64,000 nt of DNA from Poseidonia sp. GTDB lineage: Archaea > Thermoplasmatota > Poseidoniia > Poseidoniales > Poseidoniaceae. The notes under the pieces are model-generated. The model searched no databases, was not told the origin of the DNA, and was given only the letters and a program-made list of their open reading frames with translations. Location: assembly GCA_965661285.1 (NCBI GenBank), contig CBFIDD010000001.1, positions 468,852 to 532,851 of the forward strand. Reading direction: 5' to 3'. A program made the position numbers and the translations under genes. Positions 1-64,000 of the stretch are shown here, one piece after another (the first letter of the stretch is position 1; each line of letters begins with the position of its first letter).

Positions 1-1
1 T

Positions 2-1708
2 AACTTCAGAAGCGTTCGAGAAACGGCCTACGTGCTCTTCCTCACGGTCATCGCCATCGCCGCCACCTACGGTCTGTCGGGTTGGTTGCAATTTGCCGGG
101 GTGGACATGACCTTCAACGCCGCCATGAACTCCATTCCGGTGCTGCTGTTGGCCATCGGCGTGGATTACGGCCTGCACGTCGTTCTCCGCATTCGTGAAG
201 AGCTCAGCGACGAAGAGCGCCGAGACCCCCAAGGACGGACCACGCTTCGGGACTTTGACAAGCAGGCCCGACAGCGTGCCATCCGTCAAGGGACCATCCT
301 GACCTCCATCGCCTTGATGATCGCCATCACCACGGACATCGTCGGGTTCCTCTCCTTCCGCCTCTCCTCGCTGGCGTTCTTGCAGGTGTTTGGTACCGTG
401 ATCGCCATCGGCCTGTTCCTCATCTATCTTCTCAGCATCTCGGCCTTACCCGCCCTCATGCTCATCCTGCCGACCAAGAAACTCCCGCTTGAGCGCGCCA
501 GCAAGGTGACGGTTGGTCCGCTGTCGCAAAACATCGCCAAACTCTCCCAACGCCCCAAACTCGTTGCCGTCATTGCCCTCATTTTGCTCGCACCGATGGT
601 GGCCGGTTTCCAACAACTCGAAGTGGCGTTTGAGCAACGAGATCAACTGGACGATTCGGTCCCGGTGGTGCAAGACTTCCTGCTCATCAGCGACGAGTTT
701 GGTACCAGTCGTTCACCGCTCTATGTGGTGATCGACGGCGATGTCATCAGCGAAGCAGGACGAACGGCGTGGACGGCGGCCTTCACCACGATGTCGGCCA
801 GGGACGACGTCAGCGGTGTGCCTACGGGCATTTGGGACGTGTACGAACAGGCACGGCTCCAAGACCCGGTCCTGGACGGGTTCTTGCTCGCCGCCGAAGC
901 CGGCGACCAAACCGCCTACAACGACCTGCTGGCGTGGTCGTTGGACAACGAAACCGGCGTGGAAACCACGAAGAGTTTGCTCGCCAGGGATGGAACACAA
1001 ACACTGCTCTCCTTCCAAGCCGATACCTTGGACTGGGGCGCCACCGTTGATTTGGCTGAAAGCATTGAAGCCTCGCTGGAACAACTTTCAGCAGAGGCTG
1101 GCGACGGCTTTACCCTTCGTCTGAGCGGCCGAGCCCTCATCAACGCCCAAACCACGGCGGACGTGGCGTCAGCATCGGTGCAATCCACGGGCATCGTCGC
1201 CGTGGTCATCCTCTTCATGCTCGTGGGCATTCACACCGTGCGCAACGAGAACAACCTCAAGGAAGGGCTGCAGCGCGGCGTCGTCTCGTGGATACCCCTC
1301 ATGATGGTCGTGTTCTGGGTCTACGGCATCATGGGCTACACGGGCTACAACATCAACTCACAAACGGTCACCATCGGCGCACTTTCTTTGGGATTGGGCG
1401 TCGATTACGCCGTTCACTTCACCACACGACTGGAGGAAGAAGCCGAACACCAACCCCTGGCCCCACCGGTGGAATGGGTTGCCAAATCCACCGCCACAAC
1501 CGGACGCGCCATGGCAGGTGCTGCGTTGACCACGGCAGGCGGTTTTGCCGTGCTCAACCTCTCGGCGCTGCTCCCGCTTCGACTGTTTGGTCAAGCGTTC
1601 GTCGTCGCCATTTCGCTGGCCTTGCTGACAAGTCTGCTCATCCTGCCAGCCTTCTACACGCCGTTCCTCAAGCGCACAGCGCTCGCTGCAAAAGGTGAGG
1701 CGGAATGA
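2..1708 (+). CDS. MMPL/RND-family membrane transporter (5'-truncated by window edge)
   Basis: Frame is open from position 2. Two repeats of the RND/MMPL signature (AIGVDYGLH; GLGVDYAVH), many TM helices and a large extracytoplasmic loop. Confidence 0.9.
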   Translation, partial: NFRSVRETAYVLFLTVIAIAATYGLSGWLQFAGVDMTFNAAMNSIPVLLLAIGVDYGLHVVLRIREELSDEERRDPQGRTTLRDFDKQARQRAIRQGTILTSIALMIAITTDIVGFLSFRLSSLAFLQVFGTVIAIGLFLIYLLSISALPALMLILPTKKLPLERASKVTVGPLSQNIAKLSQRPKLVAVIALILLAPMVAGFQQLEVAFEQRDQLDDSVPVVQDFLLISDEFGTSRSPLYVVIDGDVISEAGRTAWTAAFTTMSARDDVSGVPTGIWDVYEQARLQDPVLDGFLLAAEAGDQTAYNDLLAWSLDNETGVETTKSLLARDGTQTLLSFQADTLDWGATVDLAESIEASLEQLSAEAGDGFTLRLSGRALINAQTTADVASASVQSTGIVAVVILFMLVGIHTVRNENNLKEGLQRGVVSWIPLMMVVFWVYGIMGYTGYNINSQTVTIGALSLGLGVDYAVHFTTRLEEEAEHQPLAPPVEWVAKSTATTGRAMAGAALTTAGGFAVLNLSALLPLRLFGQAFVVAISLALLTSLLILPAFYTPFLKRTALAAKGEAE

Positions 1709-2247
1709 AGCGGAGAACGGTCTTTTGGTTCATCAACATCGTTGGACCGCTCATCCTTCTGTCCTACTGGAGGGGCGTGAATGCATTTGACGACCCGTCC
1801 GTGTACTGGGGCAATGTTCCCGAAGGCATGCAATCGTTCATCGTCCCGTGGATGTTTGTTGCGGCTGCGGGCTACCTGGTGATGTTCCACCGGTTTTTCT
1901 TCGCTTGGAGCGAAGACGAGGTCACTTCCTTGCACTGGCCGTGGAAGCAAAGCGATGGGAAAGGCATCCAACGCCTCTTTGTATTGTATGCGGCTTTTCT
2001 TCTGACGTCCTTGATTTGGATTGACTTGACGCGCATCTACATCGAGGGGCCGAGCATGCTCGTAGCCGTGACGATCGTGGCCGTGCTCTGGACCGCCGGC
2101 TTGGCTTCCGTTGGTTTTGGTGTGCTCGTCTGGCCTGCTCGCAAGCGACTGCATGGTGCGAACTACGCCATGGTTGGTTCGTTCATGCTCTCGATTCAAT
2201 GCATGTGGTGGGACGCCATCTATTGGGTCGTGAACTTCGGATTTTGA
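1705..2247 (+). CDS. Hypothetical multi-pass membrane protein
   Basis: 180 aa with about 5 hydrophobic Trp-rich segments; ATGA overlap with the MMPL stop. Confidence 0.75.
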   Translation: MKRRTVFWFINIVGPLILLSYWRGVNAFDDPSVYWGNVPEGMQSFIVPWMFVAAAGYLVMFHRFFFAWSEDEVTSLHWPWKQSDGKGIQRLFVLYAAFLLTSLIWIDLTRIYIEGPSMLVAVTIVAVLWTAGLASVGFGVLVWPARKRLHGANYAMVGSFMLSIQCMWWDAIYWVVNFGF

Positions 2248-2284
2248 ACAGGCGTTGATATACGGACCGGGAAGATTGAATACC

Positions 2285-2905
2285 ATGGCTCAAGCAAAGC
2301 GATTGGTTTCCGTGTTGGTGCTGCTGATGATGTTGGCAGGCTGTACGGCTGCTCCGGTTGAAAATGCCGTGGAAAACGAGGAAGATGCGGTGCTTTCACC
2401 GATTCCCGAACGCCTCTCCTTCACCGCACCCACCTTTGACCGAGAGGTCGACAACGGGTCTTCCCACGACCTGCGGCAATCCTTTGACGGTCCCGTGCTG
2501 ATGTTGTGGGTCGCGGCGGGCTGCAGTGGATGCCATGATTGGACCGACATGTTGAGGCAAGAACTGGAGGCTGGAAACATCTCCAACACCACGAACATCG
2601 TCTCCGTCCATCGCTATCCAGCCTTTGAGTCCATCAACGATGTACGAGAACGCTACACCACCAACAACACCTCCACCTCCACCCCTTGGCCGCTCTTGCT
2701 GCCCTCTGAATCAACCAACGTCATCGATGTGGATACCGGACGAATGACCGATGTGAACCTCTACCGCGCTTTTGAAAACCCCGTCACCCCCACCCTCCAG
2801 GTGCTTGACGGGGACGGTCGGCTCGTGTGGACGTCGAAAACATACTGGGCCAACGCCACGGTTTTGGAGGAAGCCTTGAACATCATGGAGACGGGTGGCC
2901 TGTGA
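2285..2905 (+). CDS. Thioredoxin-fold (redoxin/TlpA-like) lipoprotein
   Basis: Lipobox MLAGC, then WVAAGCSGC (CxxC) and a cis-Pro-type TPTLQVLDGDG motif. Confidence 0.75.
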   Translation: MAQAKRLVSVLVLLMMLAGCTAAPVENAVENEEDAVLSPIPERLSFTAPTFDREVDNGSSHDLRQSFDGPVLMLWVAAGCSGCHDWTDMLRQELEAGNISNTTNIVSVHRYPAFESINDVRERYTTNNTSTSTPWPLLLPSESTNVIDVDTGRMTDVNLYRAFENPVTPTLQVLDGDGRLVWTSKTYWANATVLEEALNIMETGGL

Positions 2906-2906
2906 C

Positions 2907-3362
2907 ATGGTCGCCTTCATCGACATCCTGTTTTGGTTCTCCAGCATCTACATCTTCCCGTTCTGGCTGATGATGTGGTTTGCCCCCACCCACGAGCGAA
3001 CGGCTGCACTGATGCGAAACGAGTGGGTCTACCTCGCCCCGCTGGCAGCTGCGTACACGCTGGCGGTGCTTCCGAACCTCGTTGACATTCTGGTGCTGCT
3101 GGGAAGCGACATGCCCAGCCCCGACATCGTGGTGGAGATGTTCTCCGAGCGTGAGGTCATTTTGATCGGATGGCTTCACTACCTGGCGTTTGACCTCTTC
3201 GTTGGGCGTTGGACCTGGCAGCGCCTGGTGGCGACGGGCAAGCCGATCTATGTCTCCTTCCCGGTCTTGTTGCTCTCGATGTTCGTGGCGCCCCTCGGCG
3301 CCCTCATCGGCATGGTCGTCACCCGCGATTATCGTGAAGAGACCACGGCAAGGGAGGCTTGA
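2907..3362 (+). CDS. ABA4-like (DUF4281) membrane protein
   Basis: PFWLMMWFAP and GWLHYLAFDLFVGRW motifs typical of the ABA4-like family; 4 TMs. Confidence 0.85.
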   Translation: MVAFIDILFWFSSIYIFPFWLMMWFAPTHERTAALMRNEWVYLAPLAAAYTLAVLPNLVDILVLLGSDMPSPDIVVEMFSEREVILIGWLHYLAFDLFVGRWTWQRLVATGKPIYVSFPVLLLSMFVAPLGALIGMVVTRDYREETTAREA

Positions 3363-3478
3363 GCAGTGGGTACCCTTTGCTCACCTCACAACCAATTGGA
3401 ACCCCTCGTGAGCAAGCATGAGCATCAAGGCCATAGGCCAAACAATGCATTAAATGCTCAAATTCCGGTTTTTCACTC

Positions 3479-3691
3479 ATGAAGAACGTCGGAGGACGTG
3501 AGCGGATGGCTCGTGCCGTGTTCGGCTCTGGCGTTGTCATCTTCGACTTCCTCGCCACGGTTCACATCGAAGTCGTCTTCCTCATCGTGGGCCTGTGGGG
3601 CGTCCTGACCTCCGCCTTCGGCTACTGCCCGTTCAACGGGTTGCTCAACCGAAACACGTGCCAAATCGACATCCAACCGGCTCAAGGCTGA
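3479..3691 (+). CDS. DUF2892 / YgaP-like small membrane protein
   Basis: MKNVGGRERMAR...GYCPFNGLL pattern with 2 TMs; TTAAAT about 28 nt upstream. Confidence 0.85.
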   Translation: MKNVGGRERMARAVFGSGVVIFDFLATVHIEVVFLIVGLWGVLTSAFGYCPFNGLLNRNTCQIDIQPAQG

Positions 3692-3706
3692 GGGCAAGGC
3701 GAGGCG

Positions 3707-4999
3707 TCAGCCCCAATTGCACGGTTCCAACACCGTTTGACCGCTCATGAACGGTTGAAGTGCCTCAGGAATCGCAACCCGTCCGTCCTCAAGTTGGTAC
3801 TGCTCCATGATGGCGACGAGCGCCCGAGAGGTCGCTACAGCGGTTGAGTTGAGGGTGTGGACGATGGGTTGGTTGGGATGACCGGGCTGGCCATAGCGAA
3901 TGCGCAAGCGGTTGGCTTGGTAGTCGGTGCAGTTGGAACAGGAAACGATTTCCTTGTACTGGTTGGCGCCGGGAATCCAGGCTTCCAAGTCGTATTTTTT
4001 AGCCGCAACCGTTCCCATATCGCCGGTGCAAATGTTGACGATTTCGTAGTGAACACCGAGGCTGTTCCACAAGTCAATGCAATTCTGGAGCAATTCTTCG
4101 TGAAGCGCCCAGGAGTCTTCGGGCTTGGCGATGATGATCTGCTCAATCTTGGTGAACTGGTGCACCCGCCAAATGCCGAGATCGCTCTGGCCGTGGCTGC
4201 CGACCTCGCGGCGGAAACACTGGGACACGCCGACCATGCGCAGCGGCATTTGCTCTTCGGGGATGGTTTCGTCCATGTACATCGCCGTGAGCGGGTGTTC
4301 TGAGGTGGCGATCATGTAGTACTTGTCGGGCTCAATCCCGTACATGACGGTCTCAAAATCGCCGAGGTCCGTGACGCCCTCGTACGCTTCCCGGTTCATC
4401 ATGACCGGCGGCTGAACAAAGGTGTAATCCCGCTGGCGAAGGAAGTCCACGGCGTACTGCTGGAGGGCGAATTCGAGTCGGGCAAGGTCGCCTTTGAGGA
4501 AATAGAAGCGGCTCCCGGTGATTTTGGCGGCACGCTTGAGGTCGACCCACTTGTTCATCTCGATGAGTTCGTTGTGCGTGCGCAGCTCAAAGGTAAATTC
4601 CGGCTTGGTGCCGTGAACGGCATGGGCTGTGTTACCGGATTCATCGTCGCCCACAGGGACATCTGCATGCAGGATGTTGGGGATGGACATGCGCAACCTG
4701 TCGCGCACCGCCATGGCTTCGTTGGTCTTGGCTTCCATCTCCGCAATCTTTTGTCCAAGGTCGGCGACCTGGGCCAAAATGGCCTCTGCGGCTTCATGGT
4801 CGCCCGCTTTCTTGGCGGCGCCTATGCCCCGAGCCGCCTCGTTTTTTGCACGACGAAGCTGGTCGGTTTCGTGGAGAAGATTGCGCCAGGCTTGGTCGAG
4901 ATCGATCACCTTCTCGATGTTGTCGTGGGGCAGGCCACGCTTCGTGTGGTCGGCGCGAATCGTATCGGCGTGTTCTCTAAACATGGTCATGTCAAGCAT
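3707..4999 (-). CDS. serS: Serine--tRNA ligase
   Basis: N-terminal coiled coil; ATSEHP, CFRRE, RVHQF and EIVSCSNCTDYQ class II motifs. Confidence 0.98.
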   Translation of the reverse strand: MLDMTMFREHADTIRADHTKRGLPHDNIEKVIDLDQAWRNLLHETDQLRRAKNEAARGIGAAKKAGDHEAAEAILAQVADLGQKIAEMEAKTNEAMAVRDRLRMSIPNILHADVPVGDDESGNTAHAVHGTKPEFTFELRTHNELIEMNKWVDLKRAAKITGSRFYFLKGDLARLEFALQQYAVDFLRQRDYTFVQPPVMMNREAYEGVTDLGDFETVMYGIEPDKYYMIATSEHPLTAMYMDETIPEEQMPLRMVGVSQCFRREVGSHGQSDLGIWRVHQFTKIEQIIIAKPEDSWALHEELLQNCIDLWNSLGVHYEIVNICTGDMGTVAAKKYDLEAWIPGANQYKEIVSCSNCTDYQANRLRIRYGQPGHPNQPIVHTLNSTAVATSRALVAIMEQYQLEDGRVAIPEALQPFMSGQTVLEPCNWG

Positions 5000-5004
5000 T
5001 TGGA

Positions 5005-7215
5005 TCACCACGAGATGTTGAAACTGAAAATATCGCCACCGACAAAGAGCAAGCCGCCGATGAAGAAGCCCAAAATGGCCCCACCGTTCAGCAAGGGTAG
5101 GCCGGCTTGGGCCTTCCCTCGAGCCACGTAGGTCATCAAAACAAGGTAGCCCAAGAGCGCACCGACGAGGGTGAACATGGCCACTTCAAACGCAACACTC
5201 GGATCAAGCCACTGCATGGCAGAAAGGACGAGCATGCCCGGGAAGATGATGTCGCCCAAACCCATGAACATGGCTTCGCTGTTCTTCTTTCTCTTCCGCT
5301 TCACCACCGCACCCTCGGGAGGCGGAGAGGGGGCCGGGCGCTTGGCGCGTTCGGTCTCCTCGATGAGGGAATAATCGCTGTCTTGCGGGGCGACGAGGAG
5401 GATGGGGAGGCGCAGGCCAACCATCGTGTCGGCCAAATCCAACATGTGTTTTGACTTGTAGACGGCCCAGAAATCGTAAACGGCTGCGAGCGCCATGAAC
5501 ACGATGGCCAAGGCGGGCACAAACGTGACGCCCAGCATGACCGAGACACCGGCACCGAGCAGCACGCCCGTGGTGTTCACGACGTACCATTCGCTGTGGA
5601 CCACCAGCAAAATCAGCAAGAGCACGGTCACGGCAAGACCGGCGAGGGTGGGTCCAGTCAGTATTTGGAGCCCGTAGAGCGGGAACATCTCCGAGGTCAG
5701 TTCTCCCCGTTCAATCACAGTTGTCTGAGTCCCACCGGGTGAAGAGCGAAGCACGACCAGTTCGGCATCATCATCATCGAGAGCGAAGAAGACGTTGTGT
5801 ACATCCTCAGCGACGTCGAAACTGGCCCGATTCACGAGGGAGGTCGTGTACAACCAATGCGCTTGGCCATCGCCAACGACCAACAGATCGCTGTATCCCG
5901 AATCGTCCAAATCGGTAATTCGAACCGACGAGACCTCGCTCACCAATCCGTCAAGATTCATCCGTTCTTGGACGGTGTAGGCTTCCTCACCTTCGAGCGT
6001 TCCATTCCACTCAATGCCGACCACTGAACCTTCCGAATCACCGATGATGATGAAGCGCTGGGATTGGAGTTGCGTACCGATCTCGTTGAAATTTTCCGTC
6101 ATGAACGGCGACCATCCAACATCAGCAGAGGTGAACGAAGCGGTCGCATCGGATGCTTGTTGCATGAGATAGGTTGCATCGGCGAGGGCGCCCTGGACGG
6201 CGTCGTCAAGGGGTGGGGCATTGCTCTCGAGCAGAACGCTTGCCGCCAAATCAGGGGTGACCAGCAACCATTCATCCTCGTCCAGCAGATGGCTCTCGAC
6301 CGGTGTGTTTTCAGTTGAAAATCCGGGAATCGCCCATCGGGCTTGGTAGGTGAGCACACCGGGGAATTCCTCAAAGGTGTTGAAACGAACCATTTCATCA
6401 TAAGCGTTGATGAGGTAGACAGCATCGGTTGTTGAAACGGCAAGGACACAACCCGCATACATGTTGTCCAAGGGGCGGTACTCCCCATCAACCCAGGTGT
6501 GGCAAGCATAGCTCTCGGTCAACTCCCCGGTTGTTATGTCGACGGACCAGGCGTAATCTCCGGAGGCAAAGGTCAGCATGTCGTTGGAGGTGGTCATGGT
6601 CAGCGCGATGGCTGATTTGTACACTTGATAGGGGTGAGAGAGGTTCCAGACCGGCTCAACATAGTCGTTGGATGCATCCCACGCTGTGAGTTCCACGGTG
6701 GTGTTGACGCCGCCTTCTTCCACCGTGTAGAGAATGTATCCGTATTCCCCCCACGTGCCGACGAAAACACCGTCCTGATCTTCTGCAGACTCGATCTCAA
6801 AGGGCGTGGTCTCAAAGTTGAGGACCAACATGTGGGCAAGCGGCACCGTGGTGTACATCAGCGCGATGGTCAGCACGGCGTACATCCCGTACTTGATGAT
6901 GTACTGCTTTCCCCATTTGGCGAGGAAAATGATGAGGGCCGTGAAGGCAAAGATCGCCACCAGTTCAAGGGCAACGTAGCGAACCTGGGTGGCGCCTGAG
7001 GCGCCGAACGCATGCAATTCACCCACGTCGTAGTAGGGTCGGATGTACATGGCAAGCGCAATGGTTGCGACGAACATGCCGGCCATGCCGGCCATGCCGC
7101 GCCACTGCTCGGCCATCAGCGAGCCAAGACCTTCGCCATCACGAAGTTCGTCCTCAACGTCGGCGAAGCGCTGAGAAACGTGACGCTCCTCGTTGGACGC
7201 TGTCGCATCGCTCAT
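5005..7215 (-). CDS. Presenilin-family intramembrane aspartyl protease (PSH/A22) with large inserted ectodomain
   Basis: Catalytic YD (AVYDFWAV), GxGD (MGLGDIIFP) and PAL-equivalent GLPLLN; about 385 aa of extra sequence after TM3. Start codon uncertain (7215-7260). Confidence 0.9.
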   Translation of the reverse strand: MSDATASNEERHVSQRFADVEDELRDGEGLGSLMAEQWRGMAGMAGMFVATIALAMYIRPYYDVGELHAFGASGATQVRYVALELVAIFAFTALIIFLAKWGKQYIIKYGMYAVLTIALMYTTVPLAHMLVLNFETTPFEIESAEDQDGVFVGTWGEYGYILYTVEEGGVNTTVELTAWDASNDYVEPVWNLSHPYQVYKSAIALTMTTSNDMLTFASGDYAWSVDITTGELTESYACHTWVDGEYRPLDNMYAGCVLAVSTTDAVYLINAYDEMVRFNTFEEFPGVLTYQARWAIPGFSTENTPVESHLLDEDEWLLVTPDLAASVLLESNAPPLDDAVQGALADATYLMQQASDATASFTSADVGWSPFMTENFNEIGTQLQSQRFIIIGDSEGSVVGIEWNGTLEGEEAYTVQERMNLDGLVSEVSSVRITDLDDSGYSDLLVVGDGQAHWLYTTSLVNRASFDVAEDVHNVFFALDDDDAELVVLRSSPGGTQTTVIERGELTSEMFPLYGLQILTGPTLAGLAVTVLLLILLVVHSEWYVVNTTGVLLGAGVSVMLGVTFVPALAIVFMALAAVYDFWAVYKSKHMLDLADTMVGLRLPILLVAPQDSDYSLIEETERAKRPAPSPPPEGAVVKRKRKKNSEAMFMGLGDIIFPGMLVLSAMQWLDPSVAFEVAMFTLVGALLGYLVLMTYVARGKAQAGLPLLNGGAILGFFIGGLLFVGGDIFSFNISW

Positions 7216-7312
7216 GGTGGTGCCAATCCACTCTTCCATATCAGCCTCGCGTTCTTGCAAGGTGTGAGTACCGAAGGAAAGAGCCTATGGTGAACGGTGG
7301 GCTGCACCGAAC

Positions 7313-8596
7313 ATGGTCGCTGCTCATGAACTCCGTCCGTGGCTCGAGACGACCAAACATCGAGGCATGGCGCTCGGCTTAGCCAACACCCACCGGGCCC
7401 TGCGGGAACTCCACCTTGCTTGCCCTGCCTACGAGACCGTGCATGTGGCTGGAAGCAACGGAAAAGGCACGACTGTGGCGACCCTGAGCGCAGCCTTGTC
7501 CTCAACCGGCATTGACCATCTCGCCTTTACCTCCCCACATCTTGTTCGTGTTGAGGAACGCATTCGCTTGAACGGGCGACCGGTCTCAGCCGCCCGCTTT
7601 GATGAGGGATTGCGCCGGGTTCACGCCATGGTTCAGCGCACAGGGATTCAGTTGACGTTCTTCGAAACCACCTTCCTCGTGGCGATGGTGCTGGCCGATA
7701 TCGAACCGATTCGGGTACTGCTGCTTGAAACCGGACTTGGGGGGCGTTTGGACGCCACGCGAGTCGCTGCGGCTGACGTGGCGTTGGTGACCTCCCTGAG
7801 TCTGGAGCACACCGAGGTGCTTGGCGACACGCTGGAGGCAATCGCAGGGGAAAAGGCAGCCATTGCTCGGCCGGGACGACCGCTGGTGGTTCGTGAGGTG
7901 AGGCACCACGAGGCCAAGGCTCGCATTGAGCGGTGTGCGCTTGAGGCGGGCATGGAAGGGATTGACGAGGCGTCGGCGCCGGCCAACCTGCAGTGGGTTG
8001 GTGTTGATGCTGGCGCCACCTACTTTGAGGAAGCCAGCACCTTGGCAAAGGTGGTCTGGATGCATCTGGCGTGCGCGGAGAAGAAAGAATTCCCCAACAT
8101 CCGCGCATTACGCTGGCCGGGTCGGATGCACGAGGTAGCAAGCCCCGGACAGGCGTCCATGACGTACCTTCTCGAAGGCGCTCACAACCCCAGCGGGATG
8201 GAAGCCTCGTGTGCACAACTGCAAGGGCAACCGCGGTGGCGGGAACCATGGGCGCTGCTGCTCGGCTCCACACCGCAATCGAACATGGAGGTCTTGCTCC
8301 GTCCCCTGGTTGAATTTTGCAAACGCCATCCGCCGGTTTCGGTCGTGGTCACCGAGCCTCAGTTCGGCCGCTACCCGGGCGTTGCGTGCGACGATATCGA
8401 GGCTGCGCTGGCCGAAGCAGGGCTGGCCACCACCGTCTCCTTCCGGTTGCCCGAAGAAGCCGTGGCGTGGCTGGAAAGCCAGAACCACGGGGCCCAGACC
8501 GTCTTCTCCATCGGCTCGCTCTACCTGCAAGGCAACGTTCTCGCCGCCCTCGGGGCCGATGACGACGAGGCGCTGGCGATTGTGGCGAAGGAATGA
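7313..8596 (+). CDS. folC: Folylpolyglutamate synthase/dihydrofolate synthase (FolC family)
   Basis: HVAGSNGKGT P-loop, FTSPHL, ETGLGGRLDAT, WPGR and GAHNP. Confidence 0.92.
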   Translation: MVAAHELRPWLETTKHRGMALGLANTHRALRELHLACPAYETVHVAGSNGKGTTVATLSAALSSTGIDHLAFTSPHLVRVEERIRLNGRPVSAARFDEGLRRVHAMVQRTGIQLTFFETTFLVAMVLADIEPIRVLLLETGLGGRLDATRVAAADVALVTSLSLEHTEVLGDTLEAIAGEKAAIARPGRPLVVREVRHHEAKARIERCALEAGMEGIDEASAPANLQWVGVDAGATYFEEASTLAKVVWMHLACAEKKEFPNIRALRWPGRMHEVASPGQASMTYLLEGAHNPSGMEASCAQLQGQPRWREPWALLLGSTPQSNMEVLLRPLVEFCKRHPPVSVVVTEPQFGRYPGVACDDIEAALAEAGLATTVSFRLPEEAVAWLESQNHGAQTVFSIGSLYLQGNVLAALGADDDEALAIVAKE

Positions 8597-9108
8597 AACA
8601 CCAAGGCCGATTCATGGAAACCGGTGAGCGCATGAAGGACAAGCATCTGAAGATTCGAATCCAACAGTGCTTGGCGCTGGCCGAAGCCTCAAACTGTCCG
8701 CGCCGCACCTTCGGGGCCCTGCTGGTCGACCCGCAGCGCAACGTGGTGCTGATGGACGGCTACAACGGCGGGCCTCGTGGCGGCGGACGCTTGTGCGGTG
8801 GAGAAGAGTGCCTTCGCGACACCATGAACATCGAGTCGGGAACTCGCGTGGAAATCGGGTGCCACCACGCCGAGATGAACCTCATTTGCAACGCTGCGGC
8901 CAACGGCGTACCCACCAACAACGCCTGGCTCATCGTCACGGGCGAGCCGTGCATGATGTGTGCAAAACTGATTCATCACGCCGGCATTGAGCGTGTCGTC
9001 ATCGTTGATGGGGGCTTCATGGGCGAAAACGGCGTGGGCTACCTTGAGAATCACGGCGTTGAGATTCAGCGCACGGAAGGCCCGAAAGACCCTCGAGGCG
9101 AATCTTGA
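8593..9108 (+). CDS. dCMP deaminase family zinc-dependent deaminase
   Basis: GYNG, HAEMN and PCMMC motifs; ATGA overlap with folC. Confidence 0.9.
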   Translation: MKHQGRFMETGERMKDKHLKIRIQQCLALAEASNCPRRTFGALLVDPQRNVVLMDGYNGGPRGGGRLCGGEECLRDTMNIESGTRVEIGCHHAEMNLICNAAANGVPTNNAWLIVTGEPCMMCAKLIHHAGIERVVIVDGGFMGENGVGYLENHGVEIQRTEGPKDPRGES

Positions 9109-9132
9109 GTCTTCGTCGAATACCGCCTCATC

Positions 9133-10956
9133 TCAAGGCGTGTAGTTGAGGAACATGAAGATGCCAAAGAGGAAGATCAGCATCGGGACGATGAAGATTT
9201 CAAACAACGAACGATTCTTCGCCAGCACGTCCATCTCCGTCCCGTAGTGCATCACCGAAGCATCACCCGTTTCGGTGGTCGGGACCATCGTGAGCAAAGC
9301 CTGCGCCAGCGTATCGTGGCTGCCCCACGCTTCCATGTGCTCACGTTTGCGAGGGACGCAATCGCCCAAGATGTAGAGAGGGTCACCGATGCCCACACCG
9401 ACGAGGTCCCACTTCCAATCGCCTCGCTGCCACGAATCGAGCAAGGGCCCGTAGTCGAGGGGCTTTTTGACCCACAAGGACGGGTCGATGAGCATCCCGC
9501 CCGAACCGTCGTGAATCATGAAGGGGACGCCCCCGCTCTTGGTTTCTCGATGCTCCCACGAACAGTGGGTGTCACCGTCCGAATTGGTTCGGCACACGTA
9601 CTGGTAGGACTTCCACTGCCAGGCCACCAAGCCTTTGTGCGTGCGACCTCCGACCGTCATCTCGGGTGTTCCAGCCACGGAAGGCCGCACCTGACCGACG
9701 AGTTCTGCTTGGCCAACGGCCGCACTGCGAATTGGGGAGGTTGGCAGGTCCCGAATCAATCGATTGAGTTTGAACTGTTTCCATGCACTGTAAAACCAGA
9801 TGAGGTTGATGACGGTTACCGCTATGGTCATGCCCCAGCCGAGCGTGGTATGAAACGCTGAACCGTCCCTCGCTCGAAGGTCAGCAGAGAGCCAAATAAA
9901 CGACGAGGCAAACACCAGAGCGCCCAAACTGTAGGGCGTGATGAAGGCCGCTTTTGGTGTGCCGATGACCTGAGGGTGCTCAGGAATGAGGCGCCCGCCC
10001 TCGTCACCCGCGTACGGCTCGTCAAAGCGGGTCGGCGTTGGCGCGCCGAAGAGCCAGTCGTTCTCCACCGAGCGCGAGGGGTGGTTGCTGTACGCCAACG
10101 GCGCAAAATTCGGGCCGAAATGGGGGAACAAGCGCCCGCTGGAACCGAGCACGCCCGGAGCCGAGGTGGTGTCCATGGCCGCCGAACGGTTTGCCTTGCG
10201 AACCTTTCGCAGTTCTACAAGCAAGGGCGGGGACGTGCTGTACATGAAGATCAAACCGCTGAGGCCGGAGCTGAGCAAAGCCCAGCGGCCCCGGTCCTCT
10301 CGCTGGGTGACCTCTTGCGGGTCATTGGTCGGGTTGTTGAGGTTGCCAATTTCCGATACCGAGAGCAGTTGGTAGCGAGGGGGGTCCTCCTCAACCAGAA
10401 CAAATGCATTGAATTTGGAGTTGCATTCGCAATCAACGCCGTGGCCTTGAATCGTCCGTGACCACTCGCTTCCACAACCGGGGTCGATGACCTCGCCTTC
10501 GGGTGAGAGCGAACCTTCAAGCGAAAAGGCCGCTTGGATGGCGACGCCTTCTGAATCCATCATGGTCAACGGCTGGGCGTCTGCCATCCAGAAATCATAA
10601 TCCCAGCTGCCTCCACCCTCGCCGTCTTCCTCCCACGAACAATCATCGTAGGCAAGAACACCTTCGACCAGTTCCAACGGGATCACGACAAAGGCAGCTT
10701 CCGATGCGTATTCCCCACTGCCATAGCCCTTCTGAAGAGGACCGTGGTCGTACAAGCCCATATCGTCGTGGAGGTAGGGAAGAACGGTCGCTTCTTCAAC
10801 GCGAGGAATGTCCGGAATAACGAGGCTGCTCGTGTACATTCCAAAGGCAATCAAGACACCGAGGAGGGACAAAAGGTAGCCCGCCATGTGTCTGCCCTTC
10901 GGTTTTGGGAGGAAGAAGAAACCTTGGTCGATGCTGTGAACATCGGTCGGCCCCAT
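9133..10956 (-). CDS. Membrane protein with C-terminal GIDE-like domain and N-terminal Cys-containing ectodomain
   Basis: RLIRDLPTSPIRSAAVGQAELVG...VPFMIHDGSG...GDPLYILG pattern. ATG at 10956 has TTATA about 28 nt upstream; the ORF-track extension to 11133 runs into the repeat. Confidence 0.75.
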   Translation of the reverse strand: MGPTDVHSIDQGFFFLPKPKGRHMAGYLLSLLGVLIAFGMYTSSLVIPDIPRVEEATVLPYLHDDMGLYDHGPLQKGYGSGEYASEAAFVVIPLELVEGVLAYDDCSWEEDGEGGGSWDYDFWMADAQPLTMMDSEGVAIQAAFSLEGSLSPEGEVIDPGCGSEWSRTIQGHGVDCECNSKFNAFVLVEEDPPRYQLLSVSEIGNLNNPTNDPQEVTQREDRGRWALLSSGLSGLIFMYSTSPPLLVELRKVRKANRSAAMDTTSAPGVLGSSGRLFPHFGPNFAPLAYSNHPSRSVENDWLFGAPTPTRFDEPYAGDEGGRLIPEHPQVIGTPKAAFITPYSLGALVFASSFIWLSADLRARDGSAFHTTLGWGMTIAVTVINLIWFYSAWKQFKLNRLIRDLPTSPIRSAAVGQAELVGQVRPSVAGTPEMTVGGRTHKGLVAWQWKSYQYVCRTNSDGDTHCSWEHRETKSGGVPFMIHDGSGGMLIDPSLWVKKPLDYGPLLDSWQRGDWKWDLVGVGIGDPLYILGDCVPRKREHMEAWGSHDTLAQALLTMVPTTETGDASVMHYGTEMDVLAKNRSLFEIFIVPMLIFLFGIFMFLNYTP

Positions 10957-11046
10957 ACCTCCACTATGGGCTATCGTCCTATAATTCAACCTCCGGAACG
11001 GTACAAGGAAGGGAAGAACGGCGGAGAAAAGGCCCAGTGGAGGTCG

Positions 11047-11196
11047 TGCCGGGGCAGGATTCTCACTCAAACGGCTTAGCAGCCGTGCAGTTCTCACCCT
11101 GCTGCTGGGTAATGCCGGGGGCAGGATTCTCACTCAAACGGCTTAGCAGCCGTGCAGTTCTCACCCTGCTGCTGGGTAATGCCGGGGGCAGGATTC
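11047..11196. repeat. tRNA-linked tandem repeat, 67-bp period: two full units plus the tRNA 3' end
   Basis: Units 11047-11112 and 11113-11179 are identical except for 4 vs 5 G. Each starts (plus strand) with tgccggg(g)gcaggattc, the reverse complement of the tRNA 3' end at 11180-11196. Confidence 0.95.
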
Positions 11197-11261
11197 GAAC
11201 CTGCGAAGCAATATGCAGAGGAGCTTGAATCCACCCCCTTTGACCACTCGGGTACCCCGGC
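11180..11261 (-). tRNA. tRNA-Leu (anticodon CAA)
   Basis: Minus strand folds with a GCCGGGG/CCCCGGC acceptor stem, D-loop AGTGG, anticodon loop TT-CAA-GC, long variable arm, T arm GCAGG-TTCGAAT-CCTGC and discriminator A; no encoded CCA. Confidence 0.93.
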
Positions 11262-11294
11262 TTCTGTTCGTGCCGTGAGGCCCGTTCTTCTTGA

Positions 11295-14200
11295 CTATTC
11301 CTCTTGTGGAATGTCCGCCAAATCAACGGGTTTCGGGGGCGGTCGACGATGCGAAACGATGCGTCGAATTCGTTCCAAGTGATATGATTCAGCGCGTTGA
11401 GCGCGTTGCTGTCGAACGACGAAGAGCACCATGCCCGCCACGAGCAAGGAAAGCGCCGAAAGGCTGAGTGTCGCCATGCTGCTGTTGGCGTCATCGCCCT
11501 CGCCCGCTTTGATATCAGCCATGGGAACCGGAACCTGCGGCGTGTGGTTGACGATCTCGAGATTCAGGCCTAGCCGACCGACTTTCCAGGCCTCGATGTT
11601 CCATACGAAATTCACCCATTCTCCAGAAGCCAGCGACCGCGTTTCGTTGGCCATGATGCGTCCTTCATCGTCTCGTAGCAGCACGTTCATCTCCCCTGGC
11701 AAGAGACCGTCGTTGGCAATCCGGGCATAGATCGAAACGTTCTCACCAACGGTTGGGCGGAACGGGGTGGCTGAGAGGTCGGTGAGAACGGGTTCAAACG
11801 CATACCACGTCAACCCGACGTTCAGTGGCGCACGTTCTGTCCCGTAGCCCGTCAAGGTTCGTCCAGACCGGTCGCTGGCCTCGAACCAGACGATGAGCAC
11901 ATCACTGCGTGTCAACGCAACATCGTTGGGGAGGAAGTTGACCGTCCCGTTGTACACCGTGAATTCATTGACCACCTCACGAAGCGGGAGGAAGAAGGCC
12001 TTCTCGGTGCCCGCCACGGGTTGACCAAGACGATAGAACACAGCATGCATCTTCAGCGCGGTGGGTGGCATATCGGTGTCGTCGCTGATGCTCAGGGAAA
12101 CCTCAACCGCTTCCAGTTCATTGGAGGGGAGGTTCTCAAGCATCCCCGGTTCGAGAACGAGTTTTGGTGCAGCATCATCCACGACGACGTTGTAGTGCAG
12201 GGGACCGAAGGCTCGCTCATCGTAGCCTTGAGCCTCAACGGTCAGGGTGCCGGTATCGTTGTACATCACGTTCTCGTTCATGGAGACGTTGAATTCCACC
12301 GCCCCGGATTCGGTCATGTTGAAATGTCCAATTTCAGACCGCTCACCATCACTCAGCGTCCAGACAAACGAACCCGTTGCTGGGAGGTCGCGGGCGAGCA
12401 CGTCGGTGCCGTTGTGAAACACCCCAATGCGATGATGGACCGCCTCGTTTCGATGGAACCAATAGGTGGAGCCGTTGTTATCACCGAAGGGCGCTTGCAT
12501 GTCGGTGATGTTCAGCCATTCAACGCCAACCTCGGTACCGGGAGTCCAGGACAATCCGCCCAACTGATACAATCCAAGACCGAGGTCCTGCCCTTCATCG
12601 AACACCTTGAGGGAGGGCGTCCCACCCTCTGCAGCGATGGTGGTGCTGGCGTTCCAGTCCAAGCGGAACGAGACGGTCACGTCGTAGGTGGTCACCAGCG
12701 GTCGTTTCACCACCTGTACGGTGGGTGCTTCAATGAAACACAACTCGTCGAATTCCACGCCGCCAAAACGAGGCTCGTAGTGGATGAAGCAGGCCGACTC
12801 GTTTGTTTCGCCCAAGAGCGCCAAACGAAGGCTTTCGAGCGAGGAAATTCCATTCGCGTCGCCTAAGGCAAACGAGAAGGTGTGTTCGTGGCCCGCCAGC
12901 AAACGGTTGTTGATCCGGTCGAGACGGAGGCTCTCGACGTCAACGGTGGTGTCCGAGCGTCGCTGAACGCTGATGGTGGCCAGATCGTCCGATTCACCGA
13001 AGGACCCGCCGCCGGTCAAGGGATTTCCAGCGAGATCTTCTCCCTTCAGAACCACGCTCACGCGCCCAACCGGGCTGTTGTCGGGCACCACGCTTTGGGA
13101 CGAAAGAAGAGGAAGGTCAACCTCGAGTTGGGCGACACCGCGGTTTAGACTCACGGTTTGCATCGTGTATTCGCTCTCTTCCATGATGCCGTTGCCGTTG
13201 GCATCGTCGCGCCGCTCAAGCCACGTCCACACCTCCAACTGACTCGAGAGTCCTTCGGGGTCGCTGAGTTGAAGCCGCAAGGCGATGTCCTTGCCGTACA
13301 TCGAAACATGGCCGTCGGCGACCACTTCCTGTCCCGAATCCAAGACATGCAGGGAATCCACCTCAGGTGGAACGGTGTCGTGCAAAAAACGGGTCGGCGT
13401 CAACACCACCGTTCGGTCCTCGCTCGTCGTGACGGCGTCAACCGGCCCACGACGCGTGAGACTGGGTCGAAGTTCGAAGAAGGTGTTACTCGGAAGGCCC
13501 TCTGACTGCGACGGTGTCGAGAGTGAAACAGAGAACCACCCTCCCGATGTGACCTCAGCCGACCATGCTCTCGACCAGTTGACAGGTTCGTTCAACCACT
13601 CGTCGGGGCCCCCCGAGAGGTTCTTTGATGGTACGGCTCGCAACGTCACGGTGACTTCGGCTTCACCGGCGTCTACCCACTGGTTCGCAATGCCTTCCAT
13701 CCGAACCCGCCCCTCGGCATGCAGGGTTTGGTTTTCGTTCAGGTGGTAGGGCCAGAAGGAATTGGTCCAGTCGTCAATCCGGCGTTGGTCGGTGTCTGAG
13801 ACAGTAAAATCAACCACTTCAAGGTCGTTTTCAACCTCGTTGAACGCAGTTTTCCTCACGAACACCTCCGGTCCGGTCTCAAGCCCGTTCTCGTCTTGGG
13901 CCGTCGTCAAGACATGGAGGTCGTCCATATCGTTGAGCAACCATGTGCTGGTCAGCACCCACTGAACACTGCAAGTGTTGAGGGTGCAGGAGACACTGGA
14001 AGCGGCAGCGTCCAAGTGCGCGAGGCCCACACCGTCCAATTGCCTGAATCGAGGCGCATCTTGAATCCGGTCAAGTTCGACATGAACGACAGCGTCATTG
14101 AGGTCGCCGGACGGCGAGAGATGGAACGCCACCTTGGTGATGTCAGGGGCATTCTCGCTCGCATCGAGAGGGTTGAGGCGCGTGTGGTGCGTGGTGAAGG

Positions 14201-17200
14201 AGACCGTTTGTTCTGGTAGCCATCGCGTGTAGCTGGGGGCGTCCACCTGTTCCACCATCACGGGTACAGCGGAGGCTCCAACGGCCACGCGTAGACCCCC
14301 TCGCTGCGTCATGATGTGAAGGGGCACATCCAATACGGCTCGCATATCACCGTCATACGAGGCCTGCTTGGCCGAATTGAGGGAAGTGGCGGAGAGGTCC
14401 ACTTCGACGGTGGTATCGGGAAGAAGGTGCATCAGGTTCAGAACTTTGACATCGGCAACGCCCACAACGGTGATGTCAAGAGCGCAGGTCAACAACGAAC
14501 GGTTGGTCGAGAAAGCCGCAACCGAGGTGACCGAAGCACACGGTGAGGAACCTTGGTGTTGGATCATTCCGCCATGGCCGATGGTTTGTACGACCCCGCC
14601 GATGCGCACCTCCGCACCCTCGCTGGCATTGCTCACCATGAGGGAAAAGGCCGGGCCTTCCCCGGGTGGGAGGTTGGAGGGCAGACGACTGAGCGTTCGG
14701 TACGCCAGCTGCAAACTCGAGTTTTCCATCGGGATTGAGGGCGATGATTCGTTATGGGCCCAGAGAATATCCGTCCCGTTGTGAACGGCTTCGGTCCATC
14801 GGGTGTTGAGGCCAAGATGGTCGTCCATCCCGATTGGCGGCCACGTCATGACGGAGACGTTGTTCCACCCCAACGCCATGGAGGGCGCTTGTGGCGGGAT
14901 GACACAATCCAATTCCGCCTTGGCACGAACAAACGCTTCTCCACCCGTGGCCGTGAGGGTAAACGCAGGCATCAACGCCATCGTACCTCCAAGTGAATGG
15001 TTCAGGAAGGTGGTTTTTATCGGCGAGGGGGAATGCGACGAGGCCACCACCTGGCCGTTTGGTGTCGTCCATGTGAGGTTATCACCCACCGTCGTGAGTC
15101 GGTAGCCATCGTGGGGGCAAGCCACAAAGCGGGGCAGCGGGAGCGAGAAGGGGGCTGCAACCTGAAGCGTTCCATTCTCATCCATGCTCGAGGTGGCGGC
15201 GCCCGTGGGCCTGTCAAGGACATGCTGCGGACCAATGTAGGTGGTTCGTCCGACGCTAAGGCTGTGGACCAAGGGCGTCACAAAGGTGTCGTTGGTGCTC
15301 ATACGGACCCGGACATGCACCGTTGGATGCTCGTTTGGGTCGAGCGCCAATTGAGCCGGAAGCTGCAGATGCTCATGCTGCGGGATGGGGTTGTGCTGGG
15401 CATCGAGAATGTCAAACAGCAAGGTGGTCCCATCAGGGCGTTCGTACCAGCCATCAAGCCAGCCGTATCCAAAAATCGGGTCGGGGGAAATCGGCTTGGA
15501 AATCCAGCTCCCGGCCGGTTCAAACACGTCCACTTCAATGCCGGCGTCGTCGATGTACCAACCATCGCCTTCGATGTACGTGTCTGAAAAGAATGAGAAG
15601 CGCGCTTTGAGCGACTGCCCGGAAAGATTGGACAAATCGTAGGTCTTCAATTCAAAATCCCGTGGATTGGAGGCGCCGCAACCACCGGCAACGCTTGAAC
15701 CATCGATGATGCCTTGGCTGAAAAGTGGTGAATTGGTGTTTACGGTGGAAATTTGGTCGTGGAAGCCGTTGAGTTGAGGAGGAAGCCACCACCACTGTTG
15801 ACCGCCATCGGTTGAGATGGAAACGCCGCCACCGTCCCAATTGGCTTCGGTGCATACCCACGAACGGAAGGAAAGGCGTGCTGAGGCATTGGTCGGAATG
15901 CTGTATTCTTGCGTGGTCAGATGCGTGTAGATGTTGTTGGTGTATTTCGTGGTCAAATTCACGGCGGCGCCGTTTTGTCCAGAATAAAAGACACCGGGGC
16001 CGTAGCCGGATGTGTCGCGGGTTTGACCGATTTCCCAACCGTCAGGCCACGTGCCTTCAATGACCCAACCCGGAGGGGTTGTCATCGAGGATTCAAAGGA
16101 CTCAACACGCGATTCTGGAGGGTTGACGCCAAACGAGCTGGTCCAGTTCCATTCGTTGATTCGATTTGATGAGCCGTCCAACCAACCCCGCTGGTCGCCC
16201 ACCTCTCCGGTGGTGAGAGAGGAAAAATTCGACACTTGGAGGCGTTCCTCCTGGGCGGTCCCCGGCCGGTGGACGACCTGCACGTTGTCGATGGCGACGC
16301 CTTCCCAACTCGACGAAGCAAAACCCCCGTAGCCGGTTTGCTGGTTGGTCATGACTTGAAACATGAAGAGGATGCTTGATGCGTTTGGGTGTGAAGAAAC
16401 AGCACTGGGGAGATTGTAGGAGATGGGGCGCCAGCCCAGAGATTCATCCGTGTAGTAGGTTCCTTGAATGGATAGCCCGTTTCCGGGAAGACCTGGGATT
16501 CCTGAAACCGGTGCCCATGTCGTCCCGTTGTTGACGCTGATGTAAACCATGAGATTGTCTGAATACGACCCCTCAATGTCCCAGTTGGCCCAGAATTCAA
16601 TCTCCATTGGCCCAGTGAATGATGAGAGATTGGCGGGGAGCAAAAGACGACCGTCGGCATTGTCCGCATAATCGCCGCTCATGTTTCCGTGGAACCACGC
16701 ACCGGGAAGATCCCCGAGGTTGGTCAGGGTGAAATTATCCAAAAACCAGCCTGCTCGGTCGCCAGCCGTGGTTGATGTTTGGAAACAAAATCGGATTTCA
16801 AGCGTGGTGGCCGCCGAAGGAATGACCCCGTCGAGATTGAAATGGGCGTGCTCCCATGCGCTTGACTGGCCCGACCAAACCGCACCCGGCGTTCCACTGA
16901 GCGTCGAGGTGTTGGTGTAGGAAGGACGGGGTGTCAACACCTGCCACGCACCGCCCGTCGTACGGGCTTCCACCCATGCTGCATCGTCGTCCTTGAATGA
17001 AAGCCAATGGTCGAAGGTCAAGTTGTACTGATTGACAAAAGCCGGTACCAATTCCTCAGGCGAGGCCAGGCAACCGCTCATGTTGGCCGACAACCCTCCC
17101 AAGGCTTGGGTGGCCAGCACGCGCTGACCGTCCGTCGCCGTCGAGGGTTGGTGTTGAACAGCCGTACCGTTCAGAGGTAGGACATTCCACGCGTTGTGAT

Positions 17201-17648
17201 GAGGACCTTCGCCTTCCCAATCCGGAAGGGTTTCGATGAGGGTTTCAAAGTCGGTCAGACTGGCCAAGGTGCTCTCGGTTGCCAAACTCAACTGACCGCC
17301 GTGTCCGATATCTTGGGTGTCATCATGGGTGCCACTCCAACCGGTATTGGCGTCAATACCGAAGCGGGTCGCTGTGTCGGGGGCTTCCGCCCACATCGGG
17401 GTGACGGACAGGGAACCGCCCGAAAACGTGTGATTGTACGGGACGCTCAGGATGCCTGTGCTTGTCAAATTGAGACCCAATTCGTTCGGTTGGGGCGTGT
17501 AGTATGTGGCTCGTGCAGGGCTGTCCTGTGCGGACGGCTCGGCTGCGGGAACCATCGAAGACAGCGAGACCAACACGATCAGGAGGCATAAGCCAACGGC
17601 AACGGCGGGCTTTTGCGCCGAAACACCGGGACCTGGACAAGCCGTCAT
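11295..17648 (-). CDS. Giant cell-surface protein (~2100 aa): signal peptide, 3 jelly-roll (MAM/M6-associated-like) repeats, Ig-like stalk, CARDB-like domain, C-terminal TM
   Basis: Hydrophobic N-terminus; repeats ending WFLDNF / VAIDNV / WYIDDA; DDANGNG Ca-loop; TM LSLSALSLLVAGMVLFVV followed by a basic tail. Start uncertain. Confidence 0.85.
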   Translation of the reverse strand: MTACPGPGVSAQKPAVAVGLCLLIVLVSLSSMVPAAEPSAQDSPARATYYTPQPNELGLNLTSTGILSVPYNHTFSGGSLSVTPMWAEAPDTATRFGIDANTGWSGTHDDTQDIGHGGQLSLATESTLASLTDFETLIETLPDWEGEGPHHNAWNVLPLNGTAVQHQPSTATDGQRVLATQALGGLSANMSGCLASPEELVPAFVNQYNLTFDHWLSFKDDDAAWVEARTTGGAWQVLTPRPSYTNTSTLSGTPGAVWSGQSSAWEHAHFNLDGVIPSAATTLEIRFCFQTSTTAGDRAGWFLDNFTLTNLGDLPGAWFHGNMSGDYADNADGRLLLPANLSSFTGPMEIEFWANWDIEGSYSDNLMVYISVNNGTTWAPVSGIPGLPGNGLSIQGTYYTDESLGWRPISYNLPSAVSSHPNASSILFMFQVMTNQQTGYGGFASSSWEGVAIDNVQVVHRPGTAQEERLQVSNFSSLTTGEVGDQRGWLDGSSNRINEWNWTSSFGVNPPESRVESFESSMTTPPGWVIEGTWPDGWEIGQTRDTSGYGPGVFYSGQNGAAVNLTTKYTNNIYTHLTTQEYSIPTNASARLSFRSWVCTEANWDGGGVSISTDGGQQWWWLPPQLNGFHDQISTVNTNSPLFSQGIIDGSSVAGGCGASNPRDFELKTYDLSNLSGQSLKARFSFFSDTYIEGDGWYIDDAGIEVDVFEPAGSWISKPISPDPIFGYGWLDGWYERPDGTTLLFDILDAQHNPIPQHEHLQLPAQLALDPNEHPTVHVRVRMSTNDTFVTPLVHSLSVGRTTYIGPQHVLDRPTGAATSSMDENGTLQVAAPFSLPLPRFVACPHDGYRLTTVGDNLTWTTPNGQVVASSHSPSPIKTTFLNHSLGGTMALMPAFTLTATGGEAFVRAKAELDCVIPPQAPSMALGWNNVSVMTWPPIGMDDHLGLNTRWTEAVHNGTDILWAHNESSPSIPMENSSLQLAYRTLSRLPSNLPPGEGPAFSLMVSNASEGAEVRIGGVVQTIGHGGMIQHQGSSPCASVTSVAAFSTNRSLLTCALDITVVGVADVKVLNLMHLLPDTTVEVDLSATSLNSAKQASYDGDMRAVLDVPLHIMTQRGGLRVAVGASAVPVMVEQVDAPSYTRWLPEQTVSFTTHHTRLNPLDASENAPDITKVAFHLSPSGDLNDAVVHVELDRIQDAPRFRQLDGVGLAHLDAAASSVSCTLNTCSVQWVLTSTWLLNDMDDLHVLTTAQDENGLETGPEVFVRKTAFNEVENDLEVVDFTVSDTDQRRIDDWTNSFWPYHLNENQTLHAEGRVRMEGIANQWVDAGEAEVTVTLRAVPSKNLSGGPDEWLNEPVNWSRAWSAEVTSGGWFSVSLSTPSQSEGLPSNTFFELRPSLTRRGPVDAVTTSEDRTVVLTPTRFLHDTVPPEVDSLHVLDSGQEVVADGHVSMYGKDIALRLQLSDPEGLSSQLEVWTWLERRDDANGNGIMEESEYTMQTVSLNRGVAQLEVDLPLLSSQSVVPDNSPVGRVSVVLKGEDLAGNPLTGGGSFGESDDLATISVQRRSDTTVDVESLRLDRINNRLLAGHEHTFSFALGDANGISSLESLRLALLGETNESACFIHYEPRFGGVEFDELCFIEAPTVQVVKRPLVTTYDVTVSFRLDWNASTTIAAEGGTPSLKVFDEGQDLGLGLYQLGGLSWTPGTEVGVEWLNITDMQAPFGDNNGSTYWFHRNEAVHHRIGVFHNGTDVLARDLPATGSFVWTLSDGERSEIGHFNMTESGAVEFNVSMNENVMYNDTGTLTVEAQGYDERAFGPLHYNVVVDDAAPKLVLEPGMLENLPSNELEAVEVSLSISDDTDMPPTALKMHAVFYRLGQPVAGTEKAFFLPLREVVNEFTVYNGTVNFLPNDVALTRSDVLIVWFEASDRSGRTLTGYGTERAPLNVGLTWYAFEPVLTDLSATPFRPTVGENVSIYARIANDGLLPGEMNVLLRDDEGRIMANETRSLASGEWVNFVWNIEAWKVGRLGLNLEIVNHTPQVPVPMADIKAGEGDDANSSMATLSLSALSLLVAGMVLFVVRQQRAQRAESYHLERIRRIVSHRRPPPKPVDLADIPQEE

Positions 17649-17775
17649 GGGAGAAACACCTCGCTGTGTGAGGTGGGGTTTTGTGATATGAAAGGGTGTT
17701 ATGATTGCGTCATTCAAAGAGAACCGATTGTTTGCATGAAGAGGATTCAAATCCCGTCACCCTCACGTCGTCAAC

Positions 17776-18792
17776 ATGACCGCTGTTCGCAATCTCGACA
17801 GCGCCCAAGCGCAAGAGATTGAGGAACAGTTGTTCACCACGCATCGGCAGCAACTGCCTCGCCACGTTCCCATCCCGCTGCCTCGCCAAGATTTCTGGGA
17901 GATGGTGAGGGCCCTGCTCTCGACCCTTGATGTTGACATCCAAGACATGGTCCGAAAAGGTTCGACGGACATGCGTTTACAGAACCTGCAAAAGCGGCAG
18001 ACCAACATTCGACGCATCGCCTCGGAGTTGGCACGCAAACGCATGGTCGCCATGATGCAGCACGTCGCCAGCCAAGCGCTGCGAAGCGGCGTCAACCCAA
18101 GTATCGCACAAGAACTCCCCTCCTTGGATTGGCAGCGTCACGACCCTGCCGAGAAAGCCTTCTATCACGCCTTGCAACTCAATGTTGACCGTTTCAAGAA
18201 AGAAATCGACTGGCAGGGAATGCAGCAAGGCCTCCTTGGAGAATTGCGAGCACCGCCCAGACCGCACGCTCCGGGCACCATGCAGTTGGACGCTTTTGTT
18301 GACGACGGCCAAATCACCTCTCGGCCACCGCCCGATTTGGCGTTTGAAGACAACATGGAGCCACTTCCCCCACCCGAAGACGATGCCGAAGAACGATGGA
18401 TGGACGATGCATCGTGGGCCGATGAAGAAGCCTACCTCATGGCGGACATGATGGACGGCGGAACGACACCCCCGTCGGTGGAACCGGCACCACAAAAAGG
18501 TGAGAAGCACGGTGCAGCGATGGAATTGGCACCCTCAAAAGAACCGATGCACATCATTGAGGATGCGCCGCCTGCACCGCAGGACGACCTTGCGCCAACC
18601 GCCACAATCGAGGAAGACCCAAGTGTGAACGAAGAAAATGTTCGAGTACGGATTTTGGAGACGATGCCCGAGCCGATCATGGACGCATCGGGCGAGGCGC
18701 TGTCCCTGGAGGCCGGTGATGTTCACTTCCTCGACGAGGGCACCGCTGCGTGGTTGGTGGACGCAGGCGTAGCTGAGCGGGCCGAGGTGTGA
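17776..18792 (+). CDS. GINS complex subunit (Gins51/Gins15-type: A domain, long linker, B domain)
   Basis: Helical A-domain-like N-terminus (DFWEMVRALL...ELARKRM) and C-terminal B domain VRVRILETMP...LEAGDVHFLDEGTAAWLVDAGVAE. Confidence 0.75.
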   Translation: MTAVRNLDSAQAQEIEEQLFTTHRQQLPRHVPIPLPRQDFWEMVRALLSTLDVDIQDMVRKGSTDMRLQNLQKRQTNIRRIASELARKRMVAMMQHVASQALRSGVNPSIAQELPSLDWQRHDPAEKAFYHALQLNVDRFKKEIDWQGMQQGLLGELRAPPRPHAPGTMQLDAFVDDGQITSRPPPDLAFEDNMEPLPPPEDDAEERWMDDASWADEEAYLMADMMDGGTTPPSVEPAPQKGEKHGAAMELAPSKEPMHIIEDAPPAPQDDLAPTATIEEDPSVNEENVRVRILETMPEPIMDASGEALSLEAGDVHFLDEGTAAWLVDAGVAERAEV

Positions 18793-18860
18793 ACCACAGG
18801 TTCCAGTCGCACAAAAGCAGAGCTCGCACTCGAAGCGACGGGTTCAACAGAGCGTTGCGC

Positions 18861-19190
18861 TCAGTTGATGTTTCTCATCGAGATCTCAATGCTGACGGTG
18901 TCAGGGATGGGAATCTTGGTGACCGATCGAAGCGCTCCTTGGTCCTTCGCCGTGGAGATGTCCATCTCAAGCAAACGCTTGTGGATGCGCATTTCCCAGT
19001 GATCGTAGGTTTCGCTTCCTTCGCCATCGGGTGCCTTGCGGACAGGGACGACGAGACGACGGGTCGGGAGAGGAATCGGTCCTCGGAGGTTGATACCACC
19101 GCTGTCGCAGATGGTTTTGATTTGGCTGGCAACGTCATCGATGTCCTTGTGGTTTTCACCGGTCAACTTGATGACAGTTACAGCAACCAT
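18861..19190 (-). CDS. rpsJ: 30S ribosomal protein uS10
   Basis: GPIPLPTRRL...RKAPDGEG...WEMRIHKR, the archaeal uS10 signature; directly downstream of EF-1alpha. Confidence 0.97.
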   Translation of the reverse strand: MVAVTVIKLTGENHKDIDDVASQIKTICDSGGINLRGPIPLPTRRLVVPVRKAPDGEGSETYDHWEMRIHKRLLEMDISTAKDQGALRSVTKIPIPDTVSIEISMRNIN

Positions 19191-19228
19191 TCAATTCACT
19201 CCTCGCACCAATCTTCCAGTGAGCGAAC

Positions 19229-20518
19229 TCACTTCTTCTCGATCTTCAAGCAGACACCAGCAGCCACGGTCTTGCCCATGTCGCGGATGGCGAAGCGGGA
19301 AAGTTCTGGGAAGGTGTCCATTTGCTCGATAGCCAACGGCTTGGTTGGCTGGAAGCGGATGAGACAGGCGTCGCCGGTCTTCAGGAAGGAAGGGTTGGCT
19401 TCCTTGCCGGACTTGTTGGTCTTCTCCAGGAGTTCCATGAACTTCACAGCGACTTGAGCGGTGTGAGCGTGGAACACGGGGGTGTAGCCAACGGAAACAG
19501 CCTTTGGAATGTCCATGAGTTGGATTTGTCCAACGAAGTGCTCGTCGTGTCGAACGAAGGTTGGTTCATTGTCGGAGTAGCCTGCGACGTCGCCACGGCG
19601 AATGTCGTCAGCAGCGAGACCACGAATGTTGAATCCGACGTTGTCGCCGGGTTCGGCCTTGTCGACCATGGTGTGGTGCATCTCGATGGACTTCACTTCA
19701 CCACTCTTCATGGAAGGGTTGAACACGACGTTCTTGCCGACGTTGAGGACACCGGTTTCGATTTTACCAACAGGCACGGTTCCGATACCGGAGATCTTGT
19801 AGACATCCTGAATTGGCAAGCGGAGAGGCTTGTCGGATGGCTTGTCTGGCATGGGGGTGGCGTTGATGGCCTCGAAGAGGGTGGGACCCTTGTACCATGG
19901 GCACTTGTCGGACCTGGTGAACACGTTGTCGCCGTTGAGGGACGAGGCAGGGATCATGGGGACGTCGTCAGGCTTGAAGCCGGCCATGCGGAGAAGTTGG
20001 GACACTTCCTTGCAGGCAGCGTTGTACTTCTCTTCGGTCCAGTCGACACCGGAGATGTCCATCTTGTTGACGTGGACGATGAGGCCCTTGACACCAAGAA
20101 CCTTGGCCAAGAACGCGTGTTCCTTGGTCTGGGCGTTGACACCGTCGTTGGCAGCGCAGAGCAAAACAGCGGTGTCAGCTTGGGATGCACCGGTGATCAT
20201 GTTCTTGACGAAGTCGCGGTGGCCTGGAGCATCGATGATGGTCCAGTAGTAGTCAGGGGTGAAGAACTCCTTGTGAGCGACGTCGATGGTGATACCACGC
20301 TCGCGCTCTTCCTTGAGTCCGTCCATCACGTACGCAAGTCCGAAACCGGCTTTACCGGATTCAGCAGCGAGTTTCTCGTTCTTCTCGATGACGTGCTCTT
20401 CGATGTGACCGGAGTCGAGGAGGAGACGTCCAACGGTGGTGGACTTTCCGTGGTCGACGTGACCGATAAACACGATGTTGCGGTGTGGCTTGCTTCTGTC
20501 TTCCCATTGTGATGGCAT
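19229..20518 (-). CDS. tuf: Translation elongation factor 1-alpha
   Basis: GHVDHGKST, ERERGITID, DAPGHRDF and NKMD; archaeal type with strong codon bias. Confidence 0.99.
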   Translation of the reverse strand: MPSQWEDRSKPHRNIVFIGHVDHGKSTTVGRLLLDSGHIEEHVIEKNEKLAAESGKAGFGLAYVMDGLKEERERGITIDVAHKEFFTPDYYWTIIDAPGHRDFVKNMITGASQADTAVLLCAANDGVNAQTKEHAFLAKVLGVKGLIVHVNKMDISGVDWTEEKYNAACKEVSQLLRMAGFKPDDVPMIPASSLNGDNVFTRSDKCPWYKGPTLFEAINATPMPDKPSDKPLRLPIQDVYKISGIGTVPVGKIETGVLNVGKNVVFNPSMKSGEVKSIEMHHTMVDKAEPGDNVGFNIRGLAADDIRRGDVAGYSDNEPTFVRHDEHFVGQIQLMDIPKAVSVGYTPVFHAHTAQVAVKFMELLEKTNKSGKEANPSFLKTGDACLIRFQPTKPLAIEQMDTFPELSRFAIRDMGKTVAAGVCLKIEKK

Positions 20519-20568
20519 GGTAATCGCTCCTTAGCAGGCCATGCGACAAATATCCCCTATATCAAAAG
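20519..20568 (-). promoter_or_regulatory. Probable promoter and RBS of the tuf-rpsJ operon
   Basis: Minus strand reads TTTTGATATA (TATA-like), then AAGGAG about 8 nt before the ATG. Confidence 0.55.
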
Positions 20569-20617
20569 CGCGACGCGCACATCGAGCGTTCTTGAGCGAG
20601 AAAACGCACCTTTGGGC

Positions 20618-22075
20618 TCATTCCGTGCCCAATATTTCACCGTCGTCACCAATCTTGTAGAGGCGAAGGGTGCTGGTAGCGCCGCGCATGGCGAGCGGGC
20701 TTCCCGAAATGGCGACGACCCGTTCGCCTGGCTTGATGCGACCCTGGACGACCAGCTGCTCCACCGCTTCTCGCATGGTTTCGGAACCGCGGTCGTGCTC
20801 CTTGGAGAGAATGGCATCGACACCGGGAAGGAGGCAGGTTCGGCGAAGGGCACGCAAACGGTCGCTGACCGCCGTGACGGGTATGTCGGGGCGATAACCG
20901 GAAACCAATCGAGGCGATGTCCCGTGTTGGGTGGCGACCACAATGCGAGAGGCGCCCGCTTCACGGGCGAGTTCCACGCCAGCATGAGCCACCGCACGGG
21001 TCGAGCGAAACCTCGCCAAAGCCGTCGGGCGAAGGTCGGAGGCGTCCAGGCCTTCTTCGGTAGCGTGAACGATGCGCGCCATCGTTTCCACGGTCTCAAG
21101 GGGGTATTTGCCCGATGCTGTTTCGCCCGAGAGCATGACCCCGGTGGCGCCGTGACGAATAGCGGTGGAAACATCGCTCACCTCGGCGCGGGTTGGGCGC
21201 GGTTGAAACGTCATGGAATCAAGCATCTGCGTGGCCACGATCACCGGCATGCCTCGCTCAAGCGCTTTGTCGATGATTTGCTGCTGTACCACCGGGACGT
21301 TTTCGAGCGGAATTTCAACGCCCAAATCGCCACGTGCCACCATCACGGCATCGGCGGTATCGAGGATGCTGTCCAAGTTTTCCAGCGCCACGGGATGTTC
21401 GATCTTCGCCAGAACGGGGACGTGCATGGAGGCGGCCCGCACGGCTTCCTTGGCGGGGAGAAGGTCTTCAGCCGTTCGGACATAACTCACGGCGATGTAG
21501 TCCGCACCGTTCTCAAGGGCGTGCTGGAGTGCCGCTTGGTCCTTCGGGCCGATGGCGGGAAGGTCAACCAGCGTACCGGGAACGTTCACACCTTTGCGGC
21601 TGCTGATCGGGCCACCGTCTTCGACACGGCAACGAACCTTCCCGTTGGCTTGTCCGGTCGTTGCCAGCACCGTGAGGCGAATCAGGCCGTCAGCCACGAG
21701 GATGGGGTCCCCAACCTTCAACTCTGCAGAAAGGCCACCGTATTCGACCGGAAAATCGGTGCCGCCGGTGGCCTGAAGTTCTGCAACTCCGCAGTGGAGA
21801 ACAATTTTCCGACCCTCTTCCAACATCTCAACTTCGGGAAAATTTCCGAGCCGGAGTTTCGGCCCGGGGAGGTCGGCGAGGATACATGTCGGTCGGCTGA
21901 GTTCGTCTTCGATGGACCGAACACGGTGGTAGAGTTCTGTTTTGTCCTCCGGCTCGCCGTGGGAGTAGTTGAACCGACAAACGTCCACACCCGCCTCGAG
22001 GAGGGCTTTCAGCGTGGGTCGGTCATCGCAGGCTGGACCGATGGTCGCCACGATGCTCGTCCGTCGCACGCCCAT
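20618..22075 (-). CDS. pyk: Pyruvate kinase
   Basis: IVATIGPA, RFNYSHG, DLPGPKLR, AKIE, MVARGDLGVE, ATQMLDSM and MLSGETA. Confidence 0.98.
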   Translation of the reverse strand: MGVRRTSIVATIGPACDDRPTLKALLEAGVDVCRFNYSHGEPEDKTELYHRVRSIEDELSRPTCILADLPGPKLRLGNFPEVEMLEEGRKIVLHCGVAELQATGGTDFPVEYGGLSAELKVGDPILVADGLIRLTVLATTGQANGKVRCRVEDGGPISSRKGVNVPGTLVDLPAIGPKDQAALQHALENGADYIAVSYVRTAEDLLPAKEAVRAASMHVPVLAKIEHPVALENLDSILDTADAVMVARGDLGVEIPLENVPVVQQQIIDKALERGMPVIVATQMLDSMTFQPRPTRAEVSDVSTAIRHGATGVMLSGETASGKYPLETVETMARIVHATEEGLDASDLRPTALARFRSTRAVAHAGVELAREAGASRIVVATQHGTSPRLVSGYRPDIPVTAVSDRLRALRRTCLLPGVDAILSKEHDRGSETMREAVEQLVVQGRIKPGERVVAISGSPLAMRGATSTLRLYKIGDDGEILGTE

Positions 22076-22079
22076 CCCC

Positions 22080-23312
22080 TCACTTGTAGTAGAGACGGAT
22101 CACGAACTGGTCGATGTTGAAATCGTTGACCCGTTCGTTGCGGATTTTCATGGTCCATTCGCCGTCGCCGTAGGTGGACTCCGTGTCGGCGAACATGTAG
22201 CCTGAGAGTTTGAGATGGATACAGTCCTGCTCACTGTCGCAATCGCCGTCGTCTCGAGACTCGATGTCGGTGGAGGTGGTGTTCTGCGCTTCCTCGTCCT
22301 CTTCGTTGTAGGCGTAGATGTCCAGTTTTGCTCGGCAGTTGTTGGCGCCAGGCAGGGACGTGCAATCGCCGTCTTCTTTGGGATATTCAAGTTCAATCTG
22401 CGCCTTCACAATGGTGTTTCCTGCAACTTTGTCGTAGTGGATGAGCGAGTCAAAATCCAACTCTGCGGGGTTACCGCTGCTGTTGCCTCCAATTTCAAAA
22501 TCGCTCCAATAACCGGCATAGCTGACGTACACTCGGATGGTGGCGCTGTCCGTCATCTCAACGTTATTTGTGACCGTCAGCCCGATTTCGTATTCGCCAG
22601 GGGCGACGTTGCTCCAATCGACGGTGGCACCGACCAAGTCATCATCGTTTTCAGGGTCGCCGTCGTTGTCCTTATCTTCGGTTAAATCAAGGTCCCATGC
22701 ATACCCGTCTTCGGGGATGTATTGTGAGGTTGCATCGCCCGATTCCGAAGACGACGCATCGAGTTGAACCGTGGTGGTTTCGGTGATGGAACGGTCGGTG
22801 TTGGTCTTGTCTCGAGCACAGATCCACACGAGAATATGCCGTGTTTCGGTAATCTCCTCGTCCTCGCAGTCCTCATCGTCAGCATACTGGGTGATTTCGG
22901 CGGTCGGGGCTTCTGCACTTTCGGGCGACACCGTCAGGTCTCGAACTTGTTCGGAGGTGGTGGTTCCATCGGAAACCTCCAAGGTGATTTTGTAGGTCTT
23001 TGCTTCGTCAAAGGTCCATGTCGCTGTAAGCCCCGTCGCGTCAATGTCGATGGAACCTTCGGTATCGAAATTCCACCGATACGTCAAGGACCCGTCACCC
23101 GGCGTGGAGCTCGAAGCATCGAAACTGACGGTCGTGCCAACCTTGACGTTCTTGCTTGGAGAAAAACTGAACACGGCGAGAACCTCCTCACGGTCAGCCT
23201 CCGAGCCGTCTTCGAAGATGCAGCCCGCCAACGAAGAGCAGAGCATCAAGCCCGCCATGAGCACGGAACGCGTGTACCTTCCCATGAACCGACGTGGTGG
23301 CTCGTTCATCAA
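22080..23312 (-). CDS. PKD-domain lipoprotein
   Basis: Lipobox SSLAGC; two PKD-like units (FDASSS...YRWNF; LDASSS...YAWDL); acidic and Cys-rich. Confidence 0.8.
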   Translation of the reverse strand: MMNEPPRRFMGRYTRSVLMAGLMLCSSLAGCIFEDGSEADREEVLAVFSFSPSKNVKVGTTVSFDASSSTPGDGSLTYRWNFDTEGSIDIDATGLTATWTFDEAKTYKITLEVSDGTTTSEQVRDLTVSPESAEAPTAEITQYADDEDCEDEEITETRHILVWICARDKTNTDRSITETTTVQLDASSSESGDATSQYIPEDGYAWDLDLTEDKDNDGDPENDDDLVGATVDWSNVAPGEYEIGLTVTNNVEMTDSATIRVYVSYAGYWSDFEIGGNSSGNPAELDFDSLIHYDKVAGNTIVKAQIELEYPKEDGDCTSLPGANNCRAKLDIYAYNEEDEEAQNTTSTDIESRDDGDCDSEQDCIHLKLSGYMFADTESTYGDGEWTMKIRNERVNDFNIDQFVIRLYYK

Positions 23313-23336
23313 AAGGGCTTCCTCAACTTGAGGTGT

Positions 23337-26021
23337 TCAGAAGGAGAACAGGCTGGTTTGCTTATTTCCTGCCATCAGGTCCTTTGCGTTCCAGTCAAAG
23401 GCTTCCGTGATACGACCCACTGCGGCTGCCAAACGCTCAGCATAGAACTGCCCGTCGTAGACCACGTTGGCTTGGTCCTCCTCATTTTCAAGCCAAGGCA
23501 CGGCCTTCATGGGCGGCTTACTCGCATCGGTGACCACGTAGGACACCTTCATTCCGGTCGTGAAGCCAAGACCCCGTTGGATGCGCTGCTTGGCGACGCG
23601 GACTTGGACCATGCTGTCCGGTTTGCTGTAATCCTTGGTGAAATCCACATCGTCCGGAGCCTTTACCGGCGTTCGAACCACGCGACCCTTGCAGGATTTT
23701 GCAAGCACGACCTCGCTGGCGGGAACCGCGCCCTTGCGAAGGGCTTCCACCCGCTGCTTGGCGTAGGCGACGAGTTCATCCCCCTGGTCGGCCAGGGCGT
23801 AGCGGAAGATTTCTTTCATGGTCGTGGTGAGGTAGCTAAACGAATCCGTGCGCTGTGTTTCGTACCCCCGGACCAGCATCTCGTGAGATGGCCAAACCAC
23901 CTGGCCGATGTAGCGTTTCTTCGCACCGTGGCTGAAGAAGACCGAGAGACCTTTCTCGAATTCCAACACCGCGGAATCTCGACTGTAGGCAGCGGCAAGT
24001 TCCTGGCCAAACGCCACCATGCTCGCCACCGCGGCCTCGTGCGCTTCAACAAGCGCTCGTGCCTCTTCGTCTCCGGAAGCGGCTCTCGTTCGGTCATCCT
24101 CGCTGAGTTGACGAGGGGCTTCGGGAGAGATCGGGCTTCGCACGAAAATCGAATCGGTGTCGGAGTAGACCACGCCGTGGCCTTCGTTTTCCACCGCAGC
24201 GATGATGCCCTTGATGTTTTGACGGGCCCAGGCGGTGATGGACGAGCCCAAATCTCGGTGCGTGAAACGGTAGAATCCACTGGCAAAGACCCCGTAAAAG
24301 GAGTTCATGAGAATTTTCACAGCGTACTGCATCGCATCGTGGAAGGCTTCCGCAGTTTCGTCATCGTCGGATTTCGCCCGCCTGATGGCTGCTTTGTGCT
24401 CATCCCGCTGCGCCATCAAGTCCTCCAACAACGCCGGAACCATGCCTTTGCGGTCCTCAGCGAGGCGGAACTTGCTCTCGATGGGCGAGGTGTGATACTG
24501 GCCTTCAGCCGGTGGGTCGGGTTGGGCCGGGTCGATGCGGGTGGTGTAGCAGATGTTGTGGCCGATCATGATGGACGGGTACATGCTCTTGAAGTCAAGA
24601 ACCGCAATCCACGGGTGAAGACCTGCCTCGACGTCGTGGACGTAACCGCCGGTGATTTGACCCTGTTTGGCTTCAGCAGAACCGGTGAGCGGAACGGCGA
24701 CGTTTTGCTTGTCCGCAAGACGGATGACGAGGGAATCGATGAGTTGGCTGGTGCTTCCGTTGGCTGCGGTATCAAACGGCACCTTCGCGACCGCAGCCAC
24801 GGCCTCCTTTCTGCGAACCGCTTGTATCGCTCGTAGGATGTCCAACGGAAGTTCTGCATCTCGTATGCAATAGTCCAACACCTCGTCAGGCCTTGTCGCC
24901 CATTCGTGGTCCATGTTGGACGCATCAACGTCCATCTTGTGCTTTTCCTCATCGTCGGGGAAGAGAAGGGTGGCAACAAACGACAGCGTTTCCCTGCGGG
25001 GACGCAAGGCTTGCCGTGCCTGCCACCACGCATCCATGACGACGCGCCCCGAGAGGTTCCAAGCACGGTTGCTCTGACGCTTTGGGACGAGAGCGTCACG
25101 TTGGCGCTTCAATTCGGACTCCATCGGTGGAGCGCGCCCCCACCCGAACAGGGCCTTGGTGCCTTCCCAGCCTCGCCCACGCTGGAGAATCGCCGTGCGG
25201 TCAGCCAGTCGAGGCAGGTCAAAATTGTCGATATTGTAGCCCGTGATGATGTCGGGGTCGGTGGCTTGGACCGTGGCGGTCAATCCCTCGAGAATGTCTT
25301 GCTCTGTTCCTCGGTACGAATAGACCGTTCGCTTTCCAGTCGCAAGATGTTCGACACAGGCTGCGGCACAGAGGACGTGTTCATGTTCAATGCTCGTTTC
25401 GAGATCAAAGGAGAAGACGGTGTAAGGAACCTGGAAAGGCTCGGTTGACACGATATCGTCAACCTCACATCGAACGGTGCAATCCACGCCGTACCGCCCC
25501 GCACCGCCCGCTTCGATGACCCCGGGTTTGGCGACGGGCCCATCATCGTCTCTTGTATCAACGGCGCTTCCCGAAAACGCAACGTGCATGCCGACATCGC
25601 CGTCAAGGAAAAACCGGTTGACGAAGGGAATATCTCCGGAATAGATTTGCCACGACCTCGACTTCAAGAGTTTTCGAAGCGAGGGGACGTGGAAGGGTTG
25701 CTCAACTTCGATGGTCCACACCGGGCGCTGGCCCAACTGCGTCCATTTCACGACCGGCCCGGTAACATCGACGATATGTTCCATCGCACGAACCTGAGCC
25801 AGACGATCTTCGACAAAGGCGGGTACATCTCCGGATGAATCCCAGGTGCCAATGGGGGCGATTTCGAAGGTGGGTCGCAAGCCGTGGACGAGCAAGCAAA
25901 CGGACTGGCCCGAATCGGTTCGGCCGAACAACTCGACCACGGTGAGTGGGCGCGCCTCGCCCTCAACGACGGTTTGGGTTGAGCGGTACCGTCCGCTCAC
26001 AATGCCCATTCGTCCCTCCAC
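23337..26021 (-). CDS. polB: Family B DNA polymerase
   Basis: Exonuclease motifs FDLET, GYNIDNFD and YCIRD; polymerase motifs DFKSMYPS, KILMNSFYG, YSDTDS and KKRY; C-terminal PIP box KQTSLFSF. Confidence 0.97.
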   Translation of the reverse strand: MEGRMGIVSGRYRSTQTVVEGEARPLTVVELFGRTDSGQSVCLLVHGLRPTFEIAPIGTWDSSGDVPAFVEDRLAQVRAMEHIVDVTGPVVKWTQLGQRPVWTIEVEQPFHVPSLRKLLKSRSWQIYSGDIPFVNRFFLDGDVGMHVAFSGSAVDTRDDDGPVAKPGVIEAGGAGRYGVDCTVRCEVDDIVSTEPFQVPYTVFSFDLETSIEHEHVLCAAACVEHLATGKRTVYSYRGTEQDILEGLTATVQATDPDIITGYNIDNFDLPRLADRTAILQRGRGWEGTKALFGWGRAPPMESELKRQRDALVPKRQSNRAWNLSGRVVMDAWWQARQALRPRRETLSFVATLLFPDDEEKHKMDVDASNMDHEWATRPDEVLDYCIRDAELPLDILRAIQAVRRKEAVAAVAKVPFDTAANGSTSQLIDSLVIRLADKQNVAVPLTGSAEAKQGQITGGYVHDVEAGLHPWIAVLDFKSMYPSIMIGHNICYTTRIDPAQPDPPAEGQYHTSPIESKFRLAEDRKGMVPALLEDLMAQRDEHKAAIRRAKSDDDETAEAFHDAMQYAVKILMNSFYGVFASGFYRFTHRDLGSSITAWARQNIKGIIAAVENEGHGVVYSDTDSIFVRSPISPEAPRQLSEDDRTRAASGDEEARALVEAHEAAVASMVAFGQELAAAYSRDSAVLEFEKGLSVFFSHGAKKRYIGQVVWPSHEMLVRGYETQRTDSFSYLTTTMKEIFRYALADQGDELVAYAKQRVEALRKGAVPASEVVLAKSCKGRVVRTPVKAPDDVDFTKDYSKPDSMVQVRVAKQRIQRGLGFTTGMKVSYVVTDASKPPMKAVPWLENEEDQANVVYDGQFYAERLAAAVGRITEAFDWNAKDLMAGNKQTSLFSF

Positions 26022-26167
26022 GTAGCAACCCCAGTGACCTTCATCATTTCACCCCATTAGAACCCATCTACGACCGTTGATGGAGAATCTTCTCACATGC
26101 GCAAAAAATGCGAGAGCAATCCTTGAAAGCCTCATCTCAATCGCTCAGTTTGGTAGGACGGTTGAGC

Positions 26168-27184
26168 ATGGACGAATCATTTGACTGGGACAGCCTCACG
26201 TTTTCGCTCACGCCAACCGACACGATGTACGTGACGACCACGAACGCTGACGAGCCGTGGATGCCCGGCGAACTCCACCCCTACGGCCCCGTCCCCATGT
26301 CGCCTGCTGCAGGGGTCCTCAATTACGGCCAAGGTTTGTTTGAGGGAATGAAAGCCTACCGGACCTCAAAAGACCGCATCGTGTTTTTCCGCCCAGAAGA
26401 AAACGCTCGACGCATGCAGCGTGGGGCTGACCGACTGAAGATGCCGCCCGTGCCCGAATCCATTTTTGTTGATGCTGTTGAACAGGTCGTCGCCGCCAAT
26501 CAGCACTGGGTGCCTCCCTCTGGACGAGGCGCCATGTATGTTCGTCCGCTCTTGATGGGAAGCGGCCCCGTTCTCGGCGTTGCCCCCGCCCCGGCGTACA
26601 CGTTCATGATTTACGTCACCCCCGTTGGGCCGTATTTCAAGGGCGGGATGGTGGCCATTGACCTGTTGATTTCCGAAAACCACCACCGTGCGGCTCCCGG
26701 AGGGTCGGGTGGCGTCAAAGCCATTGGCAACTATGCGCCGGGAATGAAACCCAGTAAAGAAGCAAAGGCTCAAGGCTATGCTGAGGTGATTTACCTCGAT
26801 GCTGAAACCCACACCGACATCGAAGAAGTGGGTGCGGCGAACTTCTTCTGTGTGAAGGACAAGGTCCTCTACACGCCGGAACTGACGGGAACCATCCTTC
26901 CCGGCATCACCCGAGACTCCATCATTCAACTCGCTCGACACCGCGGCTACGACGTGGTCGAGGGCAAGGTGCCCGCCGCTTTCGCCATGGCGGCTGATGA
27001 GGCCTTTTGTTGCGGGACAGCCGCCGTGATTTCCCCCATCGGTTCCATCACGCACGACGGCGAGAAGACCGTGTACGGCGACGGCCAACCCGGCACCATC
27101 ACGGTTGAGCTCTACGATGCCCTGACCGGCATCCAAAACGAGACCGAAGACGACATCTTTGGCTGGCTTCATCCGTTGCCCTGA
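26168..27184 (+). CDS. ilvE: Branched-chain amino acid aminotransferase
   Basis: NYGQGLFEGMKA, YVRP, KAIGNY, EEVGAAN and ILPGITR. Confidence 0.96.
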   Translation: MDESFDWDSLTFSLTPTDTMYVTTTNADEPWMPGELHPYGPVPMSPAAGVLNYGQGLFEGMKAYRTSKDRIVFFRPEENARRMQRGADRLKMPPVPESIFVDAVEQVVAANQHWVPPSGRGAMYVRPLLMGSGPVLGVAPAPAYTFMIYVTPVGPYFKGGMVAIDLLISENHHRAAPGGSGGVKAIGNYAPGMKPSKEAKAQGYAEVIYLDAETHTDIEEVGAANFFCVKDKVLYTPELTGTILPGITRDSIIQLARHRGYDVVEGKVPAAFAMAADEAFCCGTAAVISPIGSITHDGEKTVYGDGQPGTITVELYDALTGIQNETEDDIFGWLHPLP

Positions 27185-27654
27185 CGGCGAGAAACCACCG
27201 CCCAAGCCAACACCAACGCGAACGCTGTGGCCGATGCCGAGAGGAACGGTGTGTTTTCCTCCTCAACCTCCACGAGCGGCTCTTCCGCTAGAGGAGGTGC
27301 GGGTTCAACCGTGATTTGGCCGACCATGCCCATGGATTCGTGCGGCTCGCAAACAAAGTCGTAGGTGCCGTTGCTGCCTCGCTCAAACGTGTAGGAATAG
27401 TCCACTGAGCGCTCTGGTTCCCCCGAATCGAACACGTCGTTGGCTTCAACCGCATTGTGAGGAAGGGCCTGCCCGCTCCAAAAGAAACGGACCGTATCAC
27501 CTTCGGTGATGGTGACCTGGGATGGGGAGAACCGCAGATTGGTGCTGTCAACGCTGATGACGACGGTTTCTGGTTCATCGCTTTGAGGCTCGAGATCGCC
27601 TTGAACACCACCGGCCAGGAAAAGCACTGTCAACAGCACGAGGAGGGTTCGCAT
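27169..27654 (-). CDS. Blue (type 1) copper protein, plastocyanin/halocyanin-like, with C-terminal membrane anchor
   Basis: Signal peptide, PHNA and CEPHESMGM Cu ligands; TPFL + TM + RR tail. Confidence 0.9.
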   Translation of the reverse strand: MRTLLVLLTVLFLAGGVQGDLEPQSDEPETVVISVDSTNLRFSPSQVTITEGDTVRFFWSGQALPHNAVEANDVFDSGEPERSVDYSYTFERGSNGTYDFVCEPHESMGMVGQITVEPAPPLAEEPLVEVEEENTPFLSASATAFALVLAWAVVSRRQGNG

Positions 27655-27697
27655 GTTCAGAAATGAACCTCAAAGGTTATCAAATTCTGTTTCGATT

Positions 27698-28141
27698 TCA
27701 ACGCTTTTTGAGGCTCTTTCGCTTCTTGAAACTGCTGCGCTGTTGCGTGTTTTTCCGCTGGGAGCGAGCACGGCGGTCGCCGGTTTTGGGCCCGCTTGCC
27801 GATTGTTTGACGGCTTCTTGACGCTGATTGCGCTGCATTTCCCTCCATTGACCGCCGATGAGTTGGAGCAACTCTTCTTTGCTCCCCGCACCGATGGATT
27901 CCTTCGCCCCTTTGGCCGATACCCAGAGACGACCTTCCCGGCCGTGAGGACGGCGTGGATGAGACGTGTGCTCTTCACGCTTGATTTTGCGAAGACCCAC
28001 CGCACGTGCCGCCATGAAGAGGCCCTCGAGGTCTGGCTTGAGGACCGAAGCGTCTTTTGGAACGCGCCGACCGGCACGGCGAGATTGTTTCATGTCAAAA
28101 TAACCCGGCCAAACACAAAGTCGGTCGGGGTTATGGTCCAT
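27698..28141 (-). CDS. srp19: Signal recognition particle 19 kDa protein
   Basis: VWPGYFD...SRRAGRRVPK...HPRRP...GR pattern with a basic tail; next to eS8. Confidence 0.92.
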   Translation of the reverse strand: MDHNPDRLCVWPGYFDMKQSRRAGRRVPKDASVLKPDLEGLFMAARAVGLRKIKREEHTSHPRRPHGREGRLWVSAKGAKESIGAGSKEELLQLIGGQWREMQRNQRQEAVKQSASGPKTGDRRARSQRKNTQQRSSFKKRKSLKKR

Positions 28142-28195
28142 GTGCTCGCCTCATACGCCGCTCACGGCGTGTTCTCTTCAAGCCGTCGCTCGGCT

Positions 28196-28576
28196 TCACT
28201 CGAGCAGGACGCCGTTGATGACACCGTCTTTGCCCGGGCGGGACGTGATGCGCACTCGACCTTTGTCCGTCTCGATGACGGCACCTTTGACCAGGATGTT
28301 TCGTCGAACGTAGTTGGGGTCGGAAGCGTTCTCAACCACGCTGTGAATCGTGCCCAAGGTCGTCTTCCCGTTCTTCGGGTTGTTGATGCTCACTTGGTTG
28401 GCGGCCATCACGCGGACCATGGTGTTGCCACCGGTCTTGCGGTAGACCTTCCGCTTGGGTTCGCCAACGAGGGCGAATTGCTTCTCAGTGGAAATTTCGG
28501 TCGCTCGCTTGCCGCGTGCCTGAACCTTGCGTCCACCGGATGGTTTGCGTCGTGAAATTCCGTGCCATTGAGCCAT
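28196..28576 (-). CDS. rps8e: 30S ribosomal protein eS8
   Basis: WHGISRRKPSGG...NYVRRNILVKGAVIET...VRITSRPGKDGVINGVL. Confidence 0.97.
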   Translation of the reverse strand: MAQWHGISRRKPSGGRKVQARGKRATEISTEKQFALVGEPKRKVYRKTGGNTMVRVMAANQVSINNPKNGKTTLGTIHSVVENASDPNYVRRNILVKGAVIETDKGRVRITSRPGKDGVINGVLLE

Positions 28577-28629
28577 AGGGATGTCTCCTGCGTCGCCACC
28601 CACCGGCAGGGGCTATATCAAAGCAACCC

Positions 28630-29238
28630 TCACGCACAGCCAACATCAATCTCCGAAAGGCAATCCCCTTCGGCGTTGGTCAGACGCGCCACGACCCTGT
28701 CGCCCGGATGCAATTCCCCCACTCCCTGAGGCGTGCCCGTGAACAACACATCGCCTTCTGCTACAGGAGCCCATGTTCGCAAGGATTCGATTTGCTGCCG
28801 TGGCGAGACCGACATTTCGTGCAGGGGAGTTGACTGGCGAGGGGTACCGTTCACCTCGAGTGAGACATGGAGGCCGACGTCGTTGGACACGATGGCTTCC
28901 CAGGACCCATCCCACAACGACCACGGTCCAATCACCGCCGAGGACGTGAAGCATTTTCCTTTGGCCCACGGCAGTTGCTCTGCACGGAGGTCGCTCTGCG
29001 TCGCACGGTCGGTCAAATCCAAGCCGACAGCCAACGCCACCGGCTTCAGGCCAGGGCCGATACGAACGACGCACTCAACCTCGTGATGCACCTCACCAGG
29101 ATGTTGGCTGACAGGAATCGGCCCGCTGTCGTGGAGGCAACCCGATGGTTTGACGAAGAAGATCGGTTCGGCAGGCAGTTGATTTCCCAGCTCCAACGCG
29201 TGTTTGGAGAAGGTTCGGATGGTGCACCACATGGCCAT
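28630..29238 (-). CDS. Fumarylacetoacetate hydrolase family protein
   Basis: PIFFVKP, HHEVE, GLDLTDR, PWAKGK and GDVLFTGTPQGVG. Confidence 0.93.
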   Translation of the reverse strand: MAMWCTIRTFSKHALELGNQLPAEPIFFVKPSGCLHDSGPIPVSQHPGEVHHEVECVVRIGPGLKPVALAVGLDLTDRATQSDLRAEQLPWAKGKCFTSSAVIGPWSLWDGSWEAIVSNDVGLHVSLEVNGTPRQSTPLHEMSVSPRQQIESLRTWAPVAEGDVLFTGTPQGVGELHPGDRVVARLTNAEGDCLSEIDVGCA

Positions 29239-29313
29239 GGTTTGATGACAGGGTTTTGGTTCATCAAGAGCGCGATGCCCAAGGATGATAGCCCCGCCGC
29301 CCTCGTCCGTCTC

Positions 29314-29820
29314 ATGGCCAACGAGTGGAGCATCCGCAAGCGGCGACCGGTTCGGCGGAAACACATCGCACCGCTGCTGAAGACCTTGGAGAGCGACCTC
29401 GCCATTGACTTGAACATTGACGGTGCTTTTCTCGAAATGGCAGAATACGGCCCGTGGACCATGGTGTTTGTCGACCGCACCCCCCTCGTTGTTGAATTGA
29501 TAGACGACGAAGGAGAACGATGCGTTTTCCTCACGCTCCGCGGCTTTTTACAACACATGGACGCGCTCAAGTGGGTGGAGGTTGACCACGGTGCCATCCC
29601 GTTTCTGATGAACGGTGCCGATTGCATGGTCGCTGGTGTTCACGGGGCAGAGCCTTCGGTTCAATCCGGCGACCTGGTATGGATTCGCGACATGACGCAC
29701 AAACGTCCGCTCGCGCTCGGATGGGCCATGGACGAAGCCGAGGCCCTGGTGGAAAACACCAAAGGAAAGGGCATCAAAACCGTCCATTGGGTCGGAGATG
29801 AACTGTGGGACATGGAATAA
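29314..29820 (+). CDS. PUA-domain RNA-binding protein (MCT-1/Tma20-like, pre-PUA + PUA)
   Basis: VDHGAIPFLMNGADCMVAGV...KGKGIKTVHWVGDELW. Confidence 0.88.
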   Translation: MANEWSIRKRRPVRRKHIAPLLKTLESDLAIDLNIDGAFLEMAEYGPWTMVFVDRTPLVVELIDDEGERCVFLTLRGFLQHMDALKWVEVDHGAIPFLMNGADCMVAGVHGAEPSVQSGDLVWIRDMTHKRPLALGWAMDEAEALVENTKGKGIKTVHWVGDELWDME

Positions 29821-29867
29821 ACAGCCCCGGGAAGAACCCAAATAAGGGAGCAGAAGGAGGGTATACT

Positions 29868-30470
29868 ATGATGCGCAGGGTTTCCCTCGTTCTGGCGTTT
29901 TGTATGATGCTTTCAGCCATCGCTGGCGCGCATGCTGGTGAAAGCGAAGGTGGAGAAGACGTCAACCCCGGCGACGATGTGCCTTTTGAGGTGATTGAGC
30001 GGACGACGCCCTCGCAGGACAGTACGCCGTGGTCGCTGAGCGTTGCGCTCGACCAAGACGCTGTTGACAACGGTACGACGCTTGAAATCACCACCCAAAT
30101 TTGCCTGAACAATGGCGTATGCGACCCGCCCATGAAACAAGACGCCACCGTGAGTGATGATGGAAGCACCTACAGCATGGCGTTGGAGCCGCCATCCGAC
30201 CACTCGTACGTGAACTGGCGCATCAAGGCCACCTACCCAGACGAATCCACCGAGAACTTCCCGAACGGCGAATGGTACAAGACGTGGTCTTCGTGCTACT
30301 ACCAAGCCGATGGGTACGGCGGTATCCACGCTGACGGAGATGGCTGCAACGTGCCCGGCTCGGGCGAAAGCGAGGGTTTCTTGCCGTCGGTTGGGATGCT
30401 GATGACCTTGGTCGCCGCCTGCGGAGCAGCGGTAGCGGTGGCCGGGTGGTCGTCGCGAAACCGAGCGTGA
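29868..30470 (+). CDS. Secreted protein with C-terminal membrane anchor
   Basis: GGAGG RBS, signal peptide, Cys pairs, and GFLPSVG + TM + basic tail. Confidence 0.75.
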   Translation: MMRRVSLVLAFCMMLSAIAGAHAGESEGGEDVNPGDDVPFEVIERTTPSQDSTPWSLSVALDQDAVDNGTTLEITTQICLNNGVCDPPMKQDATVSDDGSTYSMALEPPSDHSYVNWRIKATYPDESTENFPNGEWYKTWSSCYYQADGYGGIHADGDGCNVPGSGESEGFLPSVGMLMTLVAACGAAVAVAGWSSRNRA

Positions 30471-30474
30471 GTCC

Positions 30475-30876
30475 TCAGCGATTGGCTTGATGTTCAACCA
30501 AACGCTCGATGAAGCGGCGCTGTTCCATTGACCACGCCGTGAGAAGCACGCTGACGCTGGTTCGCTCCTTGTTCAATTGGCCCTCGGAAAACCCGGCGGC
30601 CATCAGATCGCTTTCGACCAGAGGAAGATGCTCGCCGGTCATGACAAGCCGGCAGCCGTCGGCTTCAATCCGTGCAGAACCCCACGCAAAGGCGAGGGTG
30701 GCCTCCTCGGCTTCAAACTCAAGTCCGCCGGCGCGCAGGAAGCGTTGAAGGGCTGCAAACAACGCCTCGCCGTCGCCTTTCTGGCCGTCGTCCACACCGC
30801 CATAGGCCGAGAGAAAATCCAACTCGGTTTCGTTCTGTGTCATCAGGTGGTCAAGGCCCCGGGCGTCCTCGCTCAT
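30475..30876 (-). CDS. Hypothetical protein
   Basis: 133-aa ORF whose ATG overlaps the stop of the upstream SAP gene (TGATG). Confidence 0.65.
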   Translation of the reverse strand: MSEDARGLDHLMTQNETELDFLSAYGGVDDGQKGDGEALFAALQRFLRAGGLEFEAEEATLAFAWGSARIEADGCRLVMTGEHLPLVESDLMAAGFSEGQLNKERTSVSVLLTAWSMEQRRFIERLVEHQANR

Positions 30877-33116
30877 CAGCCCAACTCCTCGACGGAAAGA
30901 CTGGTCCACCCGATGAGTCGACCGTCGGTAGCGTCGGCGAGGAGGGAGAAACTGCGGTCTTTGTTGCCGTCTTCCCACTGCCGCTGAACGTCCACCGTCG
31001 TGGCACCTGAGGTATCGAGGAAATCGCTGAAGTCAATACCAAAACCGGTGCCGGGAACGACGACGAGGTAGCCCATGCTCGTGGTGGCGTGGGGACCGTT
31101 GTTGTCGTAGAGCCCCATGGGCCCGGTCAACGCCGGGAAACGTTGGTCGTCCATCAATCGGGATTCAATGTCGTGGAGGGGAAGCACCTTGGGAATCGCA
31201 TCCCGATTGTGGGTAATGGATTCGTCAAACGTGCCTTTGGCAATGTATTCGCAAACCAGCGCTTCACTTCCCCCACCGGAGACCGAAAAGTGGAGCCAAC
31301 CGGCCGTGGTATCGCTGTCCACCCAGGAGAGATTCCACTCCGTCGCCGTGCCGTTCTGATGGTCCACGGCTCGCCAGACATACCCGTCGTTTTGCAAGGC
31401 CGTGACCGCTCCAGAGGCCACGCCGCTGAATTCATCAATGCAAGTCATGGCCACGTCGAGCGGATGTTGACGCACGGTGGAGTTGTCGGGAAGATGGGTG
31501 GCGTCAACGCCCCAATTCACGAGTTCGTCGTCATCGGGATTGAGGTCGTTGGCTTGCGGACGGTTATCGTAGGTCTTGCCCAATTCAATGGCTTTGATAC
31601 CCCGGGAAAGCGTGGTTTGCTCGAACGTGTGGTGGAGTTCAATCTCACCTTCCGGCAACACGGCATCAACACCTCGCTGCTGCCAAGCTGAACAACTGCT
31701 CTGGGAGGCTTCGCTGCTGCTGATGGCCACATCGACCGTTTGGCGGGCAGCCCACGGACTATCGGCGTCCAACCACATCGTCATGGATGCATACCCGAGA
31801 CAGAAATCGCGAACATCCCGATGGCTGGCGGTCACCTTCCACATGCTGGTGGATCCGACCTTTTCAGAACCGGTCACCCGCCATTCCCATCCAGAGCTGG
31901 TTCCGGTCGCATCTTTGGTGATGTAGGCGTTGCCAAAGAAGTCAGCCAGTTCAACCGGTGCGATGACCATGCCAAGACCGGGTGAGAGTTCCTCAAGGTC
32001 GCCCAAAAGCCCGCCCACACCGTAGGTGAACGCGGTTCCCTCGTAGGCGGTGGCCGAAAGGGTGGCGTCGAATTCGAGTTCCGTGGCCAGAACGACCTGT
32101 TCGCGCAATTCCTTCCAGCTTTTCAGGGTCAAGTCTGCTTGCCCGGTGGTGGTGTCGGTGGTGAAATCCGAGCATTTCGAAGCGATGGGGTAGTGGCCCG
32201 AGACGTCAAATTGTGAAAACGACATCTCGTTCACGCTCTCCACGCCCAACCACGACATGCCCTGCCCGCCTCGGATTTTTACCGCACCGAGACGGTCATC
32301 GGACGACTGGGTGCTCAACTCAACCCCCGTGCCTTCGGTGATGGACACCGTGCTCTCTCCTTGAAACGACAAGCGGATTTTGCAGTAGTTCGGGGGGTCG
32401 TCAAGGCGGTCGGTAACGAGTTGTACGTATTCTTCGGAAGCGAGGAAACTGCCTTCGGTGATCATGTAGCCCATGCGGTCGCCGTAGCGCAGTGAATCTG
32501 CGGTGAACGGCTCAAGTTGGTTGTTCACGTAGTACCAACCGCCTGCCCCAAGCAGCACCAAGGTGAGAAGAACAGCAACGGTCTGCGGGCGCCGTACCAT
32601 TTCCATGAGGGTCGTGGCCTCGTTTTCACCGGTTGCAAGCGTTTTGCTGGGTGAACGAGATGGGAGCGGAACAACCGGTTGGTCCTCGACATCCTCGGCC
32701 TCGACCGGCGCATCGTCATCGATCAGGTCGGCTTCGAGAATTTCCGCCTCGAGGACATCGTCATCCTTCGTGTCCACGTCGGGCTTTCTACGGGACGGTG
32801 GGTCGGTGGTTGGAAGCGGGACCCTTTCTATCGTATCATCGTCCTCAAGGGAAAGCATGACCGGTTCGTCTTCGTCGTCAGCATCGTCCCCCTTCGTCTC
32901 GGGTTCAGCCTCGGGCGTCTCCTCTGCCGTGGTGTGGAAGGTGGAGGTTTCTTCATCAAAGACCTCAATGCCAAGGGTCTCCTTGTCGACGCCCGCCTCG
33001 AGCAAACGGGCCAATAATTCGGCCTTTTTTCCCGTGGCAGAGAGGTCGTTCAGGACGCACAGCGCCTTGAGTTTCGCCACCGTGAGGTTGGTGGTCAGTC
33101 CCTCTCCCATGGTCAT
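30876..33116 (-). CDS. SAP-domain single-pass membrane protein with large ectodomain
   Basis: N-terminal LTVAKLKALCVLNDLSATGKKAELLARLL (SAP motif), acidic linker, TM VAVLLTLVLLGAGGWYYV, and a ~550-aa C-terminal domain. Confidence 0.85.
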   Translation of the reverse strand: MTMGEGLTTNLTVAKLKALCVLNDLSATGKKAELLARLLEAGVDKETLGIEVFDEETSTFHTTAEETPEAEPETKGDDADDEDEPVMLSLEDDDTIERVPLPTTDPPSRRKPDVDTKDDDVLEAEILEADLIDDDAPVEAEDVEDQPVVPLPSRSPSKTLATGENEATTLMEMVRRPQTVAVLLTLVLLGAGGWYYVNNQLEPFTADSLRYGDRMGYMITEGSFLASEEYVQLVTDRLDDPPNYCKIRLSFQGESTVSITEGTGVELSTQSSDDRLGAVKIRGGQGMSWLGVESVNEMSFSQFDVSGHYPIASKCSDFTTDTTTGQADLTLKSWKELREQVVLATELEFDATLSATAYEGTAFTYGVGGLLGDLEELSPGLGMVIAPVELADFFGNAYITKDATGTSSGWEWRVTGSEKVGSTSMWKVTASHRDVRDFCLGYASMTMWLDADSPWAARQTVDVAISSSEASQSSCSAWQQRGVDAVLPEGEIELHHTFEQTTLSRGIKAIELGKTYDNRPQANDLNPDDDELVNWGVDATHLPDNSTVRQHPLDVAMTCIDEFSGVASGAVTALQNDGYVWRAVDHQNGTATEWNLSWVDSDTTAGWLHFSVSGGGSEALVCEYIAKGTFDESITHNRDAIPKVLPLHDIESRLMDDQRFPALTGPMGLYDNNGPHATTSMGYLVVVPGTGFGIDFSDFLDTSGATTVDVQRQWEDGNKDRSFSLLADATDGRLIGWTSLSVEELG

Positions 33117-33203
33117 ACCTCATCAAACCGTAGGCTTGGTGCCTTTCAAGGCTGGCGCTGATTTGATGGCCTTTTGCATCAATTCAACGTCTTGAAGCGC
33201 GGG

Positions 33204-34247
33204 TCAACCTTCGTGGGGTACGTACGAGCCATCGGTGTTTTGGACGTAGACGGTTTGGTCGTACGTGCCATCTGGCAACTTCCGGAAGAAATACCCGTTT
33301 TCCGCAGGCTCAAACGTGCCCTCGTCTGCTGATGTGCCCTCGTCCGCTGATGACGGTGGGGCTGTGGCAGCAGCATCGGGTTCGGCATCACTGTCCGTGG
33401 GTGCACCGGGCGGACCGGTTGGCCCAGTGTTCTCTTCACCGGGAGCACCCGGGGGACCGGCAGGACCTGCAGGCGGAGCGCCGCCTGGTCCCGCAGCGAT
33501 GCGGGCCTTGCTGGCTTCAGAAAGCACCTTGGATTCCGTGGTTTCGTTCTCCCCCTCGAGGATTTTGCGAACGGCCGCACCGTGTTTTTGTGCGCCGACA
33601 AAAGCAAAGGCAGAGAGGCCCAAACAGAGCAGGCCGAGCAGGCCGCCAAAGAATTGGTTGGGGTAGAGTTTGCCTTCCACACTCAACGCATTGCCAGAGG
33701 TTGTGATCTTCTCGCCGTTGCCGTCGATGTACTCGGCGATGAGGCAGTACTGGCCGGGGTCGATGTTGAATTCGAAATCATACGTGCCGTCGGCAAGGAC
33801 GCGACTGGTGGCCTCTTGATACTGGTAATCGTGGGAATTGCCGGCCTTGGCCTCCTGCATCTTCTCGCTGAGGGTAAAGTCGGTGCAGTCGTCTTGCTGG
33901 ATGACATACACGGCGATGTTGATGGCCGACTGCGCAGGAGGTTGCTCGGCCGTGACGGTGAGCCGCATCGGGACATCGAAGAGACCTTCGCCGTCAATGG
34001 GAAGGCCCCAAACACGACCGATGTCTTTCTCCGCAGATTTACTGAAATCATCGTAATCGGCCGAGAACGGCATGGGGAAGAGGGCAAAAGCGAACAGAAT
34101 CGCAGCCACGCCGAGGTAGAGAAAAACGTTCCAGCGTGCTTTCTTCAAGCGTTCTTTGCGCTCTTCGATGGACATGTCTTCCATCAACTCGTCTTGGTCC
34201 TCGTCAACGGCCAGTGCGCCTGCTGCATCAAGTTCCTCTTCGGTCAT
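33204..34247 (-). CDS. Two-TM membrane protein with Pro/Gly-rich cytoplasmic tail
   Basis: Two TMs flank a beta-rich domain; GPPG-rich linker, then an aromatic C-terminal module. Confidence 0.75.
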   Translation of the reverse strand: MTEEELDAAGALAVDEDQDELMEDMSIEERKERLKKARWNVFLYLGVAAILFAFALFPMPFSADYDDFSKSAEKDIGRVWGLPIDGEGLFDVPMRLTVTAEQPPAQSAINIAVYVIQQDDCTDFTLSEKMQEAKAGNSHDYQYQEATSRVLADGTYDFEFNIDPGQYCLIAEYIDGNGEKITTSGNALSVEGKLYPNQFFGGLLGLLCLGLSAFAFVGAQKHGAAVRKILEGENETTESKVLSEASKARIAAGPGGAPPAGPAGPPGAPGEENTGPTGPPGAPTDSDAEPDAAATAPPSSADEGTSADEGTFEPAENGYFFRKLPDGTYDQTVYVQNTDGSYVPHEG

Positions 34248-34347
34248 GAAAGCCCGAAATCCGCCGAGCACTTCAAGACCGCGACCGAAGAATTAGTGCA
34301 CAATGGGACCCGAAGGAACCAAGAACGACGCCACGGGGCCTCTGGGC

Positions 34348-35547
34348 ATGGGGCTTCGCTTGGCGGTTTTGAGTCGGGGGCCAAGGCTGTACAGCACCCG
34401 TCGTATCGTTGAGGAAGCGAAAAAACGCAACATCGACGTCGAGGTTTGCGACCCGATGAAATTCTCGATGGTGGTGGACCAGGGCAGCGTCGATGTGCTC
34501 CACCGAGGTCGGCCCTTTGCCAAAGACGCGGTGATTCCGCGCATCGGCCACTCCATCACACAACACGGGGTTGCGGTCCTTCGCCACATTGAGCAGTTGG
34601 GCATCTGGACAGCCAACACCGGCCGGGGTATTTTGCAAAGCAGAGACAAACTCCACGCTTCTCAACTTCTGGCTCGCAACCGAATCCCGGTGCCAAAAAC
34701 AGTCTACGTGAGGGAAATTCTCGATGTTGAGCAGGCCATCGAAACCGTTGGTGGCTTGCCCGTGGTCGTCAAGGTCACCCAAGGTACTCAAGGCGATGGC
34801 GTCTTCCTGCGCCACACCGCCTTTGAGGTGCGTAATCTGGTTCAGGGCTTGCTGATGACGGGAAAATCCGTCTTGGTTCAGGAATACATCGCGGAATCCC
34901 ACGGCAAAGACATTCGCGCCTTGGTGGTGGGCGACAAGGTCGTGGCCTGCATGCGCAGGCGAGCCCGCGGGCGTGAATTTCGGAGTAACTTTCACCTGAA
35001 CGGCACCGTTGAGGCGGTTGAACTCCCTGAGGGTTATGCCGAAGCAGCGTGCAGAGCAGCTCGTATCTTGGGCCTCAACATTGCAGGCGTTGACCTGCTC
35101 GAAGGCAACAACGGCCCGCTGGTGCTGGAGGTGAACTCTTCGCCCGGACTGGAAGGTATCGAGAAAGCCAGCGGCGTGAACGTCGCAGGAGCGATCATCG
35201 ATTACGTCATGGAGGACACGGCCTTTTCGGAGGTGGACATCGGTCAATTGTTGCGAACCGTACCCGGCTCCGGCGTGCTCTCATTGCAACTTCGAAACCA
35301 TCCAAAAATGGTCGGGAAGCGCCTGCGGGAGGTGTTCGCCGCCGTGCCGGTGTTCGCCCTCTCTCGTGGTGACCGCTTGGTGTGGAACCCCGATGAAGAA
35401 CTCCAACTTCGATATGACGATGTGCTGGTGTGCTACGGTGATTTAACCGAATTACGCTCCTCGCTCAAGCAAGCGATGTTGGGCGTGCCACGAGAAGCCC
35501 TGATGTTCGATGAGGCCCAGAGTACGTCCGAACAAACCGAAGGCTGA
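34348..35547 (+). CDS. rimK: RimK-family ATP-grasp alpha-L-glutamate ligase fused to C-terminal RCK_C (TrkA-C) domain
   Basis: YSTRRIVEEA, IPRIG, SRDKL, GTQG, QEYI, EFRSNFH, GVDLL and EVNSSPG; C-terminal VGKRL...SRGD...NP...LRYDDVL. Start may be 34303. Confidence 0.9.
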   Translation: MGLRLAVLSRGPRLYSTRRIVEEAKKRNIDVEVCDPMKFSMVVDQGSVDVLHRGRPFAKDAVIPRIGHSITQHGVAVLRHIEQLGIWTANTGRGILQSRDKLHASQLLARNRIPVPKTVYVREILDVEQAIETVGGLPVVVKVTQGTQGDGVFLRHTAFEVRNLVQGLLMTGKSVLVQEYIAESHGKDIRALVVGDKVVACMRRRARGREFRSNFHLNGTVEAVELPEGYAEAACRAARILGLNIAGVDLLEGNNGPLVLEVNSSPGLEGIEKASGVNVAGAIIDYVMEDTAFSEVDIGQLLRTVPGSGVLSLQLRNHPKMVGKRLREVFAAVPVFALSRGDRLVWNPDEELQLRYDDVLVCYGDLTELRSSLKQAMLGVPREALMFDEAQSTSEQTEG

Positions 35548-35567
35548 GCCGATGGAGCAAGGGGGAG

Positions 35568-36125
35568 TCAAACCTCAACGCTGGGCTGTGGGCGCTCCGA
35601 GGGCCAAAGCATCGTCATGCGAGCCCGGCGAACCACGAGATACATCCCCGCCGAGACGAGAATGCTGACCCCTATGGGTATCGGCCCCCACAACCAAGCG
35701 TCAAACCAGCCATCGAAAATGTAGGCGATGGGGTAGAACGGTTCCAGTCCGTAGGCCCCTGTGTGGGACGGAATATCCGCGAGAAGGTGAGAAAGATAGG
35801 CAACCGCAGCAAGTTTTGTGGTCTGGCTTTTCCGCCAAAACGGAAGAAAGACGATGGCCCAAAACAGGAGGCTGTGGGAAAGCAACCAGGCGTGGTAGGT
35901 CCAATGGTCGAGAATTTCGGGATGATTGAGGAAGTCAACGCCCATTGCGAACGGTATGTCCCGGCCCGCCACCAAGCCCAGATAGGGGTGCACGAGAAGG
36001 ACGTTGGTGATGTCTGGAAGCATCCCAAAGCCGAGGCCAATCAATCGACGATGCTTGATGTCCTTGGGCGCCATCTCACCCAGCATCAGTCCGATAAGCG
36101 CGTGCGTTGCCGTGTCCAAAATCAT
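35568..36125 (-). CDS. Membrane-bound metal-dependent hydrolase (YdjM-like)
   Basis: DTATH, LPD, SHSL and SHLLAD motifs. Confidence 0.85.
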   Translation of the reverse strand: MILDTATHALIGLMLGEMAPKDIKHRRLIGLGFGMLPDITNVLLVHPYLGLVAGRDIPFAMGVDFLNHPEILDHWTYHAWLLSHSLLFWAIVFLPFWRKSQTTKLAAVAYLSHLLADIPSHTGAYGLEPFYPIAYIFDGWFDAWLWGPIPIGVSILVSAGMYLVVRRARMTMLWPSERPQPSVEV

Positions 36126-36274
36126 CCGACCTTTGTGCTGTGACATCCCTATGAAGTTTTGAATTATCAATCCGCCTATTGTGGGACACCTCAACCGCTG
36201 GACCACGTTTTACGAAACATGAGCGAAGTGAAGCCCGTGTCCATTCGCCCCAGAAAGGCCCCGTGACATGAAGA

Positions 36275-36492
36275 TCAAATGACGCCCAGGCCTTCGAGGA
36301 CCAGAACAACGCCGAGCGTGAGGAAAAGAAGAATCATGGCGACGAAAAAGATGGGCCCTTCGGCGGCGGAAACCCACTTTCCTCCCTTGTTGGTCCAATT
36401 TTGTTTCCAAAATCCACCTTTGACCAGCGGCCAGTAGGCAAGGTAGGCAAGGCAGAGGAGACCTGCGGCAAGGACTCTGTGTTGGCGACCAT
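36275..36492 (-). pseudogene. Small two-TM membrane protein gene with apparent 1-nt frameshift near the start
   Basis: ATG at 36492 (MVANTE) is out of frame with the hydrophobic VLAAGLLCLAY...LEGLGVI* frame. One extra G (gag-gtc) would join them. Confidence 0.5.
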
Positions 36493-36593
36493 GGTATTGT
36501 TTCCCAACAGATAGAAAATAATGGTATTGATGGGCGATGTACGCTCGCACAACCTGCCAGCACCGATTCAACGCACTGCTCGCCGTGATGGGG

Positions 36594-37637
36594 TTATTGC
36601 GAAAGTGGCGTTGACCAGCGACCGTTCCATTCGGTGGCGTCCGTGAAAAGATCGTAGAAGGCATCGAGGCTTTTCTCAATGGGTTTGGCGTACCCGCCGC
36701 CCATGAACACCACGGTGGGAAGTTGCTGCTGACGGGCGGCTTCGAAGACCGCTTGATTGCGAGCACGCAGGCCCGCTCGCGAGACGTTCAACTTGCCGAG
36801 TGCATCCGCATCCAGCGCATCCACGCCGGCCTGATAGAGAAGCAGATCCGGTTCGAAGTCAAGGCAGATGTTCAGCGCTTCCTCGACCGTCCTGAGGTAG
36901 GTTTCATCGTCCGAATTGGCGGGAAGAGGCAGGTCGTGGTCGCTGTGGGATTTGCGGAACGGGAAGTTGGTTTGGCAGTGAACCGAGACCGTGCAAACCC
37001 GAGGCTCCTCTGCAAAAATGGTGGCGGTTCCGTCGCCTTGATGCACATCCAAATCCAAAATGGCGACCTTTCGAACGTCGTGATGGGCAAGGGCGTGCAG
37101 GGCACACATGGCCAGGTCGTTGAAGACGCAATAGCCCGAGCCGAAGTCGCGATGCGCGTGGTGCGTTCCTCCCGCCATGTTTCCCGTGATGCCACCGTGG
37201 AGAAGGGCGTGCTCCGTCGCTTCAAGCGCCCCGCCCATCAGGTAGAGCGTCCGCTCCACCATGGCCGGTGTCCACGGGGTGAGGCCGATGCGCTTCCGTT
37301 CTTTTTCTTCCAACGTTCCACTCAGGAAGCGGTCAACATAGGCCTCATCGTGGGCCAAAAGAAGCGTCGAGCGCTCAACCCGTTGCGGCGTCTTGATGTT
37401 CATCTGGTCGTAGTATTCGCTGCCTTGAAGTCGGGCAAGCAAACGCTGGTAGCGCTCTCGAGGAAACCTCGCCTCGGGATGAATGCCGTCGGTGTAGATG
37501 GAATGGTACCAGAGCGGAAAGGGACGATGCTGGTGAACCGGGCGGGTGGGTGGAGGTGCCTTTGTGTCGTTGACCACCGTTTCCGCCCCCGTTTGAGGCC
37601 TGAGAAAGCGGCGAATAAAGCCCTGTTTGGGTTGCAC
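36594..37637 (-). CDS. Zn-dependent histone deacetylase family amidohydrolase
   Basis: GGTHHA, GYCVFND, DLDVHQGDG, GVDAL and GGGY motifs; start uncertain. Confidence 0.93.
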   Translation of the reverse strand: MQPKQGFIRRFLRPQTGAETVVNDTKAPPPTRPVHQHRPFPLWYHSIYTDGIHPEARFPRERYQRLLARLQGSEYYDQMNIKTPQRVERSTLLLAHDEAYVDRFLSGTLEEKERKRIGLTPWTPAMVERTLYLMGGALEATEHALLHGGITGNMAGGTHHAHRDFGSGYCVFNDLAMCALHALAHHDVRKVAILDLDVHQGDGTATIFAEEPRVCTVSVHCQTNFPFRKSHSDHDLPLPANSDDETYLRTVEEALNICLDFEPDLLLYQAGVDALDADALGKLNVSRAGLRARNQAVFEAARQQQLPTVVFMGGGYAKPIEKSLDAFYDLFTDATEWNGRWSTPLSQ

Positions 37638-37707
37638 CTCTTTTCCGGTTGTTCGTGAGGATGAAGAAAAACGGCCTTCTTTATGCTGGGGCTTGGGATT
37701 TCTCGGC

Positions 37708-38613
37708 GTGAAGTACGCTGCCGTTCACGAAAAGGTTCTGGGTGACCGGACCAACGAGCGCCTGCGGCGGGCCTCCATCAACCTCGCCATCGCAGGCTTT
37801 GTCATTCACCTTGCGGCCTGCACCCTTCACATGCTGTCGTATCTCGATGCCCCGGAGATGAACGGCTTCATCGACTCCTACTTGGATGCGCTCTACACGC
37901 CCTTTTCCATCATTCTCGCTTACGAAGTCTACGAGTTGATTCGTGCCATTCCCGAATCGTTTTCAGTCTCCATCGGCAAGCAATTCGAAGTCATGACGTT
38001 GCTCGTTGTTCGTGATATTTTCAAGAATCTTGCCGATGTCGAAGCCACCTCTGGAGCCACCGTTGACAGCGACGTGGCGTTCATTGCCGTGGAAGCTGTA
38101 GCGTTCATCGTCTTGTTCACCACGGCGCTGTTTTTCAGGAGCACGACTGCGAATGCCCGACACGACGACACCGGGAACGACGACGTTAGGCGTTTCGTTG
38201 TGCAGAAGAAAAATCTGGCCTGCGCTCTGGCCGGCGTGTATGTCGCCGTGGCGGCTTACTCCTTTGCATCGTGGACCCTGAACACGCTCGATGGTGATGG
38301 CGATTTGAGCCGAACGGTGTTCTTCTTGGACTTCTTCACATGGCTCATCCTCTCTGACATCATCATCTTACTCGCCTCCTACAAGCACATCACGGATTTC
38401 ACACAACTTGCCCGCAACACCGGCTTTATTCTCTCAACGGTGATGATTCGCGTCGGCATCGGCACGCCCGGCTACACCGGCGCAGCCCTGTTTATGCTGT
38501 CCGCTTTGCTTGCAGCCGGTGTGCTCAAGTTGAGTCTCAGCGAGCATTTCGCACACACTACGACCGCAGCGGTGGCCATTGAACCCGCCCTCGCCTCACC
38601 CTCCCCCGCTTAG
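37708..38613 (+). CDS. Conserved multi-pass membrane protein of unknown function
   Basis: About 7-8 TMs; YTPFSIILAYEVY, KQFEV and ARNTGF segments look conserved. GTG start inferred. Confidence 0.75.
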   Translation: MKYAAVHEKVLGDRTNERLRRASINLAIAGFVIHLAACTLHMLSYLDAPEMNGFIDSYLDALYTPFSIILAYEVYELIRAIPESFSVSIGKQFEVMTLLVVRDIFKNLADVEATSGATVDSDVAFIAVEAVAFIVLFTTALFFRSTTANARHDDTGNDDVRRFVVQKKNLACALAGVYVAVAAYSFASWTLNTLDGDGDLSRTVFFLDFFTWLILSDIIILLASYKHITDFTQLARNTGFILSTVMIRVGIGTPGYTGAALFMLSALLAAGVLKLSLSEHFAHTTTAAVAIEPALASPSPA

Positions 38614-38689
38614 GGTTTGGATATCGTAGGAATGTGCTGACCCACTTCAACGGACATACGTGCAGGCCCACTTCAACGGGGATGGACAC

Positions 38690-39760
38690 TCACGATGCGG
38701 TCGCGGCGTCTCCATCATCCTCGCCGGACGGAGCCGATGCACCTTCCGGCCCCTCCTCGAGAAGGGGCGCTTCTGAATCTGAAGGAGGCAGTTGTTTGGA
38801 AAGCCGGTCGAGGCCACTGATTTCGTTGCCGAGTGAAGCCAAGCGGGTTTGAACAGGCCCGACGTTGCTGGTGAGGTTATTCGCGTGCTTGAACAGGGTT
38901 TGCCATTGCGATTCAAGGGCGTTGAATTCGTTCAAAATACGCTGGTGCGCATCCAAGATCTCGTTGTGCATGGAGTCCATGGTCGAGGCGATGTTGGCGA
39001 TGCGAAGCATGTGCATGTTGGCCATGAGCGTGGCTGGAGAGCAGATGATGACGCCCTGTGAAGCGGCCGTGCGCATCAGTTGAGGCGCATGGGTGATGAG
39101 GAAATCATACACCGATGTGGAAGGGATGTACATGTAAGCCACACCGTGGGTTCCCTTGCCGGGATGGACGTAATCGTCCTTGATTTTCGACACGTGGTTC
39201 TCAACGTCATTCTGGAAGGTTTTGAGGAGACGTTCACGCGTTTTTGTGGCCGTTTCTGAGGCCTCGATGTACTTGTGGTAGGTGTCAAACACAAACTTCG
39301 AATCAATGCAGAGGATTTTACCGTCAATTCGCAGATGGGCGTCCGGATTTTTTCCAAGTTCAGGCACCTGCTCTCTCAATTTGACGGATGGAAAGATTTC
39401 CTTCAACTCCTCCCCCATAGCCCACTCGCCCCAAGCCGCACGCTCTGATTTTTGGAGCATGTTTCGGTTGAATGCATCAGCGACCTCCTTCAGTTCGGCT
39501 GAAGCGGTGCTGAACATGCCAATCTTTTCGGCGATGCCCTGCTGAGTGAGGGTCGAATTCAGAGCGACGGCGATGGTTTGGGAGGTGGGAATGTCCAACG
39601 CCGTCTTGATATCGGTGACACTGGGGATGTTCAAGGCAGCAGTTAGCAGGTTGATGTCCAAGGCAGGGTCGTTTTTTGCGTTTTTTGACTGCATCCAGAG
39701 GTTGGCGAGAAGTCCGACCACGACCAAACCCAAAAGAACGGTTGACGCCTCAATTTCCAT
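38690..39760 (-). CDS. rmuC: DNA recombination protein RmuC
   Basis: N-terminal TM, WGE, PD...IDSKF (PD-(D/E)xK-like), MYIP, SPATL and a coiled coil. Confidence 0.88.
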   Translation of the reverse strand: MEIEASTVLLGLVVVGLLANLWMQSKNAKNDPALDINLLTAALNIPSVTDIKTALDIPTSQTIAVALNSTLTQQGIAEKIGMFSTASAELKEVADAFNRNMLQKSERAAWGEWAMGEELKEIFPSVKLREQVPELGKNPDAHLRIDGKILCIDSKFVFDTYHKYIEASETATKTRERLLKTFQNDVENHVSKIKDDYVHPGKGTHGVAYMYIPSTSVYDFLITHAPQLMRTAASQGVIICSPATLMANMHMLRIANIASTMDSMHNEILDAHQRILNEFNALESQWQTLFKHANNLTSNVGPVQTRLASLGNEISGLDRLSKQLPPSDSEAPLLEEGPEGASAPSGEDDGDAATAS

Positions 39761-39848
39761 GGTTGACGCTTGCTGTTAACCGAATATAAACGGTTCCTCC
39801 ATGCACGAATTTCGGTCACAGTGCTGTTCCGGAGGATTTTTTGAGGGA

Positions 39849-42800
39849 ATGCCCACCATGCCAATCATGCGTGCGTGGTTTATCACCGCTGTGTTGGTCG
39901 CCGTCGCATGGTCGCCGATGTTTTCTCCGACCGTCGAATTGGACAGGGGGACGCCCGCCAGCCATTCCAGTCCGCTCCAGGCCACCGTCTCACCCGCCAG
40001 TGGATGGACGAGCGGAGGCGAGGACATCACCATCACCGGCAATGGCTTTTTGGCCATGGCTGACAGAAACGTCACCTACGACGGCATCAATCACCAGTGG
40101 ACGACCTTAACCGCGGATTATGCTGACGAATCAGGACCCGAAAACGCCATCGTCGTTGATTCCAACGGCCACGTTCACATCGTCTACATCAACGGTGGAA
40201 ACCACAAGATCATGCACGCTGAGCACGATGGCACGTCTTGGAGTACGCAAGAGGTCGACGCCTGTGCTGGGAGTTATTGCTGGGACGCCCATATGGTCAT
40301 CGATGACAACGATGAACTCCATGTGACTTACTCAGCCCAAGGAGAAAAACTCGTCTATCAGCACTACGACGGTCAAGATTGGAACGGCGGCGTTGTCTCC
40401 TCCTACGCACGATTTGCACCGGTCGGCATCGCCGTTGACAGCAACAACCTCCCCCACATATCCTATTCCGCATCAGGTCAGTGGTGCGGTAATGGTCTCC
40501 GTCTTGCATCGTTCGACGGAAGCGTATGGACCACCCAGAGCGTTGATTCGGGGACAAACAAGGGTTGTGATTCTTCCATCGTGATCGACGAGAACGATCA
40601 CGTCTACATCGCCTACCAGGACCGAGACAATTCAAAGCTGAAATTCGCCACCAACAAAAGCGGTTCGTGGTTGAGTTATTCCCCTGATGCTTCCTCGTTT
40701 GGCAACAACATGTACCCGGGCTATTCCACCTCATTGGCCATGGATGATGACGGCGACTTTCACATCGCCCATTACGACAGCGATAACGAAGATTTGCGCT
40801 ACTCGACGGGCAGACCCAACGGCCAGTGGACCAACACCATCGTTGACGCTTCGGGAAATACGGGCAAAAATCCCTCCATCGCGGTTGACGCCGCCGGTGA
40901 TTTGCACATCGTCTACGCCAGTTGGTCGGGTTTTGACTTGAAGTACGCCACGCTCAAACCGTCCTCATCTTCCTCCTGGCAGAAAAGCCACATCCAGACG
41001 CAGAACATGGTCGGGGATTCAAACGCCATCTTCATCGACGACAACGGCATGATCCACGTTGCCTACAGCGACGACTCCAACGATGTTCTGAAGTACGCCA
41101 CGAAGTCCACCGGTGTCGTTGTCACCGACGAAATTACCGTGAAGTTTGGCCAGCTCGGGGCGGTTACGGGCGATGTGCTGGACGATGAGACCATCCAACT
41201 CACGACGCCGTCGGTCGCTTCGCCCGGTGTGGTCACCGTCTCCCTCATTGACGAGAATGGCGATGAGCACACCTTGGCGCCTTCGTTCGAATTCATTGAC
41301 CAAAACGACCTCGACGGCGACGGGGTGGCGAACGCTGCCGACGACTGTCCCAACGATGCAGGAACATCGACCCAAGATCGGGTTGGTTGCCCTGACGACG
41401 ACGGTGACGGGTACAGCAATGCAGGGGATGCGTTTCCCAACGACGCCAGCGAATGGATGGACAGCGATAGCGACGGAGTCGGCGATAACGCTGATGCCTT
41501 TCCCAACGACGCTTCCGAAACACTCGATTCTGACGGTGACGGCGTGGGTGACAACGCAGACATCTTCCCAAACAACCGATTTGAGCAGTACGATTCCGAT
41601 GGTGACGGCGTCGGCGATAACGCTGATGCCTTTCCCAACGACGCTTCCGAAACACACGACACCGACGGTGACGGCGTGGGCGACAACGCCGATGCCTTCC
41701 CATTGAACGCGTTTGAAACGATGGATTCCGATGGCGACGGCGTGGGCGACAACACCGATGCGTTTCCCAACGACCCCACAGAATCGGCAGATACCGACGG
41801 GGATGGCGTGGGCGATAACGCCGATGCGTTTCCCAACGATGCCTCCGAAACGACGGACAGCGACGGGGATGGCGTGGGAGACAACGCCGATACGTTTCCC
41901 AATGACGCCAACGAAAGCGTCGATGCCGATGGTGATGGCGTGGGCGACAACGCCGACCAGTGCCTTGACACGGAGGCGGGCGCCGTTGTGGACACTACCG
42001 GATGCCTGGTGGTCACCGATTCGGACGGCGACGGCGTGGCTGACGCCGACGACCAGTGCCCCAACGAGAACGCTTCGCAGGCCGACGATGACGGCGACGG
42101 ATGTCTGGACGACGATGACGATGACGGGGTGCTCAATGACGACGACGTATGTCCCTTCACCGACCCGGGAGAAACCATCAACGCCGAAGGATGCAGCAAC
42201 GGCCAGTTGAGCGTCTTGGACACCGACGCCGACGGGGTTTCCAACCTTGACGACCTCTGCCCCGATACACCTGCCAACATCAGTGTGGATGCGACGGGGT
42301 GTGCCGTCACCGACACCGGCGGTGGCGGGGACGATTCAGGCTCGCTGCTCGATGCCTTCCTTTCCGGCGACGCCGACCCTGTCACCACGACCGTTGGTAT
42401 CGGTGCCATTCTCATCGCCCTCTTTGGGCTGCTTCAAACCAATGCAGTGGCGGCCTTGCTTCCTGAGACCTTCCGATGGGTACAGGTGCTCCGAAACAAC
42501 ACCAAGTTGACCAAAGAAGAAGAAAACGAATTGACGTACTTGCAATCGTTGACCCAAGCCTACCACACCAACCCCGAAGAGTTGGCTGAGGAACTGGAGC
42601 AATTGCGCGGCGACCTCACCGCCCGGTATGCGAACAACGAGATCAGGAAGGAAACCCGAGAGAAGCTCATGACGCTGATTGACGATGTGTTGGCCGCATC
42701 GCCCGAGCAACTGAACCGCATCGCTCACAACGACGCCTACTTTGGCCTCGCCGGGGCCATCGACACCGAAGACCGCACCCTCCTGCTCAACGAAAAGTTG

Positions 42801-43004
42801 GCCATGACGGCCCCCGCAGGTACTGCTCCAGCCGCCGCACCTCCCGCCTCACCTCAACCAACCCACGCCCCAAGCGAGCCCACAATCACGGCGGTGGGGA
42901 CGGTCAAGGACGACGGATACGAATGGATTGAATGGCCCCAAGGCAGCAGCACTTGGTACTACCGAACAGCGCATTCACGCACACGTTGGACCAAGTGGCA
43001 TTGA
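39849..43004 (+). CDS. Surface protein: split IPT/TIG domain with inserted beta-propeller, TSP type-3 Ca-binding repeats, TM, cytoplasmic helical and Trp-rich domains
   Basis: Signal peptide; PASGWTSGGEDITITGNGF; blades IxxDxxxxxHIxY...LKYA; DxDGDGVGDNAD repeats; TM IGAILIALFGLL. Confidence 0.88.
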   Translation: MPTMPIMRAWFITAVLVAVAWSPMFSPTVELDRGTPASHSSPLQATVSPASGWTSGGEDITITGNGFLAMADRNVTYDGINHQWTTLTADYADESGPENAIVVDSNGHVHIVYINGGNHKIMHAEHDGTSWSTQEVDACAGSYCWDAHMVIDDNDELHVTYSAQGEKLVYQHYDGQDWNGGVVSSYARFAPVGIAVDSNNLPHISYSASGQWCGNGLRLASFDGSVWTTQSVDSGTNKGCDSSIVIDENDHVYIAYQDRDNSKLKFATNKSGSWLSYSPDASSFGNNMYPGYSTSLAMDDDGDFHIAHYDSDNEDLRYSTGRPNGQWTNTIVDASGNTGKNPSIAVDAAGDLHIVYASWSGFDLKYATLKPSSSSSWQKSHIQTQNMVGDSNAIFIDDNGMIHVAYSDDSNDVLKYATKSTGVVVTDEITVKFGQLGAVTGDVLDDETIQLTTPSVASPGVVTVSLIDENGDEHTLAPSFEFIDQNDLDGDGVANAADDCPNDAGTSTQDRVGCPDDDGDGYSNAGDAFPNDASEWMDSDSDGVGDNADAFPNDASETLDSDGDGVGDNADIFPNNRFEQYDSDGDGVGDNADAFPNDASETHDTDGDGVGDNADAFPLNAFETMDSDGDGVGDNTDAFPNDPTESADTDGDGVGDNADAFPNDASETTDSDGDGVGDNADTFPNDANESVDADGDGVGDNADQCLDTEAGAVVDTTGCLVVTDSDGDGVADADDQCPNENASQADDDGDGCLDDDDDDGVLNDDDVCPFTDPGETINAEGCSNGQLSVLDTDADGVSNLDDLCPDTPANISVDATGCAVTDTGGGGDDSGSLLDAFLSGDADPVTTTVGIGAILIALFGLLQTNAVAALLPETFRWVQVLRNNTKLTKEEENELTYLQSLTQAYHTNPEELAEELEQLRGDLTARYANNEIRKETREKLMTLIDDVLAASPEQLNRIAHNDAYFGLAGAIDTEDRTLLLNEKLAMTAPAGTAPAAAPPASPQPTHAPSEPTITAVGTVKDDGYEWIEWPQGSSTWYYRTAHSRTRWTKWH
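41303..42305 (+). repeat. Intragenic thrombospondin type-3-like repeats (69-bp/23-aa period in the core)
   Basis: Tandem units D[ST]DGDGVGDNADAFPNDASET; near-identical DNA ggcgataacgctgatgcctttcccaacgacgcttccgaaaca occurs twice. Confidence 0.9.
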
Positions 43005-43104
43005 ATCCGAGGGTACGCTTCGATCCAAGCGGGCTATGAATGCTTGAACGAAGACAAAAAATATCGGAAAAAATTTTATCATTTCATTTTGGAGTATAAC
43101 GACC

Positions 43105-43405
43105 ATGTCTGGAGAAGTCCAGTGGCGACTTGGTCGCACAAGCTTTCCATGAGAATGCAACGGTTGTTGGGTATCTCAACGGAGATTTCCTTCAACTTCC
43201 AACCCCCGATTTCGCTGGTTTTGTATCAGCACAAGAGCCTGGCGCAGTCGAGTACGAAGTGTTGTCCTTGGAGATCAACGGAGACACGGCAACAGCAAAA
43301 GTGAGGGATACCTACCTTGGAATCACGTTCTTGGATTCATTGACGCTTGTCAACGAAGGTGGAACCTGGTCAATTTACTGCAAGGCCTTCCACGTCGAAG
43401 CTTGA
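43105..43405 (+). pseudogene. NTF2/SnoaL-like (putative lumazine-binding) protein, N-terminally frameshifted
   Basis: AFHENATVVG...DTATAKV...FLDSLTLV...WSIYCKAF is NTF2-like. The promoter-proximal ATG at 43105 is out of frame, and the domain frame has a stop at 43097-43099. Confidence 0.6.
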
Positions 43406-43421
43406 GCCGTGAGGAGAGCCG

Positions 43422-46400
43422 TCAGCCCCAGAAGCGGCGGGTGCGAGCGTATTCAACCTCAGCCCTGTGGATCGCTTGGAGCAGACCGTCGGTATCGCCG
43501 GGTGAAACCTTCACCAGCAGACGATTGGCCGTGGCTTCTGCGACCCCCCGCCCCATCAAACACATGATGGCTTCAAGGCCACGGTTGGCCACCAAATCGG
43601 CGTTCTTCATCATCCGGTCTTGGTCTTTCTGGTCCTCGGATTTCACCCAGCCCTCCAGCATGTCTTGAAGGCCTTCTCGTGCACAAGCAAGGCGTTTGCC
43701 ACCGCACTTCAAGCACGTTCCCGGGCGCTCCATCGCCCCAAAACGGGCGACTCTGAACCGACGGACGGCGTTGCAACGCAAGCAACAGAGCACCGCGCGC
43801 TCGTTGGTTAATCGACCGCGAAGACGTTCCCGAAGGGCAGCGTTGTCCCAGTTGGGCAGCAGCATGTCGTCCTGTGTTCGATTGGAAAGCCCGAGCGGCC
43901 CCCGAGCGGTGATGGTCAGTGAAAGGACGCCGGACTGCAACCCGCGCAACACGTCGGTTGCACCGCGCACGTCCATGCGTTCGTGGAACAATTTGGAAAG
44001 CACCTCCTCCATGACGACCGTTCCTCGGTACTTGCGAAGCAGCGCTTGGAGGTTGATGCGACGGGGGTCAACGCCGTGGCGGAGAATGCCGAAAATTTTC
44101 GCAACCTGTGCAAACCGCCAGCGAACTTGCCGGGAATTCGGCACCGTGATGCTGAGCAATTGTTCAATCGCTTCGGGCGGTGTTTCCATGAGCCAGGCGA
44201 CGATGTCTTCGGGACGAACACCGCTCACCTGCAGCGCAATTCGGGTGGGTTCGACGATGAGCCGACCCCAACTCCCTGATTTGGTGGAGGCCATGGCAAG
44301 GAGGAAATTTCCGATGGCCTCGTTGATTTTAGAGCCTTGACAGCAATTCAACACGAAGGCGTCGTCTCGCTCCTCAAGCGTCATCACACGGTCGGTGGGC
44401 AGCGTACCGGTGGCGTCCACGTGGGCTGCGATGGTTTCAGCGAGCATGCTCCTCGCTTCGTCGTCGAGGGGATAATCGGCCAGCGATTGCGAACGGGTTG
44501 GGACGAGGCCGAGCGGGTCCAGGTCCGGGGGTGCGGGCGCATCGAGCAGACCGAGGTCGTGCGCGATGACATGACGGAGGTAGCCCACATCCCGTGCCAC
44601 CGATTCGGGAACGGGGGGCAATTCACCCAACCACTGCGGAGCTTTGCCGTGGTCGTTGACGGGAGCGACGAGCAGTTCGGACTGCTCGGGGTCAGCGTCC
44701 ACGATGAGCCACGTTCGCCCGGCGATAACGAAACGACGAGGTGTGCCGTCGTCGTCCTCGCCCGCATCGTTGAGACTGAGAACGAAGGCTTCGTCCACGT
44801 TGCCTAAACTGCGGCGTGTGACGGCGTCACGCACCCTGTAGGTCTTCTTGTCGGGAATCATCGAGAGGTGATTGGACACCCACTGGCGAGTTTTCCCTGC
44901 CGTGGAGAACCAGCCTTTGGCAAAGCGCTTGGGAACATCGACCGTGCGCTCGGTGTAGCGACGTGGTACTTCTTCATCGGGCACGTTGTACAGCGGCAAG
45001 TCCTCTGGAAGGTCTTCGCCGCGTGCTGCTGCCGCCTCTCGTGCCTCGGCATAGACCGCCTTCGGCCAGCGATACCACGGTAATTCGCTCGGTGTTGGCG
45101 TGAAACGAATGACCCAACGCTCGGCGAGAACCTGGAGGAGGGCTTCGGTATCGGGGCGCTTCCAACCTTCGAACTGCGGTGCTGCAGCGATGAGCGCCGT
45201 CGCTTCATCAATGCTGACGGCTTTGAAACAGTGGGCCATGAGCACCAGCTGATTTGCGGCGATGACGCCAGGTCGTTTCCTCCACACCACCGGTTCAATC
45301 TCCCCGTTCATGGCGCGTTGGGCGACCACCGCCGATTCGAGAAGATGGTCAACGTCCCACGAGATGACGTGTCCCCTGCCAACACCGCCCAAACGGTGGT
45401 CGGCCCGTCCGACGCGCTGAAGCATCCTGTCCACAGATTTTGGTGAATGCACCTGAACGATTCGCCGCACACTGCCGACGTCAATACCGAGCTCCAAACT
45501 CGAGGTGCAGACCAGTCCTGCCAGCGTCCCATCCCGAAGTTCATCCTCCATTTGTTGCCGAGTTTCGGCCGCCAGGGAACCGTGGTGGACGCCGATCTTG
45601 AGGTCGGGGGCCATGGCCTGAAGACGGGTGGAGAGCGTTTCCGCATCGCTCCGGCTATTGACGAACACCAAGCACGGTGCTTGCGTTCTCAAAATATGAC
45701 ACAGATGGCGGTAAGAGGCATGTTGCTTCGGACTCAGGGTATGCTCGACGCTGTCGATTTCGTCTTCCGCCGTGGGCATGGGGGATTCAACGGTTAACTC
45801 GGTGTCACGCTGGCCGGTGGTGATGAGGGGTTGGGCTTTGTTGGGCGAAAGCCAGTGCGCCACGGCGTCGGGGTTTCCAACGGTTGCAGACAGGCCAAGG
45901 CGCTGCACTTCTCGTCCCGCCAGGGCTTCAAGACGCGACAGCCCGATGCCCAATTGCCAGCCACGCTCGGAGGCAGCGAGGTCGTGAACCTCATCGATCA
46001 CGACGGCTTGAACGGTGCTCAGCATCTTACGCAGATTCTTCCCGCTGAACATGAGCTGGAAGGTTTCCGGCGTGGTCACGAGCAGGTGCGGAGGATTTCG
46101 GGTTTGTTTGGCTCGCTGCGATTGACTGGTGTCGCCGTGGCGAACGTCCACGCGCAAACCAACGCTTTCAGCCAGTTCCTTCAGTCGACGGTCGACGTCC
46201 CTGTTCAAGGCTCGCAGCGGCGTGATGTACAGGATGGAAAGCGGCGACCAGCCTTCCGTGAGACAGCGATGGAACAGCGGAAGTATCCCCGCCATGGTTT
46301 TTCCCGAGCCGGTTGGGGCAATGACAAGACGGTCATGGCCTTCCACAATATCCGGAATGACGTTTTCCTGAACCGGCGTGGCTTGCCAGCCCTTTTCCTC

Positions 46401-46448
46401 AAGTGCGCTGGCCAGGGTTGGGTGAAGCAGAGAAAACACGCGTGACAT
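43422..46448 (-). CDS. lhr: Lhr-family SF2 helicase with C-terminal Cys4 zinc finger
   Basis: APTGSGKT, TPLRAL, DEVH, GLSAT, HHGSL, TSSLELGID and QRVGR; CLRC...CLKC at the C-terminus. Confidence 0.95.
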   Translation of the reverse strand: MSRVFSLLHPTLASALEEKGWQATPVQENVIPDIVEGHDRLVIAPTGSGKTMAGILPLFHRCLTEGWSPLSILYITPLRALNRDVDRRLKELAESVGLRVDVRHGDTSQSQRAKQTRNPPHLLVTTPETFQLMFSGKNLRKMLSTVQAVVIDEVHDLAASERGWQLGIGLSRLEALAGREVQRLGLSATVGNPDAVAHWLSPNKAQPLITTGQRDTELTVESPMPTAEDEIDSVEHTLSPKQHASYRHLCHILRTQAPCLVFVNSRSDAETLSTRLQAMAPDLKIGVHHGSLAAETRQQMEDELRDGTLAGLVCTSSLELGIDVGSVRRIVQVHSPKSVDRMLQRVGRADHRLGGVGRGHVISWDVDHLLESAVVAQRAMNGEIEPVVWRKRPGVIAANQLVLMAHCFKAVSIDEATALIAAAPQFEGWKRPDTEALLQVLAERWVIRFTPTPSELPWYRWPKAVYAEAREAAAARGEDLPEDLPLYNVPDEEVPRRYTERTVDVPKRFAKGWFSTAGKTRQWVSNHLSMIPDKKTYRVRDAVTRRSLGNVDEAFVLSLNDAGEDDDGTPRRFVIAGRTWLIVDADPEQSELLVAPVNDHGKAPQWLGELPPVPESVARDVGYLRHVIAHDLGLLDAPAPPDLDPLGLVPTRSQSLADYPLDDEARSMLAETIAAHVDATGTLPTDRVMTLEERDDAFVLNCCQGSKINEAIGNFLLAMASTKSGSWGRLIVEPTRIALQVSGVRPEDIVAWLMETPPEAIEQLLSITVPNSRQVRWRFAQVAKIFGILRHGVDPRRINLQALLRKYRGTVVMEEVLSKLFHERMDVRGATDVLRGLQSGVLSLTITARGPLGLSNRTQDDMLLPNWDNAALRERLRGRLTNERAVLCCLRCNAVRRFRVARFGAMERPGTCLKCGGKRLACAREGLQDMLEGWVKSEDQKDQDRMMKNADLVANRGLEAIMCLMGRGVAEATANRLLVKVSPGDTDGLLQAIHRAEVEYARTRRFWG

Positions 46449-46528
46449 GGTCTCCCCACCCTCGTGGAGTATGCCTCTGCCCACTGCATTTGAGGATTTG
46501 GCTCTGAGCAGGCGGCTGTTGCCGGCTC

Positions 46529-49500
46529 TCAATCATCGTCTTCATCGTAGTCGTCGAAGTCGTCATCATCGTCTTCGTCTTCCCAATCGGCCTCGTCTTC
46601 GTCGAAAGCACCCTCACCGTAATCGATGGAGGTCTTGGTCGCCACGGTAAACACGATCGCCAACGTCATGATGCTGAGAATGGCGAACATCCACGCAAGC
46701 GGTTGCTCACGGACCGAATCGAACCATCCAAGGTACTGGCCGTAGGCGATGGTGACGGCGTGTTCGGCCGAGTTGTCATCGTCGTTGGCTTCGGGGACCT
46801 CGTCCTCGGCATCAACAACCACACGAATTCGGTCGACGTCTTCGGATTCCCAAACCACGTTCACCGAGTAGAGTTCGCCGGCGTCAATACCGTTCACTCG
46901 AACGACTTCGAAGGGCTCGTCACTTGAACCCGAATAGAAGGCGACCTTGAATTGCTGCGAGGTGTTTCCGCCTGCGTTGTAGATGTCCGCACGGACGTCG
47001 ATGTTCGCACCGGGAGCGATGTGGTCGTCACTCATGGCGATGTTCTTTACGCGAAGTTCGGGACCGACGGCTCCCAACCGTACCCACTGGCGCTCGAAAT
47101 CCGTATCTTCAGAGGCGAGTTCAGGGATGGGGCTGGCTTCAGAATTGGAGACGACGGGGAACTGGTTGCCCGCCGCATCGTAGCCGGTCATGTAGAAGCC
47201 GACGAAATCGCCCGCTTTCGGTATGACCGTTCCGCCCGCTGTGATGTCAACCACACCGGTCCACATCACGTTCTGGCCGTCCTGCTGCATCCCCAACAAC
47301 GTTGAGCCTGCACCGATGGTCATCGTTCGCGTGGCGTCTCGCATAACCCAGTGAACGAGTTGCTTTGAGCCGGTCAAATCGGCGTCCTCCGTTCCTTGGA
47401 ATTCGACTTCGATTTGCGTCAAGTCGTTGTTGGCCGAAATGTCGATGACGTTGAGCGGTGCAATGCGTCGAGTCACACGGGGTGCAGCGTCGTCAACGAC
47501 GACCTGGAGCGTGGTTGAAACCAAGGTTCCCGTCATGTCTTCGCCACGACCTGGAATATTGGTAATGGAGATGAGACACGTTCTGGATGGCGAGGATTGG
47601 AGGGTCGATGCCGAGGAGAGTGGCACTTCAACAGCGTAGCCACCATCTGCGGTCAACGAGCCGTCGGACCAGAGTTTCTCACCGTCAAAGACCTCGACGA
47701 GGATACCCACATCTCGAGGAGCGGGGGTTTGGCTGCCCTCGTAAACCACGCGGCCGGTGAAGGCCAAACGGTCGTCCTTGCGCACCCGGCTGCCATCGGC
47801 AACAGGACCGGTGCGAGGCTCGCTGATGTCCTCAACTTCGAAATCAGCCGGGGCCAGCATCAAATCGTTTTCAACACGGAAGGTGTGTTCGAGCAATAGA
47901 ATACGGGAGGCATCTGAACTGCCCAGTTCCTTGTACATCAGTGCCACATCGCCCATCTCTTCGTCAGGCCAATCCCAGCTGAACTTGAAGTGGAAATCAA
48001 GCATGATCCACGGCAGCCCCGACTCGTTGGTGGTCTGCATCATCGTGCTCGTTGGAAGCAGGTGAATGTAGGGTGAATCGGACCAGAAGGTGTTGTTGGT
48101 TCCCGAATAGGAGATGGATTGAGCGTCTCGAGCCGGGTTGGGACCTTCAAAGTCAAACACCAAGGAGATGAACTCGAAGTCAATCGCCGTGTTGGCGTCG
48201 ATAAATCCGAGCGAAATCGTCTGCTCCATGCCGGCGTACACCGGTTCATTGTCCTCATGACCAAACCATTCGAGGCCGGTGAAGATGGCGGACGAATCCT
48301 TGCGTGTTCGGAAGGTTGCGTCGTCGTAGAGGAAGCCTTCCGAGGATTCGAAGGAAAGGAGTTCGTCATCGTCGTTCATGACCGTGAAGTGGAGTGGGTT
48401 GCCTGCTTGGTCCCCGCCGTCCCAGAAATACGACACGCGCCCCATGTTGGGGTTTCGAGACGTGTCAATGGTCGTGATGAACCACTTCGCTCGAGCCTCT
48501 GTCGTGTTGGTGACCGTCTTCACCACGTACTCTTCGGGGTCGGCCTCACCGTTTCGGTTGGCATCATGGTCGGCTTCAACCCAGTAATTGAGTTCCAGTT
48601 CCATGGGGTGGCCAACCTTGTCATCAACGAGGACCTGGACGGTTTGCTCGGTGGTCGCTGCTTCGTAAGCATCCTCAACTGGTGCAACTTGCTTGCGTTC
48701 TGGATGGGTCGCATCAACGAGGTAGGTGCGTCGCCACTCCGCATTGGGTTGTTGCACGTGGTCGGGGTTTCGCTCGTTGTAGGTTTGAACTTCGTACGTC
48801 AGGCCGTCCGGGACGTCGATGTTCGGGAGATCGATGGAGACAAAGAACGAGCCGTTGTTGTTCGTCGTGTCCCTGGCCGTCGATTCCACGTAGCCGTTTC
48901 GCGAAATCCGTACGTCAAACGCACTGTCTTTGGGCGCGTCGTCCGTGTCTTGGAACCACATGGCGCCCACAAAGTGGAGTTGCTCGCCCGCCGCGACCCA
49001 TGAACCGTCTTCGACGTCCATGGAGGTCAGTTCACCGTCGTTGTCGCGCACGTTCAACCAGCCGAGGCCGAAGGAGCGATTCACACGGAGACCTTCCTCG
49101 GAGGTCAGCGGTTCGGGTGCGAAACCTGCGGTTCCGCTGTCGTCCAGACAACCCACGCGGAAACGAACGTTGTCTTGGTCCGGCATCTCGCTGGTGACGA
49201 AGAACTTCCAGTGAATTTCCAAGATGCCGTTGCTCTCGACCGAGTACGAAGTGGGGTCGACCTCAATGTACTGCGAAGGGTCGTTCGGGTCAGGGAACAC
49301 GTCCCCGTACTGCCAGGAGAGAATCGGCCAGTTGGCGGCACTTCCAGCGGTCATGAGGGTCAACTCGGCGCTGACCATCGAGTTCGCAGATTCACCGATA
49401 ACGTGTCGGGATACGACTTCGTAGGGCGTGATGCGCTCGTGAAGAACCTCACCTTCGGGGATGGTCAAATCGAGGTTGACCGTTTGCATGACGTAGGTGA

Positions 49501-51595
49501 TTTCAAACGACGTGATGGACAACTTACCGGCGGATTCCGACGTCAATTCAATCGGAATGTCCACCGTTCCACTACCGGTGTCGGGAATGGCGTCGTTGAG
49601 CGCATCAGCCAGGGCGCCGGTCGTAACGCTGACCGGGCCGATCAGGGCTCCAGCCGAAGAGGAACGCTTCCACGCCGAAACACCATCGATGGACAAACCG
49701 GGTTGGTTGGGCGCATTGGAGTGAAGGGCAATCGAAAGGTCAGAAATGCTGGGCGTGGCCCCGGTTGAGGAGGTTGAAAGCATGATTCGCATGCAGAAGT
49801 AGGACGACGAACCGGTCATGGATTTCGTCGTGTTGGGCGAGGTGTAACTTTGGACGCCGGAGTTGCCTGTGTTGCAACTTGATGAGCTGGCTTTGTAGCC
49901 GACGTTCACGGTGATGGACGTGCCGGCTGGCCGGGTTTCGTTCCAATCGACGGTGGCAGCGATGACGTTGCTTGACCCCGAGCCGGTGTACTGGTAGGCG
50001 TAGTAATAGCCGCTGGTCTGATAGTTGGTGGTGTAGGTCAACACCACATCGCCGAGCACGGGCGTTTTGGAAGCGCTGCCGTTGAGGGTGGCGCGCCATT
50101 TGATGGAGGTGCCGGCGTTGGCGAAGTTGACCTTTTGGCCAACGCTTCCCGATTTCCAAGTCACGCCACCGTCGTTTGAAACATCGACACGGATGCTGGT
50201 GCCGGTTGGCGTGGAACCGAAGATGCCTTCGACATTGATGCTGTTAACGGCCCGTGAAATCGACGTTGTTTGGCCCACGATGAGTTGCGAGGTTTGCGAG
50301 GTGGAGCGCACGTCGAAGTGGGCGCCATCGCCGTAGGTGTGGATCTTGCGAAGACCTTGGCTGCAGTAGTTGGTGCCCGACCAGTGGCAGGAGAACATGA
50401 CCTTGTGGTCATCGGTGTCAACCATGCCGTAATGTCCCCCACCGGGCATCGTCCGCTCACCCTGACTGGAGAGCAGGCCGCTGGCCATGGTGTAGTGATA
50501 GTGGACGCTCTTGTAGTCGGTTTGCATGTAGTAGATGTTGTACATCACGTTGGGCATGCTGACGGACAAACCGGCGCCGTGGTCGTAGTAATACGACGTT
50601 GAGGTCATGAGCCAAGTTCCGGTGACGACCGTTGGCGAGGCCGGGTTGACCTCCTTGAGGTAGTGATTCTGTGCCGAGGTGTCATAAACGCCGATGTACA
50701 TCTTGCCGGTGTTGTCATCAAAATCAACGCCCGTGATGTAGTTGGGGTAGTTGTAGTTGTACGTGTTTTTGCAACTCCACTGGACTTGCGTCCCCGCCGT
50801 GTTCCATCCAACTTCCCACTTGTGGACCTTGTAGTACGAGTAGTGAGCGGTGTAGACATCACCGTTGTACACGTCGGCATCGTGGATGCTCCGTGTCGCT
50901 GATGAGCCGCATGTTCCGGTGGTGTAGGACGCCGTACCGAGGTACTGGCCGGTGCTGGCATCGATGCGCATGATGCTCGTGGGTGCGTTGGAGATGTACT
51001 GGCTTGAATATCGGATGACGTGAACTTCTGAGCTGTTGATGGGAACGGCCACACCGGTGTAGCCCCAAGGGGTGTTACTGGCGGCGGTCAAATCGGTGAA
51101 TTTCTTGGTCGGGCTGGTGTAGCCTTGGTCGCTCAATGCCACGAATTCGCCCGTGGTGTTGAGGTGAGCGTTTCCGAGGGTGGCCACGGCACCGGTCGAC
51201 GAAAAGCGGGGCGTGTACTCGGTAGGATTGCCTTTGAGCGAGACCGTTTGGCTGTCAACTTCGAAATTGTCCCGGCGGGCATACGTGAACGGGGAGGGGG
51301 AGGACGTCGACGTACTGGTGTAGTCGGTGTCGCCCGCACCGCCGTAATGGCTGTCCGTGGTGAAGTTGGTGTACGTGGTGGTGCTGGCTTCACCGAGCAG
51401 GTTGAAGGTCGCAGATTGCACGTCTGCACCGATGGGGAGCGTGACGACGCCAGCCGGCCCCGTGCCTTTCTGAGAAAAGGTGTGCTGATAGGACGTTGTG
51501 CCGTCCTTGAACTGCGTCTCCGTGGTGGCTGCAGCAGCCAGCGGCGACATGACGGAAAGCACGAAGAGCAGCATGAGGAAGATGGCTTTACGCAT
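46529..51595 (-). CDS. Giant cell-surface protein (~1690 aa): signal peptide, Tyr/Ser/Thr-rich propeller-like head, Ig-like stalk, CARDB domain, TM, poly-acidic tail
   Basis: MRKAIFLMLLFVLSVMSPLAAA signal; DHDANRNG loop; CARDB-like VVVDAEDEVPEANDDDN; TM followed by a D/E-rich tail. Confidence 0.87.
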   Translation of the reverse strand: MRKAIFLMLLFVLSVMSPLAAAATTETQFKDGTTSYQHTFSQKGTGPAGVVTLPIGADVQSATFNLLGEASTTTYTNFTTDSHYGGAGDTDYTSTSTSSPSPFTYARRDNFEVDSQTVSLKGNPTEYTPRFSSTGAVATLGNAHLNTTGEFVALSDQGYTSPTKKFTDLTAASNTPWGYTGVAVPINSSEVHVIRYSSQYISNAPTSIMRIDASTGQYLGTASYTTGTCGSSATRSIHDADVYNGDVYTAHYSYYKVHKWEVGWNTAGTQVQWSCKNTYNYNYPNYITGVDFDDNTGKMYIGVYDTSAQNHYLKEVNPASPTVVTGTWLMTSTSYYYDHGAGLSVSMPNVMYNIYYMQTDYKSVHYHYTMASGLLSSQGERTMPGGGHYGMVDTDDHKVMFSCHWSGTNYCSQGLRKIHTYGDGAHFDVRSTSQTSQLIVGQTTSISRAVNSINVEGIFGSTPTGTSIRVDVSNDGGVTWKSGSVGQKVNFANAGTSIKWRATLNGSASKTPVLGDVVLTYTTNYQTSGYYYAYQYTGSGSSNVIAATVDWNETRPAGTSITVNVGYKASSSSCNTGNSGVQSYTSPNTTKSMTGSSSYFCMRIMLSTSSTGATPSISDLSIALHSNAPNQPGLSIDGVSAWKRSSSAGALIGPVSVTTGALADALNDAIPDTGSGTVDIPIELTSESAGKLSITSFEITYVMQTVNLDLTIPEGEVLHERITPYEVVSRHVIGESANSMVSAELTLMTAGSAANWPILSWQYGDVFPDPNDPSQYIEVDPTSYSVESNGILEIHWKFFVTSEMPDQDNVRFRVGCLDDSGTAGFAPEPLTSEEGLRVNRSFGLGWLNVRDNDGELTSMDVEDGSWVAAGEQLHFVGAMWFQDTDDAPKDSAFDVRISRNGYVESTARDTTNNNGSFFVSIDLPNIDVPDGLTYEVQTYNERNPDHVQQPNAEWRRTYLVDATHPERKQVAPVEDAYEAATTEQTVQVLVDDKVGHPMELELNYWVEADHDANRNGEADPEEYVVKTVTNTTEARAKWFITTIDTSRNPNMGRVSYFWDGGDQAGNPLHFTVMNDDDELLSFESSEGFLYDDATFRTRKDSSAIFTGLEWFGHEDNEPVYAGMEQTISLGFIDANTAIDFEFISLVFDFEGPNPARDAQSISYSGTNNTFWSDSPYIHLLPTSTMMQTTNESGLPWIMLDFHFKFSWDWPDEEMGDVALMYKELGSSDASRILLLEHTFRVENDLMLAPADFEVEDISEPRTGPVADGSRVRKDDRLAFTGRVVYEGSQTPAPRDVGILVEVFDGEKLWSDGSLTADGGYAVEVPLSSASTLQSSPSRTCLISITNIPGRGEDMTGTLVSTTLQVVVDDAAPRVTRRIAPLNVIDISANNDLTQIEVEFQGTEDADLTGSKQLVHWVMRDATRTMTIGAGSTLLGMQQDGQNVMWTGVVDITAGGTVIPKAGDFVGFYMTGYDAAGNQFPVVSNSEASPIPELASEDTDFERQWVRLGAVGPELRVKNIAMSDDHIAPGANIDVRADIYNAGGNTSQQFKVAFYSGSSDEPFEVVRVNGIDAGELYSVNVVWESEDVDRIRVVVDAEDEVPEANDDDNSAEHAVTIAYGQYLGWFDSVREQPLAWMFAILSIMTLAIVFTVATKTSIDYGEGAFDEDEADWEDEDDDDDFDDYDEDDD

Positions 51596-51736
51596 GGTGG
51601 TCACCCGACATTTCCCTGTACGGATTCCATCGCATTTGAATGATGCCCTTTCACGGCAACCCACCAAATCTCCAAATTGAACCATGACAGGGGAGCATTC
51701 AAGGCCTCCAACGGCTTGGTGAGGACAGGTGAAGGC

Positions 51737-52129
51737 ATGAGCGAAGAGGGGACCTTCTTTGGACGACTTTGGGCCAAACAACATGGAAAACAATTCGGCA
51801 TCAGTGCCGTTGCGGCTGGGGCCAGTGCCACACTCCTGGTGGCCTGCATGTACCAGATTCTCTTCCTTCAGGACCACGCCGACTGGAACGAATTCACTGG
51901 AGCCGCCATCATCGGTTCCGTCGCCTCCCTCATCGTCTTCCTCATCTCGTTTCCAGAATACCTGCGTTTCAAAGGCTATGTCTCGGAACTTGAGGAATTG
52001 AAGGACATCCAGTCAACGGCCGAACTTCGCCGCAGGAAAGCCGACGGTGACGAAGCCGCTGAAGCCTTGGGAGCGGGGCATCTCGAGCAGTGGAAAGCAT
52101 TCCTTGATAGTCGCGGCGTGAAGCGGTAA
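51737..52129 (+). CDS. Small two-TM membrane protein (DUF3198-like)
   Basis: AGGTGA RBS; 2 TMs and a helical C-terminus; family name tentative. Confidence 0.7.
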   Translation: MSEEGTFFGRLWAKQHGKQFGISAVAAGASATLLVACMYQILFLQDHADWNEFTGAAIIGSVASLIVFLISFPEYLRFKGYVSELEELKDIQSTAELRRRKADGDEAAEALGAGHLEQWKAFLDSRGVKR

Positions 52130-52144
52130 GGCTGAGGGCCCCTC

Positions 52145-53128
52145 ATGTCGGACCACGACCCGTTGCGTTCGTTGCTGCTTGAACTGGCACTTGCCGTTGG
52201 CATGATCGCATGCTTGGTGGGCGCCATGTTCATCCACACCGGCTCCATGCCACCCCTGGTTGTCGTCGAGTCAAAGTCCATGATTCACGATGAAGGAGGT
52301 GAACTTGGCAGCATCGATGCCGGCGACCTCATTCTGGTTCACGACCAACCCGGCGATACCATCGTGACGTATGCGGAAGCCACGGACCCAACCCATCCAG
52401 CCTACGGCTACGAACAACACGGCCTCGAAGGCGACGTCATCATCTACGCCAAAAACGGTGAAGCGGGGACGCCCATCATCCACCGGGCCATCATGCGTGT
52501 GGTCGCAGAAGAGACCGTCGCACCCGACCGACAAGCCGCATCGCCGTGCCCGGAAGAGGCGACCTACGATGCTGTACGGATGGCTGAGGACGGTCTTGCG
52601 GGCTCGTGCATCCTCACCTGGTCGGTTCCAGGTACGTCGGTCAAGAACGTGACCAACGTCACCGTTTCCTTTGACGGAAGCGACGCCGCCTACTACGCCT
52701 GCAAACGGCCGGCCCATGCGGGGGTTGAAGCCCATCTTGTGGTGTGGCAGTGGAAGCCTGCTCACGAAGGCATGCTCACGCTGGGCGACAACAACAAGTG
52801 TTCCGTGGACCAAGGTGCGGCGGCCACCAACGGTTCCGCCGGCGTTCACAGCCCGTCTGGAGTCGTCGGCCCTATTCGAGACGACTGGGTCTTGGGTGTT
52901 GCCGGAGGGGAAATCCCGTGGCTCGGAACGGTGAAACTCATGGTTGGCGGACCGGAATCCTACGGAACGAGGGACGTCCCGTCCTCGTCCTTCATTGCCC
53001 TCTTTGCCGTACTTGGAGCCGTGCTTTTGACGCCGCAAGCCTCTGAACAGGTGTTTCGCTGGTGGTTGAACCGCTCGCCCGAACTGACCGAACTGGCCAA
53101 GCGCGAACAGGATCAAGAAGCGTCGTAA
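52145..53128 (+). CDS. Signal peptidase I (S26, SEC11-like) with Cys-rich insertion
   Basis: VVESKSM (catalytic Ser), GDL, PIIHRA (catalytic His) and TLGDNN...D. Confidence 0.9.
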   Translation: MSDHDPLRSLLLELALAVGMIACLVGAMFIHTGSMPPLVVVESKSMIHDEGGELGSIDAGDLILVHDQPGDTIVTYAEATDPTHPAYGYEQHGLEGDVIIYAKNGEAGTPIIHRAIMRVVAEETVAPDRQAASPCPEEATYDAVRMAEDGLAGSCILTWSVPGTSVKNVTNVTVSFDGSDAAYYACKRPAHAGVEAHLVVWQWKPAHEGMLTLGDNNKCSVDQGAAATNGSAGVHSPSGVVGPIRDDWVLGVAGGEIPWLGTVKLMVGGPESYGTRDVPSSSFIALFAVLGAVLLTPQASEQVFRWWLNRSPELTELAKREQDQEAS

Positions 53129-53859
53129 CCCGATGCTTTGAGGGCCTCATCCATCGTGAGATGCCCTTCACTTACACGCATCGCCATCTCGAGGGAAATG
53201 GTCAATTGACCCTTTGAGCGCTTGCGGCTGATGCGCTGGAGGTTGCGCAACTCACCCGGTGTCGCCCGAATCTTGCGTTGCTCGTGCACCGCAACCCCCG
53301 ATATCATGGCTATTTTGAGCGCTGCTGAGCCGTGTGCGTGGCGGCGTTGGCCCGTGCTCGTACGGTGTTCGTTGACGATCTCGACATGATAGCCCAGCGA
53401 CAACACGCGATTGACCATTCGGTCTCGATGGACCGGTGAGCCATGACCGATGCGGATGAGCACGTTGGCTGGAGCCGTGTGTTCCACCAGGCTCACCACC
53501 TGCTCAAGGGCTTCGTCAATGGTCTCGAATTCTCGTTTTCCAAGCAGTACACCGTCGGCAAAAAAGGCGCAACCCGGGCGGGGCCCGGGGTCAACGCCAA
53601 CGACCACCTGGTCGGGTGGAGCGGTCAACTGCCGAGACAGAAGCCACGTCGAGACGACCTGGTCAACGTCCTCCAGTTCCATCGCCACGCCACGCCCTCC
53701 GAGGAGACGAACCTCTTCGGGCGTACCAAACCAATAGGCATCCGGCTCGATCGTGTCGTGAATCGACACTTGTTTCGCCGGGAGGTCTCGGCGTTTTAAT
53801 TCACTCAACAACCGGTGAGCCAAACGAAAATCCTCGGTTCGCACGTAAACCGGCTTCAC
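53113..53859 (-). CDS. Predicted RNase H-fold (YqgF/RuvC-like) nuclease-domain protein
   Basis: VVVGVDPG, IRIGHG, IVNEHRT and AALKIA; GTG start. Confidence 0.65.
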   Translation of the reverse strand: MKPVYVRTEDFRLAHRLLSELKRRDLPAKQVSIHDTIEPDAYWFGTPEEVRLLGGRGVAMELEDVDQVVSTWLLSRQLTAPPDQVVVGVDPGPRPGCAFFADGVLLGKREFETIDEALEQVVSLVEHTAPANVLIRIGHGSPVHRDRMVNRVLSLGYHVEIVNEHRTSTGQRRHAHGSAALKIAMISGVAVHEQRKIRATPGELRNLQRISRKRSKGQLTISLEMAMRVSEGHLTMDEALKASGYDAS

Positions 53860-53983
53860 AGCAAACCCACCCCTGCGCCCTGTTCTAACCTATCGGTTGG
53901 CGAACTGCACCGCCTGTCGAACAGCGAATCTGAGGCGATGGTGTTCCGAAGTAATCAAGAACGATAGACGCGGATGGGCGCCC

Positions 53984-54655
53984 ATGACAGGTGCTTACGA
54001 GCGAGAACTTCGGGATGTTCTCTCCGGCACCGAAAAGGGAGTTACGGCGGTCACGCGCAGTTGCACACCGGAAGAAAAAGCCCGAACGCGCTGCGTTCTC
54101 AACCGCCCTTTTCTCGTCGTCCGAGCAGCCGGTTCGGGCATGGAAGGGAGCGGTGATTTGGTGGCCCTGCGAGGCGACTGTTGCTTCCCCATCGAAGTGA
54201 AATCAACCAAAGCTGAAAAATTGTATTTTTCAGGACGAACCAAAGACCAACTCAACGCCATGATTCGTGAGGGGGAGCGCTCGGGCTTGATGCCGTTGTA
54301 CGCTCACCGCCGCAAAGGTGTTCGGGGCGATTCGTGGCGGCTGTTTCGCGTGGAAACCGAAGGACTCACCGGCACGCTGGCCCGCCTTGCAACCATGATC
54401 CCAGCGTTGCCACTGAACCGAAACGGCTCGCCGTTTATCGATTGGGAACAGGGCATGCCCCTCAACCAATTCATCGGCATGATGTGTTCGCCGCTCGGGG
54501 GAGAGGATGCGCCCCTCAAAACCCTGCAGCAACGGGCCAAAAAACCAAGCAGCCCCACCATGGCAGAACATCAAGACAAAAGTGCCACCGATATTTTGGC
54601 CGAATTGGAACGCCGTCGCTCGGCTTCATTCCCGGTGCTCAAAGGTAAGGAATGA
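53984..54655 (+). CDS. hjc: Archaeal Holliday junction resolvase (Hjc family)
   Basis: GAYEREL, VVRAAGSG, GDLVAL and PIEVKST. Confidence 0.88.
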   Translation: MTGAYERELRDVLSGTEKGVTAVTRSCTPEEKARTRCVLNRPFLVVRAAGSGMEGSGDLVALRGDCCFPIEVKSTKAEKLYFSGRTKDQLNAMIREGERSGLMPLYAHRRKGVRGDSWRLFRVETEGLTGTLARLATMIPALPLNRNGSPFIDWEQGMPLNQFIGMMCSPLGGEDAPLKTLQQRAKKPSSPTMAEHQDKSATDILAELERRRSASFPVLKGKE

Positions 54656-56096
54656 ACATCGTGAACAGCAGCATGCCCAACAAAACGAACGACGAATAGC
54701 TCGAGGCTCGTGAAGAAATATGGTCCACCCACATCGGGTGCAAGTCCCAGAGTTTGATCTTTCGACCAAGTCGCTTGACACCGCTCAGGAAGGCATGCAG
54801 CATGTCTCGCAGCATGTGGCCCCCGTCAAAGGGTACCATCGGAACCAGGTTGGTAAATCCAAGAAGAATGTTCACCCAAACCAGCCAGAACATGAGATGA
54901 CAAAGGAACATGAGAACATCGGTCCCCAGAAGGCCGCCGATCACACCGTCTCCTGCCACCATCAACGCTTCCTCGAACGGATGAATAGCAACACCACCGA
55001 GTTCGAACGGAATCAACAAGATGGTCAGCACGTGGAAGGGGAGAGCAAGGGCTCGCTGAGCAAGATCCCCTTCCCAGCGAGGCGAGAAGGGCCCCGCCAG
55101 TCGGTCGACACCGGCCGTGCCTTCCGAGAGCCCCTCAACGCCCAAGAAGGCATCACCGAGTTGAATGTCGAGGTTGGCGAGCACCTCCTCGCTCCATCCT
55201 AAATTCTTGTAGTATTCGTATTTGTCACCAAACGTGGCTTGGAGTGTTTCCCGTGTGCCGTCTTGATGAATCACCACCAAATCGACAGTGTCGTTGCTCG
55301 TGTAAGCTAAAAGGATGTCCCTGAAATCCTCCGTGGTGTGAACCGGCTGCCCGTCAATGGACACCAGCGTGTCCCAAGGTTGCATGCCGGCTTGATCAGC
55401 ACCACCGTCCTTCACGATGCCTTGAATGTGGATGTAATCGTCCTCGGCGACGAGTTGGGAGGCGATGCCGCCCAACAACATCAACATGATGAACGCGGCA
55501 AAGAGGTTGGTGGCAGGACCGGCTGCAAACATCCGTAGACGCTCTCGCCGAGGCGCCCGCATCAATTCGTCAGACTGAGGCTCAGCAAAGGCACCGAGCG
55601 GAAGCGGTCCCAGTTGGAGCAAGCCGAAGGAGCGTATTCGCATGCCGTGACCTCGAGCCAACAACCCGTGTCCAAATTCGTGAATCACCAGGGAGACGAC
55701 GAAGGCAACAACGCCCCAGCCCAGAGGAATGACCGGATTGATGCCCGGCACGGCCACCAGTTCACTCGCGGACGGAGGCGCTGCTGTGGGCGGAGAGAGA
55801 ACCGACAAGACGAAGGCAGCAATGACGAACAACGCCACCATCAACATGGAGACCGAACACACCCAAAGCGAAACCTCGCCGTAGGCACGCCAGAACCGTC
55901 TTGGCTTCGCAATCCAATCCAAAAGACGCTGGCCGCGTTGCGTGCGAACCATCAGCACGATACCGAGGGCACGGGTGGCGTTCCAACGGTCGAGGGTGCC
56001 GTTTCGCTCCCATGTTTTGATGAGCACATACCAGCCAATGAGCAGGGCAAACGCCACGGTCCAATTCGCCTGAACCGAACCCAGTGTCCCCACCAT
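54639..56096 (-). CDS. Site-2 protease (M50) with PDZ domain
   Basis: HEFGH, GAFAEP, AAGPATN, PDZ-like GADQAGMQPWDTLVSIDG, and NLVPMVPFDGG. Confidence 0.95.
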   Translation of the reverse strand: MVGTLGSVQANWTVAFALLIGWYVLIKTWERNGTLDRWNATRALGIVLMVRTQRGQRLLDWIAKPRRFWRAYGEVSLWVCSVSMLMVALFVIAAFVLSVLSPPTAAPPSASELVAVPGINPVIPLGWGVVAFVVSLVIHEFGHGLLARGHGMRIRSFGLLQLGPLPLGAFAEPQSDELMRAPRRERLRMFAAGPATNLFAAFIMLMLLGGIASQLVAEDDYIHIQGIVKDGGADQAGMQPWDTLVSIDGQPVHTTEDFRDILLAYTSNDTVDLVVIHQDGTRETLQATFGDKYEYYKNLGWSEEVLANLDIQLGDAFLGVEGLSEGTAGVDRLAGPFSPRWEGDLAQRALALPFHVLTILLIPFELGGVAIHPFEEALMVAGDGVIGGLLGTDVLMFLCHLMFWLVWVNILLGFTNLVPMVPFDGGHMLRDMLHAFLSGVKRLGRKIKLWDLHPMWVDHISSRASSYSSFVLLGMLLFTMFIPYL

Positions 56097-56193
56097 GACC
56101 TCCCCACGCCCCGTTCCGTCTTGAACGTTGATACGCGTCCAACGGGTTCAACATGGACAAACCTTGATGATGGGTTGGCATCTGTTTCCCCTC

Positions 56194-56712
56194 ATGCACC
56201 CCCACAACATGGCCATCGAGGTCTGGTGTGAAGAGACTTGGGGGGAGCGTCCCGTACGCATTTCGGACTGGGCGAACCACGGCGATATCGTTCAGGTGTT
56301 CATCCGCCTCTCGTCAAGCGTGCTCATCGCTGATTTCCTCCTGGATAGCGATGGCAGTCTGAACATCCAACAGCATCTCCACATTCCGTTGGAAACATGG
56401 AATCCAGGCTCGATTCAAGGTTTTCGAACAAGCGAAGGAAAAACACGTTTCCAGCATCGCCGACAAAGCATCTACCTCTCGAGCGAACTGCGCGTGGCCG
56501 AATGGGGGGCTGCTCTCCTCGAGGAATGGCTCATGAGCATGCGAAGCGCGGTGAATCGACCAAAAGACCGAACACAACGCCTGAACGAGATCAAGCGATT
56601 GAAACTCTCCATCGAGCGCAACCTCGAGAGCGCATCACTGGCAAAAGTGGCCGATGAGCGAGCATCCCTCGATGTCCATCTCGACCGTATCGATCAGCGC
56701 TTAGCGAACTGA
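56194..56712 (+). CDS. Hypothetical protein with C-terminal coiled coil
   Basis: Fills the gap between the S2P and macro-domain genes; start uncertain. Confidence 0.65.
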   Translation: MHPHNMAIEVWCEETWGERPVRISDWANHGDIVQVFIRLSSSVLIADFLLDSDGSLNIQQHLHIPLETWNPGSIQGFRTSEGKTRFQHRRQSIYLSSELRVAEWGAALLEEWLMSMRSAVNRPKDRTQRLNEIKRLKLSIERNLESASLAKVADERASLDVHLDRIDQRLAN

Positions 56713-57339
56713 ATCTTGCATGGTTGTGTCCACGCCCGGGAACTGGTCTTCCCCTTCCCGATACACGGTTCGCATGTTGTTGATGAAGTTCTTTTCCTTG
56801 ACGACAATCGTATAGTTCTTGATGCCGTAATCCTTCTCGCCGTCCAACATTTCAAGCAGCACCTGCAAGGTCAACCGAGCGCCCTCTCGATGCGGATAGG
56901 AAAACACGCCCATGGAGATGGGGGGAGAGACCACCGACGTGACGTCGCCCATCTCCTCGATGGTTGCAAAGAGGTTAGCGTAGGTTTCTGCGAGGAGTTC
57001 GCGCCGCGATTCATCTTGATTTGGACGGCGACAGTCAGGACCAACAACGTGGATGATATGTTTGTACTGGTCTGCCAGCGAAAAGGGCTCGGTGATGACA
57101 TTGTTCGTCACAGCGCACGGAGGAGCGTTGATTTTACGCTTCTCGAGAACGATGTTGCGCGTGACTTGACTCATCTCTTTGCCGGCTTTTTGATGAATCA
57201 TGGCATCGATGCCTTCTCGTCCGGAGAGGCGGTTGTTTGCGGGCGTGATGAGTACATCACCGCTGTGTGTCCATGGTTCGCCGCCCATGACGCGGAGAAC
57301 ACCGTTTTTGCACGTGCGTGCCATATAAAGTTCCGCCAT
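56701..57339 (-). CDS. Macro-domain (ADP-ribose-binding/hydrolase) protein
   Basis: DVLITPAN...GIDAMIHQKAG, IIHVVGP and PPISMGVFSYP. Confidence 0.9.
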   Translation of the reverse strand: MAELYMARTCKNGVLRVMGGEPWTHSGDVLITPANNRLSGREGIDAMIHQKAGKEMSQVTRNIVLEKRKINAPPCAVTNNVITEPFSLADQYKHIIHVVGPDCRRPNQDESRRELLAETYANLFATIEEMGDVTSVVSPPISMGVFSYPHREGARLTLQVLLEMLDGEKDYGIKNYTIVVKEKNFINNMRTVYREGEDQFPGVDTTMQDSVR

Positions 57340-57478
57340 CGGTTCTGAGAGAAGGCGACCCTACATATTATCTGCCCCGTATTTTGATGAAAAGAGGGGA
57401 TTTTCGCACCGTGACTCGTTGTGCTGCACGCATACCTCAAGGCGATACGGCTAAATCGGCCATGATGGTGCAACGACC

Positions 57479-60400
57479 ATGTCCACGAAGGCGACCAGCC
57501 TCGCTTTTGTGGGCTTGTTGCTGCTCTCCCTCTTCCCGTACACACCCTTCGATAACACCGAGGAGGTTTTTCGCCAACCGGCGCTTGGAGACGCCTTGTT
57601 TTCTGGCTTCACGGTTGGCGGTGCTGACGATGTTTGGAACCAAACGCCGTGGCAAAGCATCGCCGTGCCCGAGGGGTTCTCCTACGAATCCGTGATCGAC
57701 TACAGCGATGTTGGGGTGCTCATCAACAACCTCTCGGAAGAAAGTCGTACCATCGGTTGGGCCTTTGTCGCAGCGAGAAACATCTCGCTTGACCGCGTTT
57801 TCCTCTTCAACGCCTCGGGAACACCAACCGGCGAGACCATCAACAGAAACCAATTCACCACCTATTTCGCAACCCCCTTCCTCGACATGTTACAGAACCG
57901 CACCACGGTGAATGGACTCAACTACCTCGTCACCACCAAGGGGATGCCGCTGCGCGTTTCGGGCGGCAACAACAAGGCCAGTTTCGACCAAGAATTCTCG
58001 CTCTTGGGCGGGGCGTACAACAACTCCATCGGCGGTGATTATTGGGTCACCCACGGCTATGGACCGCTTGCCGGAAAGGCGATGGAACCGTTCACGCGAA
58101 GCAAGTACGGGTTCTTCCTCGTCACCCGACTGACCGGCTACACCGTCGACACAGCGCTCGGCCTTATCGAACGCGCCAACCAAAGTCTCGGACAGCGAGG
58201 CACCTTTGTCTTGGACTTGGCCACCAACCGAAACAATTCGGGCTACAAATTCTGGAACGACGACCTCTACACGGCCAACACAACGCTCAGCCAAGGACTC
58301 GGCTTGCCTGTTCAATTTGATGAAGAAACAGAATTTTTGACCAACATCTCCAACGTCATGGGCTACGCATCGTGGGGAAGCAACGATGGGAATTGGAACA
58401 AAAATTACCTCCCAAACAGCGGATTTGACACGCTGGACACCTCGTGGCAAAGCGGTTCGCGATACTGGACGCACACCTCACCCACCGTGTCGCCTGAGGA
58501 TGCGTTCAACTGGTCGTACCAGACGGATGTGAAACAAGGCGGTAACGGCGCCTTTGAAGCCAGCCTGCGCACCGACTGCGACCAGGACGGCGGAAAAGGC
58601 ATGCAGGGCATTTACGGCGAATATTTTGACAACGACGGCGTCAGTTTCAGCGCCTCAACCATGCCGTCGCTCATCGACCGAAGTCCCGACCGCGTCCAGG
58701 TAGAACCTCATCTCAACCACGGTTCGTCCAACAACGCCTACCCCGGGCTTGACGACCGGTTCAAGACCCACTGGGGAGCGCGCTGGAGTGGGCTAATCGA
58801 TGTTCCTGAGACCGGAAATTGGACCTTTTTCATCAACTCCGACGACGGATCAGAGCTTTGGGTCAACGGTGAATCTCTTGCGACCAATTACGGCATGCAC
58901 GGCATGCGTGAACGTTCAGGCTCCCTCAATTTGACCGAGGGGCTTCATGAATTCCGCATTGAGTTCTTCCAAGGCGGTGGACCTCACGGCCTCATTTTTT
59001 CCTGGCAGGGACCAAACACGAGCAAAGCCGCTGTACCGCCATCTGCGTTCTACGTCGCCAGCCATGGTGTACCCGAATCCTCGAGGCTCGTCCACCACTG
59101 GGCCTTTGAAGACGGTTCGGGAACAACCGCCCTCGACAACGGCACGGATGCGGCCAACATGACGCTGACGGGCATGGACAACAGCAACTGGAGGGCCTGT
59201 GCAGACGGTTCCTGTCTGTGGTACGACGGAACCAATGACATGGCAAAGGTGAACGTGGACGACTGGTACGGGAACATGACGGTGAGTCAGTGGGTTTGGG
59301 CGAACACCTCAGCGCAATCCACCTATGCCTCGACCTTTGCTGTTGACGACCAAGCGGGCTCGAACCTGTCCTTCCAGCACATGATCTCCAGCAATAAATG
59401 GCGATTGCACAACAACCAGACCAGGGTCTTTGGGGACGTGGTCGCCCAGCGCTGGACCCATCTCGTTACCGTGTTTGACGATGGTGATATTCGGCAGTAC
59501 ATGGACGGCGTCTTGGTGAATAACGGCGTCTACCCCAACGGCTCGTTCAACAACATCGACCTGTACAAATTGGGCGTTAATCGGGCTGGAAACGCCTACT
59601 TTGAAGGCATGATCGACGAAGTCATGGTGTGGGATGTTGCGCTTGATGACGATGACATCACCACGCTACGTCGCACCATTATCGACAATTGCACCTCGTA
59701 TTCGGGGGCCGGAAACAACGTCGCCTCACTTGAGACCACCTTTGCTGTGCCAAGCCACCTCATGGACCATGCATGGAACATCTACGTCTATGGAAAGCGG
59801 GACGGTGAAGTGAACGGTGCGTTCCGATTGCATGTCGATGGCGTGGACACCAACGGGACCGTTCTCTCAACCAACACCTCCAGCGTCAAGACGTTCACAA
59901 CAAGTTGGGCCACGCAAACCATGCGCATGCGACCGCATGCCAGTGCAACCGAGTTGACCATCAATGTTCAACTCGACATTGAATCAACCTCGACGGTGGG
60001 TTCGCTTTATGTCGATTCGGTGATCCTGAGAGCCATACGGCCGCACATGGATTGGGTCAACGGTTCCATCGCCGATACGGCCGTCTCCACGGGGGGGCGC
60101 TCGTTCAACTGGGGGACGAGTTATGGGCAGTCGCTCATTGCGGACCTTCTCGAAGACGGGGTGTCGGGTGTCAAAGGCTACGTCTACGAACCGTACCTCA
60201 CGGCCGTTGGCCTTCCCAGCACCTTCCTTCCGACCTATGCTTCGGGCTACAACCTCGCCGAGAGTCACGCTGCCGCCAACCTCTACACGGGTTGGATGGG
60301 CGTGGTGGTTGGCGACCCCAAAATGGCACCTTACATCGATGTCGTTCACGACGTCAACCTCCTCGGCGTCCGTAGCGTTGGCGACGTCAACCAAGGCGAA

Positions 60401-62773
60401 ACCACCACGATTGAAGTGGCTGTGGAGAACCTGGGGATGGCTGCGTCAAACGGCACGCTTGAGATTCGTACCGTTCTCGGAAACACCCTCCTGAACATGA
60501 CCCAACTCAACCTCCCTTCCGGAGATGCAGAGGGGAGCCGAACCACGGTGAACGCGACCGTGGTGCCGCCGACGGATGGCTTGCTCGATTTACGTGTCCG
60601 ATACACGAACGCAAGCCCGGAGAGAAACTATGGCAACAATCTCCTTTCGTTCTCTGTGGACGTCAATGCCCCACCGGAAATTCTTGACGTGTATTGCAGT
60701 GCTTCGGCGCTTTCTCGAGGCGAGTACACCATCTGTTCGGTGGAGGTGAGCGATGATAAGGGCGTCACGAACGTGACCCTCGACTGGCAAATTCTCGGGC
60801 AAAACGAGAGCGTGAACACGTCCCGGTGGTCCACGCTGTACATGGGGTCGGTAAGCCCCACGCTCTGGGAGACTTCCCTGGTGATCCCGACCGACGCAAT
60901 GCTCGGGTCGGTCGCGCTGCAAGCCTTCGCCCGAGACGCCAGCAACATGACGCACATCTTCCTCGTGGAGAACGCCACGCGTGTGGTTGACGCACCGCGA
61001 ACGTGGTACGGCATCCACGTATCAGGGGTGGACCCGCCCAGTTGGAACAACGCCTCAATGTTGCCCAACCGTCCTTCCGTTGGCCTGTACCGACACAAAA
61101 CACATGCCCTGACCGCTTGTGTCATGGACGCCGATTACGAAGCCAACACGCCTGCTCCGTTCTTTTTAACCTCAAGAGGCACTGTTGGAAACGCCATCCT
61201 TCTTCCACAAACTGCGGCTCATCTCTACTGCTATGAAACGTCAATTACCCTCGAAACCGGAAGCGGATTGGACGACGTGGACATTGAACTGCGCGACGCA
61301 GCTGGGTCACTGCTGCTCCAAAGAACCGTCTGTGTGGCCGATAAGGCCCCAGAGGTGATCGTCTCCGTGGAGTCTGTCTCGGGACAACCGCTTGACCGGG
61401 TTGTGGGCGATGGTGATGAATTTGTGCGTATTACGGTGGAGGATGTTGACGACCCGCATACACCCTTTGTGGGTGATCTCACCATCCAATGGCCGGGAGG
61501 CGAGCCCATTCAGTTGCCCCTCGACATCGCCGGGTCGGAGAATTCGACCGTCATCCAACTTGACCAGGTGTTGATTCCGCTCGAGGCGGGGGAACTGACC
61601 TTGAGCACCACGGGCCGCGGCCAACACGGGGCGACAGCCAGCACCACGCTCAACCTTCCGTTCCTTCTCACGCCGCCAAAGATTGAGATGTTTGAGGCGT
61701 GCGATGAAAACGGCGTGGTCCGCAACATGACCTTCGGTCAAATCGCCACGCTGGTGGTGGTCGTCTCGAGCGACCGACCGCTTCAGTCCACAACGGCACA
61801 ACTGACCCAATCGGGATGGGCCATCAACGCACCGACGATGGACGCCCCTGTTTGGGGTGAGGGCGAAGCCCCCGCCTCATGCAGCATGACCGGGGCTGAA
61901 ACGGATGAATGGACAACGTTGTATCTCCGACTCAAACTGGACAACTCGCTTGTGGACGGCCCGGGCAAGGTGATTTTCTCAACGGCAGACCTTGACGGAC
62001 TTGTCCGGTCTCAATCGCTTGAGTTGATGTTCCAGCACGCCCCGACCATGCTCGAAAACCTCACGTTCTCTGAGGCCACTCCGGGCCTTGACCTCTACAC
62101 CAACCTCACCGTGACTGATTTGGACGGATTGGACCGCGTGGTCTGTGCGTTCAACCTCTACGATGCCGGCGATGCCTTGCTGACGACATTTGTAACCCAG
62201 GCTGGCCCTGAGGGTGTCTTCACGAACGCATTGTCGTACCGTTATCCATTGACGGCCGGCCTGGCCAACATGACGTTGGAAGCGAACATCACCTGCCTGG
62301 ATAGTTTGCAGCAGTCGTTTTTCCTCAACGCCACGGTTGAAATCGGTGAGGCCCCCCAGTGCATCGATTGCAGCGCAACGGAAAATACAACGTCGCTACC
62401 GACGACCGAAGGGAGCGCATCAGACCTCACCTTCGTGCTGCCCTTGGCTCTGCTCGCCTCCATTCTTGCCCTAACAGGTTGGTTTGTGAGGCGACGGGGA
62501 GGCGTGCATGAGGATGCGGTTTGGAGCATGGGCGAAACCGAACCGATCGTCAACACCGAGATGTTGTTTGACAGCATGGAAACCGAAGGGCTGTTGGAAG
62601 CGACCGTTGAGGACGAACGTCCCGATATCGTACCCGAAGGTTGGTCCGTTGAGGATTTCAAGCGTTGGTTGGACGGCCCGGTTCCGGACGGTTGGTCGGA
62701 GGAACAGTGGGTTCAGTACGTCAAGGCGTCAACCTCGGCCTTGGAAACGCACGCATCCAAAGCGGAAGGGTGA
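57479..62773 (+). CDS. Giant surface protein: TIGR03790-like domain split by CBM-like/PA14/LamG insert, CARDB/Ig-like domains, TM, Trp-rich tail
   Basis: VTRLTGYT...GYASWGSND and IADTAVST...QSLIADLL...GYVYEPYL...GYNLAES...VGDP; PA14 SDDGSEL; LamG FEGMIDEV. Confidence 0.85.
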   Translation: MSTKATSLAFVGLLLLSLFPYTPFDNTEEVFRQPALGDALFSGFTVGGADDVWNQTPWQSIAVPEGFSYESVIDYSDVGVLINNLSEESRTIGWAFVAARNISLDRVFLFNASGTPTGETINRNQFTTYFATPFLDMLQNRTTVNGLNYLVTTKGMPLRVSGGNNKASFDQEFSLLGGAYNNSIGGDYWVTHGYGPLAGKAMEPFTRSKYGFFLVTRLTGYTVDTALGLIERANQSLGQRGTFVLDLATNRNNSGYKFWNDDLYTANTTLSQGLGLPVQFDEETEFLTNISNVMGYASWGSNDGNWNKNYLPNSGFDTLDTSWQSGSRYWTHTSPTVSPEDAFNWSYQTDVKQGGNGAFEASLRTDCDQDGGKGMQGIYGEYFDNDGVSFSASTMPSLIDRSPDRVQVEPHLNHGSSNNAYPGLDDRFKTHWGARWSGLIDVPETGNWTFFINSDDGSELWVNGESLATNYGMHGMRERSGSLNLTEGLHEFRIEFFQGGGPHGLIFSWQGPNTSKAAVPPSAFYVASHGVPESSRLVHHWAFEDGSGTTALDNGTDAANMTLTGMDNSNWRACADGSCLWYDGTNDMAKVNVDDWYGNMTVSQWVWANTSAQSTYASTFAVDDQAGSNLSFQHMISSNKWRLHNNQTRVFGDVVAQRWTHLVTVFDDGDIRQYMDGVLVNNGVYPNGSFNNIDLYKLGVNRAGNAYFEGMIDEVMVWDVALDDDDITTLRRTIIDNCTSYSGAGNNVASLETTFAVPSHLMDHAWNIYVYGKRDGEVNGAFRLHVDGVDTNGTVLSTNTSSVKTFTTSWATQTMRMRPHASATELTINVQLDIESTSTVGSLYVDSVILRAIRPHMDWVNGSIADTAVSTGGRSFNWGTSYGQSLIADLLEDGVSGVKGYVYEPYLTAVGLPSTFLPTYASGYNLAESHAAANLYTGWMGVVVGDPKMAPYIDVVHDVNLLGVRSVGDVNQGETTTIEVAVENLGMAASNGTLEIRTVLGNTLLNMTQLNLPSGDAEGSRTTVNATVVPPTDGLLDLRVRYTNASPERNYGNNLLSFSVDVNAPPEILDVYCSASALSRGEYTICSVEVSDDKGVTNVTLDWQILGQNESVNTSRWSTLYMGSVSPTLWETSLVIPTDAMLGSVALQAFARDASNMTHIFLVENATRVVDAPRTWYGIHVSGVDPPSWNNASMLPNRPSVGLYRHKTHALTACVMDADYEANTPAPFFLTSRGTVGNAILLPQTAAHLYCYETSITLETGSGLDDVDIELRDAAGSLLLQRTVCVADKAPEVIVSVESVSGQPLDRVVGDGDEFVRITVEDVDDPHTPFVGDLTIQWPGGEPIQLPLDIAGSENSTVIQLDQVLIPLEAGELTLSTTGRGQHGATASTTLNLPFLLTPPKIEMFEACDENGVVRNMTFGQIATLVVVVSSDRPLQSTTAQLTQSGWAINAPTMDAPVWGEGEAPASCSMTGAETDEWTTLYLRLKLDNSLVDGPGKVIFSTADLDGLVRSQSLELMFQHAPTMLENLTFSEATPGLDLYTNLTVTDLDGLDRVVCAFNLYDAGDALLTTFVTQAGPEGVFTNALSYRYPLTAGLANMTLEANITCLDSLQQSFFLNATVEIGEAPQCIDCSATENTTSLPTTEGSASDLTFVLPLALLASILALTGWFVRRRGGVHEDAVWSMGETEPIVNTEMLFDSMETEGLLEATVEDERPDIVPEGWSVEDFKRWLDGPVPDGWSEEQWVQYVKASTSALETHASKAEG

Positions 62774-62806
62774 TGTGCTAGCACCGCCTGTGGGCGACTG
62801 AGCAAG

Positions 62807-63043
62807 ATGGCGATTGGATACGTTCTCATCAATGTGCAACCGGGTATGGAACAACGCGTGTACGAGGGGGTCAAAGCGCTCCCGCACGTAACCGATGCTA
62901 CCGTGTTGTTTGGCGACCACGATCTCATTGTCAAGTTGGAAGCCGATGATTTGGCTACCATCGCAAAAGCCGTCGTGGAACATATTCGTTCTGTGGATGG
63001 CGTGGTCAACACCAAAACCCTCGCGGGCGCAGATCTCGATTAA
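62807..63043 (+). CDS. Stand-alone Lrp/AsnC ligand-binding (RAM) domain protein
   Basis: GYVLINV...LFGDHDLIVKL...IRSVDGVVNTKT, with no HTH. Confidence 0.9.
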   Translation: MAIGYVLINVQPGMEQRVYEGVKALPHVTDATVLFGDHDLIVKLEADDLATIAKAVVEHIRSVDGVVNTKTLAGADLD

Positions 63044-63191
63044 GCCTGTCAAAACCGGGCCACTGAGTAGATATCCGTTCAAAATACGCTCTCGGAATGG
63101 GGTACTGAGCGGCATATGTGGCGCAGTAATGCCTTTTTTCGGGGAAATCATTATATGCTCAACGGTACAAGGCGTACTCGGAGGTAATCCA

Positions 63192-63458
63192 ATGTCAGAC
63201 GGAAAGAAATACTTCGTTCTCATGGAGAACGGAAAAGACACGAGCCAGGTATTTGCGAGCAAACAACCCCGCGGTGCAGCCTTGAAGGCCGCAACCCGCG
63301 GACATGAGACCATCCGCCTACGAGAACGTGGCACCAAGCGTGTCCACGTCTTCAAGGGCAGCATCACGATGGTCCCAAAGCCTGCTGGCGGACCTGACTG
63401 GCTGCCAGATATGATCAAGAAGGCCAACGTCAAGAAGCAAGGCATCGAGCACCTTTGA
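63192..63458 (+). CDS. Non-histone chromosomal protein MC1
   Basis: FVL...VFASKQPRGAALKAATRG...IRLRERGTKRVHVFKG...PDWLP...ANVKKQG; GGAGGT RBS and TTATAT upstream. Confidence 0.95.
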   Translation: MSDGKKYFVLMENGKDTSQVFASKQPRGAALKAATRGHETIRLRERGTKRVHVFKGSITMVPKPAGGPDWLPDMIKKANVKKQGIEHL

Positions 63459-63654
63459 GTGCAGCCTGCTGCTGACCCTTCTTCCAGCTCTCTGAGTTGT
63501 ACAACGGCCTCTCCCGTGCCAAGGCATGGAAAAGGCCCCACCCCTTTCTTCACCCACCTCGTTAACGATGAGTTCATAAACACGGCCACACACTTCCAAC
63601 CGTCCTCCGGGACATGGGATGCACACCCGCTTCGGCGGGGGGCGGTGACGCCGA

Positions 63655-64000
63655 ATGAACAGACGAGAGATGCGAACGCCACAACCAAAGGCGCGTAAGC
63701 CAAGTCAAATGCGGCTGGCTGAAGAGAAACTCTCACTTCCTGCACGACTCACCCATCTTCGCCATCTTCCTTGGTTGTCATGCTATCAACGTCAACTCCA
63801 AACCGAAAACAAATCGGAAAACACACAAAAATCCTACTTTTACGGCCTGCGCCCGCTGATCGAGACCGTGCTGCCAGGCGAAGATGTGTTGAGTGAAGAG
63901 GCCTACAAACAACTGTCCATCGAAGCCCTCGCCGAACGCATGGAGCCGATGAAGGGACGATTGGACCTCTGGGCGCACAGCATCGCTGGCCTTCGGCCGA
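63655..64000 (+). CDS. Probable tyrosine recombinase (XerA-like), N-terminal SAM-like domain; 3'-truncated by window edge
   Basis: Not in the ORF track. The frame from ATG 63655 is open to the window end: ...YQRQLQTENKSENTQKSYFYGLR...LDLWAHSIAGLRP, resembling the integrase N-terminal SxxTxxxY motif. GGTGA RBS; catalytic domain not in window. Confidence 0.6.
   Translation, partial: MNRREMRTPQPKARKPSQMRLAEEKLSLPARLTHLRHLPWLSCYQRQLQTENKSENTQKSYFYGLRPLIETVLPGEDVLSEEAYKQLSIEALAERMEPMKGRLDLWAHSIAGLRP

Follow-up and report, generated by a model that had tools for sequence, protein, structure and literature searches.

What an archaeal presenilin homologue (PSH) might do with a large extra domain is the question raised by one gene in the window, by which we mean the whole 64,000-nucleotide stretch of Poseidonia DNA that was analysed. 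Substrate choice by presenilin-type proteases is a medically important problem that is still open. In gamma-secretase a separate subunit, nicastrin, has a part in it, within a complex of four proteins that is difficult to work with, and the archaeal model enzyme for structure and mechanism is a bare helix bundle of 301 aa with no ectodomain. A presenilin core and an outer propeller joined in one conserved chain would permit direct tests of substrate gating.

The gene is a single open reading frame on the minus strand. Two ATG codons, M8 (7237-7239; 744 aa) and M16 (7213-7215; 736 aa), are likelier starts than the TTG at which the longest reading begins because homologues begin at residues aligned with them, and M16 is unchanged in all 27 sequences of the family alignment (A1). 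The features referred to below are the following, with positions given in the window and residues numbered from the TTG:

5005..7260, minus strand: whole gene, a PSH (peptidase family A22) with an inserted, presumed ectodomain; 751 aa from the TTG at 7260, stop codon at 5005-5007
7129..7260, minus strand: N-terminal tail, residues 1-44; acidic, with residues 1-28 at low model confidence and a predicted helix at 30-41
6823..7128, minus strand: TM1-TM3, residues 45-146; model helices 45-80, 93-116 and 119-146, with conserved PLAH (140-143) at the end
5656..6819, minus strand: insert, residues 148-535; predicted beta-propeller ectodomain with model strands over 158-521 (window 5698-6789)
6448..6504, minus strand: C253 (6502-6504) and C271 (6448-6450), the sole two cysteines of the protein; candidate disulfide
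5878..5913, minus strand: Ca-loop-like motif DLDDSGYSDLLV, residues 450-461; D-x-D-x-S-G-x-x-D between predicted strands 443-449 and 458-463
5458..5658, minus strand: TM4-TM6, residues 535-601; model helices 535-554, 558-576 and 582-601, with TLAGLAV at 538
5257..5457, minus strand: TM6-TM7 loop, residues 602-668; K/R-rich (12 K/R over 601-662), with a helix at 605-616 and strands at 621-625 and 663-667
5044..5262, minus strand: GLGD and TM7-TM9; model helices 669-684, 687-713 and 721-739
3707..5011, minus strand: seryl-tRNA synthetase gene, directly downstream; from its listed start codon, GTG at 5009-5011, it shares 7 nt with the end of the PSH reading frame (5005)

Residues 538-738 match Pfam PF06550 (profile positions 92-280 of 283; E 2.3e-48, 165.6 bits against a cut-off of 23.9), and the NCBIfam equivalog NF041679, 'PSH', is matched in two stretches (E 5.2e-61; score 206.6 bits, cut-off 125). 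By curated profile the protein therefore belongs to the same family as PSH/MCMJR1 of Methanoculleus marisnigri (301 aa; 4hyc, 4hyd, 4hyg, 4y6k), with which TM4-TM9 align at E 1.2e-41 (family profile 525-721 on chain residues 108-292 of 4hyc/4hyg), the YD, GxGD and P-x-L blocks included. The YD motif (residues 595-596; window 5473-5478) lies inside model helix 582-601, GLGD (667-670; 5251-5262) lies at the start of helix 669-684, and the equivalent of PAL is PLL (722-724; 5089-5097), part of an invariant QAGLPLLNGG block that aligns with the corresponding block of the solved PSH. A species-level genome survey, which covered the 80 best among at least 535 related loci, showed YD and GLGD in 80 of 80. 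The full-length AlphaFold2 model (pLDDT 83.8, pTM 0.73) has three helices, then a beta domain (strands 158-521), then six more membrane helices from residue 535 on; nine long membrane helices are predicted in all, and the distribution of K/R fits the presenilin orientation. As judged from sequence and model, the gene product is predicted to be an active-looking nine-helix intramembrane aspartyl protease of the presenilin (GxGD) type, which agrees with an earlier note on this DNA that had described a presenilin homologue of 736-751 aa with YD and GLGD intact.

Relative to PSH/MCMJR1 the protein is 2.4 times as long, with an N-terminal tail of ∼45 residues and ∼390 extra residues between TM3 and TM4. 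Nothing in the solved PSH corresponds to the tail; there the alignment of TM1 already starts at chain residue 5. A weakly matching stretch at the N-terminal end (score −2.5; family profile 42-126 on chain residues 5-87 of 4hyc/4hyg) and the TM4-TM9 alignment flank the insert, so that ∼390 residues stand at the place of ∼20 in the solved enzyme. The same note had put an acidic insert of ∼385 aa between TM3 (PLAH) and TM4 (TLAGLAV), and we find it there, with limits of 5656-6819 as compared to 5660-6820. The insert contains 66 D/E against 10 K/R (net charge, median −50 among relatives). Short linkers, of about 11 residues on the TM3 side and 13 on the TM4 side, tie it to the helices, and conservation extends to both junctions, with the motifs PLAH...D-F-E and M-F-P-L-x-G-L-Q.

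The cysteine pair already noticed in the insert, C253 and C271, was present in 75 of 75 complete loci (among the best 80 of at least 535) and is invariant, together with W205, G245, D450 and G455, in 32 sequences, a conservation that speaks against a chance occurrence; unchanged in the Poseidoniaceae-type family, the pair is probably a disulfide that staples the propeller. An FG-GAP-like loop had also been proposed at about 5881-5913. The loop itself holds, at 5878-5913, and its residues 450-458 look like the Ca-binding hairpins seen in FG-GAP blades, except that S stands where the third D would be, from which we infer a putative Ca-binding site; the family label is not supported, as set out below.

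The predicted fold of the insert is clearer than its sequence relationships. A crude Chou-Fasman estimate (22 strand-like and two helix-like segments) is superseded by an AlphaFold2 model of the isolated insert (pLDDT 92.0, pTM 0.91), in which DSSP assigns 30 strands and three short helices, consistent with its earlier description as beta-rich. When this model was compared with the PDB by Foldseek, at least 500 matches were obtained at E≤0.001. The 50 matches listed include DDB1 BPB, BamB, Cdc20, YncE, BBSome, and WD40/WD-repeat entries, and the alignments to DDB1 BPB, BamB, Cdc20, YncE, and WD40/WD-repeat entries extend over 383-448 columns at probability 1.00. The DDB1 BPB, BamB, Cdc20 and YncE entries we take to be propellers, and all identifiable matches among those listed are beta-propellers; TM-scores (TMq) to solved propellers are just 0.31-0.49, with rmsd of 7-16 Å and identity of 8-13% among the matches listed. 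The insert is predicted with high confidence to be a beta-propeller, perhaps of seven or eight blades, and the propeller that had been anticipated for this loop is borne out at the level of structure prediction and whole-domain fold matches.

No Pfam family was matched by the window's insert at E≤10, and no Pfam propeller family exceeded its cut-off in the insert or in 51 relatives. Outside the protease families, the sub-threshold Pfam matches of these 51 relatives are led by propeller families (Beta-prop_BBS7, 8; FG-GAP_3, 4; FG-GAP, 3; PQQ_2, 2), with DUF5366 (3) and DUF4337 (2) also in the set. Comparison of 70-residue segments of the insert with one another by hhalign found no internal repeat (best probability, 1.8%), and an hhalign self-run gave no matches. 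The insert shares its predicted fold with BamB/PQQ, WD40 and FG-GAP propellers, and has one FG-GAP-like Ca loop, but it differs from them in its lack of a detectable internal repeat, its low identity and its Pfam scores below the cut-offs.

FG-GAP propellers consist of repeated blades with an FG...GAP consensus and carry Ca-binding D-x-D-x-D-G-x-x-D loops in several blades. In the insert there is a single Ca-loop-like motif, with S for the third D, and no repeats were detected by hhalign; the cut-offs were missed by both FG-GAP_3 (4 of 51 relatives, best E 0.0022, 19 bits as compared to 26.9) and FG-GAP (3 of 51, best E 0.019), and there is no integrin alpha chain among the 50 PDB matches listed. 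An FG-GAP or integrin-alpha-type propeller, and with it the label given earlier, is therefore not supported. In the ESM Atlas, the insert of one homologue (P0092) leads to FG-GAP clusters (score 0.85), which is a lead only, and that of a Thalassarchaeaceae-type protein (P0280) found nothing outside its own family (0.77).

Nicastrin is a chain of its own that crosses the membrane once, and its fold is bilobed and not a propeller. The insert is not a nicastrin homologue: neither the insert (phmmer, best E 0.77) nor a 42-sequence profile of it (best E 0.86) had a significant match among PDB sequences, none of the matches being nicastrin; the identifiable fold matches are propellers, and the domain lies within the protease chain.

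In the established nine-TM topology of presenilins the TM3-TM4 loop faces outward. Because this topology places the insert outside, we infer that it is extracellular, which is consistent with the K/R-rich loops on the opposite side: the TM6-TM7 loop, with 12 K/R, is rich enough to be assigned to the cytoplasm, and loops TM2-TM3 and TM8-TM9 have 3 and 2, respectively. N-x-S/T sequons number a median of 6 in the insert against 0 in 116 cytoplasmic residues, but they are a weak guide, as the sequon at N562, in a loop predicted to be cytoplasmic, is present in 34 of 73 sequences. Counter to this topology, the N-terminal tail is acidic though placed in the cytoplasm.

The insert is not confined to this assembly, in line with what had been expected of it. 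Of the 80 best species-level loci, out of at least 535, 75 have it, at 365-407 aa, and the remaining five are cut or frameshifted. It is seen in proteins named for Poseidoniaceae and for Thalassarchaeaceae, on both sides of the tree of the TM core, and is conserved across the order Poseidoniales. The Thalassarchaeaceae-type insert is colinear and homologous (hhalign probability 43-98% over 184-301 columns); in these proteins the Ca-like loop is replaced by C-C-x-G-G, and there are 4-6 cysteines. Mean pairwise identity is 0.38 for the insert as compared to 0.69 and 0.71 for the core, the insert evolving about twice as fast, a difference in sequence that fits a binding surface under diversifying pressure but also a loosely constrained spacer.

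A phmmer search with the insert alone among 1.84 billion representatives gave 29 matches, six of which are full-length relatives (715-751 aa) that carry it at the same position and most of the others fragments; no free-standing or differently fused insert was found among the 29. One match, P0138 (2033 aa), is a tandem-repeat protein and was judged spurious on reading. There was no tblastn match to the insert in 50,697 phage records. No insert-less close relative was found among the best 120 of 1372 matches shorter than 413 aa: 84 of these 120 have one hydrophobic segment before TM4, 13 have no such segment, and in 23 the anchor motif is missing; from their sequences we read them as C-terminal fragments without TM1-TM3. 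Consistent with the suggestion that such an insert is not an already described PSH feature, no description of one was found in print. What is new here is a presenilin homologue with an inserted, predicted propeller ectodomain, the PSH family itself being already known.

As to its role, the reading we prefer, and to which we would give an even chance, is that of a PSH-type protease whose TM3-TM4 loop has been replaced by an outward-facing, acidic beta-propeller of ∼385 residues that would act as a substrate filter or docking platform. Because the linkers are only ∼11-13 residues at both ends, the propeller would have to rest right against the helix bundle on its outer side, beside TM3, where it might select which single-pass membrane proteins, or stubs left after shedding, slide a helix into the active site. 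In substrate-bound gamma-secretase, TM2, TM3 and TM5 surround the substrate helix. The proposal is drawn by analogy with nicastrin, the PA domain of SPPL2 and the PDZ tandem of RseP. Nicastrin is a gatekeeper that excludes gamma-secretase substrates with overlong ectodomains (PMC6551803). It resembles the insert in being a large (here presumably) extracellular domain over a presenilin-fold protease, and the two may work alike; unlike nicastrin, the domain described here belongs to the protease polypeptide itself, into one of whose loops it is inserted, and it is a predicted propeller. SPPL2a/b/c belong to the same protease superfamily and carry a luminal or extracellular domain of their own in one chain, and the orientation of SPP/SPPL enzymes in the membrane is opposite to that of presenilins. 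Their PA domain, which affects substrate recognition (PMC12043953), is N-terminal rather than loop-inserted and has another fold. RseP and other site-2 proteases have PDZ domains in an extracytoplasmic loop, the tandem in RseP being a size-exclusion filter (PMC7728848), but both the protease family (metalloprotease) and the inserted fold are unrelated. According to PMC2947513, none of the archaeal PSHs has a known substrate; the model substrates used there for MCMJR1 include C99 and Gurken-TMD fusions.

The propeller may instead be a receptor or sensor, with an external ligand, surface glycan or partner, possibly with Ca2+, switching or localising the protease, so that an incoming signal, and not the size of the substrate, would govern proteolysis; we consider this rather unlikely. 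Propellers commonly serve as ligand- and protein-binding platforms, and the conserved D-x-D-x-S-G-x-x-D loop, with D450 and G455 invariant in the 32 sequences, would suit such a function. The faster divergence of the insert than of the core (0.38 as compared to ∼0.70 identity) is what recognition surfaces often display, and the C-C-x-G-G swap with its additional cysteines in the Thalassarchaeaceae type suggests remodelling of a functional site. However, there is only a single Ca-type loop, the loci show no sign of a ligand, a partner gene or a regulatory neighbour, and the present data fit substrate docking just as well.

That the propeller is purely structural, serving as an envelope or S-layer anchor, in oligomerisation or in stabilisation of the fold with no part in substrate choice, seems to us improbable. 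These archaea do have many large surface proteins, four of 1067-2151 aa being encoded in the window alone, and a fast-evolving, very acidic surface is typical of exposed envelope proteins, but insertion into a loop beside TM3 on short linkers would be an odd design for a mere anchor, and the conserved junction motifs suggest coupling to the helix bundle. Lastly, it is hardly credible that the long reading frame is an artefact, whether of a chimeric assembly or of reading two genes as one, or that the protein is a protease-dead remnant, since, although many database gene calls of less than 413 aa start within the insert and 3 of the 80 species loci (best 80 of at least 535) are frameshifted inside it, 75 of these 80 independent species genomes have an unbroken frame with this architecture, none of the best 120 short matches has two or more hydrophobic segments before TM4, and both catalytic motifs are intact in every one of the 80, which contradicts this reading.

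An extension of the substrate filter, possible but in our view doubtful, is that Poseidoniales independently evolved a self-contained gamma-secretase-like enzyme, in which, by analogy, the in-chain propeller would do nicastrin's job by measuring or recognising the outer stubs of type-I surface proteins. If this were true, the shedding of giant surface proteins would be tied either to the removal of the anchors that hold them in the membrane or to signals sent by these proteins, and the enzyme would be the simplest natural system for studying presenilin ectodomain gating in one polypeptide. To our knowledge, Marine Group II archaea are still uncultured and their surface biology is almost unknown. 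The insert-bearing PSH marks a conserved envelope protein of this group, whose members rank with the most abundant archaea in surface ocean waters (PMC6461757).

The neighbours of the PSH gene are housekeeping genes and offer no functional clue; its pairing with the downstream seryl-tRNA synthetase gene is kept at every one of the 80 surveyed loci (the best among at least 535). Elsewhere in the window, the four large surface proteins carry CARDB, PA14/LamG, TSP3/TIG, and MAM domains, and two such surface proteins in the window terminate in a membrane helix and a charged tail. An M50+PDZ protease is also encoded in the window, at 54639..56096.

The archaeal presenilin homologue (PSH, peptidase A22) is encoded by a single open reading frame, 5005..7260 on the minus strand, of 751 codons counted from a TTG; its close homologues start at residues matching M8 or M16, which would give 744 or 736 aa, and M16 is shared by all 27 aligned sequences. 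The protein matched Pfam PF06550 (SPP/presenilin aspartyl protease; E 2.3e-48) only over residues 538–738, corresponding to profile positions 92–280 of 283, and it matched the NCBIfam equivalog model for archaeal PSH (E 5.2e-61) in two stretches. The catalytic and flanking motifs lie where the earlier note had placed them (PLAH 140, TLAGLAV 538, YD 595, GLGD 667), and the core is strongly predicted to be catalytically intact; to judge from its motifs, it would be active. A family-profile search returned one solved relative, a 301-aa PSH (PDB 4hyc/4hyg; E 1.2e-41), with profile positions 525–721 aligned to chain residues 108–292 and a weak N-terminal stretch (score −2.5) aligning 42–126 to 5–87. 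By this alignment, approximately 390 residues of the window protein stand where the solved enzyme has approximately 20, and its acidic N-terminal tail has no counterpart there. The features concerned, all on the minus strand, are as follows.

Window 7129..7260, minus strand: acidic N-terminal tail (residues 1–44), conserved, consensus ...VS.RFA.VEDELR..., predicted helix at 30–41
Window 5656–6819, minus strand: insert between TM3 and TM4 (residues 148–535), with 66 D/E and 10 K/R
Window 5878–5913, minus strand: DLDDSGYSDLLV (residues 450–461), the motif singled out in the earlier note
Window 5680..5700, minus strand: strongly conserved M-F-P-L-Y-G-L-Q motif right before TM4 (residues 521–527 to 533)

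The insert matched no Pfam family at E≤10 and no PDB sequence, whether searched as a single sequence or as a 42-member profile, and profile-profile comparison found no internal repeats. AlphaFold2 nonetheless modeled it from a 42-sequence alignment with a mean pLDDT of 92.0 and a pTM of 0.91 (five models, pLDDT 90.4–92.0), and DSSP assigned 30 strands and three short helices to the model, bearing out the claim that it is beta-rich. Foldseek returned at least 500 PDB matches at E≤0.001; the entries listed include DDB1 BPB, BamB, Cdc20, YncE, BBSome, and WD40 proteins, and those recognised are beta-propellers. These alignments span 383–448 columns, i.e., the whole domain, at a probability of 1.00, with query-normalised TM-scores of 0.31–0.49, rmsd of 7–16 Å, and 8–13% identity. 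The number of modeled strands is compatible with seven blades of four strands and an additional hairpin, or with eight blades of which some are short. Weak independent support comes from a Pfam scan of 51 family members at E≤1, in which recurrent matches outside the protease families were mostly to propeller families (Beta-prop_BBS7 8, FG-GAP_3 4, FG-GAP 3, PQQ_2 2; also DUF5366 3 and DUF4337 2), and, equally weakly, from a language-model search in which the insert of one homologue (P0092) found FG-GAP clusters at 0.85, a lead-grade result only; the same search with one Thalassarchaeaceae-type insert returned nothing.

The insert had also been said to carry an FG-GAP-like loop. The loop itself (DLDDSGYSD) is there, between predicted strands 443–449 and 458–463 of the full-length model, and the Ca-binding hairpins of FG-GAP blades likewise lie between two strands. 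Membership in FG-GAP, however, failed every test run, and this is the only loop of Ca-binding type in the insert; we thus call the domain a beta-propeller without an assigned family. Residues 450–458 may bind Ca2+. The two cysteines noticed earlier, C253 and C271, are the only ones in the protein, and a disulfide between them probably staples the propeller.

A model of the full-length protein built from 51 sequences (pLDDT 83.8, pTM 0.73) contains these elements.

Residues 45–80, 93–116, and 119–146: helices before the insert
Residues 158 to 521: strands of the propeller
Residues 535–554, 558–576, 582–601 (bearing YD), and 605–616: helices after the insert
Residues 621–625 and 663–667: short strands
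Residues 669–684 (after GLGD), 687–713, and 721–739: last helices

Structure prediction and fold search, as the earlier note had proposed, thus place a predicted beta-propeller among the membrane helices, of which the model has nine; it falls between the third and fourth, with linkers of approximately 11 and 13 residues. The propeller is strongly predicted to be compact and to be tied to TM3 and TM4 at their outer ends through two short linkers. Established presenilin topology has a cytoplasmic N-terminus and an outward-facing TM3-TM4 loop. Lysine and arginine are concentrated in loops TM2-3 (3), TM6-7 (12), and TM8-9 (2), on the opposite side from the insert, and across 73 sequences the median number of N-x-S/T sequons is 6 per insert versus 0 in 116 cytoplasmic residues. 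The sequon at N419 in the insert is kept in 45 of 73, but the sequon evidence is weak because 34 of 73 also have one at N562, in a loop predicted to be cytoplasmic. We infer that the propeller lies outside the cell.

In the insert, W205, G245, C253, C271, W309, G382, S384, G407, G411, D450, and G455 are invariant, a scaffold on which purifying selection is strongly predicted to act, and overall the insert diverges about twice as much as the core (mean pairwise identity 0.38 versus 0.69 and 0.71). M525, G530, and Q532 of the M-F-P-L-Y-G-L-Q motif are invariant in 32 sequences, and the motif may serve to link propeller and helix bundle.

The insert is not private to one assembly. A word-indexed search of 5.8 billion proteins yielded 236 relatives of 413–1315 aa; the best 120 are 512–795 aa long, and those with a named source are PSHs of Poseidonia or Poseidoniaceae. 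A rough hydropathy count gave a non-hydrophobic gap of 372–405 aa before TM4 in 113 of these 120 (of the rest, four were mis-segmented, two truncated, and one lacked the anchor motif). Among GTDB species genomes, one per species, at least 600 pattern matches yielded at least 535 relatives, and in the best 80 loci (56 titled Poseidoniales by NCBI, 24 with phylum-level names only) YD and GLGD are always kept. TM1-3, an insert of 365–407 aa (median 385), and both cysteines are present in 75; contig ends truncate two of the others, and the remaining three have a frameshift within the insert. In these three species genomes (L030, L071, and L074; match regions 6001–8192, 6001–8171, and 6001–8195) frame 1 changes to frame 3, which might reflect misassembly or a gene truly divided into TM1-3 and TM4-9 halves. 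Several genes called on long contigs in the databases also start within the insert, e.g., P0181 (313 aa, 451-kb contig). The best 120 of 1372 matches shorter than 413 aa all begin inside or after the insert, and a genuinely short PSH with nine helices is not among them.

Searched alone against 1.84 billion cluster representatives, the insert found only 29 proteins, six of them full-length relatives (715–751 aa) with the insert at the same place and most others fragments; one was rejected as spurious, and no free-standing copy of the domain was found in that set. With a divergent fragment as query, 966 long relatives were retrieved, among them proteins named Thalassarchaeum or Thalassarchaeaceae, and 90 of 113 Thalassarchaeaceae-type relatives examined have a gap of 305–417 aa at the same place (the others comprise sixteen without the anchor motif, six truncated proteins, and one mis-segmented). 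Their inserts are colinear with the Poseidoniaceae-type profile (hhalign probabilities 43, 85, 89, 97.6, and 97.7% for five groups), have 2–8 cysteines, and replace the D-x-D loop with forms such as C-C-x-G-G, W-N-D-G-G, and N-N-F-A-Q. One group (P0270, P0280, P0292, P0374, and relatives) carries L-A-D-C-C-x-G-G-x-N-D-L-W instead of D-L-D-x-S-G (aligned to residues 448–462 of the window protein) and 4–8 cysteines rather than 2, which points to remodelling of a metal or disulfide site. The two sets split in a helix-core tree, and all 51 rows have the insert; because it occurs on both sides, the insertion is older than the split of these two Marine Group II families.

Databases name these proteins plain PSH or "presenilin-like A22 family membrane protease." In the openly accessible main texts searched, presenilin with "Marine Group II" or "Poseidoniales" returned no paper, and presenilin or intramembrane protease paired with terms for a propeller, an insertion, an extracellular domain, archaea, or Thermoplasmatota brought up nothing relevant among the matches listed; the passages of the founding archaeal PSH paper that match the search terms do not mention long forms (PMC2947513). 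The catalytic family is already known, as is an ectodomain on a GxGD protease, for which SPPL2 is the precedent. The window protein differs from SPPL2 in the TM3-TM4 place and the predicted propeller fold, and these, with its presence throughout a clade of abundant marine archaea, are new.

We favor the reading, at roughly even chances, that the propeller would filter or dock substrates of PSH. Fixed at the outer rim of the helix bundle beside TM3, it would have to limit which outer stubs approach, and in substrate-bound gamma-secretase the substrate helix sits among TM2, TM3, and TM5. Such a role is also documented three times in intramembrane proteases, for nicastrin (PMC6551803), the RseP PDZ tandem (PMC7728848), and SPPL2 PA domains (PMC12043953). 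That the propeller is instead a ligand-controlled sensor, as the earlier note allowed, we consider rather unlikely, and a purely structural or envelope-anchoring role improbable. The data would fit either of these as they fit gating. An artefactual long reading frame is contradicted by the data and scarcely credible.

The neighbours of PSH are housekeeping genes, and none is a candidate partner or substrate. A seryl-tRNA synthetase gene lies downstream on the same strand in all 80 best loci (with a 7-nt overlap in the window); upstream, 75 of them have a Mur-ligase/FolC-like gene, divergent in all but four. Other genes of the window are as follows.

9133..11133, minus strand: 666-aa protein, hydrophobic segments near both ends, no Pfam family
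11180..11261, minus strand: tRNA-Leu(CAA), the sole RNA gene found in the window (ARAGORN and Rfam)
11295..17750, minus strand: giant protein, 2151 aa, InhA-like MAM domain, ending in a hydrophobic segment then a charged tail
22080..23312, minus strand: surface-type protein, 410 aa, PKD domains
39801..43004, plus strand: surface-type protein, 1067 aa, TSP3 and TIG repeats
46529..51877, minus strand: giant protein, 1782 aa, CARDB, with the same kind of ending
54639..56096, minus strand: M50 site-2 protease, 485 aa (Peptidase_M50 E 5e-29; PDZ_2 at residues 211–284)
57479..62773, plus strand: surface-type protein, 1764 aa, PA14 and LamG domains

From their sequences, the two giant proteins would bear a type-I single-pass anchor, the class cleaved by presenilin-type proteases after shedding, which is their sole link to PSH. 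The 666-aa protein is encoded near PSH in 20 of the 80 best loci. In the M50 protease, the second intramembrane protease of the window, the PDZ domain sits within the protease domain, the textbook arrangement in which an intramembrane protease carries an inserted extracytoplasmic filter domain.

What the first reader, a model, noticed from the sequence alone, without database searches (positions are those of the whole stretch)
30475..33116. SAP-domain type II membrane protein: candidate chromosome-to-envelope tether
Seen: an N-terminal SAP motif with no signal peptide, a ~130-aa acidic disordered linker, one TM, and a ~550-aa Cys-containing external domain; translationally coupled to a 133-aa unknown gene. 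Known: SAP/HeH domains bind nucleic acid, and HeH/LEM + linker + TM is the layout of eukaryotic inner nuclear membrane tethers. Inference: it anchors DNA or RNA to the envelope, or is a membrane-held regulator released by proteolysis.
Basis: partly seen in the sequence, partly recalled or inferred. Interest (0 to 1): 0.7.

Follow-up and report, generated by a model that had tools for sequence, protein, structure and literature searches.

The report
Membrane-anchored SAP protein, ParA-linked
A single-copy gene kept by nearly all marine group II archaea encodes a membrane protein with a nucleic-acid-binding SAP domain inside the cell and a large, unclassified domain outside; in relatives it sits beside a ParA-type positioning ATPase, so it may link the nucleoid to the envelope, which is untested.

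Summary
ORF 30876..33116 (-) encodes 746 aa: a Pfam-significant SAP domain (res 10-41), a disordered acidic linker (net -34), one TM helix (177-198) and a 546-aa ectodomain with six invariant Cys. Its stop overlaps the start of a 133-aa gene (P0002) by one base.

The protein is a near-universal, single-copy gene of Poseidoniales (118 of 121 genomes). Full-length copies were not found outside the order.

The main new evidence is context. In 59 of the 61 genomes that carry a second Soj-type ParA (ParA-2), that gene lies directly downstream of the SAP-TM gene. It is followed by P0002, or by an EamA membrane protein whose N-terminus carries the same GRGL-type peptide. The window's genus has no detectable ParA-2 and couples SAP-TM straight to P0002.

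Best reading (0.45): SAP-TM is the membrane-embedded, nucleoid-contacting part, anchor or cargo, of a ParA-type positioning module. DNA binding, RNA binding and protein contacts are all untested.

Rivals are a ribosome/RNA receptor, a membrane-bound regulator, and a plain envelope protein.

Three earlier notes of this scan describe the same module in other genomes. No paper on it turned up in my searches. It is a new variant of a known kind.

The parts
30876..33116 (-). SAP-TM gene, 746 aa (P0001): SAP, acidic linker, TM, ectodomain
   Evidence: orthologs in 118 of 121 order genomes
32994..33089 (-). SAP domain, residues 10-41
   Evidence: Pfam PF02037, 32.6 bits against cut-off 23.9. Helices 13-22 and 31-40. 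L16, G29, L34 and R37 are invariant in 34 sequences.
32592..32981 (-). Acidic disordered linker, residues 46-175
   Evidence: Net charge -34. pLDDT below 50 at 58-167. Linkers are net negative in 34 of 34 orthologs.
32715..32762 (-). Conserved acidic tandem motif inside the linker, residues 119-134 (..VLEAEILEADLID..)
   Evidence: Mean pairwise identity is 0.44, equal to SAP, against 0.15-0.21 for the flanking linker. The motif is present in 29 of 34 orthologs. The tandem form occurs once in the whole genome.
32523..32588 (-). Single transmembrane helix, residues 177-198
30879..32522 (-). Ectodomain, residues 199-746. The first part (about 202-510) is a large open beta-barrel-like domain; the second part (about 511-746) is unclassified.
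   Evidence: pLDDT about 90. VIA Z 7-10.7 to DUF1849, 12-stranded barrels, LolA/LolB, RseB and LppX. Six invariant Cys. Only 108 cluster representatives match in 1.84 billion.
31326..31334 (-). Invariant N-x-S/T sequon (N595, WNLSW)
   Evidence: 34 of 34 aligned sequences. Glycosylation itself is inferred, not shown.
30475..30876 (-). P0002, 133 aa. The start overlaps the SAP-TM stop by one base. It has a disordered N-terminal peptide (1-32) and a compact alpha/beta domain (33-133).
   Evidence: found in 76 of 121 order genomes
30781..30876 (-). P0002 N-terminal conserved peptide (..RGLDHL.EQN.TEL.FLSAYG)
   Evidence: R6, L8, L11 and F21 invariant. pLDDT below 50. A longer basic GLGRGL form occurs in the genomes that carry ParA-2.
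33204..34271 (-). Upstream same-strand neighbour, 355 aa, two TM segments, Pro-rich tail. Synteny is conserved but function is unknown, and membership in the module is uncertain.

Best explanation
SAP-TM is a type II (N-in) envelope protein. Its cytoplasmic SAP domain, on a long acidic leash, contacts the nucleoid, and it is the membrane-embedded member of a ParA-type positioning module.

Ancestrally the operon was SAP-TM, then ParA-2 (a bacterial Soj-like, DNA-matrix ATPase), then a partner. The partner's disordered N-terminal Arg/Gly peptide would switch ParA on. It is either P0002 (a small cytoplasmic alpha/beta protein) or the N-terminal tail of an EamA membrane protein.

The module would hold or place the chromosome relative to the envelope, or place the envelope protein relative to the chromosome. 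In the window's genus ParA-2 was not found, and SAP-TM is translationally coupled to P0002. The pair may then work with the remaining ParA-1 or as a passive tether.

Shown: the domain layout, its conservation, and the gene linkage. Inferred: the topology, DNA binding by SAP, the peptide-ParA contact, any SAP-TM/P0002 contact, and the role of the ectodomain (possibly fixing the protein in the envelope or binding a hydrophobic ligand).
For: SAP is above the Pfam cut-off. SAP and the acidic motif are the best-conserved segments, 0.44 identity against 0.30-0.33 for the ectodomain.

The gene is single-copy and found in 118 of 121 genomes of the order, 55 of 56 high-quality ones.

ParA-2 was found in 61 of 121 genomes. 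In 59 of those 61 it lies directly downstream on the same strand (median gap between matches 152 nt). In the other 2 the genes sit on different contigs at contig ends.

ParA-2 matches AAA_31, CbiA and MipZ. Its closest solved relatives are bacterial Soj/ParA at E 1e-40 to 1e-53. It keeps PIRRNIRLAEAP, which fits the Soj nsDNA-binding loop and helix consensus quoted in PMC6393308 (passages).

Of the 76 genomes with P0002, it abuts SAP-TM in 34 and is separated from it only by ParA-2 in 19 (my by-eye tally).

The P0002 N-terminus is disordered with an invariant Arg. That matches the general rule that partners bind their ParA/MinD ATPase through a charged, disordered N-terminus (PMC10241942 passages).

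P0002 and the EamA variant did not co-occur in the genera examined. P0002 was found in 0 of 43 genomes of g11-14, g16, g20 and g21, and an EamA-like frame follows ParA-2 in all 8 loci sampled from these genera.
Against: No ParA-2 was found in the window's own genome (93% complete) or in 0 of 14 other genomes of its genus. SAP-TM is nevertheless fully conserved there, so its core role does not need ParA-2.

In genus g2, P0002 is mostly unlinked. It is adjacent in 1 of 21 genomes and about 5.5 kb away in 6. In 3 it lies more than 100 kb away on the same contig, and in 11 the two genes are on different contigs.

SAP domains in this genome are also fused to L32e, S3Ae, Pus10 and an FKBP, which points at RNA or the ribosome rather than DNA. 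They are also fused to a second type II membrane protein, an M28 peptidase, which has no obvious segregation role.

The window's P0002 N-terminus is not basic: it has one Arg and several D/E.

No centromere-like repeat was seen near the genes.

The neighbourhood as a whole is collinear across the order, so part of the linkage may be inherited gene order rather than selection.
Confidence: 0.45

Rival explanations
1. Ribosome/RNA receptor. The SAP module binds rRNA or another RNA. SAP-TM, like the SAP-M28 peptidase, holds ribosomes or its own translating ribosome at the membrane. The link to ParA would be secondary.
For: Of the 7 SAP proteins in the genome, 4 act on or at the ribosome or tRNA: L32e, S3Ae, Pus10 and FKBP, each with SAP above the cut-off. 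Several have an acidic linker beside SAP. A second type II membrane protein carries the same N-terminal SAP.
Against: This does not explain the 59 of 61 adjacency to a Soj-type, DNA-matrix ParA. It also does not explain the conserved acidic motif, which is unique to SAP-TM. SAP domains are best known for DNA binding (my recall, not tested here).
Confidence: 0.2
2. Membrane-bound signal transducer or regulator. The ectodomain senses an external, perhaps hydrophobic, ligand. The SAP plus acidic region acts on DNA either while tethered (ToxR/CadC-like layout) or after proteolytic release (RseA-like layout).
For: The type II layout has a DNA-binding-type domain inside and a ligand-binding-type fold outside. 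Ectodomain domain 1 resembles RseB/MucB and LolA-class lipid binders at Z 7-10.7.
Against: The gene is universal, single-copy and syntenic, which is unusual for a sensor. No protease gene or cleavage motif was found. The structural matches lie near the tool's noise level of Z 7-8. Nothing here explains the ParA linkage.
Confidence: 0.1
3. Plain envelope protein. The order-specific ectodomain does the work (cell-surface structure, lipid or substrate handling). SAP plus the acidic leash is only a cytoplasmic retention or topology element, and the ParA neighbourhood is inherited gene order.
For: The ectodomain makes up 73% of the protein, is well folded (pLDDT about 90) and carries 6 invariant Cys and an invariant sequon. 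The whole region is collinear across the order. SAP-TM persists where ParA-2 was not found.
Against: SAP and the acidic motif are more conserved than the ectodomain, which a mere topology tag would not need. The start/stop overlap with P0002 and the tight same-strand operon with ParA-2 argue for co-expression.
Confidence: 0.2

Closest known systems
Bacterial chromosomal ParABS (Soj/Spo0J)
   Same: In relatives, a Soj-type ParA (AAA_31; best PDB matches T. thermophilus and H. pylori Soj) is followed by a partner with a disordered N-terminal Arg/Gly peptide.
   Different: P0002 has no ParB_N/CTPase or HTH domain. A membrane SAP protein heads the operon. In some genera the partner is an EamA membrane protein. 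No parS-like repeats were seen. The window genome lacks ParA-2.
Three-part archaeal plasmid system AspA-ParB-ParA (pNOB8) and SegAB of Sulfolobales
   Same: These are archaeal ParA-based machines in which DNA binding and ParA contact are split over separate small proteins. They are named in PMC6393308 and PMC12139799 (passages read).
   Different: There is no sequence or fold likeness. SegB is described as helix-turn-helix and known from Thermoproteota and a few Euryarchaeota, whereas P0002 is an alpha/beta sandwich. ParA-2 is far closer to bacterial Soj (E 1e-50) than to S. solfataricus SegA (7dut, E 1.8e-14). Neither system is known to include a membrane protein.
Eukaryotic inner-nuclear-membrane HeH/LEM tethers (Heh1/Heh2, MAN1, LEM2)
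   Same: The layout is shared: an N-terminal helix-extended-loop-helix domain, a long disordered linker and a membrane anchor. The features of these eukaryotic proteins are recalled, not tested here.
   Different: The domain scores as SAP, not HeH, in Pfam. There is one TM, no MSC domain and a 546-aa external domain. The organism is a prokaryote with no nuclear envelope. Homology beyond the small SAP/HeH fold is not shown.
Bacterial polar or envelope anchors of ParA systems (HubP, PopZ, TipN, DivIVA/RacA)
   Same: These are membrane- or pole-fixed proteins that capture ParA/ParB complexes. HubP has an acidic cytoplasmic region and an external wall-binding domain (recalled, not tested).
   Different: No sequence relation was tested or found. 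Those anchors lack a DNA-binding SAP domain and are usually not encoded in the par operon.
LolA/LolB/RseB/LppX-class open beta-barrels and DUF1849
   Same: Ectodomain residues about 202-510 superpose at Z 10.7 on DUF1849 (191 residues, rmsd 4.4) and at Z 7-9.9 on LolA, LolB, RseB, MucB, LppX and LprG.
   Different: Sequence identity is 4-14%. The scores overlap those of unrelated 12-stranded outer-membrane barrels and lie near the tool's noise level (Z 7-8). The domain is about 100 residues larger. No lipid binding is shown.

Membership tests
SAP domain (Pfam PF02037) | Profile score above the curated cut-off | tested here: met
   32.6 bits against 23.9, E 5.8e-8, residues 10-41. Of the 120 listed homologs, 118 carry precomputed PF02037.
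SAP domain (Pfam PF02037) | Two short helices joined by an extended loop with a conserved Gly and basic residues | tested here: met
   Helices 13-22 and 31-40. G29 and R37 are invariant and K31 is at least 90% conserved.
SAP domain (Pfam PF02037) | Binds nucleic acid | not testable with these tools
   Needs EMSA or anisotropy with residues 1-50.
Eukaryotic HeH/LEM inner-nuclear-membrane tethers | HeH/LEM profile match | tested here: not met
   No PF12949 hit for P0001 at E <= 0.1. Only the L32e paralog gave a sub-threshold HeH score.
Eukaryotic HeH/LEM inner-nuclear-membrane tethers | N-terminal DNA-binding domain, long disordered linker, then TM | tested here: met
Eukaryotic HeH/LEM inner-nuclear-membrane tethers | Second TM and C-terminal MSC/winged-helix domain (recalled feature) | tested here: not met
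   There is a single hydrophobic peak, and the C-terminal 546 aa are beta-rich and carry conserved Cys and sequons.
ParA/MinD positioning module (ParA plus partner plus cargo) | ParA-type ATPase encoded beside the gene | tested here: not met
   In the window genome, ParA-2 was not found and ParA-1 lies 28 kb away. In relatives the feature is met: 59 of the 61 genomes with ParA-2.
ParA/MinD positioning module (ParA plus partner plus cargo) | Partner protein with a disordered, charged N-terminal peptide | tested here: inconclusive
   P0002 residues 1-32 are disordered with invariant R6. The peptide is basic in ParA-2 genomes but net acidic in the window.
ParA/MinD positioning module (ParA plus partner plus cargo) | Partner stimulates the ATPase and binds the cargo | not testable with these tools
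   Needs biochemistry.
ParB/Spo0J | ParB_N (CTPase) and HTH domains in the partner | tested here: not met
   No Pfam family was shared by more than 1 of the 17 P0002 homologs. The only ParB_N hit in the genome is elsewhere, at G000:C4:121990-122232.
SegB (archaeal SegAB) | SegB-type helix-turn-helix DNA-binding fold next to SegA | tested here: inconclusive
   The P0002 model is an alpha/beta sandwich, and SegB was not among the fold hits. The SegB description comes from PMC12139799 passages.
LolA/LolB/RseB-like fold (ectodomain part 1) | Open antiparallel beta-barrel superposable on family members | tested here: inconclusive
   Z 7-10.7 with 140-190 aligned residues, but equal scores to unrelated OM barrels and close to the tool's noise level.
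ToxR/CadC-type membrane-bound regulators | Cytoplasmic OmpR-type winged-helix DNA-binding domain | tested here: not met
   Pfam finds only SAP in the cytoplasmic part.

The most novel reading that the evidence does not exclude
Marine group II archaea use a new three-part chromosome-to-envelope machine. A membrane-embedded SAP protein binds the chromosome directly. A Soj-type ParA on the nucleoid supplies the force or the positional cue. A ParB-like activating peptide is carried by a small adaptor (P0002) or grafted onto a transporter. Together they make a prokaryotic counterpart of both bacterial polar anchors and eukaryotic HeH/LEM chromatin tethers. In the window's genus the motor has been lost and a bare SAP-TM/P0002 tether remains.
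Probability: 0.3. Interest if true: 0.8.

Novelty: new variant of a known kind. Interest (0 to 1): 0.62.

Why it matters
Poseidoniales are described as the most abundant planktonic archaea of the surface ocean and as lacking cultured representatives (abstract of PMC6461757 in the search listing). I know of no description of how they organise or segregate their chromosome. A universal, single-copy membrane protein with a cytoplasmic SAP domain, wired to a bacterial-type ParA through a novel partner, would be a first handle on that question. It would also be a rare case of a ParA system built around an integral membrane protein. In addition it shows a lineage-specific expansion of the SAP module, usually thought of as eukaryotic (my recall): 7 copies in a 2-Mb genome, including two ribosomal proteins. 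Testing this needs only recombinant fragments.

Tried and rejected
**Complex prediction.** SAP-TM residues 1-176 were run with P0002, each as an alignment. The verdict was 'no answer', score 0.00. This is evidence neither for nor against binding.

**Sequence searches.**
- Sequence search of the PDB with P0001 gave nothing meaningful; the best E was 0.22.
- NCBIfam gave no family for P0001 or P0002.
- A Pfam scan of 17 P0002 homologs found no family shared by more than one member.
- A search for longer (fused) forms of P0002 found none at E <= 0.01. The tool rates this as weak evidence.
- An EamA ortholog was not found in the window genome at E <= 1e-5.

**Structure searches.**
- Foldseek on the whole SAP-TM model gave only poor global superpositions (TMq <= 0.16).
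I therefore make no claim that its fold is new.
- The P0002 fold search gave a best Z of 7.5 (YjbR), 7.0 (DUF419) and 6.9 (MotA C-terminal double-wing DNA-binding domain), with frataxin and type III chaperones lower. All are under the tool's trust level of 8, and Foldseek gave no hit at E <= 1e-3.
- The protein atlas returned only unnamed Thermoplasmatota clusters at 0.89.

**Centromere-like repeats.** In 28000-36000 only short two-copy matches and one coding tandem repeat were found.

**Literature.**
- SAP domain with archaea and Marine Group II: none of the 15 papers listed (of 548 holding at least 2 terms) held 'SAP domain'.
- SAP domain with archaeal and transmembrane: 3 papers, none relevant by title or abstract.
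- ParB with ParA and GRGL: 0 papers.

**SegB homology.** Considered and set aside; see the membership test.
Full report
**What is there.** On the minus strand, 30876..33116 encodes a 746-aa protein, P0001.
- Pfam finds one family, SAP (PF02037), at residues 10-41: 32.6 bits against a cut-off of 23.9, E 5.8e-8. NCBIfam finds nothing.
- The only hydrophobic peak is at residues 179-197, preceded by RR.
- Residues 46-175 carry 43 acidic against 9 basic residues.
- The C-terminal 546 residues hold six Cys.
- The stop codon shares one base with the ATG of a 133-aa ORF, P0002, at 30475..30876.
- The start may be the third codon (33110), which has a GAGGT 6 nt upstream and matches the homologs' N-termini.

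**Structure.** An AF2 model was built on a 34-sequence alignment (mean pLDDT 80.4, pTM 0.70). It gives:
- two SAP helices, 13-22 and 31-40;
- a disordered stretch, 58-167, with pLDDT below 50;
- a TM helix, 177-198;
- a beta-rich ectodomain with pLDDT about 90.

Foldseek on the whole model gave only poor superpositions. VIA-align placed residues about 202-510 on several fold classes:
- DUF1849, Z 10.7, 191 residues aligned, rmsd 4.4;
- 12-stranded outer-membrane barrels, Z 9-10.6;
- the LolA/LolB/RseB/MucB/LppX/LprG/VioE class, Z 7-9.9.

The tool itself warns that Z 7-8 is common without true kinship. I therefore read this only as 'large open beta-barrel, possibly LolA-class'. Residues 511-746 were barely tested.

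**Topology.** N-in/C-out is inferred from several lines.
- There is no signal peptide, and the N-terminal part of 175 residues is folded in part and acidic.
- Most of the 34 orthologs have more K/R in the 15 residues before the TM than after it.
- Across the alignment there are 205 ectodomain Cys against 28 on the N-side, and sequon density is 0.57 against 0.24 per 100 aa.
- One N-x-S/T sequon, WNLSW at N595, is invariant in 34 of 34.

Glycosylation and disulfides are not shown.

**Distribution.**
- A search of 121 genomes of the order found the protein in 118, in 55 of 56 high-quality genomes and in 21 of 21 genera. It is essentially single-copy, with identities from 100% down to about 25%.
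- In 201 genomes of the phylum, full-length matches occurred only in the two large Poseidoniales families, 34 of the 35 sampled. Outside the order only the SAP region matched.
- In a library of 1.84 billion cluster representatives the ectodomain found only 108 proteins at E <= 1e-3.
- Source names on close homologs read Poseidonia sp. and 'SAP domain-containing protein'.

**Conservation pattern.** In the alignment, L16, G29, L34 and R37 of SAP and all six ectodomain Cys are invariant. A short acidic tandem motif (hydrophobic-E/D-A-E/D-hydrophobic, usually twice; VLEAEILEADLID here) sits inside the otherwise unalignable linker.
- Mean pairwise identities are SAP 0.44, acidic motif 0.44, flanking linker 0.15-0.21, TM 0.30 and ectodomain 0.30-0.33.
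- The motif occurs in 29 of 34 linkers, and all 34 linkers are net negative.
- The tandem form occurs once in the whole genome.

This looks like a conserved docking motif on a flexible leash. Its partner is unknown.

**Genomic context, the main new evidence.** In four loci fetched from relatives, the gene right after SAP-TM is a ParA/Soj-type ATPase.
- The two copies scanned with Pfam match AAA_31 at 178-179 bits, plus CbiA and MipZ.
- Its best solved relatives are bacterial Soj/ParA at E 1e-40 to 1e-53. S. solfataricus SegA (7dut) scores only 1.8e-14.
- It keeps PIRRNIRLAEAP, which fits the Soj nsDNA-binding consensus quoted in PMC6393308 (passages read).

I call it ParA-2 because every genome checked also has a distinct ParA-1: 48-85% identity among orthologs, against 37-41% to ParA-2 over the main aligned segment.

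ParA-2 was found in 61 of 121 genomes at E <= 1e-40:

| Group | With ParA-2 / scored |
|---|---|
| family f3 | 54/59 |
| family f2 | 2/2 |
| family f1 | 5/59 |
| f1 genera g5 and g6 | 5/5 |
| f1 genus g1 (the window's) | 0/14 |
| f1 genus g2 | 0/21 |
| f1 genus g3 | 0/9 |
| f1 genus g4 | 0/9 |
| f1 genus g7 | 0/1 |

In 59 of the 61 genomes it lies directly downstream of SAP-TM on the same strand. In the other two the genes are on different contigs at contig ends (using coordinates).

**The third gene.**
- P0002 was found in 76 of 121 genomes, both with the single sequence and with a 17-sequence profile: f1 58/59, f3 16/59.
- My by-eye tally places those 76 as follows. P0002 abuts SAP-TM in 34 genomes (g1 15, g3 9, g4 8, g7 1, g2 1). 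It is separated only by ParA-2 in 19. It is consistent with that arrangement across a contig break in 3. It is about 5.5 kb away in 6, and far away or on another contig in 14; these last 20 are all g2.
- Its model (pLDDT 81.6) has a disordered N-terminus (1-32) and a compact alpha/beta domain (33-133). The N-terminus carries the family's most conserved motif, with R6, L8, L11 and F21 invariant.
- Fold matches for the domain are weak: YjbR Z 7.5, DUF419 Z 7.0, MotA C-terminal domain Z 6.9, type III chaperones about Z 5.
- In genomes with ParA-2 the peptide is longer and basic (..K/R-x-L-G-R-G-L..). By my recall it resembles the ParA-activating N-terminus of bacterial ParB. I could not confirm the motif from a paper.
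- The general rule that partners use a charged, disordered N-terminus is stated in PMC10241942 (passages).

In the genera where P0002 was not found (0 of 43 genomes of g11-14, g16, g20, g21), I examined 8 loci, plus 1 from family f2 (9 in all).
- All 8 have an EamA-type membrane protein right after ParA-2. Pfam was run on one of them (EamA, 89 bits); the others were judged by visible similarity.
- In 5 of these 8 the same open frame begins with the GRGL-type peptide. In the other 3 it does not, and one of those is cut by a contig end.
- The f2 locus showed no obvious third gene.

**The window's own genome.** ParA-2 was not found (93% complete). ParA-1 lies at G000:C1:440673-441635, 28 kb left of the window. 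Here SAP-TM and P0002 are translationally coupled. The P0002 N-terminus has lost the basic residues but keeps RGLDHL..FLSAYG. No canonical ParB accompanies either ParA. The only ParB_N hit is a 156-aa frame elsewhere.

**Caution on DNA versus RNA.** The genome has 7 SAP matches above or at the cut-off, against 0 of 14 control genomes above it. Pfam shows them on the following proteins:
- ribosomal protein L32e;
- ribosomal protein S3Ae;
- Pus10;
- an FKBP;
- an M28 peptidase with the same SAP-linker-TM layout;
- a 615-aa unknown protein;
- SAP-TM itself.

Four of the seven therefore point to RNA or the ribosome. The SAP-plus-acidic-linker module is clearly a lineage-wide building block rather than a dedicated segregation device.

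**Reading.** I commit, at 0.45, to SAP-TM being the membrane-embedded, nucleoid-contacting member of a ParA-type positioning module, as anchor or cargo.
- Shown: the architecture, the order-wide conservation and the operon linkage.
- Inferred: the topology, nucleic-acid binding, the peptide-ParA contact, any SAP-TM/P0002 contact, and the ectodomain's role.
- Rivals: ribosome/RNA receptor (0.2), plain envelope protein with a cytoplasmic tag (0.2), and sensor or regulator (0.1).
- No evidence was found for proteolytic release.

**Known or new.** None of my literature searches turned up a paper on this protein or module. The ParA/MinD review I searched by terms gave no passage on a membrane SAP partner. 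Three earlier notes of this scan, on other genomes, describe the same SAP-membrane protein with ParA and a ParB-like peptide on a small protein or an EamA transporter. I reached the same picture from my own loci before reading them.

- the counts across 121 genomes;
- the ParA-1/ParA-2 distinction and the apparent loss of ParA-2 in the window's genus;
- the conserved acidic motif;
- the models of both proteins;
- the SAP paralog census.

Supplements of the cited papers were not read.

Noticed in passing
G000:C2:412612-412716, C1:461511-461606, C2:293087-293188, C2:386700-386798, C5:125040-125144, C3:53891-53983 (loci L001-L005, L007): The SAP module is expanded in this genome. SAP is fused to ribosomal proteins L32e and S3Ae, an FKBP isomerase, Pus10, a type II M28 peptidase and a 615-aa unknown protein. 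Several fusions have an acidic linker beside SAP.
   Followed up: partly
G000:C1:204247-207846 and C1:437553-440057 (outside the window): A tail motif (..GLPDGWTMDQWQWYGHEWL..) ends two large type I-like membrane proteins. The second ends about 600 bp from ParA-1. The same motif lies inside the cytoplasmic linker of two SAP-TM orthologs (P0137, P0159), which hints at a shared cytoplasmic docking partner for envelope proteins.
   Followed up: partly
window 33204-34271 (-): A 355-aa protein with an acidic N-terminus, two TM segments and a Pro/Gly/Ala-rich tail with a tandem ADEGT repeat, ending in ..GYFFRKLPDGTYDQTVYV... It has no family, and it is syntenic with SAP-TM in 3 of the 5 relatives' loci checked.
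   Followed up: partly
window 29805-30470 (+): A 221-aa secreted protein with a signal peptide and a C-terminal hydrophobic anchor. It converges on P0002 with only 4 bp between the stops. It is syntenic in 3 of the 5 relatives' loci compared by BLAST (f1 and f3) and visible in 2 further loci read by eye.
   Followed up: no
L028:5634-6659, L029:5416-6687, L030:7903-8895: ParA-2 carries a variable N-terminal extension with a conserved acidic/hydrophobic stretch (..PL[VI]IDVEFVE..). It is reminiscent of the acidic tandem motif of SAP-TM. ParA-1 has no such extension.
   Followed up: no
window 34303-35547 (+): A RimK-type ATP-grasp ligase (RimK 183 bits, Rimk_N 91 bits), divergent from the SAP-TM cluster. 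It sits next to that cluster in all five relatives' loci checked.
   Followed up: no
G000:C4:121990-122232 (-): The only ParB_N (PF02195) match in the genome: 30 bits, in a 156-aa frame, not beside either ParA locus.
   Followed up: no
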